Shown here in pieces: positions 1-64,000 of a stretch of DNA of 64,000 nt (its first letter is position 1; each line of letters starts with the position of its first letter). The stretch comes from Minisyncoccota bacterium (GTDB lineage: Bacteria > Patescibacteriota > Minisyncoccia > Phycocordibacterales > Phycocordibacteraceae). Made by a program: the position numbers and the translations under genes. The notes under the pieces are model-generated. The model did no database searches. It saw only the letters and a program-made list of their open reading frames with translations, and was not told the DNA's origin. Where the stretch lies: positions 46,784-110,783 of the forward strand of contig JAQVIY010000001.1 of the NCBI GenBank assembly GCA_028695415.1. The letters run 5' to 3'.

Positions 1-1513
1 AGATTTTCTCCAAAGTAATCTTTTTTACTGCTCCTTGATATGCCTCAAGTTCGTCAATATTCAGAAAATATACTTTCAACTTCTTTATTCCTGGGCAGCC
101 ACCGACTTCCAGGAGATCTAACTCCGTTTCTATAATCTCCTTATAAAGATTGGAGGAGACCATAGGAACATCCAAGAAAACAATCACCGGGATCAATTTC
201 TTCCAGCGAAAAATCTTAAGCTCATCATGATCAGGAATGTCTTGTATGCGCTGATACATTTGCTTTATGCTCCCTACCATTTTGGCAACTTCCTTCTTAA
301 GAAGTTCTTTCTCTCCCGTTCGTTTAGCCAGTAATGGGAACTGATAGGCTTTTACCTCAAACAAATATACCTTCCATCGACCTGAACGCACCCAGAAATC
401 AATAAACTTAGCTTCGGCCTTTCCTTTCTTGTAATGAATCTCTCCGAAAACATTCTCTTCACCATAAATACCCTTCAGAATTAATCCGACGTAGCTTTCG
501 AAAACACTGCCAAAATAATCTCGAAAATCGCGATGAGTGCCTTTTGCAAAGAAATACTCATGGAACCACCAATATAGGCCTGCAAAGCCTTTCTTTAGAG
601 CGAATATAATATTAGGAACTACATACGGATCTTCGGAGGGAATATTCGTCTTTATAATTGGATAAATTTGAAGGGGGTTGAATCGAGTCTTGGTGTTCTC
701 AGGCAGTAGGCCTTCATTCATCCGTTTATCTTCTTCTTTGAAGAGGTTGTAATCGGCAGACAGCATATCGAGAAATTTCGATACCTTCTCATCAGTCAGG
801 ACTGATTTTAGAGAAGGAATCGCAGCCTGGGTTAAAGACTCTTTCCTAAAAGTTCCTGTCTTTTGTGCGCAAGCAAATACCGCCATAACCAAAAAGAAAT
901 ACTCAGAAATAGTTAAGCCGACTTCTCGTTCGAAGATTGTTGAGAGGTTCTCAAACTTAACAGGCTGAATTTCATTAATTATCTTGGTGAAAATAACAAT
1001 GTTCCTTGATATGGCTAGCGCTGGATTAAATTGAAGCTCAAGCTGCTCGCTATGCATTCGAACCATTAAGGATGGGAAATCTTTTCGATCAAAAGGCTTG
1101 GAGGGGTCTCTGATCAATTCAGGCATAACAAGGCTATTGCTGTATATATTGCAAAGGGTCAATATGTTTTGCCGATCAGTGATCTGCTTCTTGTATTTAT
1201 AGTCGTTGGCCCTTGAGACCAAGAGAATATTTGCAAGATACGCAAGTGCAAACTGCGTAATAAAAACTCCGTAGGTTGGATCTCTATAGCCTCCTTTCCC
1301 GATTTTGTCCGGACTTTTTGAGTTGAATATCGCACTAGAGACGCGGCCAAGAGCTACTAGACCATTACGGAGATCGTATTTTCCCAAAACCTCAAGAAGC
1401 TCTTCTTCAGAGACTCTCTTTTCATCACTACGAGCGAGATTGCTTATATCTGCATTAGCCCACAAGACCTTTGAAGATTGAGATGCCGTGTCGTGTATTT
1501 CGGGTGAGGGCAT
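1..1513 (-). CDS. Hypothetical protein, 5'-partial at the window edge (>=504 aa). AT-rich. C-terminal region carries a possible PD-(D/E)xK-like motif (IDFWV...LFEVKAY)
   Basis: Manual translation of the reverse strand from ATG at 1513 gives an uninterrupted frame to position 1. Absent from the ORF track because it runs off the edge. Confidence 0.5.
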   Translation of the reverse strand, partial: MPSPEIHDTASQSSKVLWANADISNLARSDEKRVSEEELLEVLGKYDLRNGLVALGRVSSAIFNSKSPDKIGKGGYRDPTYGVFITQFALAYLANILLVSRANDYKYKKQITDRQNILTLCNIYSNSLVMPELIRDPSKPFDRKDFPSLMVRMHSEQLELQFNPALAISRNIVIFTKIINEIQPVKFENLSTIFEREVGLTISEYFFLVMAVFACAQKTGTFRKESLTQAAIPSLKSVLTDEKVSKFLDMLSADYNLFKEEDKRMNEGLLPENTKTRFNPLQIYPIIKTNIPSEDPYVVPNIIFALKKGFAGLYWWFHEYFFAKGTHRDFRDYFGSVFESYVGLILKGIYGEENVFGEIHYKKGKAEAKFIDFWVRSGRWKVYLFEVKAYQFPLLAKRTGEKELLKKEVAKMVGSIKQMYQRIQDIPDHDELKIFRWKKLIPVIVFLDVPMVSSNLYKEIIETELDLLEVGGCPGIKKLKVYFLNIDELEAYQGAVKKITLEKI

Positions 1514-1563
1514 AGGTCCAAAAGTCTGGCAGCAGTTTTGTTATGATAATCGTAAATTAAGTT

Positions 1564-1872
1564 ATGAAAAGACCCTCCCCAAGGCAGATGCGATATGCGT
1601 ACGGTCTTATGAATTTCCATAGATCTAAGCGACAAGTTGCCCTGGATGCGGGGTTCGCGGAGAGCACCGCCAGAGTGCCGAAATTAATCGAAAACAAGGC
1701 TGGTTTTAAGCTCGCAATGGCTCAATTGGCCGGTGAGACAGAGAATGTGTCCATGAAGCTCATGTTTGAATTGCAGGCACGTGATCTGGGGGAGATGAGC
1801 AATGACGATCTCCTACATTCTCTTGAGGTAATGTCCCGCGTTCACGAGAGATTTACCTCTAAATCCATCTAA
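1564..1872 (+). CDS. Phage terminase small subunit-like HTH protein (Terminase_2-like N-terminus)
   Basis: N-terminus PSPRQMRYAYGLM...ALDAGFAESTARV..LIENKA matches the TerS pattern LTPKQ..F...Y....A..AGYS..TA. Confidence 0.4.
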   Translation: MKRPSPRQMRYAYGLMNFHRSKRQVALDAGFAESTARVPKLIENKAGFKLAMAQLAGETENVSMKLMFELQARDLGEMSNDDLLHSLEVMSRVHERFTSKSI

Positions 1873-2104
1873 GCTCAAAACGTGGTACAGTTTTTAGGTG
1901 CTCCCAGTTGAATAAGAAGACCTAACCCGCCAGCTGTGGCTGTCGGTATGGTCGAAAGTCCTTGGAAGATAGAAAACCCATCATGTGGGCCTGTCTTCCA
2001 AGGCCATAGCGGGAAACCGTTATGGGAGGCGCAAGCCTCCACCCACGTGGTGGGTTTTTTGTATACCTACCACCCCATTAATTCTTCAAAATTATCTTAC
2101 ATAT

Positions 2105-2308
2105 ATGGAGGCACAAAAACCTGTGAGTCGATTGAGTTGGGGGCAATACTTATTTGTTGGCGTGGCTATGCTAATCGTTGGTTTTTCGATAACTAATACT
2201 TACGCCGATACTTCCGTCATGTGGAACGTAGGGGCAGGAGTACAGCTCGTAGGATGGGGTTTCTTTATAACAGGCGTAGTGCGCGGGGTAAAAGGAAGAA
2301 CAAAATGA
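2105..2308 (+). CDS. Small 2-TM membrane protein
   Basis: Internal ATG of ORF 1985..2308; two hydrophobic helices. Confidence 0.3.
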   Translation: MEAQKPVSRLSWGQYLFVGVAMLIVGFSITNTYADTSVMWNVGAGVQLVGWGFFITGVVRGVKGRTK

Positions 2309-2796
2309 ATATAAATAAACATTCGTTGTTGGGAGTAGTGATGATAATACCCATCGCACTTATCGTCGCTCTGCACCCAATTCCAGCAAAAGCTTCACTA
2401 CTTTTTCCTGGTTTTAGCTTTCCTTGCCCGGCTGAGATTGGTTGTACAAAAGAACAAACACAGGCACGTGTGCAACTACAGAAACAAGCGGCATACGACG
2501 CGGGATGCCAGAGTTACATAGATAGTCATGGTGGTCACGGCACCTCTGTGTCTGCAAGCGACGGCAGCGAGTGCAAGACGACATGCAGCACCGGATACCA
2601 TCTGAATGCAGTAAACGCGTGCGCTCCAAACACAACAGTTGCTCCGGCTACTTCAAATCAATCGGTATCGCAGAGCGGAAAATATGCCTCCGGGCTTACG
2701 ACACAGCAGATAAATGCCATCGTCGTGCTACTGCAAGCGTTTGGGGCGAGTCAGACGGTCATTGTTCAAGTCGAGGCCGCTTTGCGAGGAAAATAG
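2305..2796 (+). CDS. Secreted Cys-rich hypothetical protein (signal peptide)
   Basis: MNINKHSLLGVVMIIPIALIVALHPIPAKA signal-like N-terminus; AT-rich island. Confidence 0.35.
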   Translation: MNINKHSLLGVVMIIPIALIVALHPIPAKASLLFPGFSFPCPAEIGCTKEQTQARVQLQKQAAYDAGCQSYIDSHGGHGTSVSASDGSECKTTCSTGYHLNAVNACAPNTTVAPATSNQSVSQSGKYASGLTTQQINAIVVLLQAFGASQTVIVQVEAALRGK

Positions 2797-2800
2797 GAAC

Positions 2801-3046
2801 ATGCTCTATTTTCTGCTAATTGTGATCGCTGTTGGTGTGCTTCTCATTTCTCCTGCTGGAAAAAAGATTCTGAAGTGGGCGGCAATAATCGCAGTTATAG
2901 CAGCGGCCCTAAGTGCTGCCGTATTAGGGATCATGTTGATTTCTGAAAAATACGGAGGAACTTGGGGCATACTCGCAGGACTTGCTTTGCTGGGGCTAGT
3001 GCTCAGGATGTTTGGGTTCGGACAGGATGATAAATCCACTGGTTAG
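2801..3046 (+). CDS. Small membrane protein (2-3 TM)
   Basis: MLYFLLIVIAVGVLLI... hydrophobic; internal ATG of ORF 2714..3046. Confidence 0.3.
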   Translation: MLYFLLIVIAVGVLLISPAGKKILKWAAIIAVIAAALSAAVLGIMLISEKYGGTWGILAGLALLGLVLRMFGFGQDDKSTG

Positions 3047-3359
3047 ATTTGCATACCAGAAACGGACACGGTAAACTGACTGGAGTTCATTGAATGTCTC
3101 CCTATCAAATATAGCGGTAATCCGCCACCCAATCTGACAGCCGTGCGACTCTTCGCATAACGAATATAACAGCCACGCGACTTTTCTCTTCGCGAAACTA
3201 TCAAACAAGCAGACAGTCTATGAACGCCTTATTCACAAGGTGTTTTCTTGTATTTATTGCGAGAAGCGCTGTTAGTAATGCTTGTTTCTTGCAGTAGCTC
3301 TGGGTGAAGCAAAATCCGCCACCTGGAGCTACTAGAGGGCACGCGGATAAAAAAATCAC

Positions 3360-5363
3360 ATGGCAAATCATGAGAATTCTCTCGTGGCCAAATTTGGGCA
3401 CGAAAAGCGATGGGTTAATTGGAAGTACGAAGAGCGAGACGGGAAAATTACCAAGGTGCCGTATGCGGTTAACGGCAAAAGGGCTTCTAGCGTTGACTCT
3501 TCCACGTGGAGCACTTATGCCGAAGTTTCCAGGATAAGTAGCAACGTAGGGATTATCTTCACCGAGGATCAACGCCTCCTTGGGATCGATATAGACCACG
3601 TTGTTGAAGATGGTGTGGTGAGCGACGATATTCAGCGCTTTATAGACGCTGCGGAAACATATACGGAAATCTCGCCCAGCGGCACAGGCCTGCACCTGTT
3701 CTTGGCGGTAACAGAGCCTCTCTCACTGACAAAGCACAAGAAAGCGCCCTACGAGCTGTATACCTCAAAACGGTTCTTCACGGTCACTAGGAACGAGTTC
3801 ACGGACTCGCCTGTGCGGACTGTTACGCCTGAAGAGGCTCTGAGGCTTCTCGCAATCATTGGTTATCCGTGGAACAAAGATGAGCCGGAAGCGCCAGCGG
3901 CGGTGCTTGGCGGCGGTGTCAGGCCACCTGCGTTGCCGCCCATGGCCGACGAGGAGCTTCTTGAGAAGATGTTTGCCTCGAAGAATGGGCACACGATAAG
4001 AGCTCTCTACCGAGGCGATATATCGAGCTACGAAAACGACGATTCTCGTGCTGACATGGCACTCTGCGCCCATCTCGCCTATTGGACGCACAATGACGGG
4101 GCTCAGATGGAACGTATATGGCTTGCCTCAGGGCTTGGACAAAGAGAAAAGACTCAGGGCCGGAAGGATTACCGTGAGCGAACGATTGCAGCCGCGATAG
4201 AGGGTAATGCCCAAGCGCGGTCTGAGAAGAACGTGCCTCAAAAGAGCCATGGGGCACAATCGGTTGGCGCGCAAGCGATAACCATCCGTATGTCGGATGT
4301 GCAGCCTAAGCCTATTGAATGGCTGTGGTTCGGACGTATAGCTCTCGGCAAGCTCACGATCATTGCCGGAGATCCGGGGCTCGGTAAGAGCCTTACTACT
4401 ATCGACATGGCGGCAAGGGTGTCGAAGGGCTGTGCATGGCCACTCGAAGGCTCTCTAGCGCCCCTGGGTAACGTGGTATTCCTCTCTGCTGAAGACGATC
4501 CGGGAGACACAATCAGGCCTCGTCTTGACGCTGCGGGTGCGGATTGTTCGCGCGTGCATGTAATTCAGGCGATCAGGGACGCGAATGAGGAAGGCAGACC
4601 GATGGAGCGAATGTTCTCGTTCAGAAAAGATATTACCGTCCTCGAAGATCTGTTGCGTACGCTCTCGGACTGCCGTCTTCTCGTGATTGACCCTGTGTCG
4701 GCATATTTGGATGGAACGAAAAGTCACGAGAACGCAGAGGTGCGACAAGTCCTGGCTCCGCTTGCTAAGCTGGCGGCGGATTTCGGTGTCGCGGTTGTCG
4801 TGGTGCAGCACCTCAACAAAAACAGCGGAGATAACGCCATGTACCGCTCAATGGGCTCTATCGGCTTTGTTGCTGCTGCCAGAGCCGCCTATATCGTTAC
4901 CAAGGACAAGGATAACCAGGAGCGTAGGCTGGTGATGCCGATCAAAAATAATCTCGCGAAAGATACGCTCGGTCTGGCCTACTCGGTCGTCGAGGCCTCA
5001 AACAGAGCTCCTATGCTCGTGTGGGAGTCTGAGGCAGTAACAATTACGGCCGACGAAGCATTGGGCCGCTCAGACTCCGATGAAGAAAAGACAAAAATTG
5101 AATGGGCGATACAGGTGCTGGAGGTTGTGCTCGCGGACGGCCCGGTTGCGGCGACAGAAGTTAATCGTGAAGCAAGACAGGCTGGCATATCCCAAAGCAC
5201 GCTGCACCGCGCGAAGGACAAGCTAGGCGTAAAACCGAAGAAAGCCAGTTTCAAGGATGGGTGGGTATGGTCGTTGCCCAACCGCGAAGGTGTTCAGATA
5301 AGCGAAGATGCCACACCTAAAGAGGTGGGTATCTTGGGGATGGATGAACACCTTGGTGAATAG
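3360..5363 (+). CDS. Fused DNA primase/polymerase (Prim-Pol N-terminus, PriCT-like middle) plus RecA-like/AAA_25 RepA-type helicase, C-terminal wHTH. Typical of phage/plasmid/satellite replicons
   Basis: DxD motif GIDIDH; P-loop GDPGLGKS; VVFLSAEDD; LVIDPVSAYL; VVVVQHLNK. Confidence 0.8.
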   Translation: MANHENSLVAKFGHEKRWVNWKYEERDGKITKVPYAVNGKRASSVDSSTWSTYAEVSRISSNVGIIFTEDQRLLGIDIDHVVEDGVVSDDIQRFIDAAETYTEISPSGTGLHLFLAVTEPLSLTKHKKAPYELYTSKRFFTVTRNEFTDSPVRTVTPEEALRLLAIIGYPWNKDEPEAPAAVLGGGVRPPALPPMADEELLEKMFASKNGHTIRALYRGDISSYENDDSRADMALCAHLAYWTHNDGAQMERIWLASGLGQREKTQGRKDYRERTIAAAIEGNAQARSEKNVPQKSHGAQSVGAQAITIRMSDVQPKPIEWLWFGRIALGKLTIIAGDPGLGKSLTTIDMAARVSKGCAWPLEGSLAPLGNVVFLSAEDDPGDTIRPRLDAAGADCSRVHVIQAIRDANEEGRPMERMFSFRKDITVLEDLLRTLSDCRLLVIDPVSAYLDGTKSHENAEVRQVLAPLAKLAADFGVAVVVVQHLNKNSGDNAMYRSMGSIGFVAAARAAYIVTKDKDNQERRLVMPIKNNLAKDTLGLAYSVVEASNRAPMLVWESEAVTITADEALGRSDSDEEKTKIEWAIQVLEVVLADGPVAATEVNREARQAGISQSTLHRAKDKLGVKPKKASFKDGWVWSLPNREGVQISEDATPKEVGILGMDEHLGE

Positions 5364-5374
5364 GAGGAATTCAC

Positions 5375-5560
5375 TTGGGCATGATCGATCTGGTCGAATT
5401 CAAGCAGTTACTGAGCCCCGAGGTGCGTGCTTTGCCTGAAAAGGAGATTGAGCGTATCCGTGAGCTTCAGTACGGCTTTGCTAACGCCATATTTGAGATG
5501 TGGCTTAGGGATCGTCACACCTCGTCCATCGAAGAAAATGAGAACAACACTAAAAGCTGA
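5375..5560 (+). CDS. Small hypothetical protein
   Basis: 61-aa ORF between primase and recombinase. Confidence 0.25.
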   Translation: MGMIDLVEFKQLLSPEVRALPEKEIERIRELQYGFANAIFEMWLRDRHTSSIEENENNTKS

Positions 5561-5703
5561 TATACTACGTAGGTACACAACTTCATACCGAGAGCTTTTT
5601 TATTGCCTGATTAAAATAATCGGGCACGGAAAGGGGCTAAGGTTGTTCAGCGTCTCTCGGGATGTTGTGTACACCAACCTTAGTCCCTTTTTGTATTCCA
5701 CTT

Positions 5704-7566
5704 ATGAAGTCTGCTGAAAAAATAAATGTCATCGGGCACTGCCGAGTGAGCTCTTCAAAACAAGCGCAAGAAGGCGAAAGCCTTAGCGTGCAAGAAGGAA
5801 TCGTTCGTGCGCACGCCGAGCGGAATAATTGGAACATGGTGAAGGTGTGGCACGAGAGCTACTCGGGCCGAAAAGAAACTCGGCCAGTATTTAACGAAAT
5901 TCTTACTTACCTCGATTCTCATCCGAGGCAGATTGAATACTATGTCTTTCGTACCATTGATCGCTTCACGCGCGGTGGTACGGGGATGTATGACCAAATG
6001 AGGAAGGAGCTCTTGAAGCGTGGTGTGGCAATGGTTGATACGAGCGGAATGATTCAGAAATCAAAAAATACTCTTGAGGATTTAGATTTTGAATATTCAT
6101 GGAGCCGTCATTCTCCGAGCGAGATCACGGAAGTTGTGGTAGCGACCACTTCAAAACAAGAAGTAACCAATATTGAGACTCGTATGATTGGGCAAGAGAT
6201 CCGATTAACGCAACAGGGGTACAAGGTTCGACACGCGCAAGACGGCTTCTTGAATACCAAGATTTACGATACCGACGGCAAGAAGCGCACGGTGATGATT
6301 GAGGACCCTATCCGCGCCAAGTATCTTCAGGCAATGTTCGAACTTCGTGCAGAAGGTCAGTTGAGTGATTCAGAGATCGTGAGTCGGGTAAATGCAATGG
6401 GATACCGCAGTCGAGCGCACAAGAAATGGGACAAGAGCCACACGAGAATCCTTGGCGCGGGCGGTGGAAAACTGCTTACGGTGAAGCATTTGCAGGAAAT
6501 CATCCAGCGCCCCATTTACGCAGGTTTAATTTGCGAGAAATGGACGAAGCATAAGCCGGTGAAGGCAAAGTTTGACGGCCTAGTGTCCGTGAACATTTTC
6601 AACAAGGCAAATAGAGGAAAGGTCTTCATAGAAGAAAAAGATGATGGGTCTTATGGAATTCTGTACGACCACTATCCCGATCGTGTCGTCGTGAAGAGAA
6701 TGCGAGACAACCCGCTATTCCCGTATAAGTCGGTGGTGATGTGCCCAGAATGCGGGAAGCCGTTCATGGGAAGTCGCTCACGAAGCAAGAGCGGCAATCC
6801 CGTGCCGTATTACCATTGTTCGCGCAAACACAAGTGGATTGGGTTCAATAAGTCTGCGTTTGAGAAGACAATCGAAGATTATGCGAACCGGCTTTATTTC
6901 TTGCCGGACGAGACAACGAGCATGAAGGCCTCGCTGAAGCACCTGTATAACGAGCGTAAGTCAGAAATCGCTCGTGAGACGGTATCTATGGAGGAAAATG
7001 TCGCTGAGCTAAAGATCCAAAAGAAAGAGGCTTTAGAGGCGTTTAAGGCAGCCACAAGTGAGGTAGTGCGCCGCGAGCTCGAAAGAGATATTGAGCAGCT
7101 TGAGACTCGCATCAACGGATCCGGCGCGGAGCACGCAAGTCTCAAGATTACGGAGTCAGATATCGATGCTTTCATGGAGTACGCAAAAGGCATAATGGAA
7201 CACCCAGCAAAAGCGCTATTGAATACAGTAAATGCGCGCCATCAGGAGTCTCTTTACTCTGTGGTATTCGACGAACTGCCATCTATTACGGAGATGGCTA
7301 ATGGAACACCTAAATTGTCTTGGATTTTCAGGCTTTCTGAGGAATCTCAGACACCTAAATCTGTGTTGGCGGGCCCACTAGGAATCGAACCTAGGCTGTC
7401 GGTTTTGGAGACCGATGTACTACCATTATACGATGGACCCTTCGCACTCACGTACGATACCAGACGCTGGGATGGTTTACCACGAGCGATTTATCCCAAA
7501 CGCAGTCGAGGGGAGTCGAGTGGGGAAAGCCGTCCCAGGCAGGGCGATGCGCGGTATGATAGAGAT
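5704..7566 (+). CDS. Large serine recombinase (resolvase N-domain, recombinase domain, zinc ribbon, coiled coil). No in-frame stop: the frame reads antisense through tRNA-Trp and into the next gene
   Basis: Catalytic motif INVIGHCRVSSSKQ; zinc ribbon CPECGKPF...YYHCSRKHKW. ORF track shows a continuous frame 5662..8466. Confidence 0.8.
7367..7440 (-). tRNA. tRNA-Trp (anticodon CCA), CCA encoded
   Basis: Minus strand GGGTCCA TC GTAT AATGGTA GTAC A TCGGT CTCCAAA ACCGA CAGC CTAGG TTCGATT CCTAG TGGGCCC G CCA. Cloverleaf folds, G73. Confidence 0.85.
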
Positions 7567-8466
7567 ATGCGTTCTCGCACTTCACTCTTCGCGCTTCTGC
7601 TTGTGGCGGGTTTGTTTATAGTACCCGCTATTGCCTCTGCACAAAGCGTACCGTTTTTCGGCCCCATCATCCCCCAGGAAGCTAATCAGGGGCTGTGCCC
7701 GGCGAGTTGGGGTATGGTCATCATCGTCATCAATCGGATTATCGCGTTCATGATCACGCTCGCTATTGTCTTCGTCGCGCCTTTAATGATTGCCTATTCC
7801 GGATTCCTCTTCGTCGTGAATCCTGTAAACGCGAGCGGGAAAGAGAAGGCGAAAGAAATTTTACGGAACACCGTTATCGGCATCGTCATTGCACTCTCGG
7901 GCTGGATGATCGTCGATGCGCTTATGGCGGTGCTCTATAACCCAGGCAATGCTGGCGGGACATGGATGACTATTATCAGGGGAAATACTGCCGATGTGTG
8001 CCTCCCGCAGAAAGGAGCGTTACCTAGCGGTACATTGAATCAAACCGGCACGGTAACGAATGTAGGAGTAAGTCCCGGCGCTGCTACGGGAAGATATACG
8101 TTTGATCCGGGCATAGCCGTACAGACGAAAGACGAATCAGGCCCGCTCTCGAGCTTGCTCTCCTGTATGGCGGGGAAATTACCGGCAGGTGTTGGTAGGA
8201 TTTCCTCGATTTCTGATAGCCTTATAACAAGCGGTCAGAAGACTTTTGCGCAGTGTGCAACGGGTGGCTGTCAGCATCAGGCAAACTCGTGTCATTATGG
8301 AGGCAAGACCTGCATTGGCAGCTCGTATGCCGTTGATTTCGGTGATGATGAAAACATCACAATACTCACGGCCGCTGCAAAGGCTTGCGGTGCTCAAACC
8401 CTCAATGAAGGGACGCATCTGCACGCGAGCGTCGGTGCCGTGAGCGGTTGCGGTTGCGGTCTCTAA
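7567..8466 (+). CDS. Secreted/membrane protein: Sec signal peptide, two TM helices, Cys/His-rich C-terminal domain
   Basis: MRSRTSLFALLLVAGLFIVPAIASA signal peptide. In frame with the upstream recombinase ORF. Confidence 0.5.
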   Translation: MRSRTSLFALLLVAGLFIVPAIASAQSVPFFGPIIPQEANQGLCPASWGMVIIVINRIIAFMITLAIVFVAPLMIAYSGFLFVVNPVNASGKEKAKEILRNTVIGIVIALSGWMIVDALMAVLYNPGNAGGTWMTIIRGNTADVCLPQKGALPSGTLNQTGTVTNVGVSPGAATGRYTFDPGIAVQTKDESGPLSSLLSCMAGKLPAGVGRISSISDSLITSGQKTFAQCATGGCQHQANSCHYGGKTCIGSSYAVDFGDDENITILTAAAKACGAQTLNEGTHLHASVGAVSGCGCGL

Positions 8467-8467
8467 A

Positions 8468-9322
8468 TTAGGACATAGGGTGTCCTAATTTGCGCAGCCA
8501 AGCTTTCTGGCGGCGGGCGTATTGCCAGAGCTTCGCCGAAAGTTTGGGTAACAGTTCAGCCTTCAGTCGCGCCGCGTCCTCCGTAGCTTTAGCGGAGGAG
8601 GACAGATATTCACCGACAATCTTGTATTCGAGCCCGAGCTCGTCAAGACGTGCGTCGCTGGTTTCTTCTCGTACCCGGCGCACTTCGTCAATAAGCCCGC
8701 GCTCAAAGGCGTTTGCGAGACGCGTATCTATTTTCTTTCGTAATTCTTCTCTTGGCGGGTCAATTACTATCCATTCCACCTCATATTTCCCGAGGTTCGA
8801 CCTCGGGGGAACTGCTCCTTGTGCAATGATGATTTCGAGTGCCCGGATGAGCCTCCGTCTGTTCTTCGGGTCAAGTTCGGCGGCGCGGCGGGGATCACGT
8901 TCCTCAATCTGTGCATACAGTTCCTCGTTCGTACATTTCTCCAACTCTTCGCGCAGCGCGGGGTTCGCGTCAGTATTTGCGGGGAGTCCGTGCAGGAGCG
9001 CATCAAAGTAGAAATGAGTGCCGCCAACGAGTATCGGCAGCTTACCTCGTGCGGTTATCTCGTCGATAAGGTGCGTTGCGTCTTGTACAAAGTCTCCTGC
9101 AGAATAATTCTCATTCGCATCGCGAATGTCTATAAGGTGATGGGGCACGCCGCACATCTCCTCAGCCGTGATCTTCTCCGTGCCGATATCGAGCCCGCGA
9201 TACACCTGGCGAGAGTCGACGGAGATAATCTCGCCGTCGCGAGCAAGCGCCTCTTCGATCGCCCGGGAGGATTTACCCGAGGCGGTCGGGCCTATGATGC
9301 ATAGAATGTGGGTACCGGTCAT
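8468..9322 (-). CDS. miaA: tRNA dimethylallyltransferase
   Basis: GPTASGKS P-loop; VDSRQVYRGLDIGTEK. Confidence 0.9.
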   Translation of the reverse strand: MTGTHILCIIGPTASGKSSRAIEEALARDGEIISVDSRQVYRGLDIGTEKITAEEMCGVPHHLIDIRDANENYSAGDFVQDATHLIDEITARGKLPILVGGTHFYFDALLHGLPANTDANPALREELEKCTNEELYAQIEERDPRRAAELDPKNRRRLIRALEIIIAQGAVPPRSNLGKYEVEWIVIDPPREELRKKIDTRLANAFERGLIDEVRRVREETSDARLDELGLEYKIVGEYLSSSAKATEDAARLKAELLPKLSAKLWQYARRQKAWLRKLGHPMS

Positions 9323-9479
9323 GCTAAGGACTATACGTCCTATGCCCAGTAGGACAAAATGGCATCGTGCTCCCGCGATACATTTTTATTGCCCTCGGAA
9401 CCCTTTGTGTGTAAAATTGCTGCATGAGAATCATTATCCACTGGCACAGGAAAGCTATGCCATTTAGTCCTCACTGGGT

Positions 9480-10139
9480 ATGAAAGAGACCAAGAGCAAC
9501 TATTGCGAGTATTGCGGCGAGTTCCACGACTTCGTCCACGACCATACGTCGCTCGTGAAGGTGGGCGAGTCAGTGCCGGACTTCGAGTTTGAGGCCTACC
9601 ACAACGACAAGACAGTAACGATGAGTCTCTCGCGCCTGCGCGGTAAGTGGGTCGTACTTGTCTTTTATCCCGCCGACTTCACCTTCATCTGTCCGACTGA
9701 GCTCGAAGAGCTTGCGGCGCTGTACCCGAACTTTCAGAAGCTCGGTGCCGAGATAATCTCGATCTCGACCGACACGGTCTTCACGCATAAGGCGTGGCGC
9801 GACGTCTCGCCGAATATCAAGAAGATAGGATACCCGATGGCGGCCGACCCGTCGGGCAAGATGGCAGACGCGTTCGGTGTACTCATTGAAGGCAATGGGC
9901 CGGAGCTCACGCCAGACGAGGGGCTCGCGCTTCGCGGCACCTTTATCATCGACCCAACCGGCACACTCCGTTCAATGGAGATCAATGATAACTCTATAGG
10001 ACGCAAGGGAGCTGAGACGCTGCGCAAGCTCCAGGCGGCGCAATTTGTGGATACCCATAAAGGTGTGGTGTGCCCGGCCTCGTGGGAGCCGGGAGACGAT
10101 ACGCTCGAGCCAGGCATGGACCTCGTCGGGAAGCTGTAG
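9480..10139 (+). CDS. Peroxiredoxin (AhpC/TSA 2-Cys family) with short Cys/His-rich N-terminal extension
   Basis: FTFICPTE peroxidatic Cys motif; resolving Cys VCPA near C-terminus. Confidence 0.8.
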   Translation: MKETKSNYCEYCGEFHDFVHDHTSLVKVGESVPDFEFEAYHNDKTVTMSLSRLRGKWVVLVFYPADFTFICPTELEELAALYPNFQKLGAEIISISTDTVFTHKAWRDVSPNIKKIGYPMAADPSGKMADAFGVLIEGNGPELTPDEGLALRGTFIIDPTGTLRSMEINDNSIGRKGAETLRKLQAAQFVDTHKGVVCPASWEPGDDTLEPGMDLVGKL

Positions 10140-10386
10140 GCCCTGCTTCGCCAAGGCTACGCAGGGCTACTTCGCTGTGTGTGCACTTCGTAGCTCCATT
10201 TCTGAATGGAGCGAAGTAGTGCCGGGAGAGGCTTGGTCACGCTTTACTAATTCGCTTCGCTCATAAGTATGCGCGACCCCGCCTCGCGACGCTCGGGGAC
10301 TCGCGTATCGCTCCGGCTTTCAAGTCTCTCACGCACGGTGCGCAGGCACCGTGCTTCCCGGCACAGCTTTCGCTTCGCTCAATCTG

Positions 10387-10467
10387 TGCCGGGAGAGAGA
10401 CTTGAACTCTCATGTCTTTCGACGAGGGGTTTTGAATCCCTTGCGTATACCATTTCGCCATCCCGGC
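10387..10467 (-). tRNA. tRNA-Leu (anticodon CAA), type II with long variable arm
   Basis: Minus strand GCCGGGA TG GCG AAATGGTATA CGC A AGGGA TTCAAAA CCCCT CGTCGAAAGACAT GAGAG TTCAAGT CTCTC TCCCGGC A. Confidence 0.75.
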
Positions 10468-10500
10468 AGCGCCCTTCGAAGCTTTACGCGAAGTAGGGCA

Positions 10501-11523
10501 ATGAATTCTAGAGTACCATATGCTAAAATTGTTTTACATATGAATGATGACGCGGCGTATATCCCGACAAAATATGATTCGATCTTCTGGATTGATGTCG
10601 ATCGTATCATCCCGAATCCGTACCAGCCGCGCAAGGTCTTTACCGAAGAGGGGTTGAAGTCGCTCGCAGACAGCATCCGCCAGTACGGCGTGCTCCAGCC
10701 GCTCGTGGTCTCGCGCACCGAAGTCGAGAAGCCGGACGGCGGGCTCGAAAGCCTCTATGAGCTCGTCGCGGGTGAGCGGCGCTTGCGCGCGAGCAGGCTC
10801 GCGGGATTGAAACAAGTGCCGGTCGTTATCCGTCAGGGCGACAACAATCTCACCAAGCTCGAGCTCGCCATCATCGAGAACCTCCAGCGCGAAGACCTGA
10901 ACGCGGTTGACCGCGCGAAGGCGCTCCAGCGGCTCATCGATGAGTTCGGCATCTCACACGCCGAGACTGCCGCGAAGATAGGCAAGAGCCGCGAATATGT
11001 CTCGAACTCTATCCGCCTCCTCTCGCTCCCTGAATATATTCAGGAGGCCATTATCTCGAAAGAAATAAACGAGGGGCACGCCCGCCCCTTGCTCACGCTC
11101 AACAGCCGCCCCGAAGAGCGCGACACGCTCTTCAAGGAGATAACGCTCAAGAAGCTCTCCGTGCGCGCCGCCGAGCGCATCGCGCGCTCCATCGCGCAGG
11201 AGCGCGTGCGTTCGCGTCATCGCAAGTCGCCTGAAATGGTTGAGATAGAGAAATCGCTTACCGAAAGTCTCGGCACGCGCGTCATTATTGAGACGAATGC
11301 CGAGGGCGGCCGTCTCCTTATTGATTTCTTTTCTCCAGACGATCTTCAGCAGCTGGTTGACGCTCTCGCCGCAGAACAACAGGCAGTCGAGATGGCGCCA
11401 AAGGAGGAGGATGCGTATCCGCTATTTCCCAATACCACCCAAGTGTCCGATGATCCGATCGCGCCCGCGGCGCCCGAAGAGACCGAAGACGAGCTCTACT
11501 CGGTCTCCAATTTCAGCGTGTAG
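10501..11523 (+). CDS. parB: Chromosome partitioning protein ParB/Spo0J
   Basis: ParB N-domain GERRLRA with HTH. Start placed after tRNA-Leu; the track ORF start at 10351 overlaps the tRNA. Confidence 0.8.
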   Translation: MNSRVPYAKIVLHMNDDAAYIPTKYDSIFWIDVDRIIPNPYQPRKVFTEEGLKSLADSIRQYGVLQPLVVSRTEVEKPDGGLESLYELVAGERRLRASRLAGLKQVPVVIRQGDNNLTKLELAIIENLQREDLNAVDRAKALQRLIDEFGISHAETAAKIGKSREYVSNSIRLLSLPEYIQEAIISKEINEGHARPLLTLNSRPEERDTLFKEITLKKLSVRAAERIARSIAQERVRSRHRKSPEMVEIEKSLTESLGTRVIIETNAEGGRLLIDFFSPDDLQQLVDALAAEQQAVEMAPKEEDAYPLFPNTTQVSDDPIAPAAPEETEDELYSVSNFSV

Positions 11524-13132
11524 CTTTCTTCTTTGTCGCTCGATGTGCGCGCCGGACGCGCCCGGGCTTTGATGGTTCGGTCATGCCGAGCGCGCTGCGG
11601 ATATTTCGGCGCGCGAGCGAGGTGCGTACGAACTCAAGCCACTTCGCCGAAGGTTTGGCGGAGTCGCGACGTTGTATCTCCACGATGTCTCCGTTGCCGA
11701 GCTTGGTCTCGAAGGAGACCAGCTTGCCATTGACTTTGGCACCCTGAGCGTGATCGCCGAGATCGCTGTGTATCGCATAAGCGAAGTCTATCGGCGTTGA
11801 ATCTGCAGGGAGATCGATAACGTCGCCCTCCGGAGTAAAGACGAATACGCGGTGTGAGAAGAAATCCTCCTTGAGCCCTTCGACGAATTCTTCAGAACCC
11901 ATGATGTCAGTATGCGCCTCGGCGAGTTCGGCGAGCCAGGGGGGGACGACGTGGTTCGTATCACTCCCCTCGGTCTCTTTTTTCGATATCTTCATAAGCG
12001 AGGGAACGAGCGAGCGCACCCACGAGAACGAGAGCGATGAGAAACGGCTTTTTTGTTCGGCCTTCTCCAGTTTAGAGACATCCTTACCCAATTGCTTGTA
12101 GGTCATATGTGAGGCGATACCGAACTGCGCGCTCCGGTGCATCTCTTCGGTGCGAATCTGTATTTCGACAATACCTGCCTCGGGGGTGACGACGGTCGTG
12201 TGGAGCGACTGATAACCGTTCGGCTTCGGAAAGGCGATGTAATCTTTGAACTCGCCCGGCAACGGGCGATAGAGCGCGTGTACGATACCGAGCGTCGTAT
12301 AGCAGTCCTCAACCGACGGCACGACGAACCGCAGTGCAGCGATATCGTGAATGAGGTTGATGTCGTCATTTTTCCGCTTCAGTTTCTGATGCAGACTCCA
12401 GAGCCCTTTCATGCGGATATCAGAGCTGAATTTTGACAACCCTTTCTTCGCGAGCTCTTTCTTGATCTCTTTTTGCACCTTCAAGAGCCCGTCTTCGGTC
12501 TCGCGCGTTTTCAATTTGCGTACCTCGGCAGCATGCGTCGCGGCGTCAGGGTCGACGAAAGGGAAGGCAAGATCTTCGAGGGTACTCTTCATCTTACCCA
12601 TGCCGAGACGATCGGCGATCGGAGCATAGATTTCTAGAGTCTCGAGCGCGATGCGCCGGCGCTTGTGCTCAGGCACGTGTTCCAAGGTTTGCATATTATG
12701 CTTGCGGTCGGCGAGCTTCACGATGAGCACGCGGATATCGCTCGCCGTCGCGACGAGGAGCCGGCGGAGCGACTCGGCATGACGCTCTGCGCCGCGATAC
12801 TTATGCGTACCGAGCTTCGTCACGCCGTCGATGATGAAAAGAAGTTCTTTCCCGAATTCTTTTTCTATTTCTTCGCGTGATGCCTTGCCGTCTTCAACGA
12901 CATCGTGCAGGAGTCCGGCGGCGATGGTGGTAGCGTCCATTCCGTATTCGGCAAGCGTCTTTGCGGTCGCGGCGGGGTGGACGAAGTAGGGTTCGCCCGA
13001 GAAACGAGATTGACCCTCGTGCGCCTTCTTAGAGAGTTCATAGGCTTTCTCAACGAAGGCGATATCGGTAGGCGAGGCACCCCGCATCAGAGCCGTAATC
13101 TCCTTGAGCGTCGTCATCGTCATTGCCGACAC
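11513..13132 (-). CDS. rel: Bifunctional (p)ppGpp synthetase/hydrolase (RelA/SpoT family)
   Basis: HD domain HDVVED; RelA_SpoT synthetase region; TGS-like C-terminus. Confidence 0.85.
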   Translation of the reverse strand: MSAMTMTTLKEITALMRGASPTDIAFVEKAYELSKKAHEGQSRFSGEPYFVHPAATAKTLAEYGMDATTIAAGLLHDVVEDGKASREEIEKEFGKELLFIIDGVTKLGTHKYRGAERHAESLRRLLVATASDIRVLIVKLADRKHNMQTLEHVPEHKRRRIALETLEIYAPIADRLGMGKMKSTLEDLAFPFVDPDAATHAAEVRKLKTRETEDGLLKVQKEIKKELAKKGLSKFSSDIRMKGLWSLHQKLKRKNDDINLIHDIAALRFVVPSVEDCYTTLGIVHALYRPLPGEFKDYIAFPKPNGYQSLHTTVVTPEAGIVEIQIRTEEMHRSAQFGIASHMTYKQLGKDVSKLEKAEQKSRFSSLSFSWVRSLVPSLMKISKKETEGSDTNHVVPPWLAELAEAHTDIMGSEEFVEGLKEDFFSHRVFVFTPEGDVIDLPADSTPIDFAYAIHSDLGDHAQGAKVNGKLVSFETKLGNGDIVEIQRRDSAKPSAKWLEFVRTSLARRNIRSALGMTEPSKPGRVRRAHRATKKKATR

Positions 13133-13147
13133 TATACACCGGCAAAT

Positions 13148-15544
13148 CTATTTCAGGTATTCAGCAGCTTCAGCGGGAGAGAGGGTGTCAGGTTTGATGG
13201 TGTCGGGGAGATAGATACGGCGAAGACCCTTCTTCAAGAAGAGACCTTGCTTTGATTTATAGAGTGTCATCGTCTTACCCGTCTTGGGGTGTTTGCCGAT
13301 TTCGCGCACGATCTCGACGCCTTTGGGCGGCTGCTTGGGAGTGGCGAGAAGTGCGAGCGCTGTATCGAGCGTGACGGTGTAGGGGTCGCCGATGGCGGGC
13401 TTCAGCGAGCGGAACTCGCCGTCCGAGCCGACATAGGGGCCGAACTTGCCGGTCGAGGCGAATACCGGCTTACCGGTAGAAGGATGCATCCCGAGCTCGC
13501 GCGGAAGCGAGAGATACTTGAGCGCGTCAGCGAGCGTGACCTGTGCGAGGTCGGTACCGGCGGGGATGCTCGCGCGCCGCGCGGCGGTCTTCGGTCGGCC
13601 TTTTTTACCCTTCGTAGCCTTTGGCGAAGAGGGGGCCGGTTCTTCACTCTCGGGTAGCGCCATCTCCACATACGGTCCGAATCTGCCGGTCTTTATATAA
13701 ATAGGCGCGCCTGTTTTCGGATCATGTCCGATAGGTTCGTCGCCCTTGAGCTCGTGACCCTCTTCGGTGCGCGCGCCGAGACAGTCGGGGTATTTCTTGC
13801 AACTCATAAATACACCGCCGCGGCCGAGCTTCATTTCCATAGCGCTGCCGCAGAGCGGGCAGGGGAACTCTTTCGGTGCATCGCCAAGCGCGGTTGCCTT
13901 TGGCAATTTGTCTTTTGTTTGTATCGCCTTCTCAAACGGTCCGTAAAAGGCAGATAGGGTCTCGGTATAGCCGCGCTCGCCGCGCGCTATCTCGTCGAGC
14001 TCATTCTCCATCTCAGCGGTAAATGTGTCGCTCACGTATTCGGGGAAATTTTCTTCGAGCCAGCCCGAGACGACCATACCAGTCGCGGTCGGCTTCAAGG
14101 CGCGAGCGAGCTTCTCGACGTAGCCGCGATCTTGGATTGTCTTCATTATCGACGCGTAGGTAGAGGGGCGACCGATGCCTCGTTTCTCTAGTTCTTTTAT
14201 CAATCCGGCTTCGGTGTAGCGGTTGGGCGGCTCGGTCTGCTTTTCTTCGCTGCCTATCGAGAGAAGCGCGAGCGGGTCGCCCTCGGCGAGATGCGGGAGC
14301 TCTACATCTTCGCCGCGCGCTTTCGTATCGAGCGCGAGCCAACCGGGGAAGAGGACGCGCGATCCGTTCGCGGTAAAGAGAGGTATCTCGGCGTCCGCTT
14401 GCGCAGAGATGGTAACGCGCAACACCTGCGCGCTTGACATCATTGAGGCGAGAGCGCGGGTGCGGATAAGCGCGTAGAGCGCGGTCTCGTCGGGCGTTGC
14501 GCCCGCATGCGCGTGCGACGCGTCGGTGGGGCGGATAGCCTCGTGCGCCTCCTGAGCGTTCTTGCTCGAAGTCTTATACGCGCGCACCCGCAGATACTCT
14601 TTCCCGAATTCTTTTTCAACGACGCTCGCCATCTTCGCGACAGCTTCTTTCGCGAGATTCACCGAGTCGGTGCGCATATAGGTGATGTGCCCTGCCTCAT
14701 AGAGCTTCTGTGCGGCACGCATCGTGCGCGAGGGCGCGAAGCCGAGGCGTGTCGACGCCGCCTGTTGGAGCGTGGAGGTAGTGAAGGGCGGGCGCGGATT
14801 GCGCTCTTCTGATTTCTCACTCACCTCCGCGACTTTCCACGAAGCGCTCCTGCCGGCGTTCACTATCCGATCTGCTTCTTCGTGCGTGCTTGGTTTCTCG
14901 ACGCAGGTGGTATTCAAAGTAATCGAACCTTTTGATTTAGTTTTGAAATCGGCATTCAAGACGAAATAGGTCTCGGGTACGAATGCCTTTATCTCTCGTT
15001 CGCGTTCGGCGAGAATACGGAGCGCGGGCGACTGTACGCGACCGGCCGAGAGTCCATAGCGCACCTTCTTCCATATGAGCCCCGAGAGGTCGTACCCCAC
15101 GATGCGATCGAGCACGCGCCGCGCTTCTTGCGCGCGTCGCAAATGCTCATCAATAGCGCGCGGGTGCGCGAGTGCCTCTTCGATGGCTGCCTTGGTGATC
15201 TCGTGGAAGACGACCCGCTGCGGCTTCTTCAACCCTGCGACCTCCTTGATATGCCAAGCGATTGCCTCGCCCTCGCGGTCGGGGTCGGTTGCGAGATATA
15301 TCTCGTCGGCCTTGGCGGCGGCGCGCTCTATCTTCTCAATCACTTCGCGTTTCTCGGCGGGCACCACATAACGCGGCACGAAGCCGCCTTCGATGTCGAC
15401 GGCGTCTTTATTGCTCTTTGGCAAGTCGCGTATATGACCGACCGAAGCAAGGACGGTGTAGTCCTTGCCTAAGTAGTTGCCGATAGTGCGCGCCTTGGTC
15501 GGCGACTCGACGATAAGTAATCGGGTACCCATTCGTTCACTCAT
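13148..15544 (-). CDS. topA: DNA topoisomerase I
   Basis: TOPRIM N-terminus LLIVESPTKARTI; C-terminal zinc ribbons. Confidence 0.9.
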   Translation of the reverse strand: MSERMGTRLLIVESPTKARTIGNYLGKDYTVLASVGHIRDLPKSNKDAVDIEGGFVPRYVVPAEKREVIEKIERAAAKADEIYLATDPDREGEAIAWHIKEVAGLKKPQRVVFHEITKAAIEEALAHPRAIDEHLRRAQEARRVLDRIVGYDLSGLIWKKVRYGLSAGRVQSPALRILAEREREIKAFVPETYFVLNADFKTKSKGSITLNTTCVEKPSTHEEADRIVNAGRSASWKVAEVSEKSEERNPRPPFTTSTLQQAASTRLGFAPSRTMRAAQKLYEAGHITYMRTDSVNLAKEAVAKMASVVEKEFGKEYLRVRAYKTSSKNAQEAHEAIRPTDASHAHAGATPDETALYALIRTRALASMMSSAQVLRVTISAQADAEIPLFTANGSRVLFPGWLALDTKARGEDVELPHLAEGDPLALLSIGSEEKQTEPPNRYTEAGLIKELEKRGIGRPSTYASIMKTIQDRGYVEKLARALKPTATGMVVSGWLEENFPEYVSDTFTAEMENELDEIARGERGYTETLSAFYGPFEKAIQTKDKLPKATALGDAPKEFPCPLCGSAMEMKLGRGGVFMSCKKYPDCLGARTEEGHELKGDEPIGHDPKTGAPIYIKTGRFGPYVEMALPESEEPAPSSPKATKGKKGRPKTAARRASIPAGTDLAQVTLADALKYLSLPRELGMHPSTGKPVFASTGKFGPYVGSDGEFRSLKPAIGDPYTVTLDTALALLATPKQPPKGVEIVREIGKHPKTGKTMTLYKSKQGLFLKKGLRRIYLPDTIKPDTLSPAEAAEYLK

Positions 15545-15601
15545 AACGCGTATACCTATATATGGTCAAGTCCGGTATCTGCGCCAAGTCAGACGCTGCT
15601 A

Positions 15602-15630
15602 TTGACATATGCAATATTATTGTTTATAGT
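15602..15630 (+). promoter_or_regulatory. Sigma70-like promoter (TTGACA - 17 nt - TATAGT) for the 15677 gene
   Basis: Consensus -35 and near-consensus -10 with 17-nt spacer; AGGAGG RBS at 15667. Confidence 0.5.
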
Positions 15631-15676
15631 CGTACATAGTAAGGCAGTTCCCTGAAACCAGTTCCTAGGAGGAAAC

Positions 15677-16366
15677 ATGAAAAAGATTGTAGTTTTGATG
15701 GCGCTTCTGTGTGCCATAGCATCGGCCGCGTTTGCGGCTGATACGGTTCCGGTAATGAAGGGACAATTCGGCTTATTCGTAGCGGAAGAGGCCTCGGTTG
15801 CTACCGGATTCAGTGTCGAGAAGGCACTGGCCTCAGTTCTGACGAGCGCACAGCTTGATCGGTTCGTCCTCTATGGCGAGAAGGTCCTCCCGCTCGACAA
15901 AACGACGACGTTCATCGGCTGGGATTCCTCGTATACGCACCGCGTGTACGAAGACAAGGCGACGTGGTATGCGGTGCTTGATGGTGCGGTCATCCGCTCT
16001 GTCGAGGAGACGACAACGGAGACGAGGGTGGAGTTCAACCACTTCTTTATCGCGGCCGCGCTGTATGTGGTCGTGTTATGGGCGATGTATTGGTTGCCGC
16101 GCGGGCGCAAGGATACCGCACTCTTCCTCGTTGGCCTCGCCACCGTCGCCGCTGGCGTTGCCGCTGGCGTTGCCGCCTCCGTCATCACCGCCGCCGCCGT
16201 CGCCGTCGCCACCACCACCGCCGCCGTCGCCATCATCGCCGTCGCCACCACCACCGTCGTCGTCGCCGCTGTCGTCGCCGCCGTCGATTGGGCGCGTGTT
16301 CGTAGCGCCGCGATTGCCGGAACAGTGGCAATGGCGGTCGAGGCACTCGTCATGTTCTACAACTGA
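15677..16366 (+). CDS. Secreted/membrane low-complexity protein; Ala/Val/Thr-rich tail encoded by GCC/GTC trinucleotide repeats
   Basis: Signal peptide MKKIVVLMALLCAIASAAFA; simple repeats 16140..16300. Confidence 0.5.
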   Translation: MKKIVVLMALLCAIASAAFAADTVPVMKGQFGLFVAEEASVATGFSVEKALASVLTSAQLDRFVLYGEKVLPLDKTTTFIGWDSSYTHRVYEDKATWYAVLDGAVIRSVEETTTETRVEFNHFFIAAALYVVVLWAMYWLPRGRKDTALFLVGLATVAAGVAAGVAASVITAAAVAVATTTAAVAIIAVATTTVVVAAVVAAVDWARVRSAAIAGTVAMAVEALVMFYN

Positions 16367-16390
16367 GCCACCCAATAAGGCTCAATAACG

Positions 16391-16418
16391 CCCGCAGCGC
16401 AAGCTGCGGGGTTTTTTT
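16391..16418. terminator. Rho-independent terminator shared by convergent genes
   Basis: cccgcagcgcaagctgcggg followed by a T run. Confidence 0.6.
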
Positions 16419-16429
16419 ATGCGTCAGAC

Positions 16430-17215
16430 TCATGAGATCTCGACGCGGATCGGATGGTGGTCGGAGCCGACGCGATCGGGGAGAACCCCCGCTTTTTTAA
16501 TGAAGAAAGAATGCGATACGAGAATATGATCGAGCTGGGACTGCGAGAGCGGATGCGTGATGCCGCCGTAGAGCGGATTCACCAACTCGTATTCGACAAA
16601 ACGTTTTTCAATAGCGGTGCGTTCGCGGCGATAAAGCAGTGCGTCGCGGAGCGTACCACCGAAGAGCCAATTTAGGGGCGTGATGTGCGGTTTCTCGAGA
16701 ATGTTGAAGTCGCCGCAGACTATTGCCGGTCGCCCCGAAGGGCCCCTTTCGGGGCGTTCTATCATCGCGCGTTCGAACTCTCGCAAGCGCCATGCGGGCT
16801 GGGTGCGGGTGAGGTGGAGGTTGAATACGCGTACCGTGCTTTGAGTATCGGGGAGACAAATATCGGCATAGAGCCCGCCGCGATTGCGCGCCTCAGAGAA
16901 ATGAAAAGGGAACATAAGGCGATTGAAGATTCGCCCGCGGAACGAGAGCGCGTTATCTGGAAAAGGTATCGCGCCCTGCCGCTCGATCGGATAGCGAGAA
17001 AGTATGACGAGATAATCTCGCACGACGCCGCTCCTAAATACGCGGTCGAGGCTTGTGCCTGAGGTAAGGTGATACGGGAGTGTCTGAAGCCGCGCGAGAA
17101 AAGCCTCGGGCACTTCTTGGAGACAGAAGATATCGAAATCAGCACGCGAAATAAATTCGAACGCCCGATCAAGCTCACGATTGCGGAAAAGAAGATTCCA
17201 CGAGTAAATCGTCAT
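16430..17215 (-). CDS. Endonuclease/exonuclease/phosphatase (EEP) family protein
   Basis: CGDFNILE and SDHHPIRVEI motifs. Confidence 0.75.
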   Translation of the reverse strand: MTIYSWNLLFRNRELDRAFEFISRADFDIFCLQEVPEAFLARLQTLPYHLTSGTSLDRVFRSGVVRDYLVILSRYPIERQGAIPFPDNALSFRGRIFNRLMFPFHFSEARNRGGLYADICLPDTQSTVRVFNLHLTRTQPAWRLREFERAMIERPERGPSGRPAIVCGDFNILEKPHITPLNWLFGGTLRDALLYRRERTAIEKRFVEYELVNPLYGGITHPLSQSQLDHILVSHSFFIKKAGVLPDRVGSDHHPIRVEIS

Positions 17216-18070
17216 ACTCTATGCCACGCCCCAAACTCTTCTTTTGCGAGGCCGCGCAGCTCGAGGGCGACGAGTGCGGTGAGTGCCTCGCCTGCGGGTA
17301 TACCTGCCGCGCGGAGTATCTCGTCGCGCGTTTTCGGCTCGTCAAGCATACCCCAGATAACGCGCTCGGCGTCCTCGAGGTCGCTCGGCGCCACGTCGCT
17401 TACCGCGCCTTCGCGTGGCGGTATCCCGAGCGCCTCGAGGATATGCAAGGGCTCGGTGACGAGCGCTGCGCCGAGGCGGATGAAGAGGTGCGGGCCAAAC
17501 GCGTGCGGGTCGCCGATACGGTGCGGGATACAGAGCAGGTCGCGATTATATTCGGAAGCGAGCCGCGCGGTGATAAGCGTACCCGACTTATTCCCGGCTT
17601 CGATAACAAGCACCGCATCAGCGAGCCCGACCATAAGGCGATTGCGCGCGGGGAAGTAGTGCGCGCGCGAGGCTTCGTCCGGCGGATATTCAGAAAGCAT
17701 TCCGCCACCCTTCTCTAGTATCTCTTTCGCGAAGCCGCGATTACTCCGTGGGTAGAGGACATCGTCGCCGAGACCTGATCCCGGAAGAACGAGCGTGTGG
17801 AGTCCGGCGGCGAGCGCCGCTTTATGCGCGCAGGTATCAACGCCGAGCGCGAGACCGCTCACTATCGAAATAGGGTAGCCGGCGAGTCCGGCGATAAGCT
17901 TTTCGCACGCCTCCTGTCCGTAGCGCGTCATCGCGCGGCTACCGACGACCGTAAGGAGCTTATGTCCCTTGGGCGGGAGCGCGCCGCGCAACCAGAGCTG
18001 TTTTGGTTGTTGCGGTATCTCACGAAGTTGTGCAGGCCACTCTTCTCGCTCGAGTTCGCGGATTTCCATG
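17212..18070 (-). CDS. dprA: DNA processing protein DprA (Smf)
   Basis: Rossmann core VVGSRAMTRYG...IVSGLALGVD...FPARNRLMVGL...GSLITARLA. Start at internal ATG 18070 (MEIRELE). Confidence 0.8.
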
Positions 18071-18119
18071 GTTTGTAGTATAACGTGCTTTAGTAACTGA
18101 TCCCTGAAAGGAGGATGGT

Positions 18120-18638
18120 ATGAAAGAGGGCGATCCGTTCTTATTGAAGATCGACCGAACTCGGTCATTTGATCCTGTGCGGTTTTACGGAAAGGGGTGG
18201 ACGATTTGGCGCCACTCACCTTTTGGTCATGATGGTCTCAAAGGTGATGAAGACGAAGAAAAGAGCTCACTCGTTCTTAAGGGAATAAACTTCGTACAAA
18301 TCAGCTTCGAGACGTGTCTCAAGAAAGGGGAGACGGTCATCACTGGCGACGAGAAGATTATCAGGCACGCTCGAGCCGGACACACACAATTCGACGCGCG
18401 CATCGCAGAATGTCTTCTCGACGAAGAGGGGTGGGTGACACTTGAAGCAGTGTATGCAGGGTGGGGTATGGACAGCTTCGAATTCACCGGTACGAGGTTG
18501 CGAAGCTTGGCTGGCCGCCGGGCAGTCGTATGTCTCAATCGCGATATCGATCCTTGTGGCCGTGTACGTTGGAGGCCAACCTACGAATGGATCAGTCTCG
18601 TCGTCTACGGTCGGCACCCATCGATCATCCTAGCCTAG
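18120..18638 (+). CDS. Hypothetical protein
   Basis: 172-aa ORF with RBS ggaggatggtATG; terminator hairpin 18655..18693 downstream. Confidence 0.45.
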   Translation: MKEGDPFLLKIDRTRSFDPVRFYGKGWTIWRHSPFGHDGLKGDEDEEKSSLVLKGINFVQISFETCLKKGETVITGDEKIIRHARAGHTQFDARIAECLLDEEGWVTLEAVYAGWGMDSFEFTGTRLRSLAGRRAVVCLNRDIDPCGRVRWRPTYEWISLVVYGRHPSIILA

Positions 18639-18654
18639 CTCTGCGTCGTTGATA

Positions 18655-18693
18655 CCCGCGAAATGCCCGTGCGTTTCGCGGGGTTTCGTTTTT
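18655..18693 (+). terminator. Rho-independent terminator
   Basis: cccgcgaaa/tttcgcggg stem plus T run. Confidence 0.55.
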
Positions 18694-18853
18694 CATCGCG
18701 TATGAACTATCCAAAACTTGTCTCTATAGGTGCAACTCGTGGATACCAAAACAGGGAGCGCGATTTGACTTTGTAACTATGATTGTGTAATGTAACTGCG
18801 GACTTGAGACTCGCACATGGGGTGCGAGCAGAAGGTTCTCTGAGGAGGTTGAC

Positions 18854-19540
18854 ATGGCAAAGAATGCATTTGACCCGGCTGTGCGCGTCGCGGCCAGTAT
18901 CGGCAATGCTACCCGGGTGCTCGCCGATCGGGTAAGAGCACTCGGTGGCGACTACACCGAAGCGATGGTGCAGATTGGCACTGGCGAACGGCGTTATGAA
19001 AGCGACGTCCAAGCGCTCGCGGCAATTTACGCGCGCATTTCTGTCGGACTTGTCATACCCGAAGGCGGCCGCGTCTTCATCATTCGCGATGTCGTGGTGG
19101 ATGAGTCGGCCGCGTGGGATGAGGCTATCAAGGTCGGCTTCCCGAATACGCCTGACAGTTACAACGTCTGGGAGATCGGCGAACACTATCCGCCGATACC
19201 GGATGCGAAGCCGAGAAAGCGGGATCTCATCCTCCTGAATTTTGGAGGGGTTATCTCTGATATCGCTCTGGCGCTTGCATGGGGGAAGCGGAACAACTTG
19301 CCGCCGGCGAGCCCGCGCGAGGTATTTGCGCTTGGCTCGCACGCACCAGAACTGAACAAGCGGCTCGACCAGAACGAAATGCGCGTCGTCTCGCCAATCG
19401 AGTGTACGTTCTTCGGCCTTCGGTATGTGCCGGACGGTTGGTGGAGTGGCGCCGCGCGCGAGGCCGATCTCGTTTGGGTCGACGGCGGGTTCGATGATCA
19501 CCTTTGGTTTGGCTTTTCTCGCGAGTCCTTGAGGTCTTAG
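18854..19540 (+). CDS. Hypothetical protein
   Basis: 228-aa ORF with RBS gaggagg; putative promoter TTGACT-17-TAATGT at 18765..18793. Confidence 0.5.
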   Translation: MAKNAFDPAVRVAASIGNATRVLADRVRALGGDYTEAMVQIGTGERRYESDVQALAAIYARISVGLVIPEGGRVFIIRDVVVDESAAWDEAIKVGFPNTPDSYNVWEIGEHYPPIPDAKPRKRDLILLNFGGVISDIALALAWGKRNNLPPASPREVFALGSHAPELNKRLDQNEMRVVSPIECTFFGLRYVPDGWWSGAAREADLVWVDGGFDDHLWFGFSRESLRS

Positions 19541-19556
19541 ACTCTTCAGTGTTGGC

Positions 19557-19592
19557 GGTGCCGCATCCTTCGGGATGCGGCGTTTTGTTTTG
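19557..19592 (+). terminator. Rho-independent terminator
   Basis: ccgcatcc ttcg ggatgcgg followed by tttt(g)tttt. Confidence 0.6.
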
Positions 19593-19621
19593 TGATGGGG
19601 GAGGGTTATACTGTCGGGAAC

Positions 19622-20914
19622 ATGCTCGATATACATTTTATCCGCGAAAACGCCGATATTATAAAAGCCGGTGCTGCGAAAAAGCGCATCGCCGTTGATA
19701 TTGATGCGCTTATCAAAGTAGACGACGAGCGCAAGCTGATTCGCCAGGGGCTCGACGCGAAGAAAGCGGAGCAGAATCGCCGGAGCAACGAGATACAGCG
19801 TGCGACAGGTGAGGAACGCGAGAAACTTCTCGAAGCAATGCGTCATCTGAAAGACGGCATGACCGAAGAAGAGGAACGGTTGAAGGAGGTGATGACGGAA
19901 TGGCAACGGCTCATGCTCTCGGTGCCGAACATCCCCGATATGTCGGTGCCCGACGGCGAGAGCGACGCCGATAATGTCGAGGTGAAGGTGTGGCCTGTCC
20001 CGAGCGGAGCCGAGGGGGGCGAGCCGACGACATTTGATTTCACCCCAAAGGATCATATCGAGCTGATGACCGCGCTCGATATGGTCGACCTCGAACGGGG
20101 CACGAAGGTCGCAGGATTCCGCGGGTACTTCCTCAAGGGTGATGGTGTACTCCTCACGAACGCCATCTGGCAGCTCGCGCTCAAACATTTCTCGGAAAAA
20201 GGGATGACCCCGATGATCGTGCCGAGCCTCGTGCGTCGCGAGCCGTTTATGGGCACGGGCTATCTGCCGCAGGGTGAAGAGGACCTCTATAAGACGCAGG
20301 ATGGTGAGTATCTCGCCGGTACCGCTGAAGTCGCGACGATGGGCTACTATATGAATGAGACACTCGAGGCAGGCGCATTCCCGGTGAAATTTCTCTCGTT
20401 CTCGCCCTGCTTTCGTCGCGAGGCGGGCGCGCACGGCAAGGACGTGCGCGGGCTTATCCGCGTGCACGAGTTCTTCAAGTGGGAGCAGGTCGTGCTCTGC
20501 GAAGCGTCGCACGATGAGTCAGTGCGCATGCACGAATGGCTCAACAGAAACACCGAAGAATTCATCGAACTCTTGAAAATTCCGTATCACACGGTTGCAA
20601 ACTGCGGCGGCGATCTCGGGCTCGGGCAAGTAAAGAAATATGACATCGAGCTCTGGGTCCCCGGAGAGAAGAAGTACCGCGAGATAAGCTCCGCATCCTA
20701 CTTCCACGATTTCCAGACGCGCCGATTGAACATCCGCTATCGCGATGCAGAAGGGAATATGCGCTTCCCGCATTCGCTCAACTCGACCGCGATACCGACG
20801 CCGCGCATCCTCGTATCTATCGTTGAGAATTATCAGCAGGCAGACGGTTCGATAAAGGTGCCCGAAGCTTTGGTGCCGTATGTGGGGAAAAGCGTCATCA
20901 AGCGAGCGGGGTAG
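19622..20914 (+). CDS. serS: Seryl-tRNA synthetase
   Basis: N-terminal coiled coil; class II motifs FRRE, GLGQ; MLDIHFIREN start. Confidence 0.9.
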   Translation: MLDIHFIRENADIIKAGAAKKRIAVDIDALIKVDDERKLIRQGLDAKKAEQNRRSNEIQRATGEEREKLLEAMRHLKDGMTEEEERLKEVMTEWQRLMLSVPNIPDMSVPDGESDADNVEVKVWPVPSGAEGGEPTTFDFTPKDHIELMTALDMVDLERGTKVAGFRGYFLKGDGVLLTNAIWQLALKHFSEKGMTPMIVPSLVRREPFMGTGYLPQGEEDLYKTQDGEYLAGTAEVATMGYYMNETLEAGAFPVKFLSFSPCFRREAGAHGKDVRGLIRVHEFFKWEQVVLCEASHDESVRMHEWLNRNTEEFIELLKIPYHTVANCGGDLGLGQVKKYDIELWVPGEKKYREISSASYFHDFQTRRLNIRYRDAEGNMRFPHSLNSTAIPTPRILVSIVENYQQADGSIKVPEALVPYVGKSVIKRAG

Positions 20915-21707
20915 CGAGCGGCTCGCCGAGCGGCGGCGGCTGCGCCGCCGCCGTCTCGCTATCGCATCATTCATTTTCCTCCTCTTCCTGCTTGCGGCAG
21001 TCCTCTACGGCCTCTGGCAGAGCTCGGTGCGTATCAGCGAAGTGACGGTATATGGCGCCGACCAATCGTTCGCCGCATATGCGAAGGATGCAATGCAGGG
21101 AAGCTACTTTGGCATCATTCCCCGTGATTCAACTTTTCTCTTTTCCGAATCTGACATACGAAGCAGCATTCTCGCGGGGCATCCTGATATCGCCGCGGTC
21201 TCGATATTTCGGAAAGGGTTTACCGGGCTTTCTTTGAAAATAGATTATCGCGTTCCCATAGCGCGATGGTGCGGCCTTGCCCCTACGCCTGACGTTGCGG
21301 AGTATTGCTATATCTTTGATGCAAACGGCACCATCTTCTCCGTTGCTACGACGACGACAGAGACCCTCAATACATTCTCGTTATATGCGCCGCTTGAAGG
21401 AAGTGGGCTCGAGCCGCTCCATGCGAGCATCGCGCACGCGGGAGAGCTCCCCTCACTGTTTGATTTCGCGCGGCAGCTTGATACCTTTGGCTCGCCGGTC
21501 TCTCACGTCGTACTTCGTGATGACGAAGTGGATGACATTCTCGAGAGCGGGACACGCATCACCTATGTGCTCGGACACGAGCAGAGTGCCTTTGCCGCGC
21601 TCGTCTCAGCTCGAGACACGTTGAATCTTACAAATGCCTCTATCGAATATGTAGATCTGCGTTTTGACGGGAAGGTGTATGTAAAGCGGAAGGAGCAGAC
21701 CGAGTGA
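20880..21707 (+). CDS. ftsQ: Cell division protein FtsQ/DivIB-like (TM helix plus POTRA)
   Basis: Arg-rich N-terminus, single TM, POTRA-like region. Confidence 0.5.
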   Translation: MWGKASSSERGSERLAERRRLRRRRLAIASFIFLLFLLAAVLYGLWQSSVRISEVTVYGADQSFAAYAKDAMQGSYFGIIPRDSTFLFSESDIRSSILAGHPDIAAVSIFRKGFTGLSLKIDYRVPIARWCGLAPTPDVAEYCYIFDANGTIFSVATTTTETLNTFSLYAPLEGSGLEPLHASIAHAGELPSLFDFARQLDTFGSPVSHVVLRDDEVDDILESGTRITYVLGHEQSAFAALVSARDTLNLTNASIEYVDLRFDGKVYVKRKEQTE

Positions 21708-21711
21708 TATA

Positions 21712-22842
21712 ATGGACATTATGAAGTCGTTTTGGCAAGGCTTACCTAAGCCGTTTTTCGCGATGGCACCGATGAAGGATGTCACAGACGCGGCGTTTCG
21801 CGCGCTCGTCGCTCGACGAGGCGCGCCAGATGTGTACTGGACAGAGTTCGTTTCTGCTGATGGCCTCTACCACACACGCGAGATACAGAAGATGAAAGAC
21901 GAGGACCCTACGTCGCTCGGAAGCTATGAAGGGCACAGGAATCCGCTCATGCGCGATCTCGTGTATGGAGCCGATCAGCACCCCATTGTCGCACCACAAG
22001 GGCACTTCCATTTTCCTAACCCTGGGTACAGGGAAGGAAAATTGGTCGCACCACAAGGGCACTTCCATTTTCCTAGCCCTGGGTACAGGGAAGGAAAATT
22101 GGTCGCACAGATATTCTCGGACAAGCCGGAGATGATAGCGTATGCGGCGAAGCTCGTCGCCGAACTCGGTTTCGACGGCGTCGATATAAATATGGGCTGC
22201 CCTGACCGCTCGGTCGAGAAGCAGGGTGCCGGTGCCGCGCTTATCAAGAGTCCTGAAAAGGCGCGTGCGATTATTCGCGCCGCAAAAGCAGCGAGCAATC
22301 TACCGGTCTCGGTGAAGACGCGGGTAGGGTACAACAAAGAGACACTCGACGAGTGGCTTCCGGCGCTTCTTGAAGAAGCGCCGGCGGCTATCACGCTTCA
22401 TTTGCGCACGCGCAAGGAGCTCTCGCTCGTATCGGCTCATTGGGAGCTTATGAAGAGGGCGGTGGAGCTGCGCGATCAGATCGCGCCCGAGGTGCTCCTC
22501 ATCGGCAATGGCGACGTGACGAGCGTTGCGGAAGGGAAGCGGCTCGCAAAAGAGACGAGATGCGACGGCATTATGATTGGCCGCGGTATGTTCGGCAACC
22601 CGTGGGTTTTCGCGGGCCGCACGTCGGACGATACGCCGCTCGCAGAGAAGCTCGCGGCTCTGATTGAGCTCGCGCACGGCTTTGAGAATCTCTCTCCGCC
22701 AAAGAATTTCGCGATATTGAAAAAACACATCAAGGCGTTCGTGACCGGCTTTGATGGCGCGGCGCACTTCCGCGCGAAGCTGATGGAGGCGGAGAATGTC
22801 ACCGAGCTCGAGCAAATACTGAAAACATCTAGCTACGTATAA
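21712..22842 (+). CDS. dus: tRNA-dihydrouridine synthase (Dus family) containing an in-frame 2x20-aa tandem duplication
   Basis: APMKDVTDAAFR; DINMGCP; duplicated APQGHFHFP(N/S)PGYREGKLV inserted in the HPI..QIFSDKPE loop. Confidence 0.85.
   Translation: MDIMKSFWQGLPKPFFAMAPMKDVTDAAFRALVARRGAPDVYWTEFVSADGLYHTREIQKMKDEDPTSLGSYEGHRNPLMRDLVYGADQHPIVAPQGHFHFPNPGYREGKLVAPQGHFHFPSPGYREGKLVAQIFSDKPEMIAYAAKLVAELGFDGVDINMGCPDRSVEKQGAGAALIKSPEKARAIIRAAKAASNLPVSVKTRVGYNKETLDEWLPALLEEAPAAITLHLRTRKELSLVSAHWELMKRAVELRDQIAPEVLLIGNGDVTSVAEGKRLAKETRCDGIMIGRGMFGNPWVFAGRTSDDTPLAEKLAALIELAHGFENLSPPKNFAILKKHIKAFVTGFDGAAHFRAKLMEAENVTELEQILKTSSYV
21989..22108 (+). repeat. Tandem 60-bp duplication (2 copies, 1 mismatch) inside dus
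   Basis: gcaccacaagggcacttccattttccta(a/g)ccctgggtacagggaaggaaaattggtc repeated twice. Confidence 0.8.
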
Positions 22843-22876
22843 AAAAGCAACCGCCCGAGTACAACCGGGCGGTTTT
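22609..22876 (+). repeat. Direct repeat copy 1: dus 3' end plus terminator (~268 bp), about 90% identical to 23555..23822
   Basis: Visible alignment of both copies, including the ccgcccg..ccgggcggtttt terminator hairpin. Confidence 0.8.
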
Positions 22877-22887
22877 CAAGAAGCGGC

Positions 22888-23451
22888 TTAGCGGATGAGA
22901 ATGATCGCGGTTATCACGACATTCAGCAGTCCGGCACCGACGGCGACAAAGATATTCGCGAAATCACGTTTCTCTGCGCCGAGCACCACGAAGAGGCAAG
23001 AGACGATTGTCAGAAGCCACAGCCAGAGCGTGCCCGGCTGGGGCTCGGACCAGTAGTCCTTCATAAGCGGCACGAACGAGATCCACATCGCCGTCATGTA
23101 GGCCCACTGCGCCCGAAGTGCATCGAGCGTAATCCAGAGTACGATTGCAACGACCACCAGGGCGGTGGACGAATATTCCGTCCATCTCCAGACTGATGGT
23201 TGGTCGCTTGTGGCGACGACGACGAAGATCAGGAATGCAGCCATCGCCCATCCGATCTGCAGGTACGGCTTTTTGTTGCCACCGCGCCATGCGAGAACGA
23301 GCCCCAGCAGGTCAAGGACAAACACCATCATCCACGTCGCGACATTTTGCTTGACGTTCGTCGTGTACAGCATCCACGCATAGTACGTGGGAATCGCGAA
23401 GCCCATGAGGCCGCCGATCAGTATTGCTTGGGACTTTAGAACTCGTTCCAC
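22888..23451 (-). CDS. Integral membrane protein (about 6 TM), GTG start. Cargo of the dus 3'-end insertion
   Basis: Hydrophobic profile; RBS gaggag 6 nt upstream; promoter TTGACA-17-TACGAT within the palindrome at 23520..23535. Confidence 0.5.
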   Translation of the reverse strand: MERVLKSQAILIGGLMGFAIPTYYAWMLYTTNVKQNVATWMMVFVLDLLGLVLAWRGGNKKPYLQIGWAMAAFLIFVVVATSDQPSVWRWTEYSSTALVVVAIVLWITLDALRAQWAYMTAMWISFVPLMKDYWSEPQPGTLWLWLLTIVSCLFVVLGAEKRDFANIFVAVGAGLLNVVITAIILIR

Positions 23452-23554
23452 GAGTGTCTCCTCAAGAGGTTGAAAGGACAGAGCTACCTACTAGCTTGCG
23501 GTGAATCGTACACCATATGACTTGACATGTCAAGTTCCTGTCTACCGCCTGCTA

Positions 23555-23822
23555 TTCGCGGGTCGTACGAGCGAAGACACGCAGCTCGCAGAGAAGCTCG
23601 CGGCTCTGATTGAGCTCGCGCACGGCTTTGAGAATCTCTCTCCGCCAAAGAATTTCGCGATATTGAAAAAACACATCAAGGCGTTCGTGACCGGCTTCGA
23701 CGGCGCAGCGCACTTGCGCGCGAAGTTGATGGAGGCCGAGAACGCGAGCGAGCTTGAGCAGGCGCTTAAAGTTTCCGGTCATATATAAAAAACGACCGCC
23801 CGTTTAGAACCGGGCGGTTTTA
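23555..23822 (+). pseudogene. Duplicated dus 3' fragment (pseudo-ORF 23501..23788) plus duplicated terminator; direct repeat copy 2
   Basis: Translation FAGRTSEDTQLAEKLAALIELAHGFENLSPPKNFAILKKHIKAFVTGFDGAAHLRAKLMEAEN matches the Dus C-terminus. Confidence 0.75.
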
Positions 23823-23841
23823 GATTACTGACTAACGACGG

Positions 23842-24276
23842 TCAGCCGGCGAGGAGAAAGACCGAAAGGATTGTGGTCCCCAGTCCCACCCACTGCTTGG
23901 CGGAAAGAGTCTCTCCGCTCACTAGATAGTTGAACAAGGGCGAGACGACCACCATCATGATGATGACCGTCATGATGAACTGTCCAGTCGGCACCTGCGG
24001 GTCGGCAGCCTTCATCGAATAGTAGTAGACGGCTGCTCCATTGATTGCACCCGCGGCAAGCAGGATCAAACAGGCATACAGGGTTGGTATGGGTTGGACC
24101 CGTATCGAGGTGTACGCGAACGCGATGCCTCCGATCGCTGAGCCAATGATGACGATGGTGTTGACCCATGCCCCGGTCGCTTGGGAGTATTTCCCGACAA
24201 TCGGCCACATGACAAATGCGGTGCCGATACCGAGCGCCCACAGAATGTGGGACAGATTGAGAGCTGGTGTGTTCAT
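23842..24276 (-). CDS. EamA/DMT-like small membrane transporter (4 TM)
   Basis: Four hydrophobic helices, 144 aa. Confidence 0.5.
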   Translation of the reverse strand: MNTPALNLSHILWALGIGTAFVMWPIVGKYSQATGAWVNTIVIIGSAIGGIAFAYTSIRVQPIPTLYACLILLAAGAINGAAVYYYSMKAADPQVPTGQFIMTVIIMMVVVSPLFNYLVSGETLSAKQWVGLGTTILSVFLLAG

Positions 24277-24405
24277 GTGAACCTCCGTGGTGTCGAAGAA
24301 TCGAAGAAAGAATCTGGCGTACAGAATTACACATTAGTTTTGATTTGTCAAATCCTTCGTTTTCACTCGCTATCCGCGATCGCTTGCACCTTGTATACTT
24401 CCCGT

Positions 24406-25434
24406 ATGGCGCACCAGTCTCTCTATCGGACGTATCGTCCAGCAACCTTCGCAGAGGTCGTGGGGCAGGAGCAGGTGACGAAGCCGCTTGAAGAAGCGGT
24501 GAGGTCGAAGAACATCGGACATGCCTACCTCTTCTCGGGCAGCCGCGGGTTGGGGAAGACTTCTGTCGCGCGCATCTTCGCAGACGCGATCGGCTGTACC
24601 GGGAACGATCTCTACGAGATAGACGCGGCGAGTAACAACAGTGTCGAGGATATTCGCACGCTTACCGAGGGCGTCTACACGCTTCCGTTCAACTCGCCTT
24701 ATAAGGTCTACATTCTCGACGAGGTGCATATGCTCTCGAAGGGCGCGTGGAACGCGTTCTTGAAGACGCTTGAGGAACCGCCGGCACACGCGGTGTTCAT
24801 CTTGGCGACGACTGAACTCGAGAAAGTGCCGGAGACGGTGCAGTCGCGTTGCCAAGTTTTTGAATTCAAGAAGCCGACGCGAGCCGTGCTCGCTAGAATG
24901 GTCGCGGCAGTGGCAAAGAAGGAAGGATACACACTCGCGCCCGACGCCGCCGAGCTTATTGCGCTCCTTGCTGACGGTTCATATCGCGACGCGCTCTCGG
25001 TGTTGCAAAAGGTCATCGCAGGTACGACCGATAAAAAACTAGAACGGAAGGAGGTAGAAGCGACAACTGGCGCACCGAAGCGCGAGTTGGTGCATGCGCT
25101 TATAAGCGCGCTCGCCAAGGGCGAGCGCGGGGGCGCACTCACCGCGATAGAGAAGGCGGCAAAGGCAGATGTCGATATGCGACTCTTCTTGGAGCTCGTT
25201 CTTGAAGCGCTCCGCGCAACACTTCTCATCCGTTACGCACCAGACCTCCGTACCTCGCTTACCGAAGAGCTCGGCGCAGACGAATTCGCCGCGCTCGAGG
25301 CATTCGCGAAAGAGAAGGGCATTACGCATGCGACCATGCTCGCATTCCTTACCGCCGCCGATCGTATCCGCTACGCACCGATTCCTGCGCTGCCACTCGA
25401 ATTAGCGGTTTTGGAGTTGTTCCCCGAAGCATAA
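24406..25434 (+). CDS. dnaX: DNA polymerase III subunit gamma/tau (short form)
   Basis: YRPATFAEVVGQE; P-loop GSRGLGKTS; DEVHML; SRCQ. Confidence 0.85.
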   Translation: MAHQSLYRTYRPATFAEVVGQEQVTKPLEEAVRSKNIGHAYLFSGSRGLGKTSVARIFADAIGCTGNDLYEIDAASNNSVEDIRTLTEGVYTLPFNSPYKVYILDEVHMLSKGAWNAFLKTLEEPPAHAVFILATTELEKVPETVQSRCQVFEFKKPTRAVLARMVAAVAKKEGYTLAPDAAELIALLADGSYRDALSVLQKVIAGTTDKKLERKEVEATTGAPKRELVHALISALAKGERGGALTAIEKAAKADVDMRLFLELVLEALRATLLIRYAPDLRTSLTEELGADEFAALEAFAKEKGITHATMLAFLTAADRIRYAPIPALPLELAVLELFPEA

Positions 25435-25547
25435 GTTACCCAGACCTATTCCCTGGCAACATAACACCATGAGAATATGCACACGCATCAAATTTAGAAG
25501 AGGTGTTGCACTGCTATACTGTACGTGGTAGTAATCAATTAACATTT

Positions 25548-25811
25548 ATGTCTGCTGAAGATACCCAAAAAGCCATACGTTCTGCATATGAGTACCTTGT
25601 AGGCGCCCTTGTGGCGACTGGCGTTAAGCCTGAGAACACGTCAAACTTTAGAGTCGAGGAGGCTGAAATGAACGATAAGGGGAACTTTAGAATAACTTTG
25701 AGCTATGAGGTGGTTGGGCAATTTGCCTTTGAAAGAGAGAAGGAATTGAAGGATTTTGAGATACAGCCAGACGGTAAGGTGCTTTGGATGAAAATCCGTC
25801 CTAAGGCATAG
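25548..25811 (+). CDS. Small hypothetical protein (possible partner/antitoxin of the downstream PIN protein)
   Basis: AT-rich islet; 4-nt gap to the next gene. Confidence 0.35.
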   Translation: MSAEDTQKAIRSAYEYLVGALVATGVKPENTSNFRVEEAEMNDKGNFRITLSYEVVGQFAFEREKELKDFEIQPDGKVLWMKIRPKA

Positions 25812-25814
25812 TTT

Positions 25815-26342
25815 GTGTATTCGTATCGCGAGATACAGGACTTTTGTCGTAAATATACAGGCAAAAGACCGTTAATTATAGACGCGAACCTACTGGTCTT
25901 ATTTATAGTAGGGAGCTGTGATCCGGACTATATCATCCATTGTAATAAAACAAGAACCTATTCAAAAGAAGACTTTGAACTGCTTTTGAAAATAATAAAG
26001 TGCTTCAAGCCTGAAATCGTTGTAACCCCACACGTTCTTGCCGAAGTATCAAACCTGTACAAAGGAATGCCTGGGCACAAACACGACCTTTATTTCCGCA
26101 GGTTTATAGAAAGACTTCGGGGGTACCAAGAGGAGCATATAAGTCTACAAAGCATCATCGATTTTGACCTTAAGGTTGTCGTCCGTCTCGGAATACCCGA
26201 TGTGGCAGTAGTAGAGGCTGGTCGTTTACAAAATGCCGTGATAATAAGCGCTGATTTTGGATTAGTAGACTTCGCTTTAAGAAAAGGCATTCCTGCAATT
26301 CACTTTACGAGTGTTAGACTAGGAGGAGCACTCCCAAACTAA
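25815..26342 (+). CDS. PIN-domain protein (VapC-like ribonuclease fold)
   Basis: Four acidic PIN positions: LIIDANLL, HVLAEVSNL, GIPDVAVVE, IISADFGL. Confidence 0.55.
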   Translation: MYSYREIQDFCRKYTGKRPLIIDANLLVLFIVGSCDPDYIIHCNKTRTYSKEDFELLLKIIKCFKPEIVVTPHVLAEVSNLYKGMPGHKHDLYFRRFIERLRGYQEEHISLQSIIDFDLKVVVRLGIPDVAVVEAGRLQNAVIISADFGLVDFALRKGIPAIHFTSVRLGGALPN

Positions 26343-26449
26343 AAATGAACAAAGCCGACTTCCTCTCTTCGCTCGAGAGGTGAAGGTCGGATCAAGCACG
26401 ACTCTCAACAGGAGAATCAACGGATGGGTTTGTGGTATTGTTGCCGCAT

Positions 26450-26522
26450 TGGGGGGTGGTGTAACTGGTAACACGTCTGCCTTTGGAGCAGAAGACTCTA
26501 GGATCGTTCCCTAGCCCCCCAG
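26450..26522 (+). tRNA. tRNA-Gln (anticodon UUG), U1:A72, G73
   Basis: TGGGGGG TG GTGT AACTGGTA ACAC G TCTGC CTTTGGA GCAGA AGACT CTAGG ATCGTTC CCTAG CCCCCCA G. T-loop atypical. Confidence 0.6.
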
Positions 26523-26623
26523 CAACTGAGCGAGAGCGAAGGCGTACTGAGGCGAGCACGCCGAAGTACAGAGCGAAGTGCATGTCGAAGGGTCAACTTC
26601 CGCCATAGGAGGCGATAAGTGGA

Positions 26624-27346
26624 TTAAGGTTCCGAAAGGACACAGCCTGAATAGGTAGTAGCGGAACCTTCAGTGATGAAGGCGGTGTCGCCCTTGTTCC
26701 AGAAGACGAATGATTCGTCGGGGGTGGCGTAGCGCGCGCCGGAGCCTGAGAGGGCGCGCGGGACAGAGAGCGCGCGGCCGTCGCTGAGTTTCAAATCCAC
26801 CTGGCGATCGTCGCCGATGTAGAAAGTGGCGGTGACGCTCTTGTTATTCTCACAGGCGAAGGTCGCAACCTTGGGGATGATCTGCGAGAAGAGCGAGAGG
26901 GTTACATTGCAGGGACACTCGGAGGGAGCATTCTTTGGTACGACGGTGTAGTCGATTTTGAAGCGCGTGAGAATAATCGAGTTGCCCTTGCGGTATCCTG
27001 TTTGCCCGCCAACGTGACCGCCTGCGGCAAGCTCGTTCGCCACCTGCCAACCGAGCCCTTTCAATTTCTGATCGTAATATTGCTCGAAGGGCGTGAAGAT
27101 GTTCCCCGGGTCCATCGTGGTGCCGATCGTGTCGGACGTGATGCTCACACCGGCATAGGTCGTCGTGCCGATGACGAAGCTTTCGGGCGCGGACGCGCCC
27201 CAGGCGATCTGGTCGTAGAGCGGATACAGGTCTTGCGCTATCCTTGGCGATTGCGGTGCGAGTGCCGGGCGCGCCCCGGGAAGCATGTACCAAATACCGG
27301 CCGCGATTGCGATAGCGACGAACGCGAAGATGGTGGTGTTTTTCAT
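26624..27346 (-). CDS. Secreted protein with C-terminal MliC-like (lysozyme inhibitor) domain
   Basis: N-terminal signal anchor; C-terminus FACE...SDGRALSVPRALSGSGARYATPDESFVFWNKGD resembles the MliC signature. Confidence 0.45.
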   Translation of the reverse strand: MKNTTIFAFVAIAIAAGIWYMLPGARPALAPQSPRIAQDLYPLYDQIAWGASAPESFVIGTTTYAGVSITSDTIGTTMDPGNIFTPFEQYYDQKLKGLGWQVANELAAGGHVGGQTGYRKGNSIILTRFKIDYTVVPKNAPSECPCNVTLSLFSQIIPKVATFACENNKSVTATFYIGDDRQVDLKLSDGRALSVPRALSGSGARYATPDESFVFWNKGDTAFITEGSATTYSGCVLSEP

Positions 27347-27550
27347 ACAGACTAAGTGTACCGCCTATTGTGGAGGCAAAGATGGGCCGGAGTATACTGA
27401 AGGGGATGAAATGGGGAGTACTGATCTTCGTGATTTTGGCCGCTTTCAGCGGTTGGTATTGGCGGGCAAGACAGACGCCATCGGTTGGAGTCCTCGACGG
27501 GGGGTCAGTTTGAGATAGGCTTGGCGCCCGAGGAGTATTAGAATGAACAT

Positions 27551-27841
27551 ATGGATCAACTAGAACAATTGAGAAAAGAGGTTGAAGCTATTCGCACACG
27601 AAACTCGCGGGTCGAGGCTGATAAGGCTTGGGAGGTTAGCGCATTTCGCAAGATTCTTATCTTGCTCACTACGTACGTACTCGCTTCGCTCACGATGTAT
27701 GCAATGGGAGTACCAAATTTTTACCTCAGTTCGCTAATCCCGGCGTTGGGATTTTTCCTCTCAACACTGACATTTCCGGCGGTGAAGAAATGGTGGATTC
27801 GAAGATTCCTAATGAACCCAGGAGTGAGTGACGATATATGA
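27551..27841 (+). CDS. Small membrane protein (2 TM)
   Basis: 96-aa ORF, two hydrophobic helices. Confidence 0.4.
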   Translation: MDQLEQLRKEVEAIRTRNSRVEADKAWEVSAFRKILILLTTYVLASLTMYAMGVPNFYLSSLIPALGFFLSTLTFPAVKKWWIRRFLMNPGVSDDI

Positions 27842-28290
27842 ACGAAATAACGCTTCACAAACAATGGGTCGTTAAGGCCCCTCTGGAGGATGTGTTCAGG
27901 GTAATGACCGACTTCGAGAAATTTCCGGAGCATTTCCCCAAGGTCGCCGAAGCGATACGAGTCAACAAGCGAGAAGGGAACTATCTGGAGATGAAAGCGA
28001 CCGTGCGCTCCTTCGGCAGGAGCTTCCGGGTGAAGATGAATACTCGCATTCTCCCGGGCAAAGGATTCATCTCGGACAACGACAGTTATCAGTTCGGGAC
28101 TTCGGGACACGAGGAGCTCCTGCTCTCTCCGCACGCTGAAGGGACGCTCGTTGACTACACTTACCGCGTCACCATTCATAAGAAGTGGCTACGCATAATC
28201 GCTGTGCCGCTCCTGCGCTGGTATTCGATGAAATACTGGGAAGTGGCAGTCATTGACGAGCTCAAAAAGCTTCTCGAAGGGAAAGGGTAA
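27838..28290 (+). CDS. SRPBCC (START/Bet v1-like) family protein
   Basis: 150-aa ORF, 4-nt overlap with the upstream gene. Confidence 0.5.
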   Translation: MNEITLHKQWVVKAPLEDVFRVMTDFEKFPEHFPKVAEAIRVNKREGNYLEMKATVRSFGRSFRVKMNTRILPGKGFISDNDSYQFGTSGHEELLLSPHAEGTLVDYTYRVTIHKKWLRIIAVPLLRWYSMKYWEVAVIDELKKLLEGKG

Positions 28291-28314
28291 GTTCCAAGGG
28301 TGTAAAATGATGGA

Positions 28315-28716
28315 ATGAAGACGTCTGAACAGTATCGCTCATATCGGAAGCCGTCGTGGGCTCCCCCGGCGCGGCTCTTTGGCCCGGTGTGGATACTCCT
28401 GTACGCAATCATCGCCGTATCGTTCGGCTATGTGGGCTACCTGTGGTTCCATGCCGTCGTTCCCACTCTGGTCGCCCTCCCGTTTGCCCTCAACCTAATC
28501 TTCAATCTCCTCTTCACCACCTTCCAATTCAAGTGGCGCAACTTCATCCTCGCGGCACTCGACATGGTCCTCGTCTGGCTCACGCTCGCGTGGGCGCTGT
28601 GGGTCATACTGCCGTTCGCTCCTTGGGTGGCGTACAGTAATCTGCCGTATCTCGCATGGGTGACCTTCGCGACGGTGCTCCAGCTCACGGTCACCGCGAT
28701 GAACCGAACATGCTAG
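28315..28716 (+). CDS. tspO: TspO/MBR family protein, short (lacks the usual first TM)
   Basis: YRSYRKPSWAPP...FGPVWILLY signature. Confidence 0.6.
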   Translation: MKTSEQYRSYRKPSWAPPARLFGPVWILLYAIIAVSFGYVGYLWFHAVVPTLVALPFALNLIFNLLFTTFQFKWRNFILAALDMVLVWLTLAWALWVILPFAPWVAYSNLPYLAWVTFATVLQLTVTAMNRTC

Positions 28717-28958
28717 TGGACGTGCGGACGAGGGCAGAATACGAGGCAGGACATCTCGCAGACGCGAAGAATGTGCCGGTGGAAGACATCATGGCAGGGA
28801 ATCTGGGCGTGCTTACGGGCGTGCCGCAGGACACGCCCCTACGGCTCTACTGCCGCTCCGGCGCACGAGCGAATTATGCGCGCCAGTTCCTCCAATCGGT
28901 CGGATTTTCAGACGTGGTGAATCTCGGTAGCCTAGAGGACGCGGCAGCTACAGTCTGA
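28710..28958 (+). CDS. Single-domain rhodanese-like protein, N-terminally short; overlaps tspO stop by 7 nt
   Basis: LVDVRTRAEYEAGHLADAKNVP...LYCRSGARA active-site Cys loop. Confidence 0.6.
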   Translation: MLVDVRTRAEYEAGHLADAKNVPVEDIMAGNLGVLTGVPQDTPLRLYCRSGARANYARQFLQSVGFSDVVNLGSLEDAAATV

Positions 28959-28959
28959 C

Positions 28960-28995
28960 TTGACATAGGCAATTCTGTGGTGTATTATACACCAC
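28960..28995 (+). promoter_or_regulatory. Sigma70-like promoter TTGACA-17-TATTAT with an 8-bp inverted repeat (GTGGTGTA tta TACACCAC) overlapping the -10: candidate operator
   Basis: Perfect arms at 28977..28984 and 28988..28995. Confidence 0.45.
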
Positions 28996-29020
28996 AATCA
29001 TCTAGCAAGGGGGGACAGTC

Positions 29021-29728
29021 ATGCTACGGATCTTTCTGTATGCAGTAAGCGCTCTCCTCGTTTGCGCAGGGGTGAGTGTTGTTTTTCTAAACTACGGGAC
29101 GAGCGCGTACGATCTCCTCATACTTCCGCTACTCATACTGGCGCGGAGGATGATGGTTCGGGTGCTCGCAGTCATCGCCGAAGCGTTTGTGCGGTGGGGT
29201 TGGAACCGAACGCTCGCGTTCCTATTCTTCGTCACACTACCGCGCTTGTGGCGGCGCTCTCTTACCAGAGGGGCTACTCGCCTTGAAGCGTACCTGAAAG
29301 CACGATGGCTGGTGTGCAAGTCGCACTGGTCGGACTGGCCCAAGTACGCGCAGCGCGTGATCGCCGCCATGGTGTTTCTCTTCTTGTGTCTTGCGGTAGT
29401 GCACGCGGAGGAGATCACGGTCGTCATAGCCTTGGCGTTTGTGAGGATACCCTTGCTCTCGCCGGCCATGAAGTGGGTGCGGGTCGCCACGGTGCGACTC
29501 ATCGCACGCGTCGGAGTGGTCGTCAGTCTCGGTCTCTTCCTCAAGAGGCTCTCCGGGACGGGCTTCATCGCCAACGCGCAAGCGCTCTACCAAGAGTGGA
29601 TGCGTCGCGAGAGATTATGGCGACTAGGGTTCACCCGAAAGGTCTTTAAGCAAAAGAAGAACCTCAGGCGAGAGACAACAAGACTTTCTCGCCGATTCAA
29701 GAAGGACGGCGGACTACCGCCTCCGTGA
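29021..29728 (+). CDS. Hypothetical membrane protein
   Basis: 235-aa ORF with RBS aagggggg; terminator 29729..29763. Confidence 0.5.
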   Translation: MLRIFLYAVSALLVCAGVSVVFLNYGTSAYDLLILPLLILARRMMVRVLAVIAEAFVRWGWNRTLAFLFFVTLPRLWRRSLTRGATRLEAYLKARWLVCKSHWSDWPKYAQRVIAAMVFLFLCLAVVHAEEITVVIALAFVRIPLLSPAMKWVRVATVRLIARVGVVVSLGLFLKRLSGTGFIANAQALYQEWMRRERLWRLGFTRKVFKQKKNLRRETTRLSRRFKKDGGLPPP

Positions 29729-29763
29729 CAGGATACGCGAGCTGCGTATCCTGTTTTGTTTTT
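29729..29763 (+). terminator. Rho-independent terminator
   Basis: caggatacgcg agc tgcgtatcctg followed by ttttgttttt. Confidence 0.6.
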
Positions 29764-29818
29764 ACCGGGCTCCCAAGCGGAGAAACCAAATAGTGGGCCC
29801 ATATGTTTACATACGTAT

Positions 29819-30127
29819 ATGACCAAACATCCATTCGTGAATGCACTCGCCGCGACGACCTATATCACGGCGCTCGTAACGGCGGTGAATTACATTCCGA
29901 AAGGGAATATCCCTGAGAACAGCTTTATCGGCCCCATTTTCTTCCTCTCACTCTTCGTCTTTTCTGCCGCCGTGATGGGGTATCTCTTCGTCTATCAGCC
30001 GCTCCGCCTCTTTTTCGAGAATAAACAGCAAGAAGCGGTACGGTTCTTCCTCCTCACCGTTGCCTCTTTCGCGGGGATTACGCTCGCCATAGTTGCGCTT
30101 TGGCTCTCCTTAAGTACGCTACTCTAG
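29819..30127 (+). CDS. Small membrane protein
   Basis: MTKHPFVNALAATTYITALV... three hydrophobic helices. Confidence 0.4.
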   Translation: MTKHPFVNALAATTYITALVTAVNYIPKGNIPENSFIGPIFFLSLFVFSAAVMGYLFVYQPLRLFFENKQQEAVRFFLLTVASFAGITLAIVALWLSLSTLL

Positions 30128-30129
30128 TA

Positions 30130-30372
30130 ATGCCGTATTTCGTCTACCTGCTCGAGTGTGGCGACGGTTCTCTTTACACAGGCGTCACGACGGATGTCGC
30201 ACGCCGTTTTGAAGAGCACCAGAAGGGTATCGGGAGCCGCTTCACGCGGGCGAGAGGCGCGAAGCGTATCGTGTATACGGAAGAACATCCGAGCCGCAGC
30301 GCGGCGCAGAAGCGCGAAGTGGAGACAAAGCGCTTGCCGCGCGGGAGAAAATTAGATTTGATTACGAAATGA
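30130..30372 (+). CDS. GIY-YIG nuclease family protein (UPF0213-like)
   Basis: YFVYLLECGDGSLYTGVTTDVARRFEEH. Confidence 0.65.
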   Translation: MPYFVYLLECGDGSLYTGVTTDVARRFEEHQKGIGSRFTRARGAKRIVYTEEHPSRSAAQKREVETKRLPRGRKLDLITK

Positions 30373-31076
30373 TACGAACCGAGCAGGAGGTAGAAAAGAA
30401 ATTGAAAAGCCTCGGCACCGCCGAGAAGGCACGCGCTTCAGCACGGTTCTTCAAGACTGGTAGAGGTCAGTACGGGTACGGCGATGTGTTCGTAGGCGTG
30501 ACGGTCCCTGAACAGAGGAAAGTCGCAAAGGCGTATCAGGATCTACCGTTTCAAGAGGTGACGAAATTGCTCGAGAACAAGATCCACGAGTGTCGTCTCA
30601 CCGCACTCCTCATACTCGGTGAGCAATATAAGCGGGGCGACATGCGTACTCGCACGGAGATCGCGAAGTTCTACCTCGCTCACACTAGATACATTAATAA
30701 TTGGGACTTGGTAGATGTTTCTGCCCCGCACATACTCGGCGACTATCTGCTCACGAGAGACCGAGGCATCCTCTATACTCTCGCGAAATCGAGAAACCTG
30801 TGGGAACGCCGCATCGCTATAATCGCTACACTCGCGTTTATCGTGAAGGGTGAGAGCAAGGACTCCTTTACTATCGTCGAGCTCCTGCTCGACGATACTC
30901 ACGACCTCATTCATAAGGCGATGGGTTGGATGCTCCGCGAGGCGGGGAAGCGCTGCTCCCGTGCAGAACTCGTCGCATTCATCGACAAGCATAGTTCGCA
31001 CATGCCCCGCATGACGCTTCGCTACGCGATAGAGCACTTCTCGCCTGCGGAACGTAAGGAATTCTTATCGCGGTAG
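30369..31076 (+). CDS. DNA alkylation repair enzyme (AlkC/AlkD-like HEAT-repeat glycosylase)
   Basis: 235-aa ORF with AlkD-like helical repeats; WDLVD motif. Confidence 0.55.
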   Translation: MIRTEQEVEKKLKSLGTAEKARASARFFKTGRGQYGYGDVFVGVTVPEQRKVAKAYQDLPFQEVTKLLENKIHECRLTALLILGEQYKRGDMRTRTEIAKFYLAHTRYINNWDLVDVSAPHILGDYLLTRDRGILYTLAKSRNLWERRIAIIATLAFIVKGESKDSFTIVELLLDDTHDLIHKAMGWMLREAGKRCSRAELVAFIDKHSSHMPRMTLRYAIEHFSPAERKEFLSR

Positions 31077-31161
31077 ATTTGACGAGAATGTATTTTGCTG
31101 TTAGTCTATAAGACAGAGCTGTGCGGCATTGGGCCGTATGGCATTTTGTGGAGTCATTCCG

Positions 31162-31692
31162 ATGATTGTTTCTGAAGCAGTAAGAAAAGTTATGAAAGCC
31201 TTCTTCCTGAAGGCGATGCGCGAAGCGAGTTGGACGGCAGGGCATACGGGCACCCGTGTTCCCGGTACGCACAATCTTTTTCGAATCGAATTTCGGGAAG
31301 ACGAGCTTCTGTTCGTGGAGGAATACGTACTTTCCGAGATGCGAAACGAGGAACTTTCCGGATTCCAGGTAAACATATCCGGCACGATCACGCTCCTCCG
31401 GGGAAAGAAGGAAATCTGGATGATGACGCACAGTGGCTTTTATCAGAAGTTCGACATCTCCTTCCTGCAACGAGCGCGGATGTCTGCGTATACCCTGGGT
31501 GACGAGGGTCGATTCCTCGGCGGGCACGGATTGCCGCACTACGGCGAAGAGGATTACCCGAACGTCTACGAGAACAAAGCGTTCGGCACATTCGCGCAGT
31601 TCGCCGGACACGAGAAGATCATCCCCATCGGCGACCGGGCGCATACCTTTCACGGACGAAACAATTACTCGGGAGGATTCATGTCACGATAG
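31162..31692 (+). CDS. Hypothetical protein
   Basis: Third-position GC bias supports the + strand frame over the overlapping antisense ORF 30979..31653. Confidence 0.35.
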   Translation: MIVSEAVRKVMKAFFLKAMREASWTAGHTGTRVPGTHNLFRIEFREDELLFVEEYVLSEMRNEELSGFQVNISGTITLLRGKKEIWMMTHSGFYQKFDISFLQRARMSAYTLGDEGRFLGGHGLPHYGEEDYPNVYENKAFGTFAQFAGHEKIIPIGDRAHTFHGRNNYSGGFMSR

Positions 31693-31782
31693 CATCGCTA
31701 GCACATAGCGATGCCGAACATCAGAACACCGGCAGATTGCCGGTGTTTCTTTTTCTATGTCTTTGGTAAGATACACATACCT

Positions 31783-32904
31783 ATGATTGCCAAAAGACAC
31801 ACAGCAGTTGCAGGCGCCGCTGCGCTGATGACTGTCGGCGTCTTGAGCTTCTCGCAGCTCGCTGTTACGGAATATCGTTCAGAGGCATACGGCGCGCCCG
31901 AGCGATTCATCCCGCTTCCTGAACTCAATAAAGACGATTACAACACGCGAATGCTTGCGCTCGCTCATATAACGATTGCGACGAGCTCGCCGCAGATTGC
32001 GGGAGCGGATTCCGCACTTGCGTCATCAACGTCTCGTGTCCTCCCAATCTCGACTGCTTCGACCTCGGTACAGATGCCGGGCAGCCTTTGGCCCGTGAGC
32101 ACGGTGTATCCAAACGCGATGGCGCTGCTGCCGTTCAAGCGCATCGTCGCCTATTATGGCAATTTCTATTCAAAGAATATGGGCGTGCTCGGCGAATACC
32201 CCGAAGACACTCTGCTCGCGATGCTCGCGAGCACTACCGCAAGGTGGGCGGCAGCTGACCATTCGACGCCAGTCGTGCCGGCCATCCAATACATCGCGAC
32301 GGTGGCGCAAGCTTCTGCGGGCAAGGAGGGGAAGTATATCCTCCGTATGCCCGATAGTCAGATAGACCACGCACTCGAGCTCGCGGATAAGGCGCACGGT
32401 ATCGTGTTTCTCGACGTACAGGTTGCACTTTCGACGCTTCAGTATGAACTTCCGCATTTAGAGAAATATCTGAAGATGCCGCAGGTGCATCTCGCTATCG
32501 ACCCCGAGTTCTCAATGAAGTCGGGTAACCGCCCCGGAACCGTTATCGGTACCTTTGACGCGAGCGATATCAACTATGCCGCGGAGTATCTCGCGGCGCT
32601 TGTACGCGATAATCATCTCCCGCCGAAAATGCTCGTCGTGCACCGCTTCACACAGAATATGGTGACGAACTATAAGAGGATCCGTCCTCTGCCGGAGGTG
32701 CAGATAGTGATGGATATGGACGGCTGGGGTTCGCAGGCGAAGAAGAAGGGTACCTACAACAACATCGTCGCCGACGAGCCAGTGCAGTTCACCGGCATCA
32801 AGCTTTTCTACAAGAACGATTTGAAACCGCCCTCTACCGGGCTCCTCACGATACGCGAGGTTCTCGATCTCACCCCCGCGCCGATCTATATTCAGTATCA
32901 ATAG
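31783..32904 (+). CDS. Secreted hypothetical protein (signal anchor; possibly a TIM-barrel hydrolase-like protein)
   Basis: MIAKRHTAVAGAAALMTVGVLSF N-terminus. Confidence 0.45.
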   Translation: MIAKRHTAVAGAAALMTVGVLSFSQLAVTEYRSEAYGAPERFIPLPELNKDDYNTRMLALAHITIATSSPQIAGADSALASSTSRVLPISTASTSVQMPGSLWPVSTVYPNAMALLPFKRIVAYYGNFYSKNMGVLGEYPEDTLLAMLASTTARWAAADHSTPVVPAIQYIATVAQASAGKEGKYILRMPDSQIDHALELADKAHGIVFLDVQVALSTLQYELPHLEKYLKMPQVHLAIDPEFSMKSGNRPGTVIGTFDASDINYAAEYLAALVRDNHLPPKMLVVHRFTQNMVTNYKRIRPLPEVQIVMDMDGWGSQAKKKGTYNNIVADEPVQFTGIKLFYKNDLKPPSTGLLTIREVLDLTPAPIYIQYQ

Positions 32905-32912
32905 AACAACAA

Positions 32913-32935
32913 GCGGCCGCGCGGAGCGCGGCCGG
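32913..32935. terminator. Bidirectional terminator hairpin between convergent genes
   Basis: cggccgcgc gga gcgcggccg. Confidence 0.45.
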
Positions 32936-32943
32936 TTCTCGTA

Positions 32944-33246
32944 TCATTTTTCTCCTTTGAGAATTATCTTTGCATCAAACCCGCCGCGTTCGGCACGTTT
33001 GATGCGTTGCAGTTCTCGGACGTTCGCGTATTCAGGAAGGGCTAGGAGCGCATCAATAACTTCAAGAACATCGGCAAGCTCTTCGGGCGCCCCTGCTTCA
33101 TTGAACTCGCCAGCCTCTTCAGCGAGCTTTTTCACGAGTTCCATACGGTATTCTTCCCCCGAGGCCGTTCGTTGTTCGTAGGGAACGCCTTTCTTGTCGA
33201 GAATCTCCGGTATCTTGTCCCGGACCAGTTTGCGGTAGCTTTCCAT
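32944..33246 (-). CDS. MazG-like nucleotide pyrophosphohydrolase (small, all-alpha NTP-PPase)
   Basis: 100 aa; EExGE-type acidic motifs AEEAGEF...EELADVLEV. Confidence 0.5.
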   Translation of the reverse strand: MESYRKLVRDKIPEILDKKGVPYEQRTASGEEYRMELVKKLAEEAGEFNEAGAPEELADVLEVIDALLALPEYANVRELQRIKRAERGGFDAKIILKGEK

Positions 33247-33279
33247 ATGTGTGTGCAGCGTATGGTATCATCTCCCCAT

Positions 33280-34002
33280 ATGGATACAAACAACAACAAA
33301 TTCTTACCAGTCGCCGTTGTGCTCGCGGGGCTCCTTATCGCGGGAGCGGTACTTTGGAACGGTTCGCATCCGTCATCGGGAACACAGCAGGCGGCGGGTA
33401 CGCCGCCGACGCCGAAAGTCGATATCAAGAACGTGCGAACCGACGGTGACCCGTACCTTGGTAAGGCTGATGCACCGGTTGTCATCGCGTTCTGGAGTGA
33501 TTTCCAGTGTCCGTACTGCAAGGCAGTCGAGACCGGTGGTGTCCCGCAGATACCGCTCACGCCCGCAATACCAGACCTCATCAAGAATTATGTTGATACC
33601 GGTAAGGTGAAGCTCGTCTTTATGGATTTCGTCTTCCTCGGTCAGGATTCGATAACGGCTGCTCTCTACAGCCGTTCGGTATGGAGCCTCTATCCGGACA
33701 AGTATTTCGCATGGCGCACGATGATGTATGAGGCACAAGATGAGGAGGGTGATCAGGGCTTCGGCAATGCCGCTTCCATCGACAAGCTTGATGCGACTAT
33801 TGCCGGTATTGATGCAGCTAAGGTTGCCGCCGATGTAAAGGCGAATACGGCGAAATATCAAGCGGCTATTGATGCCGACAAAGTCGAGGCAGGGAAGGTG
33901 AGCGTGAACGCGACTCCCTCGTTTGTCATAGGTCAGCAACTTATCCCCGGTGCCGTTCCCTACGAGACGCTCAAAAAGGCTGTTGATGCGGTCTTGAAAT
34001 AG
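33280..34002 (+). CDS. DsbA-family thiol:disulfide oxidoreductase
   Basis: Signal anchor plus CPYC active site. Confidence 0.7.
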   Translation: MDTNNNKFLPVAVVLAGLLIAGAVLWNGSHPSSGTQQAAGTPPTPKVDIKNVRTDGDPYLGKADAPVVIAFWSDFQCPYCKAVETGGVPQIPLTPAIPDLIKNYVDTGKVKLVFMDFVFLGQDSITAALYSRSVWSLYPDKYFAWRTMMYEAQDEEGDQGFGNAASIDKLDATIAGIDAAKVAADVKANTAKYQAAIDADKVEAGKVSVNATPSFVIGQQLIPGAVPYETLKKAVDAVLK

Positions 34003-34004
34003 CC

Positions 34005-34715
34005 ATGAATATCGTCGTCATCGCGCTCGCGGCTTCGGCCGCAACCTTTGTCGGCGGGTTTTTCGCGCTTCGGTTCCGCGATCGTCTTCATCTCATTCTC
34101 GGATTTTCGGCGGGCGCGGTTGCAGGTGTCGCATTCTTTGATCTTCTTCCTGAAGCGTTTGAGCTTGGCTCTCGGTATTATGATGCCTCAAGCATCGCGC
34201 TTTTCGTCGCGCTTGGGTTCTTCGGCTATCTCATACTCGATCGGCTCATTCTTCTCCATTCGCACGCGGAGGATGAGCACAGTATGCCTCGAGGATTTTT
34301 TGGCGCGCTAACGCTCTCAGCTCATAGTTTCTTCGACGGTATGGCGATCGGCATCGGCTTCCAGGCATCGCCTTTTGTTGGCCTTATCGTCGCAGCCGCG
34401 GTACTCACGCATGACTTCTCTGACGGCATCAACACCGTCAATCTCATATTGAAAAACGGCGGTGATCACCGCCGCGCCTTCAGGTGGCTCTTCGTTGATG
34501 CGCTTACCCCGATGCTCGGCGCTGCTTCGACGCTTCTCTTCACCATTTCCGAATCGGTTCTCGGACTGGTGCTCGCCGTCTTCGTCGGCACCTTCCTCTA
34601 TCTCTCGGCGAGTGATCTTATCCCCGAGAGCCATCATCGCCACCCGCGTGCGCTTACGACCGTGATGACTCTCCTTGGCGCCGGCCTCATCTATCTCGTT
34701 GTCCACCTGATATAA
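34005..34715 (+). CDS. zupT: ZIP family zinc transporter (ZupT-like)
   Basis: HSFFDGMAIG and HDFSDGI motifs, about 8 TM. Confidence 0.75.
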   Translation: MNIVVIALAASAATFVGGFFALRFRDRLHLILGFSAGAVAGVAFFDLLPEAFELGSRYYDASSIALFVALGFFGYLILDRLILLHSHAEDEHSMPRGFFGALTLSAHSFFDGMAIGIGFQASPFVGLIVAAAVLTHDFSDGINTVNLILKNGGDHRRAFRWLFVDALTPMLGAASTLLFTISESVLGLVLAVFVGTFLYLSASDLIPESHHRHPRALTTVMTLLGAGLIYLVVHLI

Positions 34716-34724
34716 TTCCTCCCT

Positions 34725-35060
34725 ATGAAATTATTTTCCCACTGGCTTATTTCAGCGCTCGCGATAGGCATTGCCGCATACCTTGTTCCCGGAGTTACGG
34801 TAACTATTCCGGGCGCCCTTATCGCCGCGGTCGTCCTCGGTGCGCTCAATCTCTTCATCCGGCCCATATTGGTCGTTTTGACCTTTCCGATAACGGTCAT
34901 TACACTCGGGCTCTTCTCGCTCGTTATCAATGCCGTACTCGTGATGCTCGCGTCACTGGTCGTGCCGGGTTTCTCGATTGCCGGCTTTTGGACCGCACTC
35001 GTCTTCGCTCTCGCGCTTTCTGTTGTCAGTTGGGTGTTCGGTATCTGGAAAAACGCCTAG
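34725..35060 (+). CDS. Phage-holin-family-4-like / DUF360 (YvlD-like) membrane protein
   Basis: 111 aa, 4 TM, typical YvlD-like composition. Confidence 0.5.
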   Translation: MKLFSHWLISALAIGIAAYLVPGVTVTIPGALIAAVVLGALNLFIRPILVVLTFPITVITLGLFSLVINAVLVMLASLVVPGFSIAGFWTALVFALALSVVSWVFGIWKNA

Positions 35061-35682
35061 ACAGCCCTTTTACCGCGGAGGATGTTGATGAAAATAGGGA
35101 GAAACGAGATCACAATGATGACGAGCGAGAAGGGAAGGATGTAGCTCTCGCTGTTTGGAATAATCGAGCCGAGCGAGTAGCCGATCGCTACCATTCCTGC
35201 GCCCCAAAGCGCTCCGCCAAGCATATTGTAAGAAAGGAATGTTTGGTAGGACATTGAACCGACGCCAGCGAGGATCGGGGCGATGGTACGTACGATAGGC
35301 ACGAAACGCGCGAGAACGACTGCCCGTCCGCCGTACAGCTTATAAAAACGTTCAGTACGTTTCAGATACTCCTGCTTGAAGAAGAAGGAGTCTTTCTTTT
35401 TGAAGAAATTGGTGCCAACGTTTGCGCCGAACCAATATCCGACCGAATCGCCGATAATAGCTGCAATGATGACGAAGAAGACCAGCGGGCCGATAGAAAG
35501 AAACCCTGCGGCAGAAAGGAGGCCTGCGGCGAAAAGGAGAGAATCGCCGGGAAGGAAGATGCCGAAGAGAAGTCCGCTCTCAGCGAATATGATGAACGCG
35601 ATACCGAGATAGCTGCCGGTCTTCACCATCTCAATCGGATCGAGATTCACACACGCAGAAAGGAATGAAAGCATACTCACCA
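35057..35682 (-). CDS. DedA family membrane protein
   Basis: SNARE-associated motif GLLFGIFLPGDSLLFAAG; start at internal ATG 35682. Confidence 0.7.
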
Positions 35683-35733
35683 TTCTAGCAGAAGAAACAT
35701 AATGAGAGGCGTTGATATCGTATACTGTATGCA

Positions 35734-38493
35734 ATGGAACAGGCGCCGAAATTATCTTCACCCGAAGAGGAGCTGGCATACTTACGCGAGCGCATCGCGC
35801 ATAAGGAGGCAGAGCTCGCGAGCGCGGGGGCGGAGAGTGATCAGGTGCAGATAATCTCTGAGACGATACACGAGCATCACGCGGCGCAATCTTCGATTCT
35901 CGCACCCGAGTATCGTGTGAGCGCGGCAACGAAGGAGAGCGAAGCGGAGGCGATACTCGCCGAGATGAAGCTCGGCGGCGGTGCGGGAGCTATCGACAAC
36001 CTGCGCAGGACGATGGAGGAGCGGGGAGTCAAGAACGCTCTCCATATCCTGGAGAAGATGAACGATCCGCATCTCGCGGACGACTTCCATCGCTATCTCG
36101 TGCGCTATATCGCTGCGGGGATATCCGCACCCGGGCTCGAAGAGCGGGCACCGCGCTTCAAGGCGCTCCGCATGACGCTCTACGAGATAGCGCTCCCAGA
36201 GCCGAAGCATGCCGAGCCTGGCGGGCGCTCGAAGACGCTCAAGGAGCTTATCTCCAGCATGGAGCAGTTCTACGCCGGACTTCTTTCAGTGGATACCGCG
36301 ACGGAGGATGAGGCGCGCTACTTCGCGCTCGAACTCGCCGTGCCCGCCGATAGCCCCGAACTGCAGTTTTACGCAGCGGTGCCTACCAGCAAGAGAAATC
36401 TCTTTGAGAAACAGCTCCTCGCGATATTCCCCGACGCGCATCTCGTGCCTCAGCCATACGATTACAATATCTTCGTGCGCGGCGGGACATCGCTTATCTC
36501 GACGGCGAGCTTTGGCGAGAATGCGGTGCTCCCCCTTTCTGATTACACTGAATTCGATCACGATCCGATCAACGCTATCGTGAGCGCATTCGCTAAGATA
36601 GAGCAGACAGGCGAGGGAGCCGCACTTCAAATCATCGTCGAACCGCGCGGTGACCGGCATATAAAGCACTATCGGAAAATCCTCCAGGCATTGCGAAAGG
36701 GCGAAAAGCGACAAACCGCTTTTTCTACTCCCGAGACGACGCTCGGAGAATTCGGGCGTGATTTGAGTAATGTGCTTTTTTCGAATAAACCCAAAGATGC
36801 CGAAAAGGCGAAGGAGGCACAGATGCGACAGGCAGAGGCGAATACAACGAGCATCGAGCAGGTCGAGAAGAAGATTGCGACACCTATCGTCGGTGCGACG
36901 ATACGGCTCGTCGTTTCTTCGGGTAACGAACGCACCGCCGACCAGGTGCTCGGCGATCTCGAAGCGGCTTTCAATCAGTTCGGCAATACGCAGGGTAATC
37001 AGTTGCGCTTCACGCGCGCCGCAGGGCGGCATGCGCGCGAGGCGCTCGACGATTTCTCCTTTCGCTTACCGGATGCCTCGGCGCTCCCGTTGTCGCTTCG
37101 CGAGCTCACGACTATCTACCACTTCCCGCCGTCGGGTGTTGAGTCGCCCCACTTGAAGCAGGCACGCTTCACTCACGCGCCAGCCCCGCTCTCGCTCCCG
37201 CAGGCAGGCACCCTGCTCGGTGTGAATACGTATCGCGGGCAAACGACCAACATACATCTCTCACCCGAAGACCGCCTCCGTCATCTCTATATCATCGGTC
37301 AGACCGGCACTGGTAAGACAGGGCTTATGAAGTCGATGATTATACAGGACATCAAGAATGGCGACGGGTGCTGCTTTATCGACCCGCACGGCTCTGACAT
37401 CCTCGACATTCTCGCGGCGGTGCCGCCCGAACGATATAAAGACGTCATCTATTTCGATCCGGCCGATCTCTCGCGCCCCTTCGCGCTCAATTTCCTCGAA
37501 TACGATATGTCGCGACCCGAACAGAAGACATTCATCGTGAACGAGCTCCTGATGATATTCAAACGTTTGTATGGCGATGTGCCGGAGAGCATGGGCCCTG
37601 CGTTCGAGCAGTACTTCCGTAATGCGACGCTCTTGGTGATGGAAGATCCTGCGAGCGGCTCCACTATCCTCGATATTGCGCGCGTGCTCTCTAATAGCGA
37701 GTTCCGTCGACAGAAGCTCGCGAAAAGCATGAACCCCATCGTCAATCAATTCTGGCAGGAGATAGCGACCAAGGCGGGCGGGGAAGCATCGCTCGAGAAT
37801 ATTGTTCCCTACATTACGAACAAGTTCGACGACTTCACTGCAAACGATTTCATCCGTCCGATAGTGGGACAGCAGGAATCATCGTTCAAGTTCCGCGAAG
37901 TGATGGATACCAAGAAGATTCTTCTCATCAATCTCTCGAAGGGGCGCTTGGGCGAGAAGAATGCGAACCTGCTCGGGCTTATCGTGGTTGGCAAGCTCTT
38001 CATGGCGGCGCTCTCGCGCGCGGACTCTCCCCGAGCCGCGCACCCGCCGTTCTACCTTTATATAGATGAGTTCCAGAATGTGACCACCGATTCTATCCCC
38101 GGCATCCTCTCAGAGGCGCGTAAGTATAAGCTTGCGCTCACGGTTGCGCACCAATTCCTCAATCAGATAGATGAGAAGACGCGTGCGGCAGTCTTCGGAA
38201 ACGTGGGTAACATGACAGTCTTCCGCGTGGGCGAAGAGGACGCGGAATTCTTCGCGAAGCAGTTCGCGCCGGTCTTCGAGACGCTCGATTTCGTCAATAT
38301 CGAGAACCGGAATGCGTATGTGAAGATACTCTCAGGCGGCGTACCGCAAAAGCCGTTCGATATCATGACGCCGGACTTGCCGGTTCTCAATCACGAACAG
38401 ACCGACGACCTCGTCCACCTCTCATCCCTCACCTATGGCCGCGATCGTGCTACAATTGAGAGTGTGATACGCGAGCGCTATCTCTCGCGCTAA
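35734..38493 (+). CDS. Large P-loop ATPase of the FtsK/HerA/TraD-VirD4 superfamily (T4SS coupling-protein-like) with long N-terminal extension
   Basis: Walker A IIGQTGTGKTG followed by CCFIDPHGS; Walker B-like YLYIDEFQNV. Confidence 0.5.
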   Translation: MEQAPKLSSPEEELAYLRERIAHKEAELASAGAESDQVQIISETIHEHHAAQSSILAPEYRVSAATKESEAEAILAEMKLGGGAGAIDNLRRTMEERGVKNALHILEKMNDPHLADDFHRYLVRYIAAGISAPGLEERAPRFKALRMTLYEIALPEPKHAEPGGRSKTLKELISSMEQFYAGLLSVDTATEDEARYFALELAVPADSPELQFYAAVPTSKRNLFEKQLLAIFPDAHLVPQPYDYNIFVRGGTSLISTASFGENAVLPLSDYTEFDHDPINAIVSAFAKIEQTGEGAALQIIVEPRGDRHIKHYRKILQALRKGEKRQTAFSTPETTLGEFGRDLSNVLFSNKPKDAEKAKEAQMRQAEANTTSIEQVEKKIATPIVGATIRLVVSSGNERTADQVLGDLEAAFNQFGNTQGNQLRFTRAAGRHAREALDDFSFRLPDASALPLSLRELTTIYHFPPSGVESPHLKQARFTHAPAPLSLPQAGTLLGVNTYRGQTTNIHLSPEDRLRHLYIIGQTGTGKTGLMKSMIIQDIKNGDGCCFIDPHGSDILDILAAVPPERYKDVIYFDPADLSRPFALNFLEYDMSRPEQKTFIVNELLMIFKRLYGDVPESMGPAFEQYFRNATLLVMEDPASGSTILDIARVLSNSEFRRQKLAKSMNPIVNQFWQEIATKAGGEASLENIVPYITNKFDDFTANDFIRPIVGQQESSFKFREVMDTKKILLINLSKGRLGEKNANLLGLIVVGKLFMAALSRADSPRAAHPPFYLYIDEFQNVTTDSIPGILSEARKYKLALTVAHQFLNQIDEKTRAAVFGNVGNMTVFRVGEEDAEFFAKQFAPVFETLDFVNIENRNAYVKILSGGVPQKPFDIMTPDLPVLNHEQTDDLVHLSSLTYGRDRATIESVIRERYLSR

Positions 38494-38501
38494 CGCTTTT
38501 T

Positions 38502-38846
38502 ATGAACAATCCCTTCGAACGCTTCCCGAAACCTCCGCACGAGGAGGTTCCTTTTGATCCTCATTCGGTGCCGAGCATGGTTACAATAGAAGAGCAGAGA
38601 CAAGGAGCGGAGATACGAAGACTTCTCGCTAAAGGTGGCATAATCCCTCAGGAATCAGTGCCAGAGACAGGAGGAGTGAATATCAATAGTTTCCGCGCAC
38701 CGCAATATTCAGGAGGGAAGGGGGAAACGCAACATGCAGGCGAGAAAATGCAGAAAGATATGGATATGCTCGTGTCCCCTCAGGAAGGTACTCCCGCAGA
38801 ATTGCGTAAGAAATTGAGGAATCTTGTCGAGAGACTCTCCTCATAG
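38502..38846 (+). CDS. Small hypothetical protein
   Basis: 114-aa ORF directly after the ATPase. Confidence 0.35.
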   Translation: MNNPFERFPKPPHEEVPFDPHSVPSMVTIEEQRQGAEIRRLLAKGGIIPQESVPETGGVNINSFRAPQYSGGKGETQHAGEKMQKDMDMLVSPQEGTPAELRKKLRNLVERLSS

Positions 38847-38893
38847 ATAGAGTGTGTTACTATAATGCGTATATCGAGTATAATAATTCGCGT

Positions 38894-39376
38894 ATGAAAC
38901 CAACCCAGACTGGAATCGCCGTAGCTCTCGCGCTCGTCGCCGTCGCTGTGTTCTTCATCTTCCCCGGCCTGTCGCCGTTTAGCCAGCCGGGAGAAGTTAC
39001 TACTCAACCTACCACCACTATGTCCACTGAAAACGTTGATCAGCTTCAAATAACCGATGAGGCAGTGGGGACGGGAGCAGAAGCTGTCGCGGGCGATAGT
39101 GTCACGGTCAATTATGTTGGCTCGCTCACCGACGGCACCGTCTTCGACGCTTCGGCGAATCACGGCACCTCCGGCTTCACCTTCAATCTCGGGGCGGGGC
39201 AGGTTATCAAGGGCTGGGATCAAGGCATCGTCGGTATGAAGGAGGGCGGCAAGAGGAAGCTCGTCATACCCGCCGCGCTCGCCTACGGTTCTCAGGCGGT
39301 CGGAAACGTTATTCCCGCGAATTCTACGCTCGTGTTTGAAGTCGAACTCCTCAAGGTTCAAAAGGCCGGCCAGTAA
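38894..39376 (+). CDS. FKBP-type peptidyl-prolyl cis-trans isomerase with N-terminal membrane anchor
   Basis: VNYVGSLTDGTVFDAS...GAGQVIKGWDQGIVGMKEGGKRKLVIP. Confidence 0.8.
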   Translation: MKPTQTGIAVALALVAVAVFFIFPGLSPFSQPGEVTTQPTTTMSTENVDQLQITDEAVGTGAEAVAGDSVTVNYVGSLTDGTVFDASANHGTSGFTFNLGAGQVIKGWDQGIVGMKEGGKRKLVIPAALAYGSQAVGNVIPANSTLVFEVELLKVQKAGQ

Positions 39377-39392
39377 GGCTCGAGGTGCTTGA

Positions 39393-39441
39393 GAACCGCG
39401 CAGTGCCTCAGGGCACTGCGCGGTTCTCATATTTTTGCTAG
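39393..39441 (+). terminator. Rho-independent terminator (15-bp stem)
   Basis: gaaccgcgcagtgcc tcag ggcactgcgcggttc then tcatattttt. Confidence 0.65.
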
Positions 39442-39451
39442 GGTGGTAGTA

Positions 39452-40759
39452 ATGAGCGCTCTGCAATTCAAAATAGAGAACCGCGCGCCCCAGAGCGGCG
39501 CGCGAACGGGCACCCTCACAACGCCGCACGGTGTTATTCATACCCCTGCGTTCACGCCGGTGGGTACTAAAGCAGATGTAAAAGGAATCTTACCCAATCA
39601 ACTGACGGCACTCGGCGCTGAGGTCGTGCTCGCCAACACGTATCATCTCTACCTCCAACCGGGCGAGAAGATTGTCGAACAATCAGGAGGATTGGCGAAG
39701 TTCATGAATTGGGTAGAACTGGGCCCCCACTCCGCCGAGGCTTCGCGGGGCAAGCCGACGATTACCGATTCCGGCGGCTTTCAGGTGTTCTCCTTGGGCG
39801 CCGCCTTCGGCAAGACTATTTCTAAATTTACGAAGGGTGAAGTGACGGAAAAAGAGGATCAGCCCCGACGCTCGTCAGACGAGGTCGGGGCCCCGACCGG
39901 AGCGTCGGGGCTCGCATATTACGATACGGACGTCGCGAGTCAGCACGGCCAACTCGCGGTGATAGACGATGAAGGAGTTACTTTCACCTCGCACCTCGAT
40001 GGTTCGCTTCACCGTTTTACTCCCGAGCGTTCGGTCGAGATACAGCACGCACTCGGCGCAGATATCTTCTTCGCATTCGACGAGTGTACTTCGCCCGTCG
40101 AACCGTACGAGTATCAGAAGGAGGCAATGGAGCGCACGCATAAGTGGGCAGAGCGCAGTCTCAAAGCGCATCGGCAGAATATCGAGGCGAGCAAGAAGCA
40201 GGCCCTCTTCGGCATCGTGCAGGGCGGGCGGCACGAAGACCTACGCAGAGTGTCCGCGCGCGAGATCGCTTCGATGGGCTTCGACGGAATCGGCATCGGC
40301 GGCTCATTTAGTAAAGAAGATATGCGGAGCGTGCTTTCTGCTGCGGTGAGCGAATTACCCGAAGAGCTCCCGCGCCACTTCCTCGGTATCGGCGAGCCGG
40401 GTGATATCCTCGAGGGTATCGCGAACGGTATGGACACCTTCGACTGCGTCGCGCCGACACGCATCGGCCGACATGGCTCTATCTATACTCGGCAAGGCAT
40501 TATTCACTTGACGGGAGAGAAGTATAAGGACGATTTCGGTCCGCTTGATCCTGAATATGCTGCGCCGGGAACTGAGGGATTCACCCGTGCCTATGTCGCG
40601 CACCTTATTCGCGCTAAAGAGATGCTCGGCTCGATGATTTGCTCGATGCACAATATGGGCTTTATCCTCAATCTCGTCGCGGGCGCACGCGAAGCGATCC
40701 TCGTCGGTCGTTTTGACGAGTATCGTGCAGATTTTGTGCATAATTATTATCAAAAGTAG
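39452..40759 (+). CDS. tgt: Queuine tRNA-ribosyltransferase
   Basis: DSGGFQ motif; zinc-binding C-terminal region; TIM-barrel Tgt family. Confidence 0.8.
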   Translation: MSALQFKIENRAPQSGARTGTLTTPHGVIHTPAFTPVGTKADVKGILPNQLTALGAEVVLANTYHLYLQPGEKIVEQSGGLAKFMNWVELGPHSAEASRGKPTITDSGGFQVFSLGAAFGKTISKFTKGEVTEKEDQPRRSSDEVGAPTGASGLAYYDTDVASQHGQLAVIDDEGVTFTSHLDGSLHRFTPERSVEIQHALGADIFFAFDECTSPVEPYEYQKEAMERTHKWAERSLKAHRQNIEASKKQALFGIVQGGRHEDLRRVSAREIASMGFDGIGIGGSFSKEDMRSVLSAAVSELPEELPRHFLGIGEPGDILEGIANGMDTFDCVAPTRIGRHGSIYTRQGIIHLTGEKYKDDFGPLDPEYAAPGTEGFTRAYVAHLIRAKEMLGSMICSMHNMGFILNLVAGAREAILVGRFDEYRADFVHNYYQK

Positions 40760-40797
40760 AACGGGGCAGGTCGTGTGACCTGCCCCGCGGTGCGCTC

Positions 40798-40992
40798 TTA
40801 CTTGGCGAAGAACATAGTGGTAACGCCAATTGTGAACATGATGCTACCCAACATGCTGGTTTTGAAGCCAGACGGCTTGCGCCAGATATCTGTCGCCGCG
40901 CAGAACAGCACCTCGATGACGATTGCCACAACGAAACCGAGAAGCACTTGCCACGTAAGTAACAGTTGCAAAAACAGTCTGAACTTTTCCAT
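40798..40992 (-). CDS. Small 2-TM membrane protein
   Basis: MEKFRLFLQLLLTWQVLLGFVVAIV...; terminator hairpin 40764..40787. Confidence 0.3.
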   Translation of the reverse strand: MEKFRLFLQLLLTWQVLLGFVVAIVIEVLFCAATDIWRKPSGFKTSMLGSIMFTIGVTTMFFAK

Positions 40993-41062
40993 TTGAATTC
41001 TCCCAGAGAAGTGAAGGCGTTCCAAAATCAAAGTACGCTTTTTGTGATATACTGTCAACCCT

Positions 41063-43114
41063 GTGACTAACTTCAAACCTCATTTTCCATACCAGCCGGC
41101 GGGCGACCAGCCCGAGGCTATCAAGACTCTTGAGAAAGGGCTCTTGAAGGGTATGCGTCATCAAACACTCTTTGGCGCGACGGGTACGGGTAAGACGTTT
41201 ACTGTTGCAAATGTCATCGCGAAGCTCGATAAGCCGACTCTTGTCCTTGCACATAACAAGACGCTTGCCGCGCAGCTCGCGCAAGAATATCGTTCATTCT
41301 TCCCCGAGAACGCGGTGCACTATTTCGTCTCCTATTACGACTACTATCAGCCCGAAGCATATATCGCGCACTCCGATACGTATATAGAGAAAGAAGCGAT
41401 GATCAACGCCGAGATAGATCGCTTGCGTCACGCGGCGACTCAAGCATTACTCACGCGCAAAGATGTCATTATTGTCGCGTCAGTGTCCGCAATCTACGGG
41501 CTCGGTTCGCCTGAAGAGTATGAGAAAGTGCACGTAAAGATACAGAAACAGGAGACCGTCGAAGGAGGCAGGGGTGGATTGATACGGAAGCTCGTCGGTA
41601 TTTACTTTGAACGTACGAATGCAGATCTTAATCCCGGACAGTTGCGCGCCATCGGCAACTCGCTTGAGTTCATGCCGGTAAATGAGCGTGTGATGTATCG
41701 CGTCGCGTTTGATGGCGATACGGTGGCACGCATTGATCAGCTTGACCCGGTCTCGCGCGCAAAAGTTGCGGAACTTGAGTCGGTCTTCGTCTTCCCGGCG
41801 AAGCACTTCGTGACAAATGAAGACGAGCGCGCCCGCGCCATCGAGGACATCAAGCTTGAACTCGACGAACAGCTCGCGAAGTTCAAACGCGAAGAGAAGC
41901 CCTTGGAAGCTGAGCGTCTGAAACGCCGCACGCTTCACGACCTCGCTCTTATCCGCGAGCTCGGGTATACGACGGGTATCGAGAATTACTCGCGGCATTT
42001 CGATGGGCGCAAAGCAGGAGAACCCCCCTTCACGCTCCTGAGTTATTTCAAACGTTGTGACAAGGATTTCCTCACCGTGATAGACGAGTCGCATGTGACG
42101 GTATCGCAGCTCGGCGGGATGTATGCGGGCGACAAATCGCGCAAGGATACACTCATCGAGTACGGCTTCCGGCTCCCCTCGGCGCGTGATAATCGTCCGC
42201 TCACGTTTGAAGAGTTTGAAGGGCGTACTGGACAGGTGCTCTACACGAGCGCTACGCCGGGGCCGTATGAAAAAGCACACTCTGAACAGATTGTTGAACA
42301 GGTTATCCGCCCGACTGGTCTCCTCGATCCTGAACTTACCGTGCGTGGTGTGATCGAGACGAAAGAGTATAAGGGTCAGATAGCAGACTTTATTGAAGAA
42401 GCGGGAAAGGTCATACAGAATGGCGGCAGAGCGCTCGCGACGACGCTCACCAAACAGATGGCAGAAGATCTTGCATCGTTCCTGCGCGAGAAGGGTATCA
42501 AGGCGGAATATCTCCACTCTGACGTGAAGACGATAGACCGTATTGATATTCTCACGAAATTCCGCAAAGGCGAGTTCGACATTCTCGTCGGCGTAAATCT
42601 CCTTCGTGAGGGGCTCGATCTTCCCGAAGTCGAGCTCGTGGGTATCCTCGACGCCGACAAAGAGGGCTTCCTCCGCAGCGAGACTTCACTTATCCAGACA
42701 ATCGGTCGTGCGGCGCGCAATGTGCTCGGGCGCGTCATTCTCTATGCCGATGTGATGACGGGCTCACTCGAACGCGCGATAGGGGAGACGAATCGCCGTC
42801 GCGAAAAGCAGATTGCTTATAACCAAGAGCATGGCATTACCCCGACAACCATAAAGAAAGAAATACACGATATCGCTGCGTCGATGCGTACCGAGCATCA
42901 AAAGACGGTGGACGACCTGCTCGCGCTCGACACAATTGCCTACAAAGATGACCCGAAAGCGTTCATCACGCAGAAGCGACTTGAGATGGCCGAAGCCGTA
43001 GAGAGTCTGGACTTCGAGACCGCCGCCCTCATCCGCGATGAGATCTATAAGCTCGAAGGCACCGGTCCCAAGGCAAAAAAGCCCCGCACCCGCAAGCCGT
43101 TGTCAGGAGGTTGA
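41063..43114 (+). CDS. uvrB: Excinuclease ABC subunit B
   Basis: GATGTGKT P-loop, DESH box, C-terminal UVR domain. Confidence 0.9.
   Translation: MTNFKPHFPYQPAGDQPEAIKTLEKGLLKGMRHQTLFGATGTGKTFTVANVIAKLDKPTLVLAHNKTLAAQLAQEYRSFFPENAVHYFVSYYDYYQPEAYIAHSDTYIEKEAMINAEIDRLRHAATQALLTRKDVIIVASVSAIYGLGSPEEYEKVHVKIQKQETVEGGRGGLIRKLVGIYFERTNADLNPGQLRAIGNSLEFMPVNERVMYRVAFDGDTVARIDQLDPVSRAKVAELESVFVFPAKHFVTNEDERARAIEDIKLELDEQLAKFKREEKPLEAERLKRRTLHDLALIRELGYTTGIENYSRHFDGRKAGEPPFTLLSYFKRCDKDFLTVIDESHVTVSQLGGMYAGDKSRKDTLIEYGFRLPSARDNRPLTFEEFEGRTGQVLYTSATPGPYEKAHSEQIVEQVIRPTGLLDPELTVRGVIETKEYKGQIADFIEEAGKVIQNGGRALATTLTKQMAEDLASFLREKGIKAEYLHSDVKTIDRIDILTKFRKGEFDILVGVNLLREGLDLPEVELVGILDADKEGFLRSETSLIQTIGRAARNVLGRVILYADVMTGSLERAIGETNRRREKQIAYNQEHGITPTTIKKEIHDIAASMRTEHQKTVDDLLALDTIAYKDDPKAFITQKRLEMAEAVESLDFETAALIRDEIYKLEGTGPKAKKPRTRKPLSGG
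43058..43098 (+). repeat. Direct repeat copy 1 (uvrB 3' end, 41 bp); matches 43895..43935 at 38/41
   Basis: ggcaccggtcccaaggcaaaaaagccccgcacccgcaagcc vs ggcaccggtcccaaggcaaagaagccccgcactcggaagcc. Confidence 0.8.
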
Positions 43115-43202
43115 ATCTAGAAGAATAGGGGAGTAGAGTGCGCCTAGATGTGCATGAGGATCCGTCCTCACACGTCCTTTTCAACTGACAGAGGAGCTGA
43201 CA

Positions 43203-43856
43203 ATGGATACGTCCGACAGCATGGCTTTGTGGCACGGAGACTTGAATTACCTATTGGCGGGGCACCAGGTGCCTCTCAACTGTTTGTCGTCAGAAGAATG
43301 GCTCGTGGTTATACACAAAGCTCTCGATAGGGTGGCATTGAAATATCTGCCGCACATTCGAGACCTGACGAAGACGCTCTCCACGATACAACAGTGGGGG
43401 TTGTACAACATCGACTCCAGTCCGGAACTCAAGATAGTCGCTTGGAAGGCCGGCAAGAAACATTGGGGGATAGAGAAAGACGTGCGTCTTATTCCCGTTG
43501 GTGCTGTCACAGTACCTCCGCCACCACCAAGGAAAAATGCGTACAGAGGGAAAGACACAACACAACCAGATGTGCACCTGTTCCTTAGTACCAAGCAACA
43601 ATGGATCAAGATGGAACGGATTCTCGTCGACAAGATTTGGGACCAACACGAGGAGCTTTGTTTTTGCGGCCTAAACGAGGATGAACTGATCGAGGTAGTT
43701 GGTGACCAGCGTATCTTCTGGCCGCAAATGCTCTACCACCTGAAGACGCTCGCGGAGCTGAGCATGCGTCAGAAGGAAGAGCATATCGAGCAGCTGGGAC
43801 ATACGATCAGGAGGTTGGATGAAATAACCAGCCGTGTTGGACCAAAGTTCCCATAG
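43203..43856 (+). CDS. Hypothetical protein (cargo of the uvrB 3'-end insertion; lower GC)
   Basis: 217-aa ORF with RBS gaggag; terminator hairpin 43862..43892. Confidence 0.5.
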   Translation: MDTSDSMALWHGDLNYLLAGHQVPLNCLSSEEWLVVIHKALDRVALKYLPHIRDLTKTLSTIQQWGLYNIDSSPELKIVAWKAGKKHWGIEKDVRLIPVGAVTVPPPPPRKNAYRGKDTTQPDVHLFLSTKQQWIKMERILVDKIWDQHEELCFCGLNEDELIEVVGDQRIFWPQMLYHLKTLAELSMRQKEEHIEQLGHTIRRLDEITSRVGPKFP

Positions 43857-43894
43857 CACCAAGCCCGGAGCAATCCGGGCTACTTTATTTATAA

Positions 43895-43935
43895 GGCACC
43901 GGTCCCAAGGCAAAGAAGCCCCGCACTCGGAAGCC
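43895..43935 (+). repeat. Direct repeat copy 2 (remnant uvrB 3' end)
   Basis: See copy 1. Confidence 0.8.
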
Positions 43936-43955
43936 CTTTCGGGAAGTTAGTTGAA

Positions 43956-43965
43956 GTGGTATAAT
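43956..43965 (+). promoter_or_regulatory. Extended -10 element GTGGTATAAT upstream of uvrA
   Basis: TGn plus consensus TATAAT, 37 nt upstream of the uvrA ATG. Confidence 0.45.
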
Positions 43966-44002
43966 CACATCGTACCTGCCCCTCCACGGGTAGGATTCCT
44001 GC

Positions 44003-46687
44003 ATGAAAAAACAAAGCGCGAAGGAAGAACACAAGCACAAGCACGGGAGCGACTGGCTCCGCGTGAAGGGTGCGCGCACCCATAACCTGAAGAATATCGA
44101 CGTCGATATGCCGCGCGGGGCGATGACGGTGATCACTGGTCTCTCCGGCTCGGGCAAGTCTTCGCTCGCTTTTGATACTATCTTCGCCGAAGGTCAACGG
44201 CGGTATGTGGAGTCGCTTTCCGCGTACGCGCGCCAGTTCCTCAATCAGATGGCGAAGCCGGATGTGGACGAGATACGCGGACTCTCGCCGGCCATCTCTA
44301 TAGACCAGAAGAGCCGCTCTAACAATCCGCGCTCGACGGTAGCGACCGTCACCGAAATTTATGATTATCTGCGCGTGCTCTATGCACGCGCCGGTCAGCC
44401 GTACTGTATTCATCATGATGTACCTATCGTGCGACTCTCAAAAGAGGAAATGATCAAAATGGTGTTCAATCGCGTAGAGAAAAAGAGAAGCGGGATGGGC
44501 CTGCCGAGCACCAATTCCGATTCGGTGCTTGGTGTCGCGGTAGATAAGACTGCAGTTATTGTCTACGCGCCGGTCGTCGTCGGTCGTAAAGGCGAGTACT
44601 ACCAGCTTCTCTACGACCTCCTTAGTAAGGGCTATGAGAAAGTAGTTGTTGATGGCAAGCTGCACTCGCTCCGCGAGAAGATTGTCATGGAACGCAACAA
44701 GGTGCACAGCATAGACGCGCTCGTGGACTCCATCTACGTCTCGGAATTTGCGCGCTCCACCGCCGCGGCGCGCGAGCGCCTCTCGGAGGCTCTCGAGCTC
44801 GCACTCAAACAGGCCGACGGCCTCGTGAAGATCGCGCACGCCGACGGCTCCGTCGAGACGCTTTCGTCGAAGTTCATCTGCCCCGAGGACGGCGCTTCGT
44901 TTCCCGAGGTCGAACCTCGGTTATTCTCGTTCAACTCGCCGTATGGCGCGTGTCCGACCTGTCACGGGCTCGGCACTGAATCGCTCTTCTCTGAAGAGGC
45001 GTGTCCGGTCTGTGAGGGGAAGCGTCTGCGGCCCGAAGCGCTGCGGGTGTACCTGAAGAGCGGCCCTACTTCGCATAAAGCTACGAAGGGCGCAGAAGGA
45101 AGCAGCCCACTCGGCAAGAGCATTGTAGATTTCACCAACATGTCGATTCGCGAAGCGAAGGACTTTGTCGATTCTATCGAGCTCTCTGAGATGAAGTTCG
45201 ATATTGCCGCGCCGATCCTGAAAGAGATTGAGAGCCGACTCTCCTTTATGTTGAATGTCGGCCTCGATTATCTCACGCTGAACCGTTCGGCCGCCACTCT
45301 CTCTGGTGGCGAGGCACAGCGCATCAGGCTCGCGTCCCAACTCGGGAGCGGGCTCACGGGAGCGCTCTACGTGCTCGACGAACCGACGATCGGACTCCAT
45401 CAGCGCGACAACGACCGTCTTATCAAGACCTTGCTCACGCTCAAAGAGCTCGGCAACACGATCGTCGTCGTCGAGCACGACGAGGAGACGATGTACGCAT
45501 CAGACTATATTGTTGATATCGGTCCCGGCGCGGGCATTCATGGCGGCACGGTTGTCGTGCAGGGCTGGCTCGATGATCTCCTCACTGCCAAAGAGAATAA
45601 GAGCGGCTCACAGACGCTCGCGTATGTACGGGGCGAGAAGGAGATTGCCGTGCCCGAGGAGCGTCGTACGAGCGAGAAGGGCTCGCTGAAGGTGCGCGGC
45701 GCGACGCTCCACAATCTCGTCAATCAAAATGTCGATGTTCCTTTGGGTAAGCTTGTTTGTATCACGGGCGTTTCTGGGAGCGGGAAGTCCACCTTTCTCT
45801 ACGACATTTTGCACCGCAATATCGCGGCGCGTTTCGCGCGTCGCGAAGCGAAACTCGAGCACGTCGCAAGCATGACTGGCACCGAATACCTCGGGCGCGC
45901 CATCCTTATTGACCAGTCGCCAATAGGCCGCACACCGCGAAGTAATCCGGCGACGTACACCGGTGCTTTCACTCATATTCGCGATCTCTTCGCCGCTACC
46001 GGCGAGGCGCGGGCGCGCGGCTGGAAGCCGGGCCGCTTCTCTTTCAATGTTCCCGGCGGACGCTGTGAAGCGTGTCAGGGTAATGGCTCCATCGCAGTTG
46101 AGATGCACTTCCTCCCGACGGTGTACGTCACGTGCGATGTGTGCGAAGGCAAGCGCTTTATGAAAGAGACGCTCGAGGTGACCTATCGCGGCAAGACTAT
46201 CTATGAGGTGCTCCAGATGACTATTGAAGAAGCGGAAAAGTTTTTTGGCGATATTCCCGCGATCTATGAGCGCCTCGCTTCGCTCAACTCCACCGGCCTG
46301 CAGTACCTCACGCTCGGGCAGAGCGCGACGACACTCTCGGGCGGTGAAGCTCAGCGCGTGAAGATCGCGAGCGAGCTCTACCGCTCAATGCCGATGAAGA
46401 CCATATATCTGCTCGATGAACCGACGGTCGGCCTCCACTACGAAGATGTGCAGAAGCTCATCGAGATACTGCAAGAGCTCGTTGCGCGCGGCAACACGGT
46501 TGTCGTCATCGAGCACAACCTCGATGTCATCAAAAGCGCCGACTACCTGATCGACTTTGGCCCTGAAGGCGGCGCGGGCGGCGGTAAGGTGGTGGCGAAG
46601 GGTACACCCGAAGAAGTCGCTGCGACCGACGGCTCGCACACCGGCCATTACCTTGCGAAGCATCTCCACAAGCGCCGCAAGAAATAA
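44003..46687 (+). CDS. uvrA: Excinuclease ABC subunit A
   Basis: Two ABC modules ([18 protein letters not shown]), zinc fingers, LSGGEAQR signature x2. Confidence 0.9.
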
Positions 46688-46688
46688 C

Positions 46689-47354
46689 ATGAGTCAGTCA
46701 CAGACATTCGCAGTCATATTCGATATGGATGGAGTACTCGTGGATTCGACGATGGAGATTCGAATTGCGTTCAAGAAGACTTTCGAGACGCTTGGCTTCA
46801 AACTTGACCCGATGAGTAATCCAAAATACAGCGGCCGCTCACTTGCAGATCAAGTTTCCTTATGGAAGGAGGACTACGGCATCGACGCTGGGGATCCAAA
46901 CGTTTTTTCGCGAAAGGCTTTTGCCTTTGAGAAGGAAATGATTGCCACGAAATCTGCCGACCTCGAATTGCGGCGGCTACTCATTGAACTGAAAGACAAG
47001 GGTGTCCCCATGGGAGTCGGGACTTCTTCGAAGGGTTATCGGGCGGAAGAGATTTTGACGATGCTCGGTATCAGAGATTTCTTCGCCGCGCTTGTTACCG
47101 CTGATGACGTGACAGAACATAAACCTAATCCGCACGTGTTCTTAGAAGTTGCGAGACATCTCAAGACCCCGCCTGAGAAATGCGTAGTTATAGAAGATGC
47201 GGCGACTGGCGTCGAGGCCGCTCGGAATGGCTGTATGAAATCTATAGGTTTCTTGACCGAGTGGAACAGCGAAGAGGAACTCAGTCGAGCGGACGGGGTC
47301 ATACGCGGTTTCGCTGAACTGTCTTATGACGGGCTCGCAAGTATGTTGGCGTAG
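46689..47354 (+). CDS. HAD-IA family hydrolase (beta-phosphoglucomutase-like)
   Basis: FDMDGVLVDS motif I; GVGTSS; start ATG 46689 just after uvrA stop. Confidence 0.7.
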   Translation: MSQSQTFAVIFDMDGVLVDSTMEIRIAFKKTFETLGFKLDPMSNPKYSGRSLADQVSLWKEDYGIDAGDPNVFSRKAFAFEKEMIATKSADLELRRLLIELKDKGVPMGVGTSSKGYRAEEILTMLGIRDFFAALVTADDVTEHKPNPHVFLEVARHLKTPPEKCVVIEDAATGVEAARNGCMKSIGFLTEWNSEEELSRADGVIRGFAELSYDGLASMLA

Positions 47355-47448
47355 TAAGGATTACCCTTGTTACTAAAAAGAATCGCCGCCTGCGGATGCA
47401 GGCGGCGTGACGCAGGAAGGGTAACCCTTGCTGCCACAAAAGGCGGGT

Positions 47449-47886
47449 TTAGTCTGGTCGGACTGAGTCGCCACCCTTCGCGACGTATGTCACCTTGTGG
47501 AACGGATAGGGCATGCCCTGGACAGTGTCAGTGGAGTTGAGTTCTATCCAGCATGGTGCCTCGAGGGTGTGTCCCGCGCCCACGCCGCTCATCATAATCT
47601 TAACCTCCACCTCTACTCTCTTGATATCGTCGCGGCATTTGACGGAACCGAGGACGACAACTTCGCGGGTGAACTCGCCTGTGAAGTCGCCGTTTGGGTA
47701 GGTCTTGTGCCCAACGTCGCGAGTGTAAGTCTCCCGTTCGGTCACCCACTGGACGGCGGATAACTCGAAAGTTTCTCGAATTAGTTGGTCGGCCAGGTAT
47801 TTCGCCCAGAGCACCGAGTTCGTTTCTTTCCGTGCCAACTTGTATCCGAACCCCTGTTTTATAGGGAAATGAACTGATTTCATCAT
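47449..47886 (-). CDS. Hypothetical protein
   Basis: 145-aa ORF from internal ATG with RBS gaggag. Confidence 0.4.
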   Translation of the reverse strand: MMKSVHFPIKQGFGYKLARKETNSVLWAKYLADQLIRETFELSAVQWVTERETYTRDVGHKTYPNGDFTGEFTREVVVLGSVKCRDDIKRVEVEVKIMMSGVGAGHTLEAPCWIELNSTDTVQGMPYPFHKVTYVAKGGDSVRPD

Positions 47887-48015
47887 GAACTCCTCAAGGA
47901 AGTTTGCGGCGGACATCCGCAGCAACCGATGCAAGATCGGCGATGTAATATTCACATATTATGCTAGAAATGTCAAATTCGTCGTAATGGTTTAGCACCT
48001 TTTGCCGCCAAGTGA

Positions 48016-48789
48016 CTACTTGAAGAACACTGCGTACGCGAACGAGAAGATAACGGCGATCATGATGCCGATGACAAGGGCATCGGATACTTTCTTCGGG
48101 AGTTTGAACAAAGCCTTCTTTCCCAACCATGTGGCGAGGACCATCACAGGAAAGAAATAGAGAAGCGGTGTAATGTCTGGTAGGGCGAGCTGTCCCGTGT
48201 TCAATCGCACGATTGTTGCGACTAGGAAGTTTGCACCGCCGATGACTGCCGTCGTTCCATGCACCTCAGCGATTTTCAAATCTTGTGCGTAGAGATACTG
48301 GTTTCGCAAGTCGCTTCCCGCAAGTCCGGTGCCCTGCAAGAACCCTGAAAACAGGCCGACGAAGTGATCGAGGTATCGATGTGACCACTTTGCCTTCGGG
48401 ATGATTTGCAGTTTTTTAAGGAGGAAATATATCGAGAAGAGGAGGATGGTAACGAGTAGCCAGCGCACCGGAATTATCACCAAGGCGAGAGCTCCGAAAA
48501 ATGCTGCAATGACAGATGGGAGCAGCAAGGTCTTAATCTCTTGCCACTGAATGTTCTCCCAAAAGAAGAATATGCGCGGTGGGGCGGTGAGGAAGAAGTA
48601 AAAAGTTGCGATGCCAATCGCGCGATGCGGGTCGACCAGCATCGCCAAGAGTGGAGTTATCGTCGCAGAGCCAGAGAAGGGGACGACGATGTTCACTAGA
48701 GTACTCAGGCCCAGTAGGCCGTATATCAAGAACACCTGAAGGGATAGCATTGCCGAGATTATAACGTGCTGTAGTGTATTTGTATGCAA
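48016..48789 (-). CDS. TSUP family (TauE/SafE, DUF81) membrane transporter
   Basis: 257 aa, about 8 TM with internal duplication typical of TauE/SafE. Confidence 0.6.
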   Translation of the reverse strand: MHTNTLQHVIISAMLSLQVFLIYGLLGLSTLVNIVVPFSGSATITPLLAMLVDPHRAIGIATFYFFLTAPPRIFFFWENIQWQEIKTLLLPSVIAAFFGALALVIIPVRWLLVTILLFSIYFLLKKLQIIPKAKWSHRYLDHFVGLFSGFLQGTGLAGSDLRNQYLYAQDLKIAEVHGTTAVIGGANFLVATIVRLNTGQLALPDITPLLYFFPVMVLATWLGKKALFKLPKKVSDALVIGIMIAVIFSFAYAVFFK

Positions 48790-50046
48790 CGGAGCGAACT
48801 AGCTAATTTCAGTCTACCGGACACGCCGGGGGTGTACCTCTTCAAGCAGGGCAGAAAAGTTTTGTACGTAGGGAAGGCGACGTCGCTCCGCGACCGAGTA
48901 AGGAGCTACTTCGACGACGACCTGATTGCGACGCGCGGGCCGCGCATCGTGGATATGGTGACCAAGGCCGATAGAGTCGTGTACGAGCCGACGCCGACGG
49001 TGCTCGAGGCACTCGTGCGTGAAGCGGCGCTCATCAAGAAGTATCAGCCCAAGGCGAATGTGGAAGGGAAGGATGACAAGACATTTTTGTACGCAGTTAT
49101 CACCGATGAGGAGATCCCGCGCGTGCTTGCAGTACGTGGTAAGGATATTGATTTCAAGACGAAACACACGAACGATGGGCAAGTGCTGAAGGTGTTCTAT
49201 GGCCCGTTTCCTTCGGGCACGCAATTGCGCGAAGCGCTTCGGATTATTCGCCGCATCTTTCCGTTTTTCGATACACCAAAGCCTGTTGAGGTGAAGAATA
49301 AAAGCCAGTCGGCGAAGATAGAATTCAATCGGCAGATAGGGCAATATCCTCGTTCATTCGAGCTGAAAGAATATCGCCGCACAATACGAAACGTTGCACT
49401 TCTCCTCTCTGGACGCGGTAAAGAATTGCGCCGCACCCTCGAGCGCGACATGAAGCGCGCAGCGAAGGAAGAGCGCTTCGAAGACGCGGCCTCCGCGCGT
49501 CGTGCGCTCTTCGCGCTTGACCACTTGCAGGACGTCTCGCTCATCAAGGACGATGCTCGATATTCGAATCTCAAGACGGTCGGCAAAGATTCGAATATGC
49601 GAATCGAGGGATATGACACGGCGCATTTATCGGGGACCAGCGCGATAGGAGTGATGACAGTCGTCGAAGACGGCGCACTGGTAAAGAAAGAGTATCGGAC
49701 ATTCAGGATTCGCGGCGTACAAAAGAACGACGACATCGCGTCACTCAAAGAAATCCTTTCGCGTCGCCTTAATCACCCAGAATGGCCGTTGCCGGATGTT
49801 GTTGTGGTAGACGGCGGCAGGGTGCAGAAAAAAGCGGCAGAAAGCGTACTCGCCGAAGCCGGAGTGAAGATACCTGTTGTGGCGGTCGTAAAAGACGAGC
49901 GGCATCGCCCGCGCGAAGTTATTGGCGCTCGCGCGGCAGGTGTCGCCGAGGCGGACGCGGTGCTCGCAAATGCCGAAGCGCACCGCTTCTCGCTCGCTCG
50001 TCATCGCGCGGCTCGTTCGACCGCGCTTCGCGGTAGCCTGAAATAA
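48784..50046 (+). CDS. uvrC: Excinuclease ABC subunit C, short form (GIY-YIG, UvrB-binding region, RNaseH-like endonuclease domain; no C-terminal HhH)
   Basis: PGVYLFKQGRKVLYVGKATSLRDRVRSYF; EGYDTAHLSGTSAIGVMTVV. Confidence 0.8.
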   Translation: MQRSELANFSLPDTPGVYLFKQGRKVLYVGKATSLRDRVRSYFDDDLIATRGPRIVDMVTKADRVVYEPTPTVLEALVREAALIKKYQPKANVEGKDDKTFLYAVITDEEIPRVLAVRGKDIDFKTKHTNDGQVLKVFYGPFPSGTQLREALRIIRRIFPFFDTPKPVEVKNKSQSAKIEFNRQIGQYPRSFELKEYRRTIRNVALLLSGRGKELRRTLERDMKRAAKEERFEDAASARRALFALDHLQDVSLIKDDARYSNLKTVGKDSNMRIEGYDTAHLSGTSAIGVMTVVEDGALVKKEYRTFRIRGVQKNDDIASLKEILSRRLNHPEWPLPDVVVVDGGRVQKKAAESVLAEAGVKIPVVAVVKDERHRPREVIGARAAGVAEADAVLANAEAHRFSLARHRAARSTALRGSLK

Positions 50047-50098
50047 GCCAATTCAACTCCGTTTTCAATCTGCCGCTTCAGCGCGGTATACTATTTGC

Positions 50099-51061
50099 AT
50101 GCAAACCATCGTCGGAGTGTTGCGGGGCGGGCCGTCGCGTGAGCACGAGGTCTCGCTCAAGACCGGTGCCGCTATCCTCGCGAATCTCCCCGAAGAACAG
50201 TTCGGTACGCGCGATATTTACATAGATCGACAGGGAATCTGGCATGATCGCGGCCGCCCGACTTCTCCTGAACGCATCTTGCGTCAAGTGGATGTCGTCT
50301 TGAACGGTCTTCACGGCGAATATGGCGAAGATGGGGAAGTGCAGAAGCTTCTTGAGCGATTCGGCGTCCCCTATACTGGCGCGGATTCGTTTGGCTCGTA
50401 TCTCGCGATGCATAAGGCAATGGCAAAAGTTCATGCACAAAAAGAGGGACTTCTCACGCCGGAATCCTGCTACATTGAGCGGGCTGAAGATGTCGTTGAA
50501 GCGGCACGGGATATCATCCGCTCGTTCCATCAACCGGTAGTGGTGAAGCCTGTGGGGTGGGGTTCCTCGGTTGGGGTATCGATCGTCGGCGGACACGCAC
50601 CAGTGCTCGCCGCTATCGAAAAGCTTTTTGCCGATGGGGCAGCAGGCGTGCTCGTCGAAGAGTACATCCGCGGCAAGGAAGCGACTGTCGGTGTCGTAGA
50701 GGGGCTGCGCGGTGAGGAGCTGTATGTGCTCCCGATTATTGAAATAGTCCCACCCGCAGACAGTTTCTTTTCATACGATGCAAAATATTCCGGCGAGACG
50801 CGTGAGATTTGCCCGGGTAATTTTTCACGCGTTGCTACTGAAGATTTACAACGAGCCGCAAAGATGATGCACCGTGCTTTAGGACTCCGCCATTATTCAC
50901 GAAGCGATTTCATCGTCACCCCAAGAGGGATCTATTACCTCGAAACGAATACGCTCCCGGGGCTTACGAAAGAATCGCTCTTGCCGAAGTCGCTTGCGGC
51001 GGTCGGAGTCTCCTTCCGCGATTTCCTCACCCATCTGGTCAATCTCGCTCTCAAGCGGTAA
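50099..51061 (+). CDS. ddl: D-alanine--D-alanine ligase
   Basis: ATP-grasp; GxHGxxGEDG motif LHGEYGEDGEVQ. Confidence 0.85.
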   Translation: MQTIVGVLRGGPSREHEVSLKTGAAILANLPEEQFGTRDIYIDRQGIWHDRGRPTSPERILRQVDVVLNGLHGEYGEDGEVQKLLERFGVPYTGADSFGSYLAMHKAMAKVHAQKEGLLTPESCYIERAEDVVEAARDIIRSFHQPVVVKPVGWGSSVGVSIVGGHAPVLAAIEKLFADGAAGVLVEEYIRGKEATVGVVEGLRGEELYVLPIIEIVPPADSFFSYDAKYSGETREICPGNFSRVATEDLQRAAKMMHRALGLRHYSRSDFIVTPRGIYYLETNTLPGLTKESLLPKSLAAVGVSFRDFLTHLVNLALKR

Positions 51062-51283
51062 GATAACCTCGCTGTAGTGGCGGGAAAGTACGCGCGGTGT
51101 GAAGCCGGCCTGATCAGCTGGTGCGCCCTCAGTGACTAACGGATAGGGAAGGGAAGTTTCTCTATCAACATTCTGTCCCGCAGATAATGCATGCGTATCA
51201 CACGAGACAGAGTGGATCCGAGTTTGCAAGGCCTGGCGAAGGCGAAAAGCTACGACATAGGGTCAGCTACAGCAAAAGAAGTG

Positions 51284-51321
51284 CCGCAGTGGAGACGCCC
51301 CTCCCTGCGGTTTTATTTTTT
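51284..51321 (+). terminator. Rho-independent terminator after ddl
   Basis: ccgcag..ctgcgg stem plus ttttatttttt. Confidence 0.55.
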
Positions 51322-51347
51322 GAAAGAGGTGATAGAATGAGACATAT

Positions 51348-51420
51348 GGGCCGTTAGCTCAGTTGGTAGAGCACCTCATTTGCAATGAGGGGGTCGCAGG
51401 TTCGAATCCTGTACGGTCCA
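51348..51420 (+). tRNA. tRNA-Ala (anticodon UGC), G3:U70
   Basis: GGGCCGT TA GCTC AGTTGGTA GAGC A CCTCA TTTGCAA TGAGG GGGTC GCAGG TTCGAAT CCTGT ACGGTCC A. Confidence 0.85.
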
Positions 51421-51620
51421 CAAAACAAAGGAGCCGGATGCGGAAGCATTCGGCGACTATTGTTTTGTAGGGCCGTACAGGATTCGAAGAGACGGAGCGG
51501 GCACCTGTCCAGCAGGACAGGTCGCGAGTCGCGGACACGACCAAAGTCGAGCGACGGCGAGATTTTGAGTCGCGGAAGAAAAGCGTAATCGCGGTCCTGT
51601 ACGGTCCACAAAAACAAGAA
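51421..51620 (+). repeat. tRNA-Ala trailer insert (174 nt) ending in a direct repeat of the tRNA 3' end (tcctgtacggtccacaaaa at 51595..51613), plus an internal inverted copy at 51463..51492
   Basis: Direct 19-nt repeat of 51405..51423; inverted near-copy ttgttttgtagggccgtacaggattcgaag. Confidence 0.7.
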
Positions 51621-51705
51621 GCGGAGCGCCTATGTTTTTGTAGGATGCCGAAGTGCAAGTAACTTTGGCGCCACAAAATCCGGACAACTATGGCATACTG
51701 CATAT

Positions 51706-52182
51706 ATGCCGCAGAAGAAAACCCTTATCGAGAAAATGACGACGGGAGTGGGGTCGGTGCCTTCGCTTGTCGTGCACACCCTGGTATTTATAGGGTTCTT
51801 TGTCGCCGCGTGGTCGGGAACTATCGGCTGGGACACGATGCTGCTCGCGCTCACGACTATCGTCTCGCTTGAGGCGATTTATCTCGCAATATTCATCCAG
51901 ATGTCGGTAAACAGGCACGCTGCAGAGCTTGCCGAGGTGAGTGAGGACGTCGAGGATATTCAGGAAGATGTTGACGAGATCCAAAAGGATGTCGATGAGA
52001 TTCAGAAAGACGTCGATGAGATTCAGGAAGATGTGGAAGATATCCAAGAGGATGTCGAGGAGATTAGCGATGAGGACGAGACCGATGATGAGCACGATAA
52101 AAAACAGACCGCTGCGCTTGAACAGCTCACGCAGGATATCCATCGCGTGCTCGCCGATCTTGAGCAGTTGAAGAGAAAGTAA
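51706..52182 (+). CDS. DUF1003 family membrane protein with acidic C-terminal heptad repeats
   Basis: WDTMLLALTTIVSLEAIYLAIFIQMSVNRHAA resembles the DUF1003 core; six 21-bp tandem repeats at 51943..52066. Confidence 0.6.
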   Translation: MPQKKTLIEKMTTGVGSVPSLVVHTLVFIGFFVAAWSGTIGWDTMLLALTTIVSLEAIYLAIFIQMSVNRHAAELAEVSEDVEDIQEDVDEIQKDVDEIQKDVDEIQEDVEDIQEDVEEISDEDETDDEHDKKQTAALEQLTQDIHRVLADLEQLKRK

Positions 52183-52224
52183 ATCTGGGAATCCAAGAGG
52201 ATATCTGGTATGGTTAGGTGTATC

Positions 52225-52298
52225 GCGCTCCTAGCTCAGCTGGTTAGAGCGTTCGCCTCACACGCGAAAGGTCAGGGGTTCGAGTCCCTTGGAGCGCA
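52225..52298 (+). tRNA. tRNA-Val (anticodon CAC)
   Basis: GCGCTCC TA GCTC AGCTGGTTA GAGC G TTCGC CTCACAC GCGAA AGGTC AGGGG TTCGAGT CCCTT GGAGCGC A. Confidence 0.85.
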
Positions 52299-52426
52299 CA
52301 AGAAGACTGGGAAACCGGGCTTCTTGATGCACTAGGGGACTCGAAGGCCGGAGGCTAACGAGCCGAGGCGGGGTCGCGCAGATTTCCAGCAGGAAATCAT
52401 GTGTGACCGAGTCCCTTGGAGCGCAC
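52299..52426 (+). repeat. tRNA-Val trailer insert (108 nt) ending in a perfect 19-nt direct repeat of the tRNA 3' end (cgagtcccttggagcgcac at 52408..52426 = 52281..52299)
   Basis: Contains conserved motif cgaaggccggaggctaacgagccgaggcggggtcgcgcag. Confidence 0.75.
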
Positions 52427-52443
52427 TGGGAGGTGTTCTGTGT

Positions 52444-52514
52444 CGGGCCGGAGTATGCCGGTAGTACGCACGCTTCGGGTGCGTGTAGACCGGGTTCAAT
52501 TCCCGGCGGCCCGA
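52444..52514 (+). tRNA. tRNA-Pro (anticodon CGG), C1:G72
   Basis: CGGGCCG GA GTAT GCCGGTA GTAC G CACGC TTCGGGT GCGTG TAGA CCGGG TTCAATT CCCGG CGGCCCG A. Confidence 0.75.
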
Positions 52515-53257
52515 CAAAGAACATCTCCGAATAATACAGAGAGTTTGTTTTCTGGATAAATATCGTTTGGATAAATCTCAACGAGTCTATAACCAAGCTT
52601 TTTGGCAAGCGAACGCTTTCTTTTGATATTCTTGTCGTAAACTTCTTGTACTCCAGCGAGTCCGAAAAACTCGACTAGGATATCGAAATGTATCTTGAAA
52701 TCAGCCGTCAGTCTCGTATCCCCATATGGATAATTTCGTTCGTGTAGAATACAGTTGCTCGTAAACCAATCGTCGATAATCTTTTCGGTGAACGAATCGC
52801 AATCATGTCCGTCTGTGGCTGTGAATTTTTTCGCAAACAGAACAGGATTCGTCTCAAAGCCCGCTTGTTTGATGGCGTTATTCCAGCTTCCGAAGTTTGC
52901 AGCAAAAGCATCCCACTGATTGAACTCACGCTTGAGTGGAATGCGTCCGTTTAGTACATAAAAATCTCGGATCTTCTTGAGAAGGTCTTCACTCGAGTAC
53001 TTCTTTCGATAGGGTGCAAGACGTTCTCCGACAATCTTTTTTTCTGTTGCGCTCATCCGATGGTAATTCCTTCGATTCTCAATCGCCTGTTTTTGCAGAA
53101 GAGAAATCTGAACATCTTTGGTCCACTGATGTGCGATGCTTATGCTTACGCTTAGTTGCTTTGCTATTTCGCGATGCGTCAATCCTTCAGAACGGAGGAA
53201 GCGCGCGTTCTCTTTAGTCGAGGCAGAATGGCGGACTCCGTTTCTTGCTTTCAGCAT
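52496..53257 (-). CDS. HTH-domain protein with C-terminal Vsr/DUF559-like PD-(D/E)xK endonuclease domain; homing-endonuclease-like selfish gene in an AT-rich insert between tRNA genes
   Basis: N-terminal LTHREIAKQLSVSISIAHQW (HTH). C-terminal TADFKIHFDILVEFFGLAGVQEVYDKNIKRKRSLAKKLGYRLVEI matches the DUF559 pattern D..h.IE.DG...H....D..R...L...G..V.R. Low GC. 3' end overlaps tRNA-Pro. Confidence 0.55.
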   Translation of the reverse strand: MLKARNGVRHSASTKENARFLRSEGLTHREIAKQLSVSISIAHQWTKDVQISLLQKQAIENRRNYHRMSATEKKIVGERLAPYRKKYSSEDLLKKIRDFYVLNGRIPLKREFNQWDAFAANFGSWNNAIKQAGFETNPVLFAKKFTATDGHDCDSFTEKIIDDWFTSNCILHERNYPYGDTRLTADFKIHFDILVEFFGLAGVQEVYDKNIKRKRSLAKKLGYRLVEIYPNDIYPENKLSVLFGDVLCRAAGN

Positions 53258-53283
53258 ACTTAAATTATAACGTGGTATCCTGC

Positions 53284-53357
53284 GTCATATAATCGGGCTA
53301 TCGTATAATGGTAGTACGCATGGCTGGGGGTCATGCAGCCTGGGTTCGATTCCCAGT
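53284..53357 (+). tRNA. tRNA-Pro (anticodon GGG), CCA encoded
   Basis: CGGGCTA TC GTAT AATGGTA GTAC G CATGG CTGGGGG TCATG CAGC CTGGG TTCGATT CCCAG TAGCCCG A CCA. Confidence 0.85.
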
Positions 53358-53542
53358 AGCCCGACCAAAAACGTTCGACGTTTTTTCGGGCTACAGCAAG
53401 CGTAGCTTGCGACGGGAATCGAAAGCCGGAGCGATGTTCGGCTAGCAAGCCGAACCGCGAGGCGGGGCCGAGAAAATCCGTGAGTGACGACGAACGGATT
53501 ATTCGTGGCCGAAACCGTATTCGGGGTTCCCAGTAGCCCGAC
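53358..53542 (+). repeat. tRNA-Pro trailer insert (169 nt) ending in a 16-nt direct repeat of the tRNA 3' end (ttcccagtagcccgac at 53527..53542 = 53340..53355)
   Basis: Contains conserved motif cgaaagccggagcgat...cgcgaggcggggccg. Confidence 0.75.
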
Positions 53543-53660
53543 AAATAAGCTTCGTGTTAGAATCGTCCATGCAGTAATTTGTATCGGGCCTGTACGACAG
53601 CGTACATACCCTTCGTTCGGAGCAAGAGAATATGCAGACACATTCTCTTGTCCTCACTTC

Positions 53661-53733
53661 GGGCCTGTAGCTCACTTGGTAGAGCGCGTCATTCGCATTG
53701 ACGAGGTAGGGGGTTCGATTCCCCCCAGGTCCA
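53661..53733 (+). tRNA. tRNA-Ala (anticodon CGC), G3:U70
   Basis: GGGCCTG TA GCTC ACTTGGTA GAGC G CGTCA TTCGCAT TGACG AGGTA GGGGG TTCGATT CCCCC CAGGTCC A. Confidence 0.85.
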
Positions 53734-53805
53734 CAAAATAACTAGAGTACTCACGACTATATTTTGTGAGAGTCCTGAAGGTATTCCTGAAGGGGTCCAT
53801 AAAAA

Positions 53806-53838
53806 CAGCACCCGCCGGAAGGCGGGTGCTGTTTTTTG
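53806..53838 (+). terminator. Rho-independent terminator closing the tRNA cluster
   Basis: cagcacccgcc ggaa ggcgggtgctg followed by tttttt. Confidence 0.65.
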
Positions 53839-53847
53839 CACGATTAG

Positions 53848-54096
53848 TTAGGAGACGTGCGGGCCGATGAGCTTTGCCATCTCGAACATCGTCACTTCGC
53901 CTTTGCCGAAGATAGCCTTCAGCTTGTCATCTGCGAGGATGTTGCGCTTGTTCGCCGGGTTTTGAAGATCGTGCTTCTTGATATAGACCCAGAGCTGCTT
54001 CACCACTTCGGTGCGAGGCATAGGGCCCTTGCCCACGACCGCTTCAAGGTCTGCGGAGAGGGTAAGAGGTTTCGATAATGCTGCATTTATTGCCAT
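53848..54096 (-). CDS. SWIB/MDM2 domain protein
   Basis: 82 aa; motif VVKQLWVYIKKHDLQNPANKRNILADDKLKAIFG typical of bacterial SWIB. Confidence 0.7.
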   Translation of the reverse strand: MAINAALSKPLTLSADLEAVVGKGPMPRTEVVKQLWVYIKKHDLQNPANKRNILADDKLKAIFGKGEVTMFEMAKLIGPHVS

Positions 54097-54125
54097 AGTG
54101 AATATGATTGTATTAATACTGTCTC

Positions 54126-54596
54126 TTGACCCCCAAAGTATACCACAGGTGGTATACTGGCGGTATGATCTACGAAGACAGCGGGGATATAGAGACAGGA
54201 ATGAATGTACCGCGACACCGCGAGATTCCTCATTATCATGGCGATGCGGTACGGGTACTCTTCGTCGCGAGCGCGGTTTTGCTTATCGTCGCAAAGTCGG
54301 TCGGTGCCGAGTTGCCGCTCTCGACCTTCGGCACCGTTACTGCCGCAGTGATACTGGTAGTCGCGGCAGGTATAACGAATCCGCTCCAATTCTGGATACA
54401 TTGGGCGAACGCGTTATTCGCTATCTACGGTACGGTGCTCTTTGGTACGACCGCTGTTGAGCACTATCGCTCGGGGACGAACGCCTTCGACACCTCGTTC
54501 CTGTTTATTGAGGCGCTCGCGCTTCTTGCACTCCTCGCGCTCTACTTCACCACCCGCACTATTCGCGGGGTGCATCAACGCCCGAGCTATTCTTAA
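54126..54596 (+). CDS. Hypothetical membrane protein
   Basis: 4 TM; true start may be an internal ATG. Confidence 0.4.
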   Translation: MTPKVYHRWYTGGMIYEDSGDIETGMNVPRHREIPHYHGDAVRVLFVASAVLLIVAKSVGAELPLSTFGTVTAAVILVVAAGITNPLQFWIHWANALFAIYGTVLFGTTAVEHYRSGTNAFDTSFLFIEALALLALLALYFTTRTIRGVHQRPSYS

Positions 54597-54602
54597 ATAA
54601 AT

Positions 54603-54836
54603 ATGTCGGTACAAAGCTTTCTACTCAACCAATATGCTAAGTGGAAGTTGAAAGACGTCCCCGAGGCGCAGCGTGAACAGATGATGGCGCTCGTTACTAA
54701 GAACCCGGAGCTCTTCAAGAAAATAGGTGAGGAGATAGAACGCCGCAAGAAAGGAGGCGAGAGCGAGATGAAGGCGGCGATGGAGGTGATGAAAAAATAT
54801 CGCGTCGAGCTCGCGGCGCTGATGCAACAGAAATAA
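54603..54836 (+). CDS. Small hypothetical protein (helical, Lys/Glu-rich)
   Basis: 77-aa ORF tightly packed between neighbours. Confidence 0.35.
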   Translation: MSVQSFLLNQYAKWKLKDVPEAQREQMMALVTKNPELFKKIGEEIERRKKGGESEMKAAMEVMKKYRVELAALMQQK

Positions 54837-54837
54837 C

Positions 54838-55338
54838 ATGCCGGTACTCGTCCCTTTCCTCTTCTTTTGTCAGGCGCTCGGCGCTTCTGTCGGTGTGCTT
54901 ACCGCAGTTTGGAGTGAGGTCGCGTATGTCCGCGCTATGCGCGATGGCAAGGTAGATCACGCTGAGCGTATTCACCTGAACGCGCTCGCGAAAGGGCTCC
55001 GCTTCGGTATGACGCTTGTCCTGCTTGCTTCGCTTGGGCTTGTGGTCACCGCATATCTGCTCGGGGGAGCGGCACAGCCGGCATTTTCTGCGAGCTATTG
55101 GATCACCATCGCGCTCTCGCTCCTCATTATCGGTACTACCTGGGCACTCTCGCGCGGGCGCATCACTTTCGCGCTCGGATCAGCTACCGTCTTCACCGCA
55201 TGGTGGTTCCTCGCATACCTCACCATTGGTTGGCTTCCATCCCTCTCATTCGGTTCTGCGGTCGCGCTTCTCGTGTTCGCGACCGCCACCTTCTACGCAT
55301 TCCTTCAGTACGGCCGATTCATCGTCTTGCGTAAGTAG
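54838..55338 (+). CDS. Hypothetical membrane protein (5 TM)
   Basis: 166-aa hydrophobic ORF. Confidence 0.45.
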   Translation: MPVLVPFLFFCQALGASVGVLTAVWSEVAYVRAMRDGKVDHAERIHLNALAKGLRFGMTLVLLASLGLVVTAYLLGGAAQPAFSASYWITIALSLLIIGTTWALSRGRITFALGSATVFTAWWFLAYLTIGWLPSLSFGSAVALLVFATATFYAFLQYGRFIVLRK

Positions 55339-55361
55339 CTTTTTCGTTTTAGAATGTTTTT

Positions 55362-56459
55362 ATGCTGAAAATCGGTATTGTCGGTTTGCCGAACGTGGGG
55401 AAGTCCACGCTTTTTAATGCACTCACGAAAGCGAGCGTTCCGGCGGAGAATTATCCGTTTTGCACCATCGACCCGTCGGTCGGGGTGGTCGGCGTGCCCG
55501 ATATGCGTCTCGACAAGCTCGCCGACTTCTCAAAGAGCGAGAAGGTGGTCCCGGCGGCGATAGAGTTCGTTGATATTGCGGGACTCGTGAAGGGCGCGGC
55601 CGAGGGCGAAGGACTCGGGAACCAGTTCCTCGCGAATATCCGCGAGACTGACGCGATACTTGAGCTGGTGCGTTTTTTCGACGACCCGAACATTACCCAT
55701 GTCTCCGAAGAGGTGGAGCCGTACAAGGACATCGAGATTATCAATCTCGAACTCGCTCTCGCCGACGCCGAGCAGGTCAGGAAGCGCCGCGATAAGCTCG
55801 TGCGCGATATCAAAACGGGCAACAAAGATGCGGCCGCCGAGGACGCTGCGCTCGAGAAACTCTCTAAAGGCTTCTCGGAAGGTAAGCTCGCGATAAACGC
55901 CGGGCTCACTGACGACGAAAAGAAGCTCGTCTCGACGCTGAATCTCCTCACGATGAAGCCCATCCTCTATGCGTTCAACAAGAAGAGCGGCGGGCGTAAT
56001 TTGGACGAGCTCGCTGACGGTCGTGCAGATCGCGCGTATGAGCTCATTAGGATGCTCGGCGGACGGCACATCTTCCTTGATGCCGTGACGGAGCGCGAGC
56101 TCAATGACGTTGTCGACGCCGATCGCGACGGATTCCGCCAAGAGCTCGGCGTTTCTGAAGACGGTCTGGCCGAGCTTATCCGCGGCGCGTATGAGACGCT
56201 CGGGCTCATCTCTTTCTTCACCACCGGCACCGATGAGACGCGCGCGTGGACGGTCTCCTCAGGGAGTACCGCGCCGATAGCGGGTGCCGCTATTCATAAT
56301 GATTTCTTGAATAAGTTTATCCGCGCCGAGGTGATTGATTGGCAGAAGCTCCTTGAACTCGGCTCCTACGCCGCCGCCCGCGAGAAGGGCATGGTGCGCG
56401 TCGAAGGCAAGGAATATGTCGTCTCTGACGGCGACGTGATGGTCTTCCTCCACGGGTGA
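55362..56459 (+). CDS. ychF: Ribosome-binding ATPase YchF (Obg-family GTPase)
   Basis: G1 GLPNVGKST; TGS-like C-terminus ...DGDVMVFLHG. Confidence 0.9.
   Translation: MLKIGIVGLPNVGKSTLFNALTKASVPAENYPFCTIDPSVGVVGVPDMRLDKLADFSKSEKVVPAAIEFVDIAGLVKGAAEGEGLGNQFLANIRETDAILELVRFFDDPNITHVSEEVEPYKDIEIINLELALADAEQVRKRRDKLVRDIKTGNKDAAAEDAALEKLSKGFSEGKLAINAGLTDDEKKLVSTLNLLTMKPILYAFNKKSGGRNLDELADGRADRAYELIRMLGGRHIFLDAVTERELNDVVDADRDGFRQELGVSEDGLAELIRGAYETLGLISFFTTGTDETRAWTVSSGSTAPIAGAAIHNDFLNKFIRAEVIDWQKLLELGSYAAAREKGMVRVEGKEYVVSDGDVMVFLHG
56427..56459 (+). repeat. Direct repeat copy 1 (ychF 3' end, 33 bp); matches 57163..57195 at 27/33
   Basis: gacggcgacgtgatggtcttcctccacgggtga vs gccggcgatgtgatgatcttcctccacggctag. 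Both copies end in a stop codon. Confidence 0.7.
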
Positions 56460-56491
56460 TACAAATCGCGGCGTAGCGTATACTGGAGGTA

Positions 56492-56839
56492 ATGGAAACG
56501 AAAATCGTCACCGACAGCATCACCCGCGACGAGCTGCGTACGCTCGCGCATGAGCAATATGGAGACATCATCAAAGCCGTTGTCGATACAGCGCAAGGCG
56601 TCATGGGCATCGGCGGTGAGCTGCACGTCGATATCCAGTCGCTACTCATTGAGAAAGCCGGGTCGCAGGGCGACACGACGTGGGGCATCAACCTCTATCT
56701 CGATCAGACGGGAGATGATTTCATCGAATTCGATTCGATGGTGAACCTGAAGCCCTTGATTGGGAATCGGACGCGTAATGTCGAAAGTGAGGAGGCGCGT
56801 GCCAAGATACGCGAGATCGTCGCGCGACTCGTCCGCTAA
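56492..56839 (+). CDS. Hypothetical protein (cargo 1 of the ychF 3'-end insertion)
   Basis: 115-aa ORF with RBS ggaggtaatggaaacg. Confidence 0.45.
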   Translation: METKIVTDSITRDELRTLAHEQYGDIIKAVVDTAQGVMGIGGELHVDIQSLLIEKAGSQGDTTWGINLYLDQTGDDFIEFDSMVNLKPLIGNRTRNVESEEARAKIREIVARLVR

Positions 56840-56844
56840 TAATT

Positions 56845-57159
56845 ATGGCCGTCTCTCGTGAGCGATGGTTCACCCTCTCACTCGCCGATCAGCTCGGCAA
56901 TGTGGGGAGCGAGGTTGGCCGCGCGCTCGCGTGGCAGGGGAAGAACACAGATCGTTTTTGGGGAGCGGCCGGACGGGCGCTTGAGCTTCTCGATCTCACA
57001 CGCGAGGATGCGCGATGGCGGAGTCGGCGTGCCGAGCTCGACCGCGCGCGCGAGTCAGTCGCCGATGCAATCCTCGGCGGAAGCGAATATGGAAGTCAGC
57101 TCGCCGACCTGGAGCGGTATTTCATACAGTTCGCTCTCTACTCCCGCCGGACCAACTAG
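56845..57159 (+). CDS. Hypothetical protein (cargo 2 of the ychF 3'-end insertion)
   Basis: 104-aa ORF; Arg-rich, no His. Confidence 0.4.
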   Translation: MAVSRERWFTLSLADQLGNVGSEVGRALAWQGKNTDRFWGAAGRALELLDLTREDARWRSRRAELDRARESVADAILGGSEYGSQLADLERYFIQFALYSRRTN

Positions 57160-57162
57160 GCT

Positions 57163-57195
57163 GCCGGCGATGTGATGATCTTCCTCCACGGCTAG
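57163..57195 (+). repeat. Direct repeat copy 2 (remnant ychF 3' end)
   Basis: Translates ...AGDVMIFLHG* in one frame. Confidence 0.7.
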
Positions 57196-57215
57196 CACGA
57201 CGACCGCAGCTGCGC

Positions 57216-57225
57216 GTGGTATAAT
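57216..57225 (+). promoter_or_regulatory. Extended -10 GTGGTATAAT flanked by GCGCG/CGCGC inverted repeats; the ATG of the next gene lies 8 nt downstream (leaderless-type arrangement)
   Basis: gcgcgtggtataatgcgcgcctATG. Confidence 0.4.
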
Positions 57226-57233
57226 GCGCGCCT

Positions 57234-58190
57234 ATGGACAAACCGAAAACAACACCGAAAGATTTCTTTATGTGGGCAGGGGCGGTGGTTGCGTTCTATT
57301 GGAGCGTCATCGCCTATATTTTCCTCGTGTTCAATTACATAGACTTCGTGTTCCCGAATGTTCTTACCTATTATCCGAGCGACCCGTACCAGAGCGGCAT
57401 CAGCTACCAGATGGCATCTATCATCGTCCTCCTCCCGCTGTACCTTCTCCTAATGAAACTTATTCGAAGAGATATCGCACGCGACCTGTCGCGTAGCGAG
57501 ATATGGGTGCGTCGCTGGGCGCTTATTTTGACCCTCTTCGTCGCGGGTGCGGCGATAGCGGGCGACCTTATCACCCTCCTCACCACCTTCTTGAGCGGCG
57601 AGGCGCTCACGGTAGCGTTCTTGCTCAAGACGCTCACTATCTTCCTCATCGCGGGCGGCGTGTTTCTGCACTTCATCAGCGATCTGCGGGGCTACTGGAC
57701 AACGTATCCTGCCCGCAAGCGCGCGGTCAGTATCGGCGTTGCGCTGCTTGCCGCAGTGACTATCATCTCGGGTTTCTTTATTGTCGGCACGCCGGCAGAG
57801 GCACGTCTCGCGCGCTTCGACACGCAGAAAGTGAATGATCTGCAGAATATCCAGTACCAGATTATCAATTACTACCAGGCGAAACAGAAATTGCCGGGAG
57901 CCATAACCGATCTCGAGAACACGCTCTCCTACGGCTCTCTACCTATTGACCCGCAGTCGGGTGACGCGTATGGATACCAACCGGGCGAGGGGCTCTCGTT
58001 CAAGCTTTGCGCGACATTCAACACGGCGAGCCGAATGAATTATGCGCAAACGTCGGCGACAGTGCCCGTCGGCATCAGGGAAAAGGGACAGGACAATTGG
58101 CAGCATGGCGCAGGACAGGTCTGTTTTGATCGTGTTGTTGACCCCGCCTTCTATCCGCCGCTCACTAAAGTGGCACAGCCTGTTCTATAG
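57234..58190 (+). CDS. Hypothetical membrane protein (4 TM N-terminus, extracytoplasmic C-terminal domain)
   Basis: 318-aa ORF. Confidence 0.5.
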   Translation: MDKPKTTPKDFFMWAGAVVAFYWSVIAYIFLVFNYIDFVFPNVLTYYPSDPYQSGISYQMASIIVLLPLYLLLMKLIRRDIARDLSRSEIWVRRWALILTLFVAGAAIAGDLITLLTTFLSGEALTVAFLLKTLTIFLIAGGVFLHFISDLRGYWTTYPARKRAVSIGVALLAAVTIISGFFIVGTPAEARLARFDTQKVNDLQNIQYQIINYYQAKQKLPGAITDLENTLSYGSLPIDPQSGDAYGYQPGEGLSFKLCATFNTASRMNYAQTSATVPVGIREKGQDNWQHGAGQVCFDRVVDPAFYPPLTKVAQPVL

Positions 58191-58223
58191 CCCGAGGACC
58201 GTCAGAACCAGTATTGGGAAATT

Positions 58224-61064
58224 ATGTCATACGACCATCGCGAGGTAGAGAAGAAGGCTCAGGAAAAGTGGTCGGAGCTTGGCTTGTATCAGACCGACCT
58301 CTCCGACACTTCGAAAGAGCCGTTCTATCTCCTCGTTGAGTTCCCGTATCCTTCGGGCGACCTTCATATCGGCCATTGGTACGCATTTGCGGTGACCGAT
58401 ATCTACGCGCGCATGCTCCGGGCGCGGGGAAAGAATGTGCTTTTCCCGATAGGGTTCGACGCGTTCGGCTTGCCTGCCGAAAATGCCGCGATAAAGAACG
58501 GGGTCAACCCGAAAGAATGGACGTATGCGAATATCGAGCGCATGCGTAAACAACTTCGGAGCATGGGGCCGTCATTTGATTGGAGCAAAGAGGTCGTTGC
58601 GTGCGACCCGAGCTACTACCAGTGGACGCAATGGCTTTTCACAAAGCTCTTCGAACACGGGCTCGCCGAGCATCGCGAGGCGGCGGTGAAGTGGTGTCCT
58701 AAGGACCAGACCGTGCTCGCTAATGAGCAGGTCGTCGACGGCTGTTGCGAGCGATGCGGCACCGCAGTCGAAGAAAAGCGTCTCACGCAGTGGTTCCTCA
58801 GAATCACTCAGTACGCCGACCGGCTCCTCAAAGGCCTTGATGCGCTCCCGTGGCGCGAAGAGATAAAGGATGCGCAGCGCGCGTGGATAGGGAAGTCAGA
58901 GGGAGCCAAACTTCAATTTCCAATTTCCAATTTCCAATTCTCAATTGAGGTGTTCACGACGCGACCCGATACGATATATGGCGCGACCTATGTCGTGCTC
59001 GCGCCCGAACATTCATTGATACAAAATAAAGAATTAGGAATTAGAAATTATGAAGAGGTTCAAGAATATATAAAGAAAACCTCAAAAAAGACAGAGCGCG
59101 AACGAAGCGAGAATAAAGAGAAGACCGGCGTGAAGCTCGAGGGTGTGAGCGCGATAAACCCGGCCACCAAAGAAGAGATACCGGTCTACATTGCCGACTA
59201 CGTGCTTAGTTCTTATGGCACGGGTGCGGTAATGGCCGTCCCCGCCCACGACGAACGCGATATGGAGTTCGCGAAGAAATTTGGTCTGCCGGTGCGGCAG
59301 GTCATCAGTCCGGTGCTTACTCAGACGACCGGCTCAGCGACATTCCACGAAAACGAACCGGCTGAGGAAAGTTTCGGCATCATCGCGCTCGTGAAGCATT
59401 GGTCGGAAGACAAATACATCGGACTCCGGTGGCCGAACGCTGGATGGGGAACGCTCCTCACGGGTGGCATCGATGATGGCCTCTCACCTAAAGAAACGGT
59501 CTTGAAGGAGATACGCGAGGAGACGGGCTATACAGACGCGCGTATCGTGCGGCAGCTCGGGGTCATTCATAGCCGATATTTTCATGAACCGAAGAAGCTG
59601 AACCGTTTCGGACATGCGCCCGCATTTCTCGTGGAGCTTGCAAGCGACGCGTCCGTACCGGTAAGCGACGCAGAGAAAGAGAAGCACGAAGTGCAGTGGC
59701 ATACCCGGGAAGAGTTGCGGAGTTTCCTGACCGCGAATTCGCACCTTGTTGCACTCGACTTGTACGAGGAGCGTGCGTATACGGGCGACGGCATTCTCGC
59801 CAACTCCGGTGAGTTTGACGGGAAGGGAAATCGCGAAGCGATGTGGGACATCGTCGCGGCTGTGGGCGGCGAGCGGACGACCCAATATCGCTTGCGCGAT
59901 TGGCTCGTCTCGCGCCAGCGCTATTGGGGCTGCCCGATACCTATCGTGTATGACCCCGAAGGCAAACCGCACACTATTCCCGCTGAACATTTGCCGTGGC
60001 TTCTGCCGACCGATGCTGATTTCACTCCAACAGGGAAATCGCCCCTCGCCTCGTCAAACGAGCTTCGCGAGCGCGTAGTAAAGCTTTTTGGCGAGGGCTG
60101 GACGCCCGAGTACGACACCCTCGATACCTTCGTGGATTCTTCGTGGTATTTCTTGCGCTATCTCGATCCGAAGGATTCGCACAACTTCTCTGACGCATCG
60201 CTTATGAAGAAGTGGCTGCCAATCAATCGTTACTCGGGCGGCAGTGAGCACACAACCATGCACGTGCTCTACGCGCGATTCTTTATGAAGGCGCTGTACG
60301 ATCTTGCGCTCGTGCCGGTAGAGGAGCCATTCACTGAACGCTTCAATCGCGGACTCATTATGGGGCCCGACGGAGCCAAGATGAGCAAGTCGAAGGGGAA
60401 TGTCGTGAACCCCGACGAATTCGTCGAGAAGTATGGCGCTGACGCCGTGCGTCTCTATCTCGCCTTTATCGGCCCCTACAACGAGCCGGGGAGCTATCCG
60501 TGGAATCTCGAGGGGGTGGCCTCGATGCGCAAGTTCTTGGACCGCGTCGAGCGTCTCGTTGAGAAACATGCGGCGGTTCAATCATCAGAAAGCGTGGCGG
60601 GCGAACCGTTATTGCGAGCGCTCGCAAAGGCAAGTCTCAAAGCAGCGGAGGACGGCGATCGGTTCAAGTTCAACACCGGCATCGCGGCGCTTATGGCGCT
60701 TATGAACGAGCTTGAATCTACCGCTAGTATCCCGGCAACGATTCTTCAGCAGTTCGTCGTTATACTCGCGCCGTTCGCACCGCATCTCGCGGAACATCTC
60801 TGGGCTCGACTCGACGGGGAGGGTAGCGTGCACGAGCAGGCATGGCCGCTCTTTGATGACAGCGTGCTCGCATCAAATACCACAGAGATTATCGTGCAGG
60901 TCAACGGTAAGCGACGCGGTTCGATTATGCTCGCCGTATCAGGTACTGAAAAAGAGGCAGTGAATGCAGCAAAAGCCGTTCCGGCAGTAGTCGCGGCACT
61001 CTGCGGGAAAGAGCCGAAACGGGTGATATATGTCGCAGGTAAGATACTGAACTTTGTGGTATAG
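58224..61064 (+). CDS. leuS: Leucyl-tRNA synthetase carrying a ~160-aa Nudix-fold insertion between the editing (CP1) domain and the KMSKS region
   Basis: HIGH motif as HIGH(W); KMSKS; editing domain. Insert AGWGTLLTGGIDDGLSPKETVLKEIREETGY resembles a Nudix box. Confidence 0.9.
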   Translation: MSYDHREVEKKAQEKWSELGLYQTDLSDTSKEPFYLLVEFPYPSGDLHIGHWYAFAVTDIYARMLRARGKNVLFPIGFDAFGLPAENAAIKNGVNPKEWTYANIERMRKQLRSMGPSFDWSKEVVACDPSYYQWTQWLFTKLFEHGLAEHREAAVKWCPKDQTVLANEQVVDGCCERCGTAVEEKRLTQWFLRITQYADRLLKGLDALPWREEIKDAQRAWIGKSEGAKLQFPISNFQFSIEVFTTRPDTIYGATYVVLAPEHSLIQNKELGIRNYEEVQEYIKKTSKKTERERSENKEKTGVKLEGVSAINPATKEEIPVYIADYVLSSYGTGAVMAVPAHDERDMEFAKKFGLPVRQVISPVLTQTTGSATFHENEPAEESFGIIALVKHWSEDKYIGLRWPNAGWGTLLTGGIDDGLSPKETVLKEIREETGYTDARIVRQLGVIHSRYFHEPKKLNRFGHAPAFLVELASDASVPVSDAEKEKHEVQWHTREELRSFLTANSHLVALDLYEERAYTGDGILANSGEFDGKGNREAMWDIVAAVGGERTTQYRLRDWLVSRQRYWGCPIPIVYDPEGKPHTIPAEHLPWLLPTDADFTPTGKSPLASSNELRERVVKLFGEGWTPEYDTLDTFVDSSWYFLRYLDPKDSHNFSDASLMKKWLPINRYSGGSEHTTMHVLYARFFMKALYDLALVPVEEPFTERFNRGLIMGPDGAKMSKSKGNVVNPDEFVEKYGADAVRLYLAFIGPYNEPGSYPWNLEGVASMRKFLDRVERLVEKHAAVQSSESVAGEPLLRALAKASLKAAEDGDRFKFNTGIAALMALMNELESTASIPATILQQFVVILAPFAPHLAEHLWARLDGEGSVHEQAWPLFDDSVLASNTTEIIVQVNGKRRGSIMLAVSGTEKEAVNAAKAVPAVVAALCGKEPKRVIYVAGKILNFVV

Positions 61065-61084
61065 TCCGAAAGTATCAGGGAGGG

Positions 61085-61113
61085 TTGACTCTTTATAAGG
61101 TATTTGCTATAAA
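61085..61113 (+). promoter_or_regulatory. Sigma70-like promoter TTGACT-17-TATAAA; the ATG of the next gene is 10 nt downstream (near-leaderless)
   Basis: ttgact ctttataaggtatttgc tataaa ttagaccacATG. Confidence 0.4.
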
Positions 61114-61122
61114 TTAGACCAC

Positions 61123-62202
61123 ATGAAAAAGGCAGTCTCGGCCGCAAAGAAAGGAAAGGCGAAATCCGCTTCAGTCGCCTCGTTTTCCTTTGACAGCGCG
61201 ACGCTCGCGAAGCGCCTCCTTGCCGCCGCTCCGGAGCGTGCCCGCGAGGTACTGACCCGCCGTTTCGGCCTCGGCACCGCCACCGAGCGCGAGACGCTCG
61301 AAGCTATCGGAGATCGCTCAAGCATCACCCGCGAGCGCGTGCGCCAGATCGAGGCCGCTGGGCTCGACGCTATCCGCGCGAGCAAGGCGTTCAAAGAGGC
61401 GACCTCGTCGTTTGAAGAGATCGCAAAATATATCCACTCGCTCGGTGCCATCGTGCCGGAGGAGACATTGCTCTCCGCACTCGGTAAGGACGAGAAGAGC
61501 CGCAACCGTTTCCGCTTCTTCCTTATGGTCAATGCTGCATTCTTCCGCGAACGCGAGACGAACGACTTCCTCGCGCGCTGGCATGTCGATCATACGACCG
61601 CGAAGCATATTCATACGGCGCTCTCGCGTCTTTACTCATCGCTTTCTGACAACGATGTCGTTACCGAAGCCGAACTGCTCGACCGATTCCTCGATGAGCT
61701 CAAAGAGGTCAACGATGCGTACAAAAACGAAGAGGTGCTGAAGCGTTGGCTCTCGCTCTCTAAGCATATCGGCAGCAACCCGCTCGCGCAGTGGGGTCGC
61801 ACGAGCGCTCCGGCAATACGCATCAAGGGCGTTCGCGATTACGCGTATCTCGCCGTGAAGCGTCACGGTGAACCGATGCACTTCTCTGATGTGGCGAAGA
61901 CTATCGGCACGCTTTTCTCTAAGAAGGCGCATGTTGCGACGACGCACAACGAGCTCATCAAGGATCCGCGCTTCGTGCTCGTCGGCCGCGGCCTCTACGC
62001 GCTTACCGAATGGGGCTACAAGCCGGGCGTTGTGCGCGACGTTATCCGCGAGACGCTCGCCGATAAGGGCCCCCTGAAGAAGGAAGAGATCATCAAGCAG
62101 GTAAAGAGCGCCCGCTTCGTCAAAGACAACACTATTCTCGTAAATTTGAACGACTCGCGCTACTTCAAGCGCCTCAAGGACGGTCGATACGCGACGGTCT
62201 AA
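61123..62202 (+). CDS. Sigma-70 region-4-like HTH domain protein (putative transcription regulator) with C-terminal winged-helix-like region
   Basis: VLTRRFGLGTATERETLEAIGDRSSITRERVRQIEAAGL resembles sigma70 r4. Confidence 0.5.
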   Translation: MKKAVSAAKKGKAKSASVASFSFDSATLAKRLLAAAPERAREVLTRRFGLGTATERETLEAIGDRSSITRERVRQIEAAGLDAIRASKAFKEATSSFEEIAKYIHSLGAIVPEETLLSALGKDEKSRNRFRFFLMVNAAFFRERETNDFLARWHVDHTTAKHIHTALSRLYSSLSDNDVVTEAELLDRFLDELKEVNDAYKNEEVLKRWLSLSKHIGSNPLAQWGRTSAPAIRIKGVRDYAYLAVKRHGEPMHFSDVAKTIGTLFSKKAHVATTHNELIKDPRFVLVGRGLYALTEWGYKPGVVRDVIRETLADKGPLKKEEIIKQVKSARFVKDNTILVNLNDSRYFKRLKDGRYATV

Positions 62203-62261
62203 TGCACAGGAAACGAATGGCGCCGTGAGGCGTCGCTTGTTTTCTTGATATACTGGAGCAC

Positions 62262-63632
62262 ATGATACCGTTTTTCGAAACGATCGTCGGCTGGCGGGAT
62301 TTCCTCAAAGACAAATACGGTATCCGACTTGAGCCGCGACCTCTTTTCATCTTGGGGCTCGTGCTGCTCTTTATGTCGTACGTCTTTATGCCGAGCGTCG
62401 TATCGCTCGCGCTCTCCCTAGCGCTTTTTCTCGCTCCGGTATGGCTACCGTTTTTACTCATTGGAGGGGCGGTAAAAGTCTGGCTCATCTGGCGCCGCGG
62501 AGAGTTCATCGCTTCACAGAAATATATCCTGCTCGAGATACGGCCGCCGCGCAATCTGGTAAAGACTCCGCTCGCGATGGAAGCATTCCTCTCGACCCTC
62601 CATCTCGGTCCTGGAGAGGGAACGTGGTATGTCCGGTGGATAAAGGGCGCTGTTCGCCCGTGGTGGTCGCTCGAGATCGCGTCGCTTGAAGGTCAAGTGC
62701 ATTTTTACATCTGGACGAAAGCCGGATTCCGCCGGATGATAGAAACACAACTCTATGCGCAGTATCCGGGAATACAGGTAGTCGAAGCACTCGACTATAC
62801 GCGCCTCATCTCGGCGACAACCGAAGACTACGGCATCTGGGGATGTGATTTCAAACATACGGCGAAGAAGCAGGATGCGTTGCCGATAAAGACGTATGTC
62901 GAATACGGACTCGATAAGGCGCAGAAAGAGCCTGAGCAGGTCGACCCGCTTGCGAACCTGATCGAGTTTATGGGCTCGGTTGGGAAGGGAGAGTATCTTT
63001 GGTTGCAGATGGTCTTCCGTATGCACAAGGGTGAGAAATACGATAAGTTGAATGCGGCTGGCAAAGCATACACCTGGGTCGACGAAGCGAAAGAGCTCGT
63101 CGACAAGATACGAAAGGAGACGCGCGAACCGTATAAGGATCCGGTAAGCGGCAAAGAGATACCTGGATTCCCCAATCCGACCAAAGGTCAGATAGAGAAG
63201 ATCGCAGCGATAGAACGCAATGTCTCGAAACAGGGTTTTGATGTCGGGATGCGCTGCATCTATCTCGCGCGCGAAGGTTATTTCAATCCGGTCGTCATCT
63301 CGCAGATGAATGCGCTTTTCAACCCGTTCAATTCAGCCGGATGGAACGGTATTGGCGCGAGCGACTGGATGCGGCACTTCGACGATTACCCCTGGGAGAT
63401 CGGTGCCGAGAAACTCAAGAATACGTATCGTCGCCTTCTCGTCGAAGCGTTCCGCCGGCGACAGTTCTTCTTTGAACCGTTCGGTTTCGGTATTTCACCG
63501 AAGGATACGATGGTGATGAGCACTGAAGAGCTCGCAACTGTGTTCCATATCCCGTCGCGTGCGGTCGAGACGCCGGGGCTCGGGCGTATCCAGTCGGCGA
63601 CGGGCGAGGCACCCCCTAATCTTCCGGTCTGA
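62262..63632 (+). CDS. Hypothetical membrane-anchored protein (2 N-terminal TM, large soluble domain)
   Basis: 456-aa ORF. Confidence 0.5.
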   Translation: MIPFFETIVGWRDFLKDKYGIRLEPRPLFILGLVLLFMSYVFMPSVVSLALSLALFLAPVWLPFLLIGGAVKVWLIWRRGEFIASQKYILLEIRPPRNLVKTPLAMEAFLSTLHLGPGEGTWYVRWIKGAVRPWWSLEIASLEGQVHFYIWTKAGFRRMIETQLYAQYPGIQVVEALDYTRLISATTEDYGIWGCDFKHTAKKQDALPIKTYVEYGLDKAQKEPEQVDPLANLIEFMGSVGKGEYLWLQMVFRMHKGEKYDKLNAAGKAYTWVDEAKELVDKIRKETREPYKDPVSGKEIPGFPNPTKGQIEKIAAIERNVSKQGFDVGMRCIYLAREGYFNPVVISQMNALFNPFNSAGWNGIGASDWMRHFDDYPWEIGAEKLKNTYRRLLVEAFRRRQFFFEPFGFGISPKDTMVMSTEELATVFHIPSRAVETPGLGRIQSATGEAPPNLPV

Positions 63633-64000
63633 TGCACGTAGATATTCCGAAACATACCGGAGCGATACCGCGTACTTTTCGCGGGTGTTTCGAACGTTCG
63701 TGGCAGCGGTGGGTGCTGGCGTTTGTGCTTGGTCTCAGTGTGGCGATCGGATACGGCATCGCGTTCTCACCGCCTGCGGATTTTCCCGTCGGGAGTATTG
63801 TGAGCATCGCACCCGGCGCATCCGCGCCGAGCGTTGCGACACAGCTCGCAACAGCGCATATCATCAAGCATCCGCGTGTCCTGCGTGCTCTCTTACGCGT
63901 TGCAGGGGCGAGCGATCGTCTGCAAGCGGGCGCGTATCTCTTCAGCACTCCAACCGACGTATTCGTCGTTGCGTATCGCCTTGTCACGGGCGATTACGGC
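63632..64000 (+). CDS. mltG: Endolytic murein transglycosylase MltG (YceG-like), 3'-partial at the window edge
   Basis: ATG overlaps the upstream stop (TGATG). N-terminal TM then ...GSIVSIAPGASAPSVATQLATAHIIKHPRVLRALLRVAGASDRLQAGAYLF typical of the YceG N-terminus. Not in the ORF track because it runs off the edge. Confidence 0.6.
   Translation, partial: MHVDIPKHTGAIPRTFRGCFERSWQRWVLAFVLGLSVAIGYGIAFSPPADFPVGSIVSIAPGASAPSVATQLATAHIIKHPRVLRALLRVAGASDRLQAGAYLFSTPTDVFVVAYRLVTGDYG

Follow-up and report, generated by a model that had tools for sequence, protein, structure and literature searches.

Within the analysed window, a stretch of 64,000 nucleotides from an uncultured Patescibacteria bacterium, a gene for leucyl-tRNA synthetase (LeuRS) is interrupted by a long additional segment in which a Nudix-box-like element had been recognised from the sequence. 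This raises the questions of what the segment is, whether it is likely to be an active enzyme and whether its activity has anything to do with the synthetase that carries it. Few biological quality-control modules have been studied as thoroughly as the editing domains of aminoacyl-tRNA synthetases (aaRSs), and to our knowledge none of these domains hosts a second, unrelated hydrolase. Searches of the literature revealed no publication that describes a Nudix domain within LeuRS or within another aaRS; the one apparent match was an entry in a reference list.

The gene is predicted to encode a working LeuRS of the bacterial type. Its product scores 914.4 bits against the equivalog model TIGR00396 (leuS_bact, cut-off 548.4) and aligns to LeuRS of T. 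thermophilus (1h3n) with an E value of 3e-208, and its full AlphaFold model resembles E. coli LeuRS (5omw/4aq7) with a TM score of about 0.75. With the full-length protein as query, an identical protein (P0001) was found in a word index of 5.8 billion proteins; it belongs to an NCBI metagenome-assembled genome of Candidatus Pacebacteria. The NCBI name of these LeuRS proteins is merely 'class I tRNA ligase family protein'. Both class I signatures, HIGH and KMSKS, are present, and H48, G50 and H51 of the former are invariant in the LeuRS alignment (A1). The threonine-rich motif (T245, T246, R247 and T250) and the AHDERD motif with its conserved aspartates (H342, D343, R345 and D346) of the CP1 editing domain show no variation across 87 LeuRS. 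The synthetase with the insert retains its synthetic catalytic motifs as well as the residues of its editing site. A gene for tRNA-Leu(CAA) is located in the same window at 10386-10467.

The extra segment was originally placed at 59300-59790, between the editing domain and the domain that follows. Its extent of about 160 residues was borne out (Table 1), but its location has to be corrected: the insert interrupts the match to the Pfam editing-domain profile PF13603 (206 bits), of which positions 1-146 correspond to aa 219-367 ahead of the break, and the GILANSGEFDG segment still is a part of CP1, so that the insert lies inside this domain. The portion of CP1 behind the insert aligns with T. 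thermophilus LeuRS from residue 381 on and is modelled with pLDDT >90. Close LeuRS relatives that lack the insert have 10-18 residues at the same site, and the T. thermophilus enzyme has about 10 unaligned residues there (363-374). A surface loop of 10-18 residues in the C-terminal part of CP1 is replaced by a complete Nudix-fold domain.

Table 1 Features of the leuS gene and of the inserted Nudix domain (nucleotide positions in the window).
Feature	Residues	Nucleotides	Strand	Remark
leuS, bacterial-type leucyl-tRNA synthetase with insert		58224..61064	+	946 aa, single uninterrupted ORF
HIGH signature motif	48-51	58365..58376	+	read from sequence
CP1 editing domain before insert	219-361	58878..59306	+	Pfam PF13603, pLDDT >90
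Thr-rich editing motif TTRPDT	245-250	58956..58973	+	invariance in LeuRS alignment
AHDERD editing-site motif with conserved aspartates	341-346	59244..59261	+	invariance in alignment
AHDERDMEFAKKFGLPVRQVI	341-361	59244-59306		directly before insert
Inserted Nudix domain, including its own N-terminal strand extension	362-522	59307..59789	+	161 residues
Nudix-like stretch quoted originally	407-436	59442-59531		
Nudix box GGIDDG-L-SPKETVL-K-E-I-R-EE-T-G-Y	G414-Y436	59463..59531	+	
Aromatic pair and X-loop H-E-P-K457-K-L-N460-R461	Y452-F453 and X-loop	59577..59606	+	
Probable fourth metal-binding/catalytic glutamate	E484	59673..59675	+	93-98% conserved, embedded and free-standing copies
CP1 editing domain after insert	523-555	59790..59888	+	GILANSGEFDG and next helix
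GILANSGEFDG	523-533	59790-59822		
KMSKS signature motif	719-723	60378..60392	+	read from sequence

The assignment of the insert to the Nudix family is well founded. In the full protein, the Pfam NUDIX profile (PF00293) matches aa 404-500 with 45.6 bits (E 9e-12), and with the insert alone 51.1 bits are reached; since the gathering cut-off of the profile is 21.1, the match is far beyond chance. The Nudix fold, an alpha/beta/alpha sandwich, is predicted with high confidence, and the segment does not align to any known LeuRS-specific insertion domain of the solved LeuRS structures. The claim of an inserted Nudix domain therefore stands. A second copy of the module was not detected in any of the six frames of the 64-kb window.

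The Nudix box itself reads G414-x5-L420-x7-K428-E429-I-R-E432-E433-T-G435-Y436. It contains the core RE-U-x-EE-x-G-U with all three metal-binding glutamates, the arginine being exchanged for lysine, and it lacks the first glutamate of the canonical box (G-x5-E), which is a leucine (L420) here. The original prediction had rightly pointed to this missing glutamate, yet the exchange is a trait of the family, as only about 62% of the LeuRS-embedded copies have glutamate at position 420. Arginine is found at position 428 in 63% and lysine in 18% of these copies. Judged by the sequences, Leu420 and Lys428 are ordinary family variation and not decay, although they could lower or change the activity of the window copy. 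The aromatic residues Y452 and F453 are located 16 and 17 positions behind the box, and from its position E484 probably is equivalent to E98 of MutT and E120 of RppH.

The pattern of conservation bears on the question of activity. Across 99 homologues, the editing domain has a mean identity of 71% and the remainder of LeuRS one of 77%, but the insert one of only 39%. The module evolves fast, yet E429 and E433 are kept in 100%, E432 in 97%, G414 in 98% and G435 in 95% of 199 LeuRS-embedded copies. Among 353 copies of the module, K457 is conserved to 99%, N460 to 93-94% and R461 to 86%; the aromatic pair behind the box is kept in about 97% of the copies. W492 is conserved to 98%. The metal-binding glutamates and the family-specific set of K..NR, E and W residues are hence conserved to 93-100% (R461 86%), in every class of copies and in each individual copy of proteins with several modules. 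Conserved glutamates and a conserved X-loop in a domain that has drifted to about 39% identity are the signature of an active site under purifying selection. The embedded Nudix module is probably catalytic, and the retention of E429, E432, E433 and E484 together with the family-specific substrate-loop motif points to an active Mg2+-dependent pyrophosphohydrolase.

What might be its substrate? The nearest Nudix relatives are Rv2985 of M. tuberculosis, Ndx1 of T. thermophilus, the Ap4A hydrolase of A. aeolicus and RppH of E. coli. The closest solved structure is 2AZW, an uncharacterised protein of E. faecalis; in structural comparisons, ApnA hydrolases are the nearest neighbours, and RppH, AvrM14, DIPP1 and Dcp2 are also among the structural and profile matches. 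As the nearest characterised relatives cleave Ap4A to Ap6A and RNA 5' polyphosphates or caps, hydrolysis of a nucleotide polyphosphate is the most likely activity; the substrate would be either Ap(n)A or a non-canonical NTP, from which NMP and the remainder of the molecule would be released. The X-loop about 17 residues behind the box is a determinant of specificity in Nudix hydrolases (PMC5389931), and a tyrosine in the X-loop, about 16-18 residues behind the box, has been described as a marker of Ap(n)A hydrolases (Dunn 1999, cited in PMC5389931). A proline about 16 residues behind the box marks ADP-ribose hydrolases and an SQPWPFPQS motif marks NADH diphosphatases (PMC5389931); neither marker is present in the window copy, which has tyrosine at +16 and no SQPWPFPQS-like sequence. 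The 8-oxo-dGTPase models of MutT (TIGR00586/NF008044) gave no match to the window copy at E<=1 and weak matches to 3-8 of 42 copies. The nearest curated family was RppH in 30 and YtkD ('RNA deprotection pyrophosphohydrolase') in 18 of the 42 copies, all far below cut-off; the window copy reaches 25.1 bits at best versus 118 for the RppH/NudH models (PRK00714). An assignment to a substrate subfamily by curated HMMs or PDB profiles, which returned sub-threshold and generic matches alone, was rejected; the substrate assignment is weak because every curated subfamily match is far below its cut-off.

The LeuRS-Nudix arrangement is common to hundreds of relatives in the Patescibacteria. A survey of orthologues revealed the insert in 100 of the 120 closest LeuRS, and all 80 loci from species-representative genomes that were retained in a search with a single protein spanning insert and flanks have it (Paceibacterota, Kaiserbacteria, Adlerbacteria, Nomurabacteria and Berkelbacteria). 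In an exhaustive HMMER search of 1.84 billion proteins, LeuRS made up 105 of the 150 proteins most closely related to the module, and among long proteins the module is nearly exclusive to this synthetase. Related LeuRS have two to three Nudix copies, distributed over two loops of CP1. Recent tandem duplication was considered as a source of these copies and rejected: they are 20-46% identical and closer to the copies of other proteins, with the exception of a fragment (P0129) with copies of 74% identity. In addition, Ser_hydrolase, HAD or Ham1/ITPase domains are present in related LeuRS; they occupy at least four further loops, not all of which belong to CP1.

The module is also found on its own. 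We identified 106 free-standing homologues of about 160 residues with the same N-terminal extension (P-x-F...VER) and the same K..NR, E and W motifs as the embedded module; proteins of this kind from Patescibacteria (P0271-P0370) are labelled 'MutT' or 'YjhB' by JGI and 'NUDIX hydrolase' by NCBI. Their identity reaches 43% with the window copy and 62% with other embedded copies, and they differ at the two variable box positions, which are mostly Gln/Ala in free-standing and mostly Glu/Arg in embedded copies versus Leu/Lys in the window copy. Embedded and free-standing members together form a defined Nudix clade whose X-loop is distinctive. At three loci examined, leuS was not adjacent to the gene of the free-standing homologue; the gene neighbourhoods were unrelated, and one gene directly followed that of a HAD phosphatase.

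We therefore favour, with a probability of roughly 60%, the interpretation that an active Nudix enzyme resides in a CP1 loop of LeuRS as a functionally autonomous nucleotide-pyrophosphatase module. LeuRS would carry a house-cleaning enzyme that works outside the mechanisms of aminoacylation and editing. The assumption of autonomy is based on the free-standing homologues in unrelated neighbourhoods and on the presence of unrelated hydrolases in other LeuRS loops. Autonomy does not explain the near-restriction of the module to LeuRS or its repeated insertion.

These two features speak for an alternative that we consider possible though rather unlikely, namely that the Nudix domain is coupled to LeuRS, by removal of Ap4A/Np4N that the LeuRS active site makes from Leu-AMP and ATP, by hydrolysis of mis-activated aminoacyl-adenylates as an additional pre-transfer editing step, or by sensing of a nucleotide with allosteric effects on editing or aminoacylation. 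The insert is joined to LeuRS by short junctions on both sides, and the AlphaFold model has an unbroken strand at the N-terminal junction (aa 361-366). Such junctions suggest that the module is held rigidly, in a way that could serve a coupled function. Moreover, ApnA hydrolases are the closest neighbours of the module in structure, and Ap4A, which Nudix enzymes degrade, is produced in the cell mainly by aaRSs (PMC10148737). However, the free-standing homologues share the motifs of the embedded module and would work without LeuRS, and the additional HAD, Ham1 and serine hydrolase domains, with their unrelated chemistry, argue against a function in common with the synthetase. Against adenylate editing in particular, we know of no Nudix enzyme that cleaves an acyl-adenylate. 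Coupling to LeuRS editing is not supported. Of the functions suggested originally, Ap4A or nucleotide metabolism thus gains support from the nearest structural and sequence neighbours, whereas a role in proofreading is not supported, in view of the free-standing homologues and of the unrelated hydrolases in LeuRS loops outside the editing domain.

We attach little confidence to a broader variant, according to which LeuRS of Paceibacteria-type Patescibacteria may have become a platform for nucleotide house-cleaning hydrolases (one to three Nudix domains, Ham1/ITPase, HAD and alpha/beta serine hydrolase) on which at least the Nudix domain would act in cis. It might then remove Ap4A/Np4N or mis-activated adenylates that arise at the active site of LeuRS, or gate aminoacylation or editing in response to the nucleotide pool; if true, translational quality control or alarmone control would have a new layer that is physically part of the synthetase.

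It is improbable that the module is an RppH-like RNA 5'-end pyrophosphohydrolase or decapping enzyme for 5'-triphosphate or Np4N/NAD-capped RNA, possibly tRNA-Leu or its precursors, which LeuRS would place next to it. The best curated models (RppH and YtkD), the presence of RppH, AvrM14, DIPP1 and Dcp2 among the structural and profile matches and the ability of the host to bind RNA would fit, but the RppH and YtkD matches are far under the family cut-offs, the mature 5' end of a tRNA is a monophosphate, and the free-standing homologues have no RNA-binding partner. Still less probable is a Nudix pseudo-enzyme that has no catalytic function and serves structure, dimerisation or the binding of tRNA. 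Non-enzymatic Nudix domains are known (PMC5389931), the window copy has two non-canonical box positions (E to L and R to K) and several copies per protein could reflect scaffolding; the conservation of the metal-binding glutamates and X-loop residues in an otherwise divergent domain argues against a loss of catalysis. An artefact by assembly chimera, frameshift or chance motif match is refuted by the uninterrupted open reading frame, by the G+C content of the insert (0.56-0.60, the same as in the flanks), by the recurrence of the architecture in about 100 independent assemblies of close homologues and in all retained loci, and by significant matches of both the domain HMM and the fold.

A probably active Nudix pyrophosphatase within CP1 of the presumably essential LeuRS is present across much of the Patescibacteria. 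If the module is autonomous, as we favour, lodging house-cleaning enzymes in an indispensable protein would be an unusual route of genome streamlining, and the LeuRS loops that tolerate inserts of about 100-210 residues would be mapped, which may be of use for protein engineering. If it is coupled, aminoacylation would be tied directly to the control of Ap4A or of the nucleotide pool.

In comparison to the nucleoside- and dinucleoside-polyphosphate/RppH group of Nudix hydrolases, the module is merely 16-24% identical and stays below the curated family cut-offs, has a peculiar X-loop motif ([HA]x[PH]KxxNR) and peculiar conserved Trp residues, and in the window is embedded in another enzyme. The host shares with LeuRS of T. 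thermophilus (1H3N/2BYT) and E. coli (4AQ7/4ARC) the HIGH/KMSKS core, the ZN1 cysteines, CP1 with threonine-rich and AHDxRD motifs, the anticodon-binding domain and the C-terminal domain. It differs from both by the absence of the leucine-specific domain before KMSKS (residues ~593-635 of the 1h3n chain are skipped in the alignment), and from the T. thermophilus enzyme by the exchange of CP1 loop 363-374 for the Nudix domain. The combination of a bacterial class I synthetase with an unrelated small enzyme domain has a counterpart in NF040702 ('isoleucine--tRNA ligase, N-acetyltransferase domain-containing'). Contrary to the situation there, the additional enzyme of LeuRS is a Nudix hydrolase that is not appended but sits in a loop within the editing domain, and relatives of this LeuRS contain up to three copies of it as well as HAD, Ham1 or serine-hydrolase inserts.

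The window ORF is a bacterial-type leucyl-tRNA synthetase (LeuRS) and an ordinary member of that family: it matches TIGR00396 with 914 bits (cut-off 548), aligns with the T. thermophilus enzyme (1h3n) at E 3e-208, and its AlphaFold model fits E. coli LeuRS with a TM of ~0.75. Judged by motif content over 87 aligned LeuRS, the host enzyme looks intact. In contrast to the T. thermophilus (about residues 593-635) and E. coli enzymes, the window LeuRS and its relatives have no leucine-specific domain before KMSKS. The original prediction of a Nudix domain in this enzyme is supported in its core: the long extra segment seen at 59300-59790 is confirmed as an insert of 161 residues, the quoted flanks corresponding to aa 341-361 and aa 523-533. 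Insert-free close relatives have 10-18 residues at this position, and T. thermophilus LeuRS has the loop 363-374. The insert had been thought to follow the editing domain; however, it interrupts the Pfam editing-domain model PF13603, of which profile positions 1-146 precede it, and the insertion thus lies inside the editing domain (CP1) and not between domains. Its G+C content equals that of its flanks. Elsewhere in the window, the region 3360-8466 may represent an integrated mobile element, the recombinase ORF of which may be over-extended because a predicted tRNA-Trp gene overlaps it.

Features of the window and of related proteins (P numbers) and genome loci (L numbers); nt, nucleotides of the window unless a locus is named; aa, residues of the window LeuRS
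Feature	Location	Strand	Remarks
leuS ORF	nt 58224-61064	+	946 aa, no interruption
HIGH	aa 48-51		invariant or nearly so (87 LeuRS)
ZN1 cysteines			present; invariant or nearly so (87 LeuRS)
Thr-rich editing motif TTRPDT	aa 245-250		invariant or nearly so (87 LeuRS)
AHDERD	aa 341-346		invariant or nearly so (87 LeuRS)
KMSKS	aa 719-723; nt 60378-60392		invariant or nearly so (87 LeuRS)
Nudix insert	aa 362-522; nt 59307-59789	+	161 residues
Nudix box	G414-GIDDG-L420-SPKETVL-K428-E429-I-R-E432-E433-T-G435-Y436		three REx2EE glutamates present
AAA_25/NrS-1-primase-like ORF	nt 3360-5360		followed by the 934-aa ORF
934-aa ORF	within nt 3360-8466		serine-recombinase domains in first ~390 aa
tRNA-Trp (predicted)	nt 7367-7440	-	overlaps distal part of recombinase ORF, opposite strand
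tRNA-Leu(CAA)	nt 10386-10467	-	distant from leuS
Five-tRNA cluster	nt 51348-53734		Ala-UGC, Val-CAC, Pro-CGG, Pro-GGG, Ala-CGC
DUF5671 membrane-protein gene	nt 57234-58187		leuS begins 33 nt later
Sigma-70 region 4 + HARE-HTH gene	nt 61123-62199		follows leuS
456-aa ORF	nt 62262-63629		after sigma-70/HARE-HTH gene; no Pfam match
Ser_hydrolase (PF06821, alpha/beta serine hydrolase) inserts	after aa ~235 or ~582		P0011, P0023, P0059, P0170, P0214, P0226, P0258; L011, L012, L033, L041, L044, L076
HAD phosphatase inserts	after aa ~235 or ~622		P0257, L043, L066
Ham1/ITPase insert	after aa ~782-793		P0197 (E 3e-58); before anticodon-binding domain
Inserts without Pfam match in permissive loops	after aa ~235; after aa ~582		L004, 102 aa; P0166 and P0197, ~98 aa
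Three Nudix copies per LeuRS			P0121, P0122
Two Nudix copies per LeuRS			P0040, P0123, P0137, P0158, P0161, P0169, P0192, L047, L048
Free-standing module gene	L081 7400-8486		region with the module gene, which lies 4 nt behind a HAD_2 hydrolase gene
Free-standing module gene, HIT protein gene, free-standing Ser_hydrolase gene	L083 2765-3196, 8001-8480, 12145-12723		within 10 kb
Free-standing module gene	L084 5062-6146		region with the module gene, beside second, MutT-like Nudix gene; also polA, fpg
Separate Nudix ORF, different subfamily	L002 6265-6834, L017 6507-7013, L023 6663-7202, L025 6192-6698	as leuS	169-190 aa

A same-site Nudix insert of 156-165 aa is present in 100 of the 120 closest LeuRS (64-100% identity), and the module occurs in all 80 loci retained from 200 with a relative in one-genome-per-species assemblies. 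Both counts are inflated, since the insert was part of the queries. The remaining 20 close relatives have a loop of 10-18 aa (16), a peptide of 42-55 aa without Pfam match (P0087, P0097 and P0109) or an unrelated 133-aa insert, likewise without Pfam match (P0116). Labels of module-bearing loci include Paceibacterota, Kaiser-, Adler-, Nomura-, Sungii-, Taylor-, Vogel- and Berkelbacteria; a few others, among them Gammaproteobacteria and Nanoarchaeota, probably reflect wrong assignment of the source records. When 1.84 billion representative proteins were searched exhaustively with HMMER, using only the insert as query, 335 matches resulted at E<=1e-3 (122 at E<=1e-10). Among the best 150 of these 335, the LeuRS core is matched as well by 105; several others are LeuRS editing-domain fragments and the remainder are proteins of ~160 aa. 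The window protein is identical to a MAG protein of Candidatus Pacebacteria (P0001), for which, as for most insert-bearing LeuRS, the NCBI name is simply 'class I tRNA ligase family protein'; one 1130-aa insert-bearing variant is called 'alpha/beta fold hydrolase', and insert-free relatives mostly bear the name leucine--tRNA ligase. Apparently the inserts interfere with automatic naming.

Mean identity to the window copy over 99 homologues is only 39% in the insert, compared with 71% in the editing domain and 77% in the other parts of LeuRS. Against this drift, the 199 embedded copies conserve E429 and E433 (100%), E432 (97%), G414 (98%), G435 (95%), K457 (99%), N460 (93%), R461 (82%), E484 (93%), W492 (98%) and W403 (90%), and site-1 copies (from one of two CP1 loops taking Nudix modules), fragments and free-standing proteins keep these residues equally. 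This is the pattern of an active site under selection, from which we infer an active metal-dependent hydrolase; E484, by its position, probably serves as fourth metal ligand or as base. A glutamate had been reported missing from the box, with possibly altered catalysis. The residue is indeed absent (Leu420 for the first glutamate, besides Lys428 for arginine), but these are the positions that vary within the family (Glu420 in 62% of embedded copies, Gln in 101/128 free-standing; Arg428 in 63%, Ala in 74/128).

The insert belongs to the Nudix superfamily but to no characterised subfamily: none of the curated subfamilies was matched, the best being RppH with 25 bits (cut-off 118), and the module family has an X-loop motif of its own, [HA]x[PH]KxxNR. 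In the Foldseek ranking, A. aeolicus Ap4A hydrolase comes second and Ndx1 third, and for 42 diverse copies the nearest models by sequence include RppH (30/42) and YtkD (18/42). Both the ADP-ribose marker proline and the NADH marker SQPWPFPQS are missing from the insert. These neighbours and absences favour, with low-to-moderate confidence, a (di)nucleoside polyphosphate or an NTP as substrate. An aromatic pair, Y452-F453, stands at +16/+17 after the box; ApnA hydrolases have a marker tyrosine at about that spacing, according to a passage of the Nudix clan survey (PMC5389931).

In the most likely reading, to which we give a probability of roughly 0.6, the insert would be a pyrophosphatase for nucleotide polyphosphates, active and autonomous, housed in CP1 of a LeuRS that is itself functional. 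Nudix chemistry is P-O-P cleavage and post-transfer editing is ester hydrolysis, a mismatch that favours autonomy. So does a free-standing ~160-aa family (106 matches) with the same N-terminal extension and all module motifs; no leuS was found near its genes in the three loci examined (L081, L083 and L084), and in L083 the gene sits among small genes. Domain types neighbouring these genes are those found inserted in LeuRS. In four related genomes, leuS is followed on its own strand, at a distance of 0.8-1.3 kb, by another Nudix ORF that belongs to a different subfamily; it reaches only 41-48 bits against the module profile, and ~68 bits with Pfam in L002 and L023, the two tested. Autonomy is further favoured by the small hydrolases of unrelated chemistry that related LeuRS accommodate in at least four further loops, some outside CP1; about 20 of the 80 loci have a LeuRS ORF of >1100 aa. 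Ham1 has a house-cleaning role, and we read the HAD and Nudix inserts in the same way. Coupling of the module to LeuRS chemistry, through Ap4A clearance, adenylate hydrolysis or allostery, is an unlikely reading; if true, it would be the most interesting one.

Simple hitch-hiking is disfavoured since the module is nearly exclusive to LeuRS among long proteins, some LeuRS have two or three copies, and the junctions are short, a continuous predicted strand (aa 361-366) crossing the N-terminal one and, at the other, the final helix being only a few residues away from the YTG motif of LeuRS. Multiple copies stand in tandem or at two CP1 loops and are only 20-46% identical within one LeuRS, being closer to copies in other proteins, which indicates that insertion is recurrent or ancient. 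They often combine a canonical Glu/Arg-type box (positions 420 and 428) with a Gln/Ala-type one, which may point to two functional subtypes or to a pseudo-heterodimer.

A full-text literature search across 8 million papers found no description of a Nudix hydrolase inserted in the LeuRS editing domain, and the 2017 Nudix clan survey mentions neither tRNA synthetase nor tRNA ligase (PMC5389931). Precomputed Pfam annotations show the architecture; it is thus present in databases, yet apparently undescribed. Double-Nudix proteins are already known, judging from the reference list of that survey (PMC5389931), as are bacterial synthetases that carry an additional enzyme domain, such as the IleRS with a GNAT domain of an NCBIfam model.
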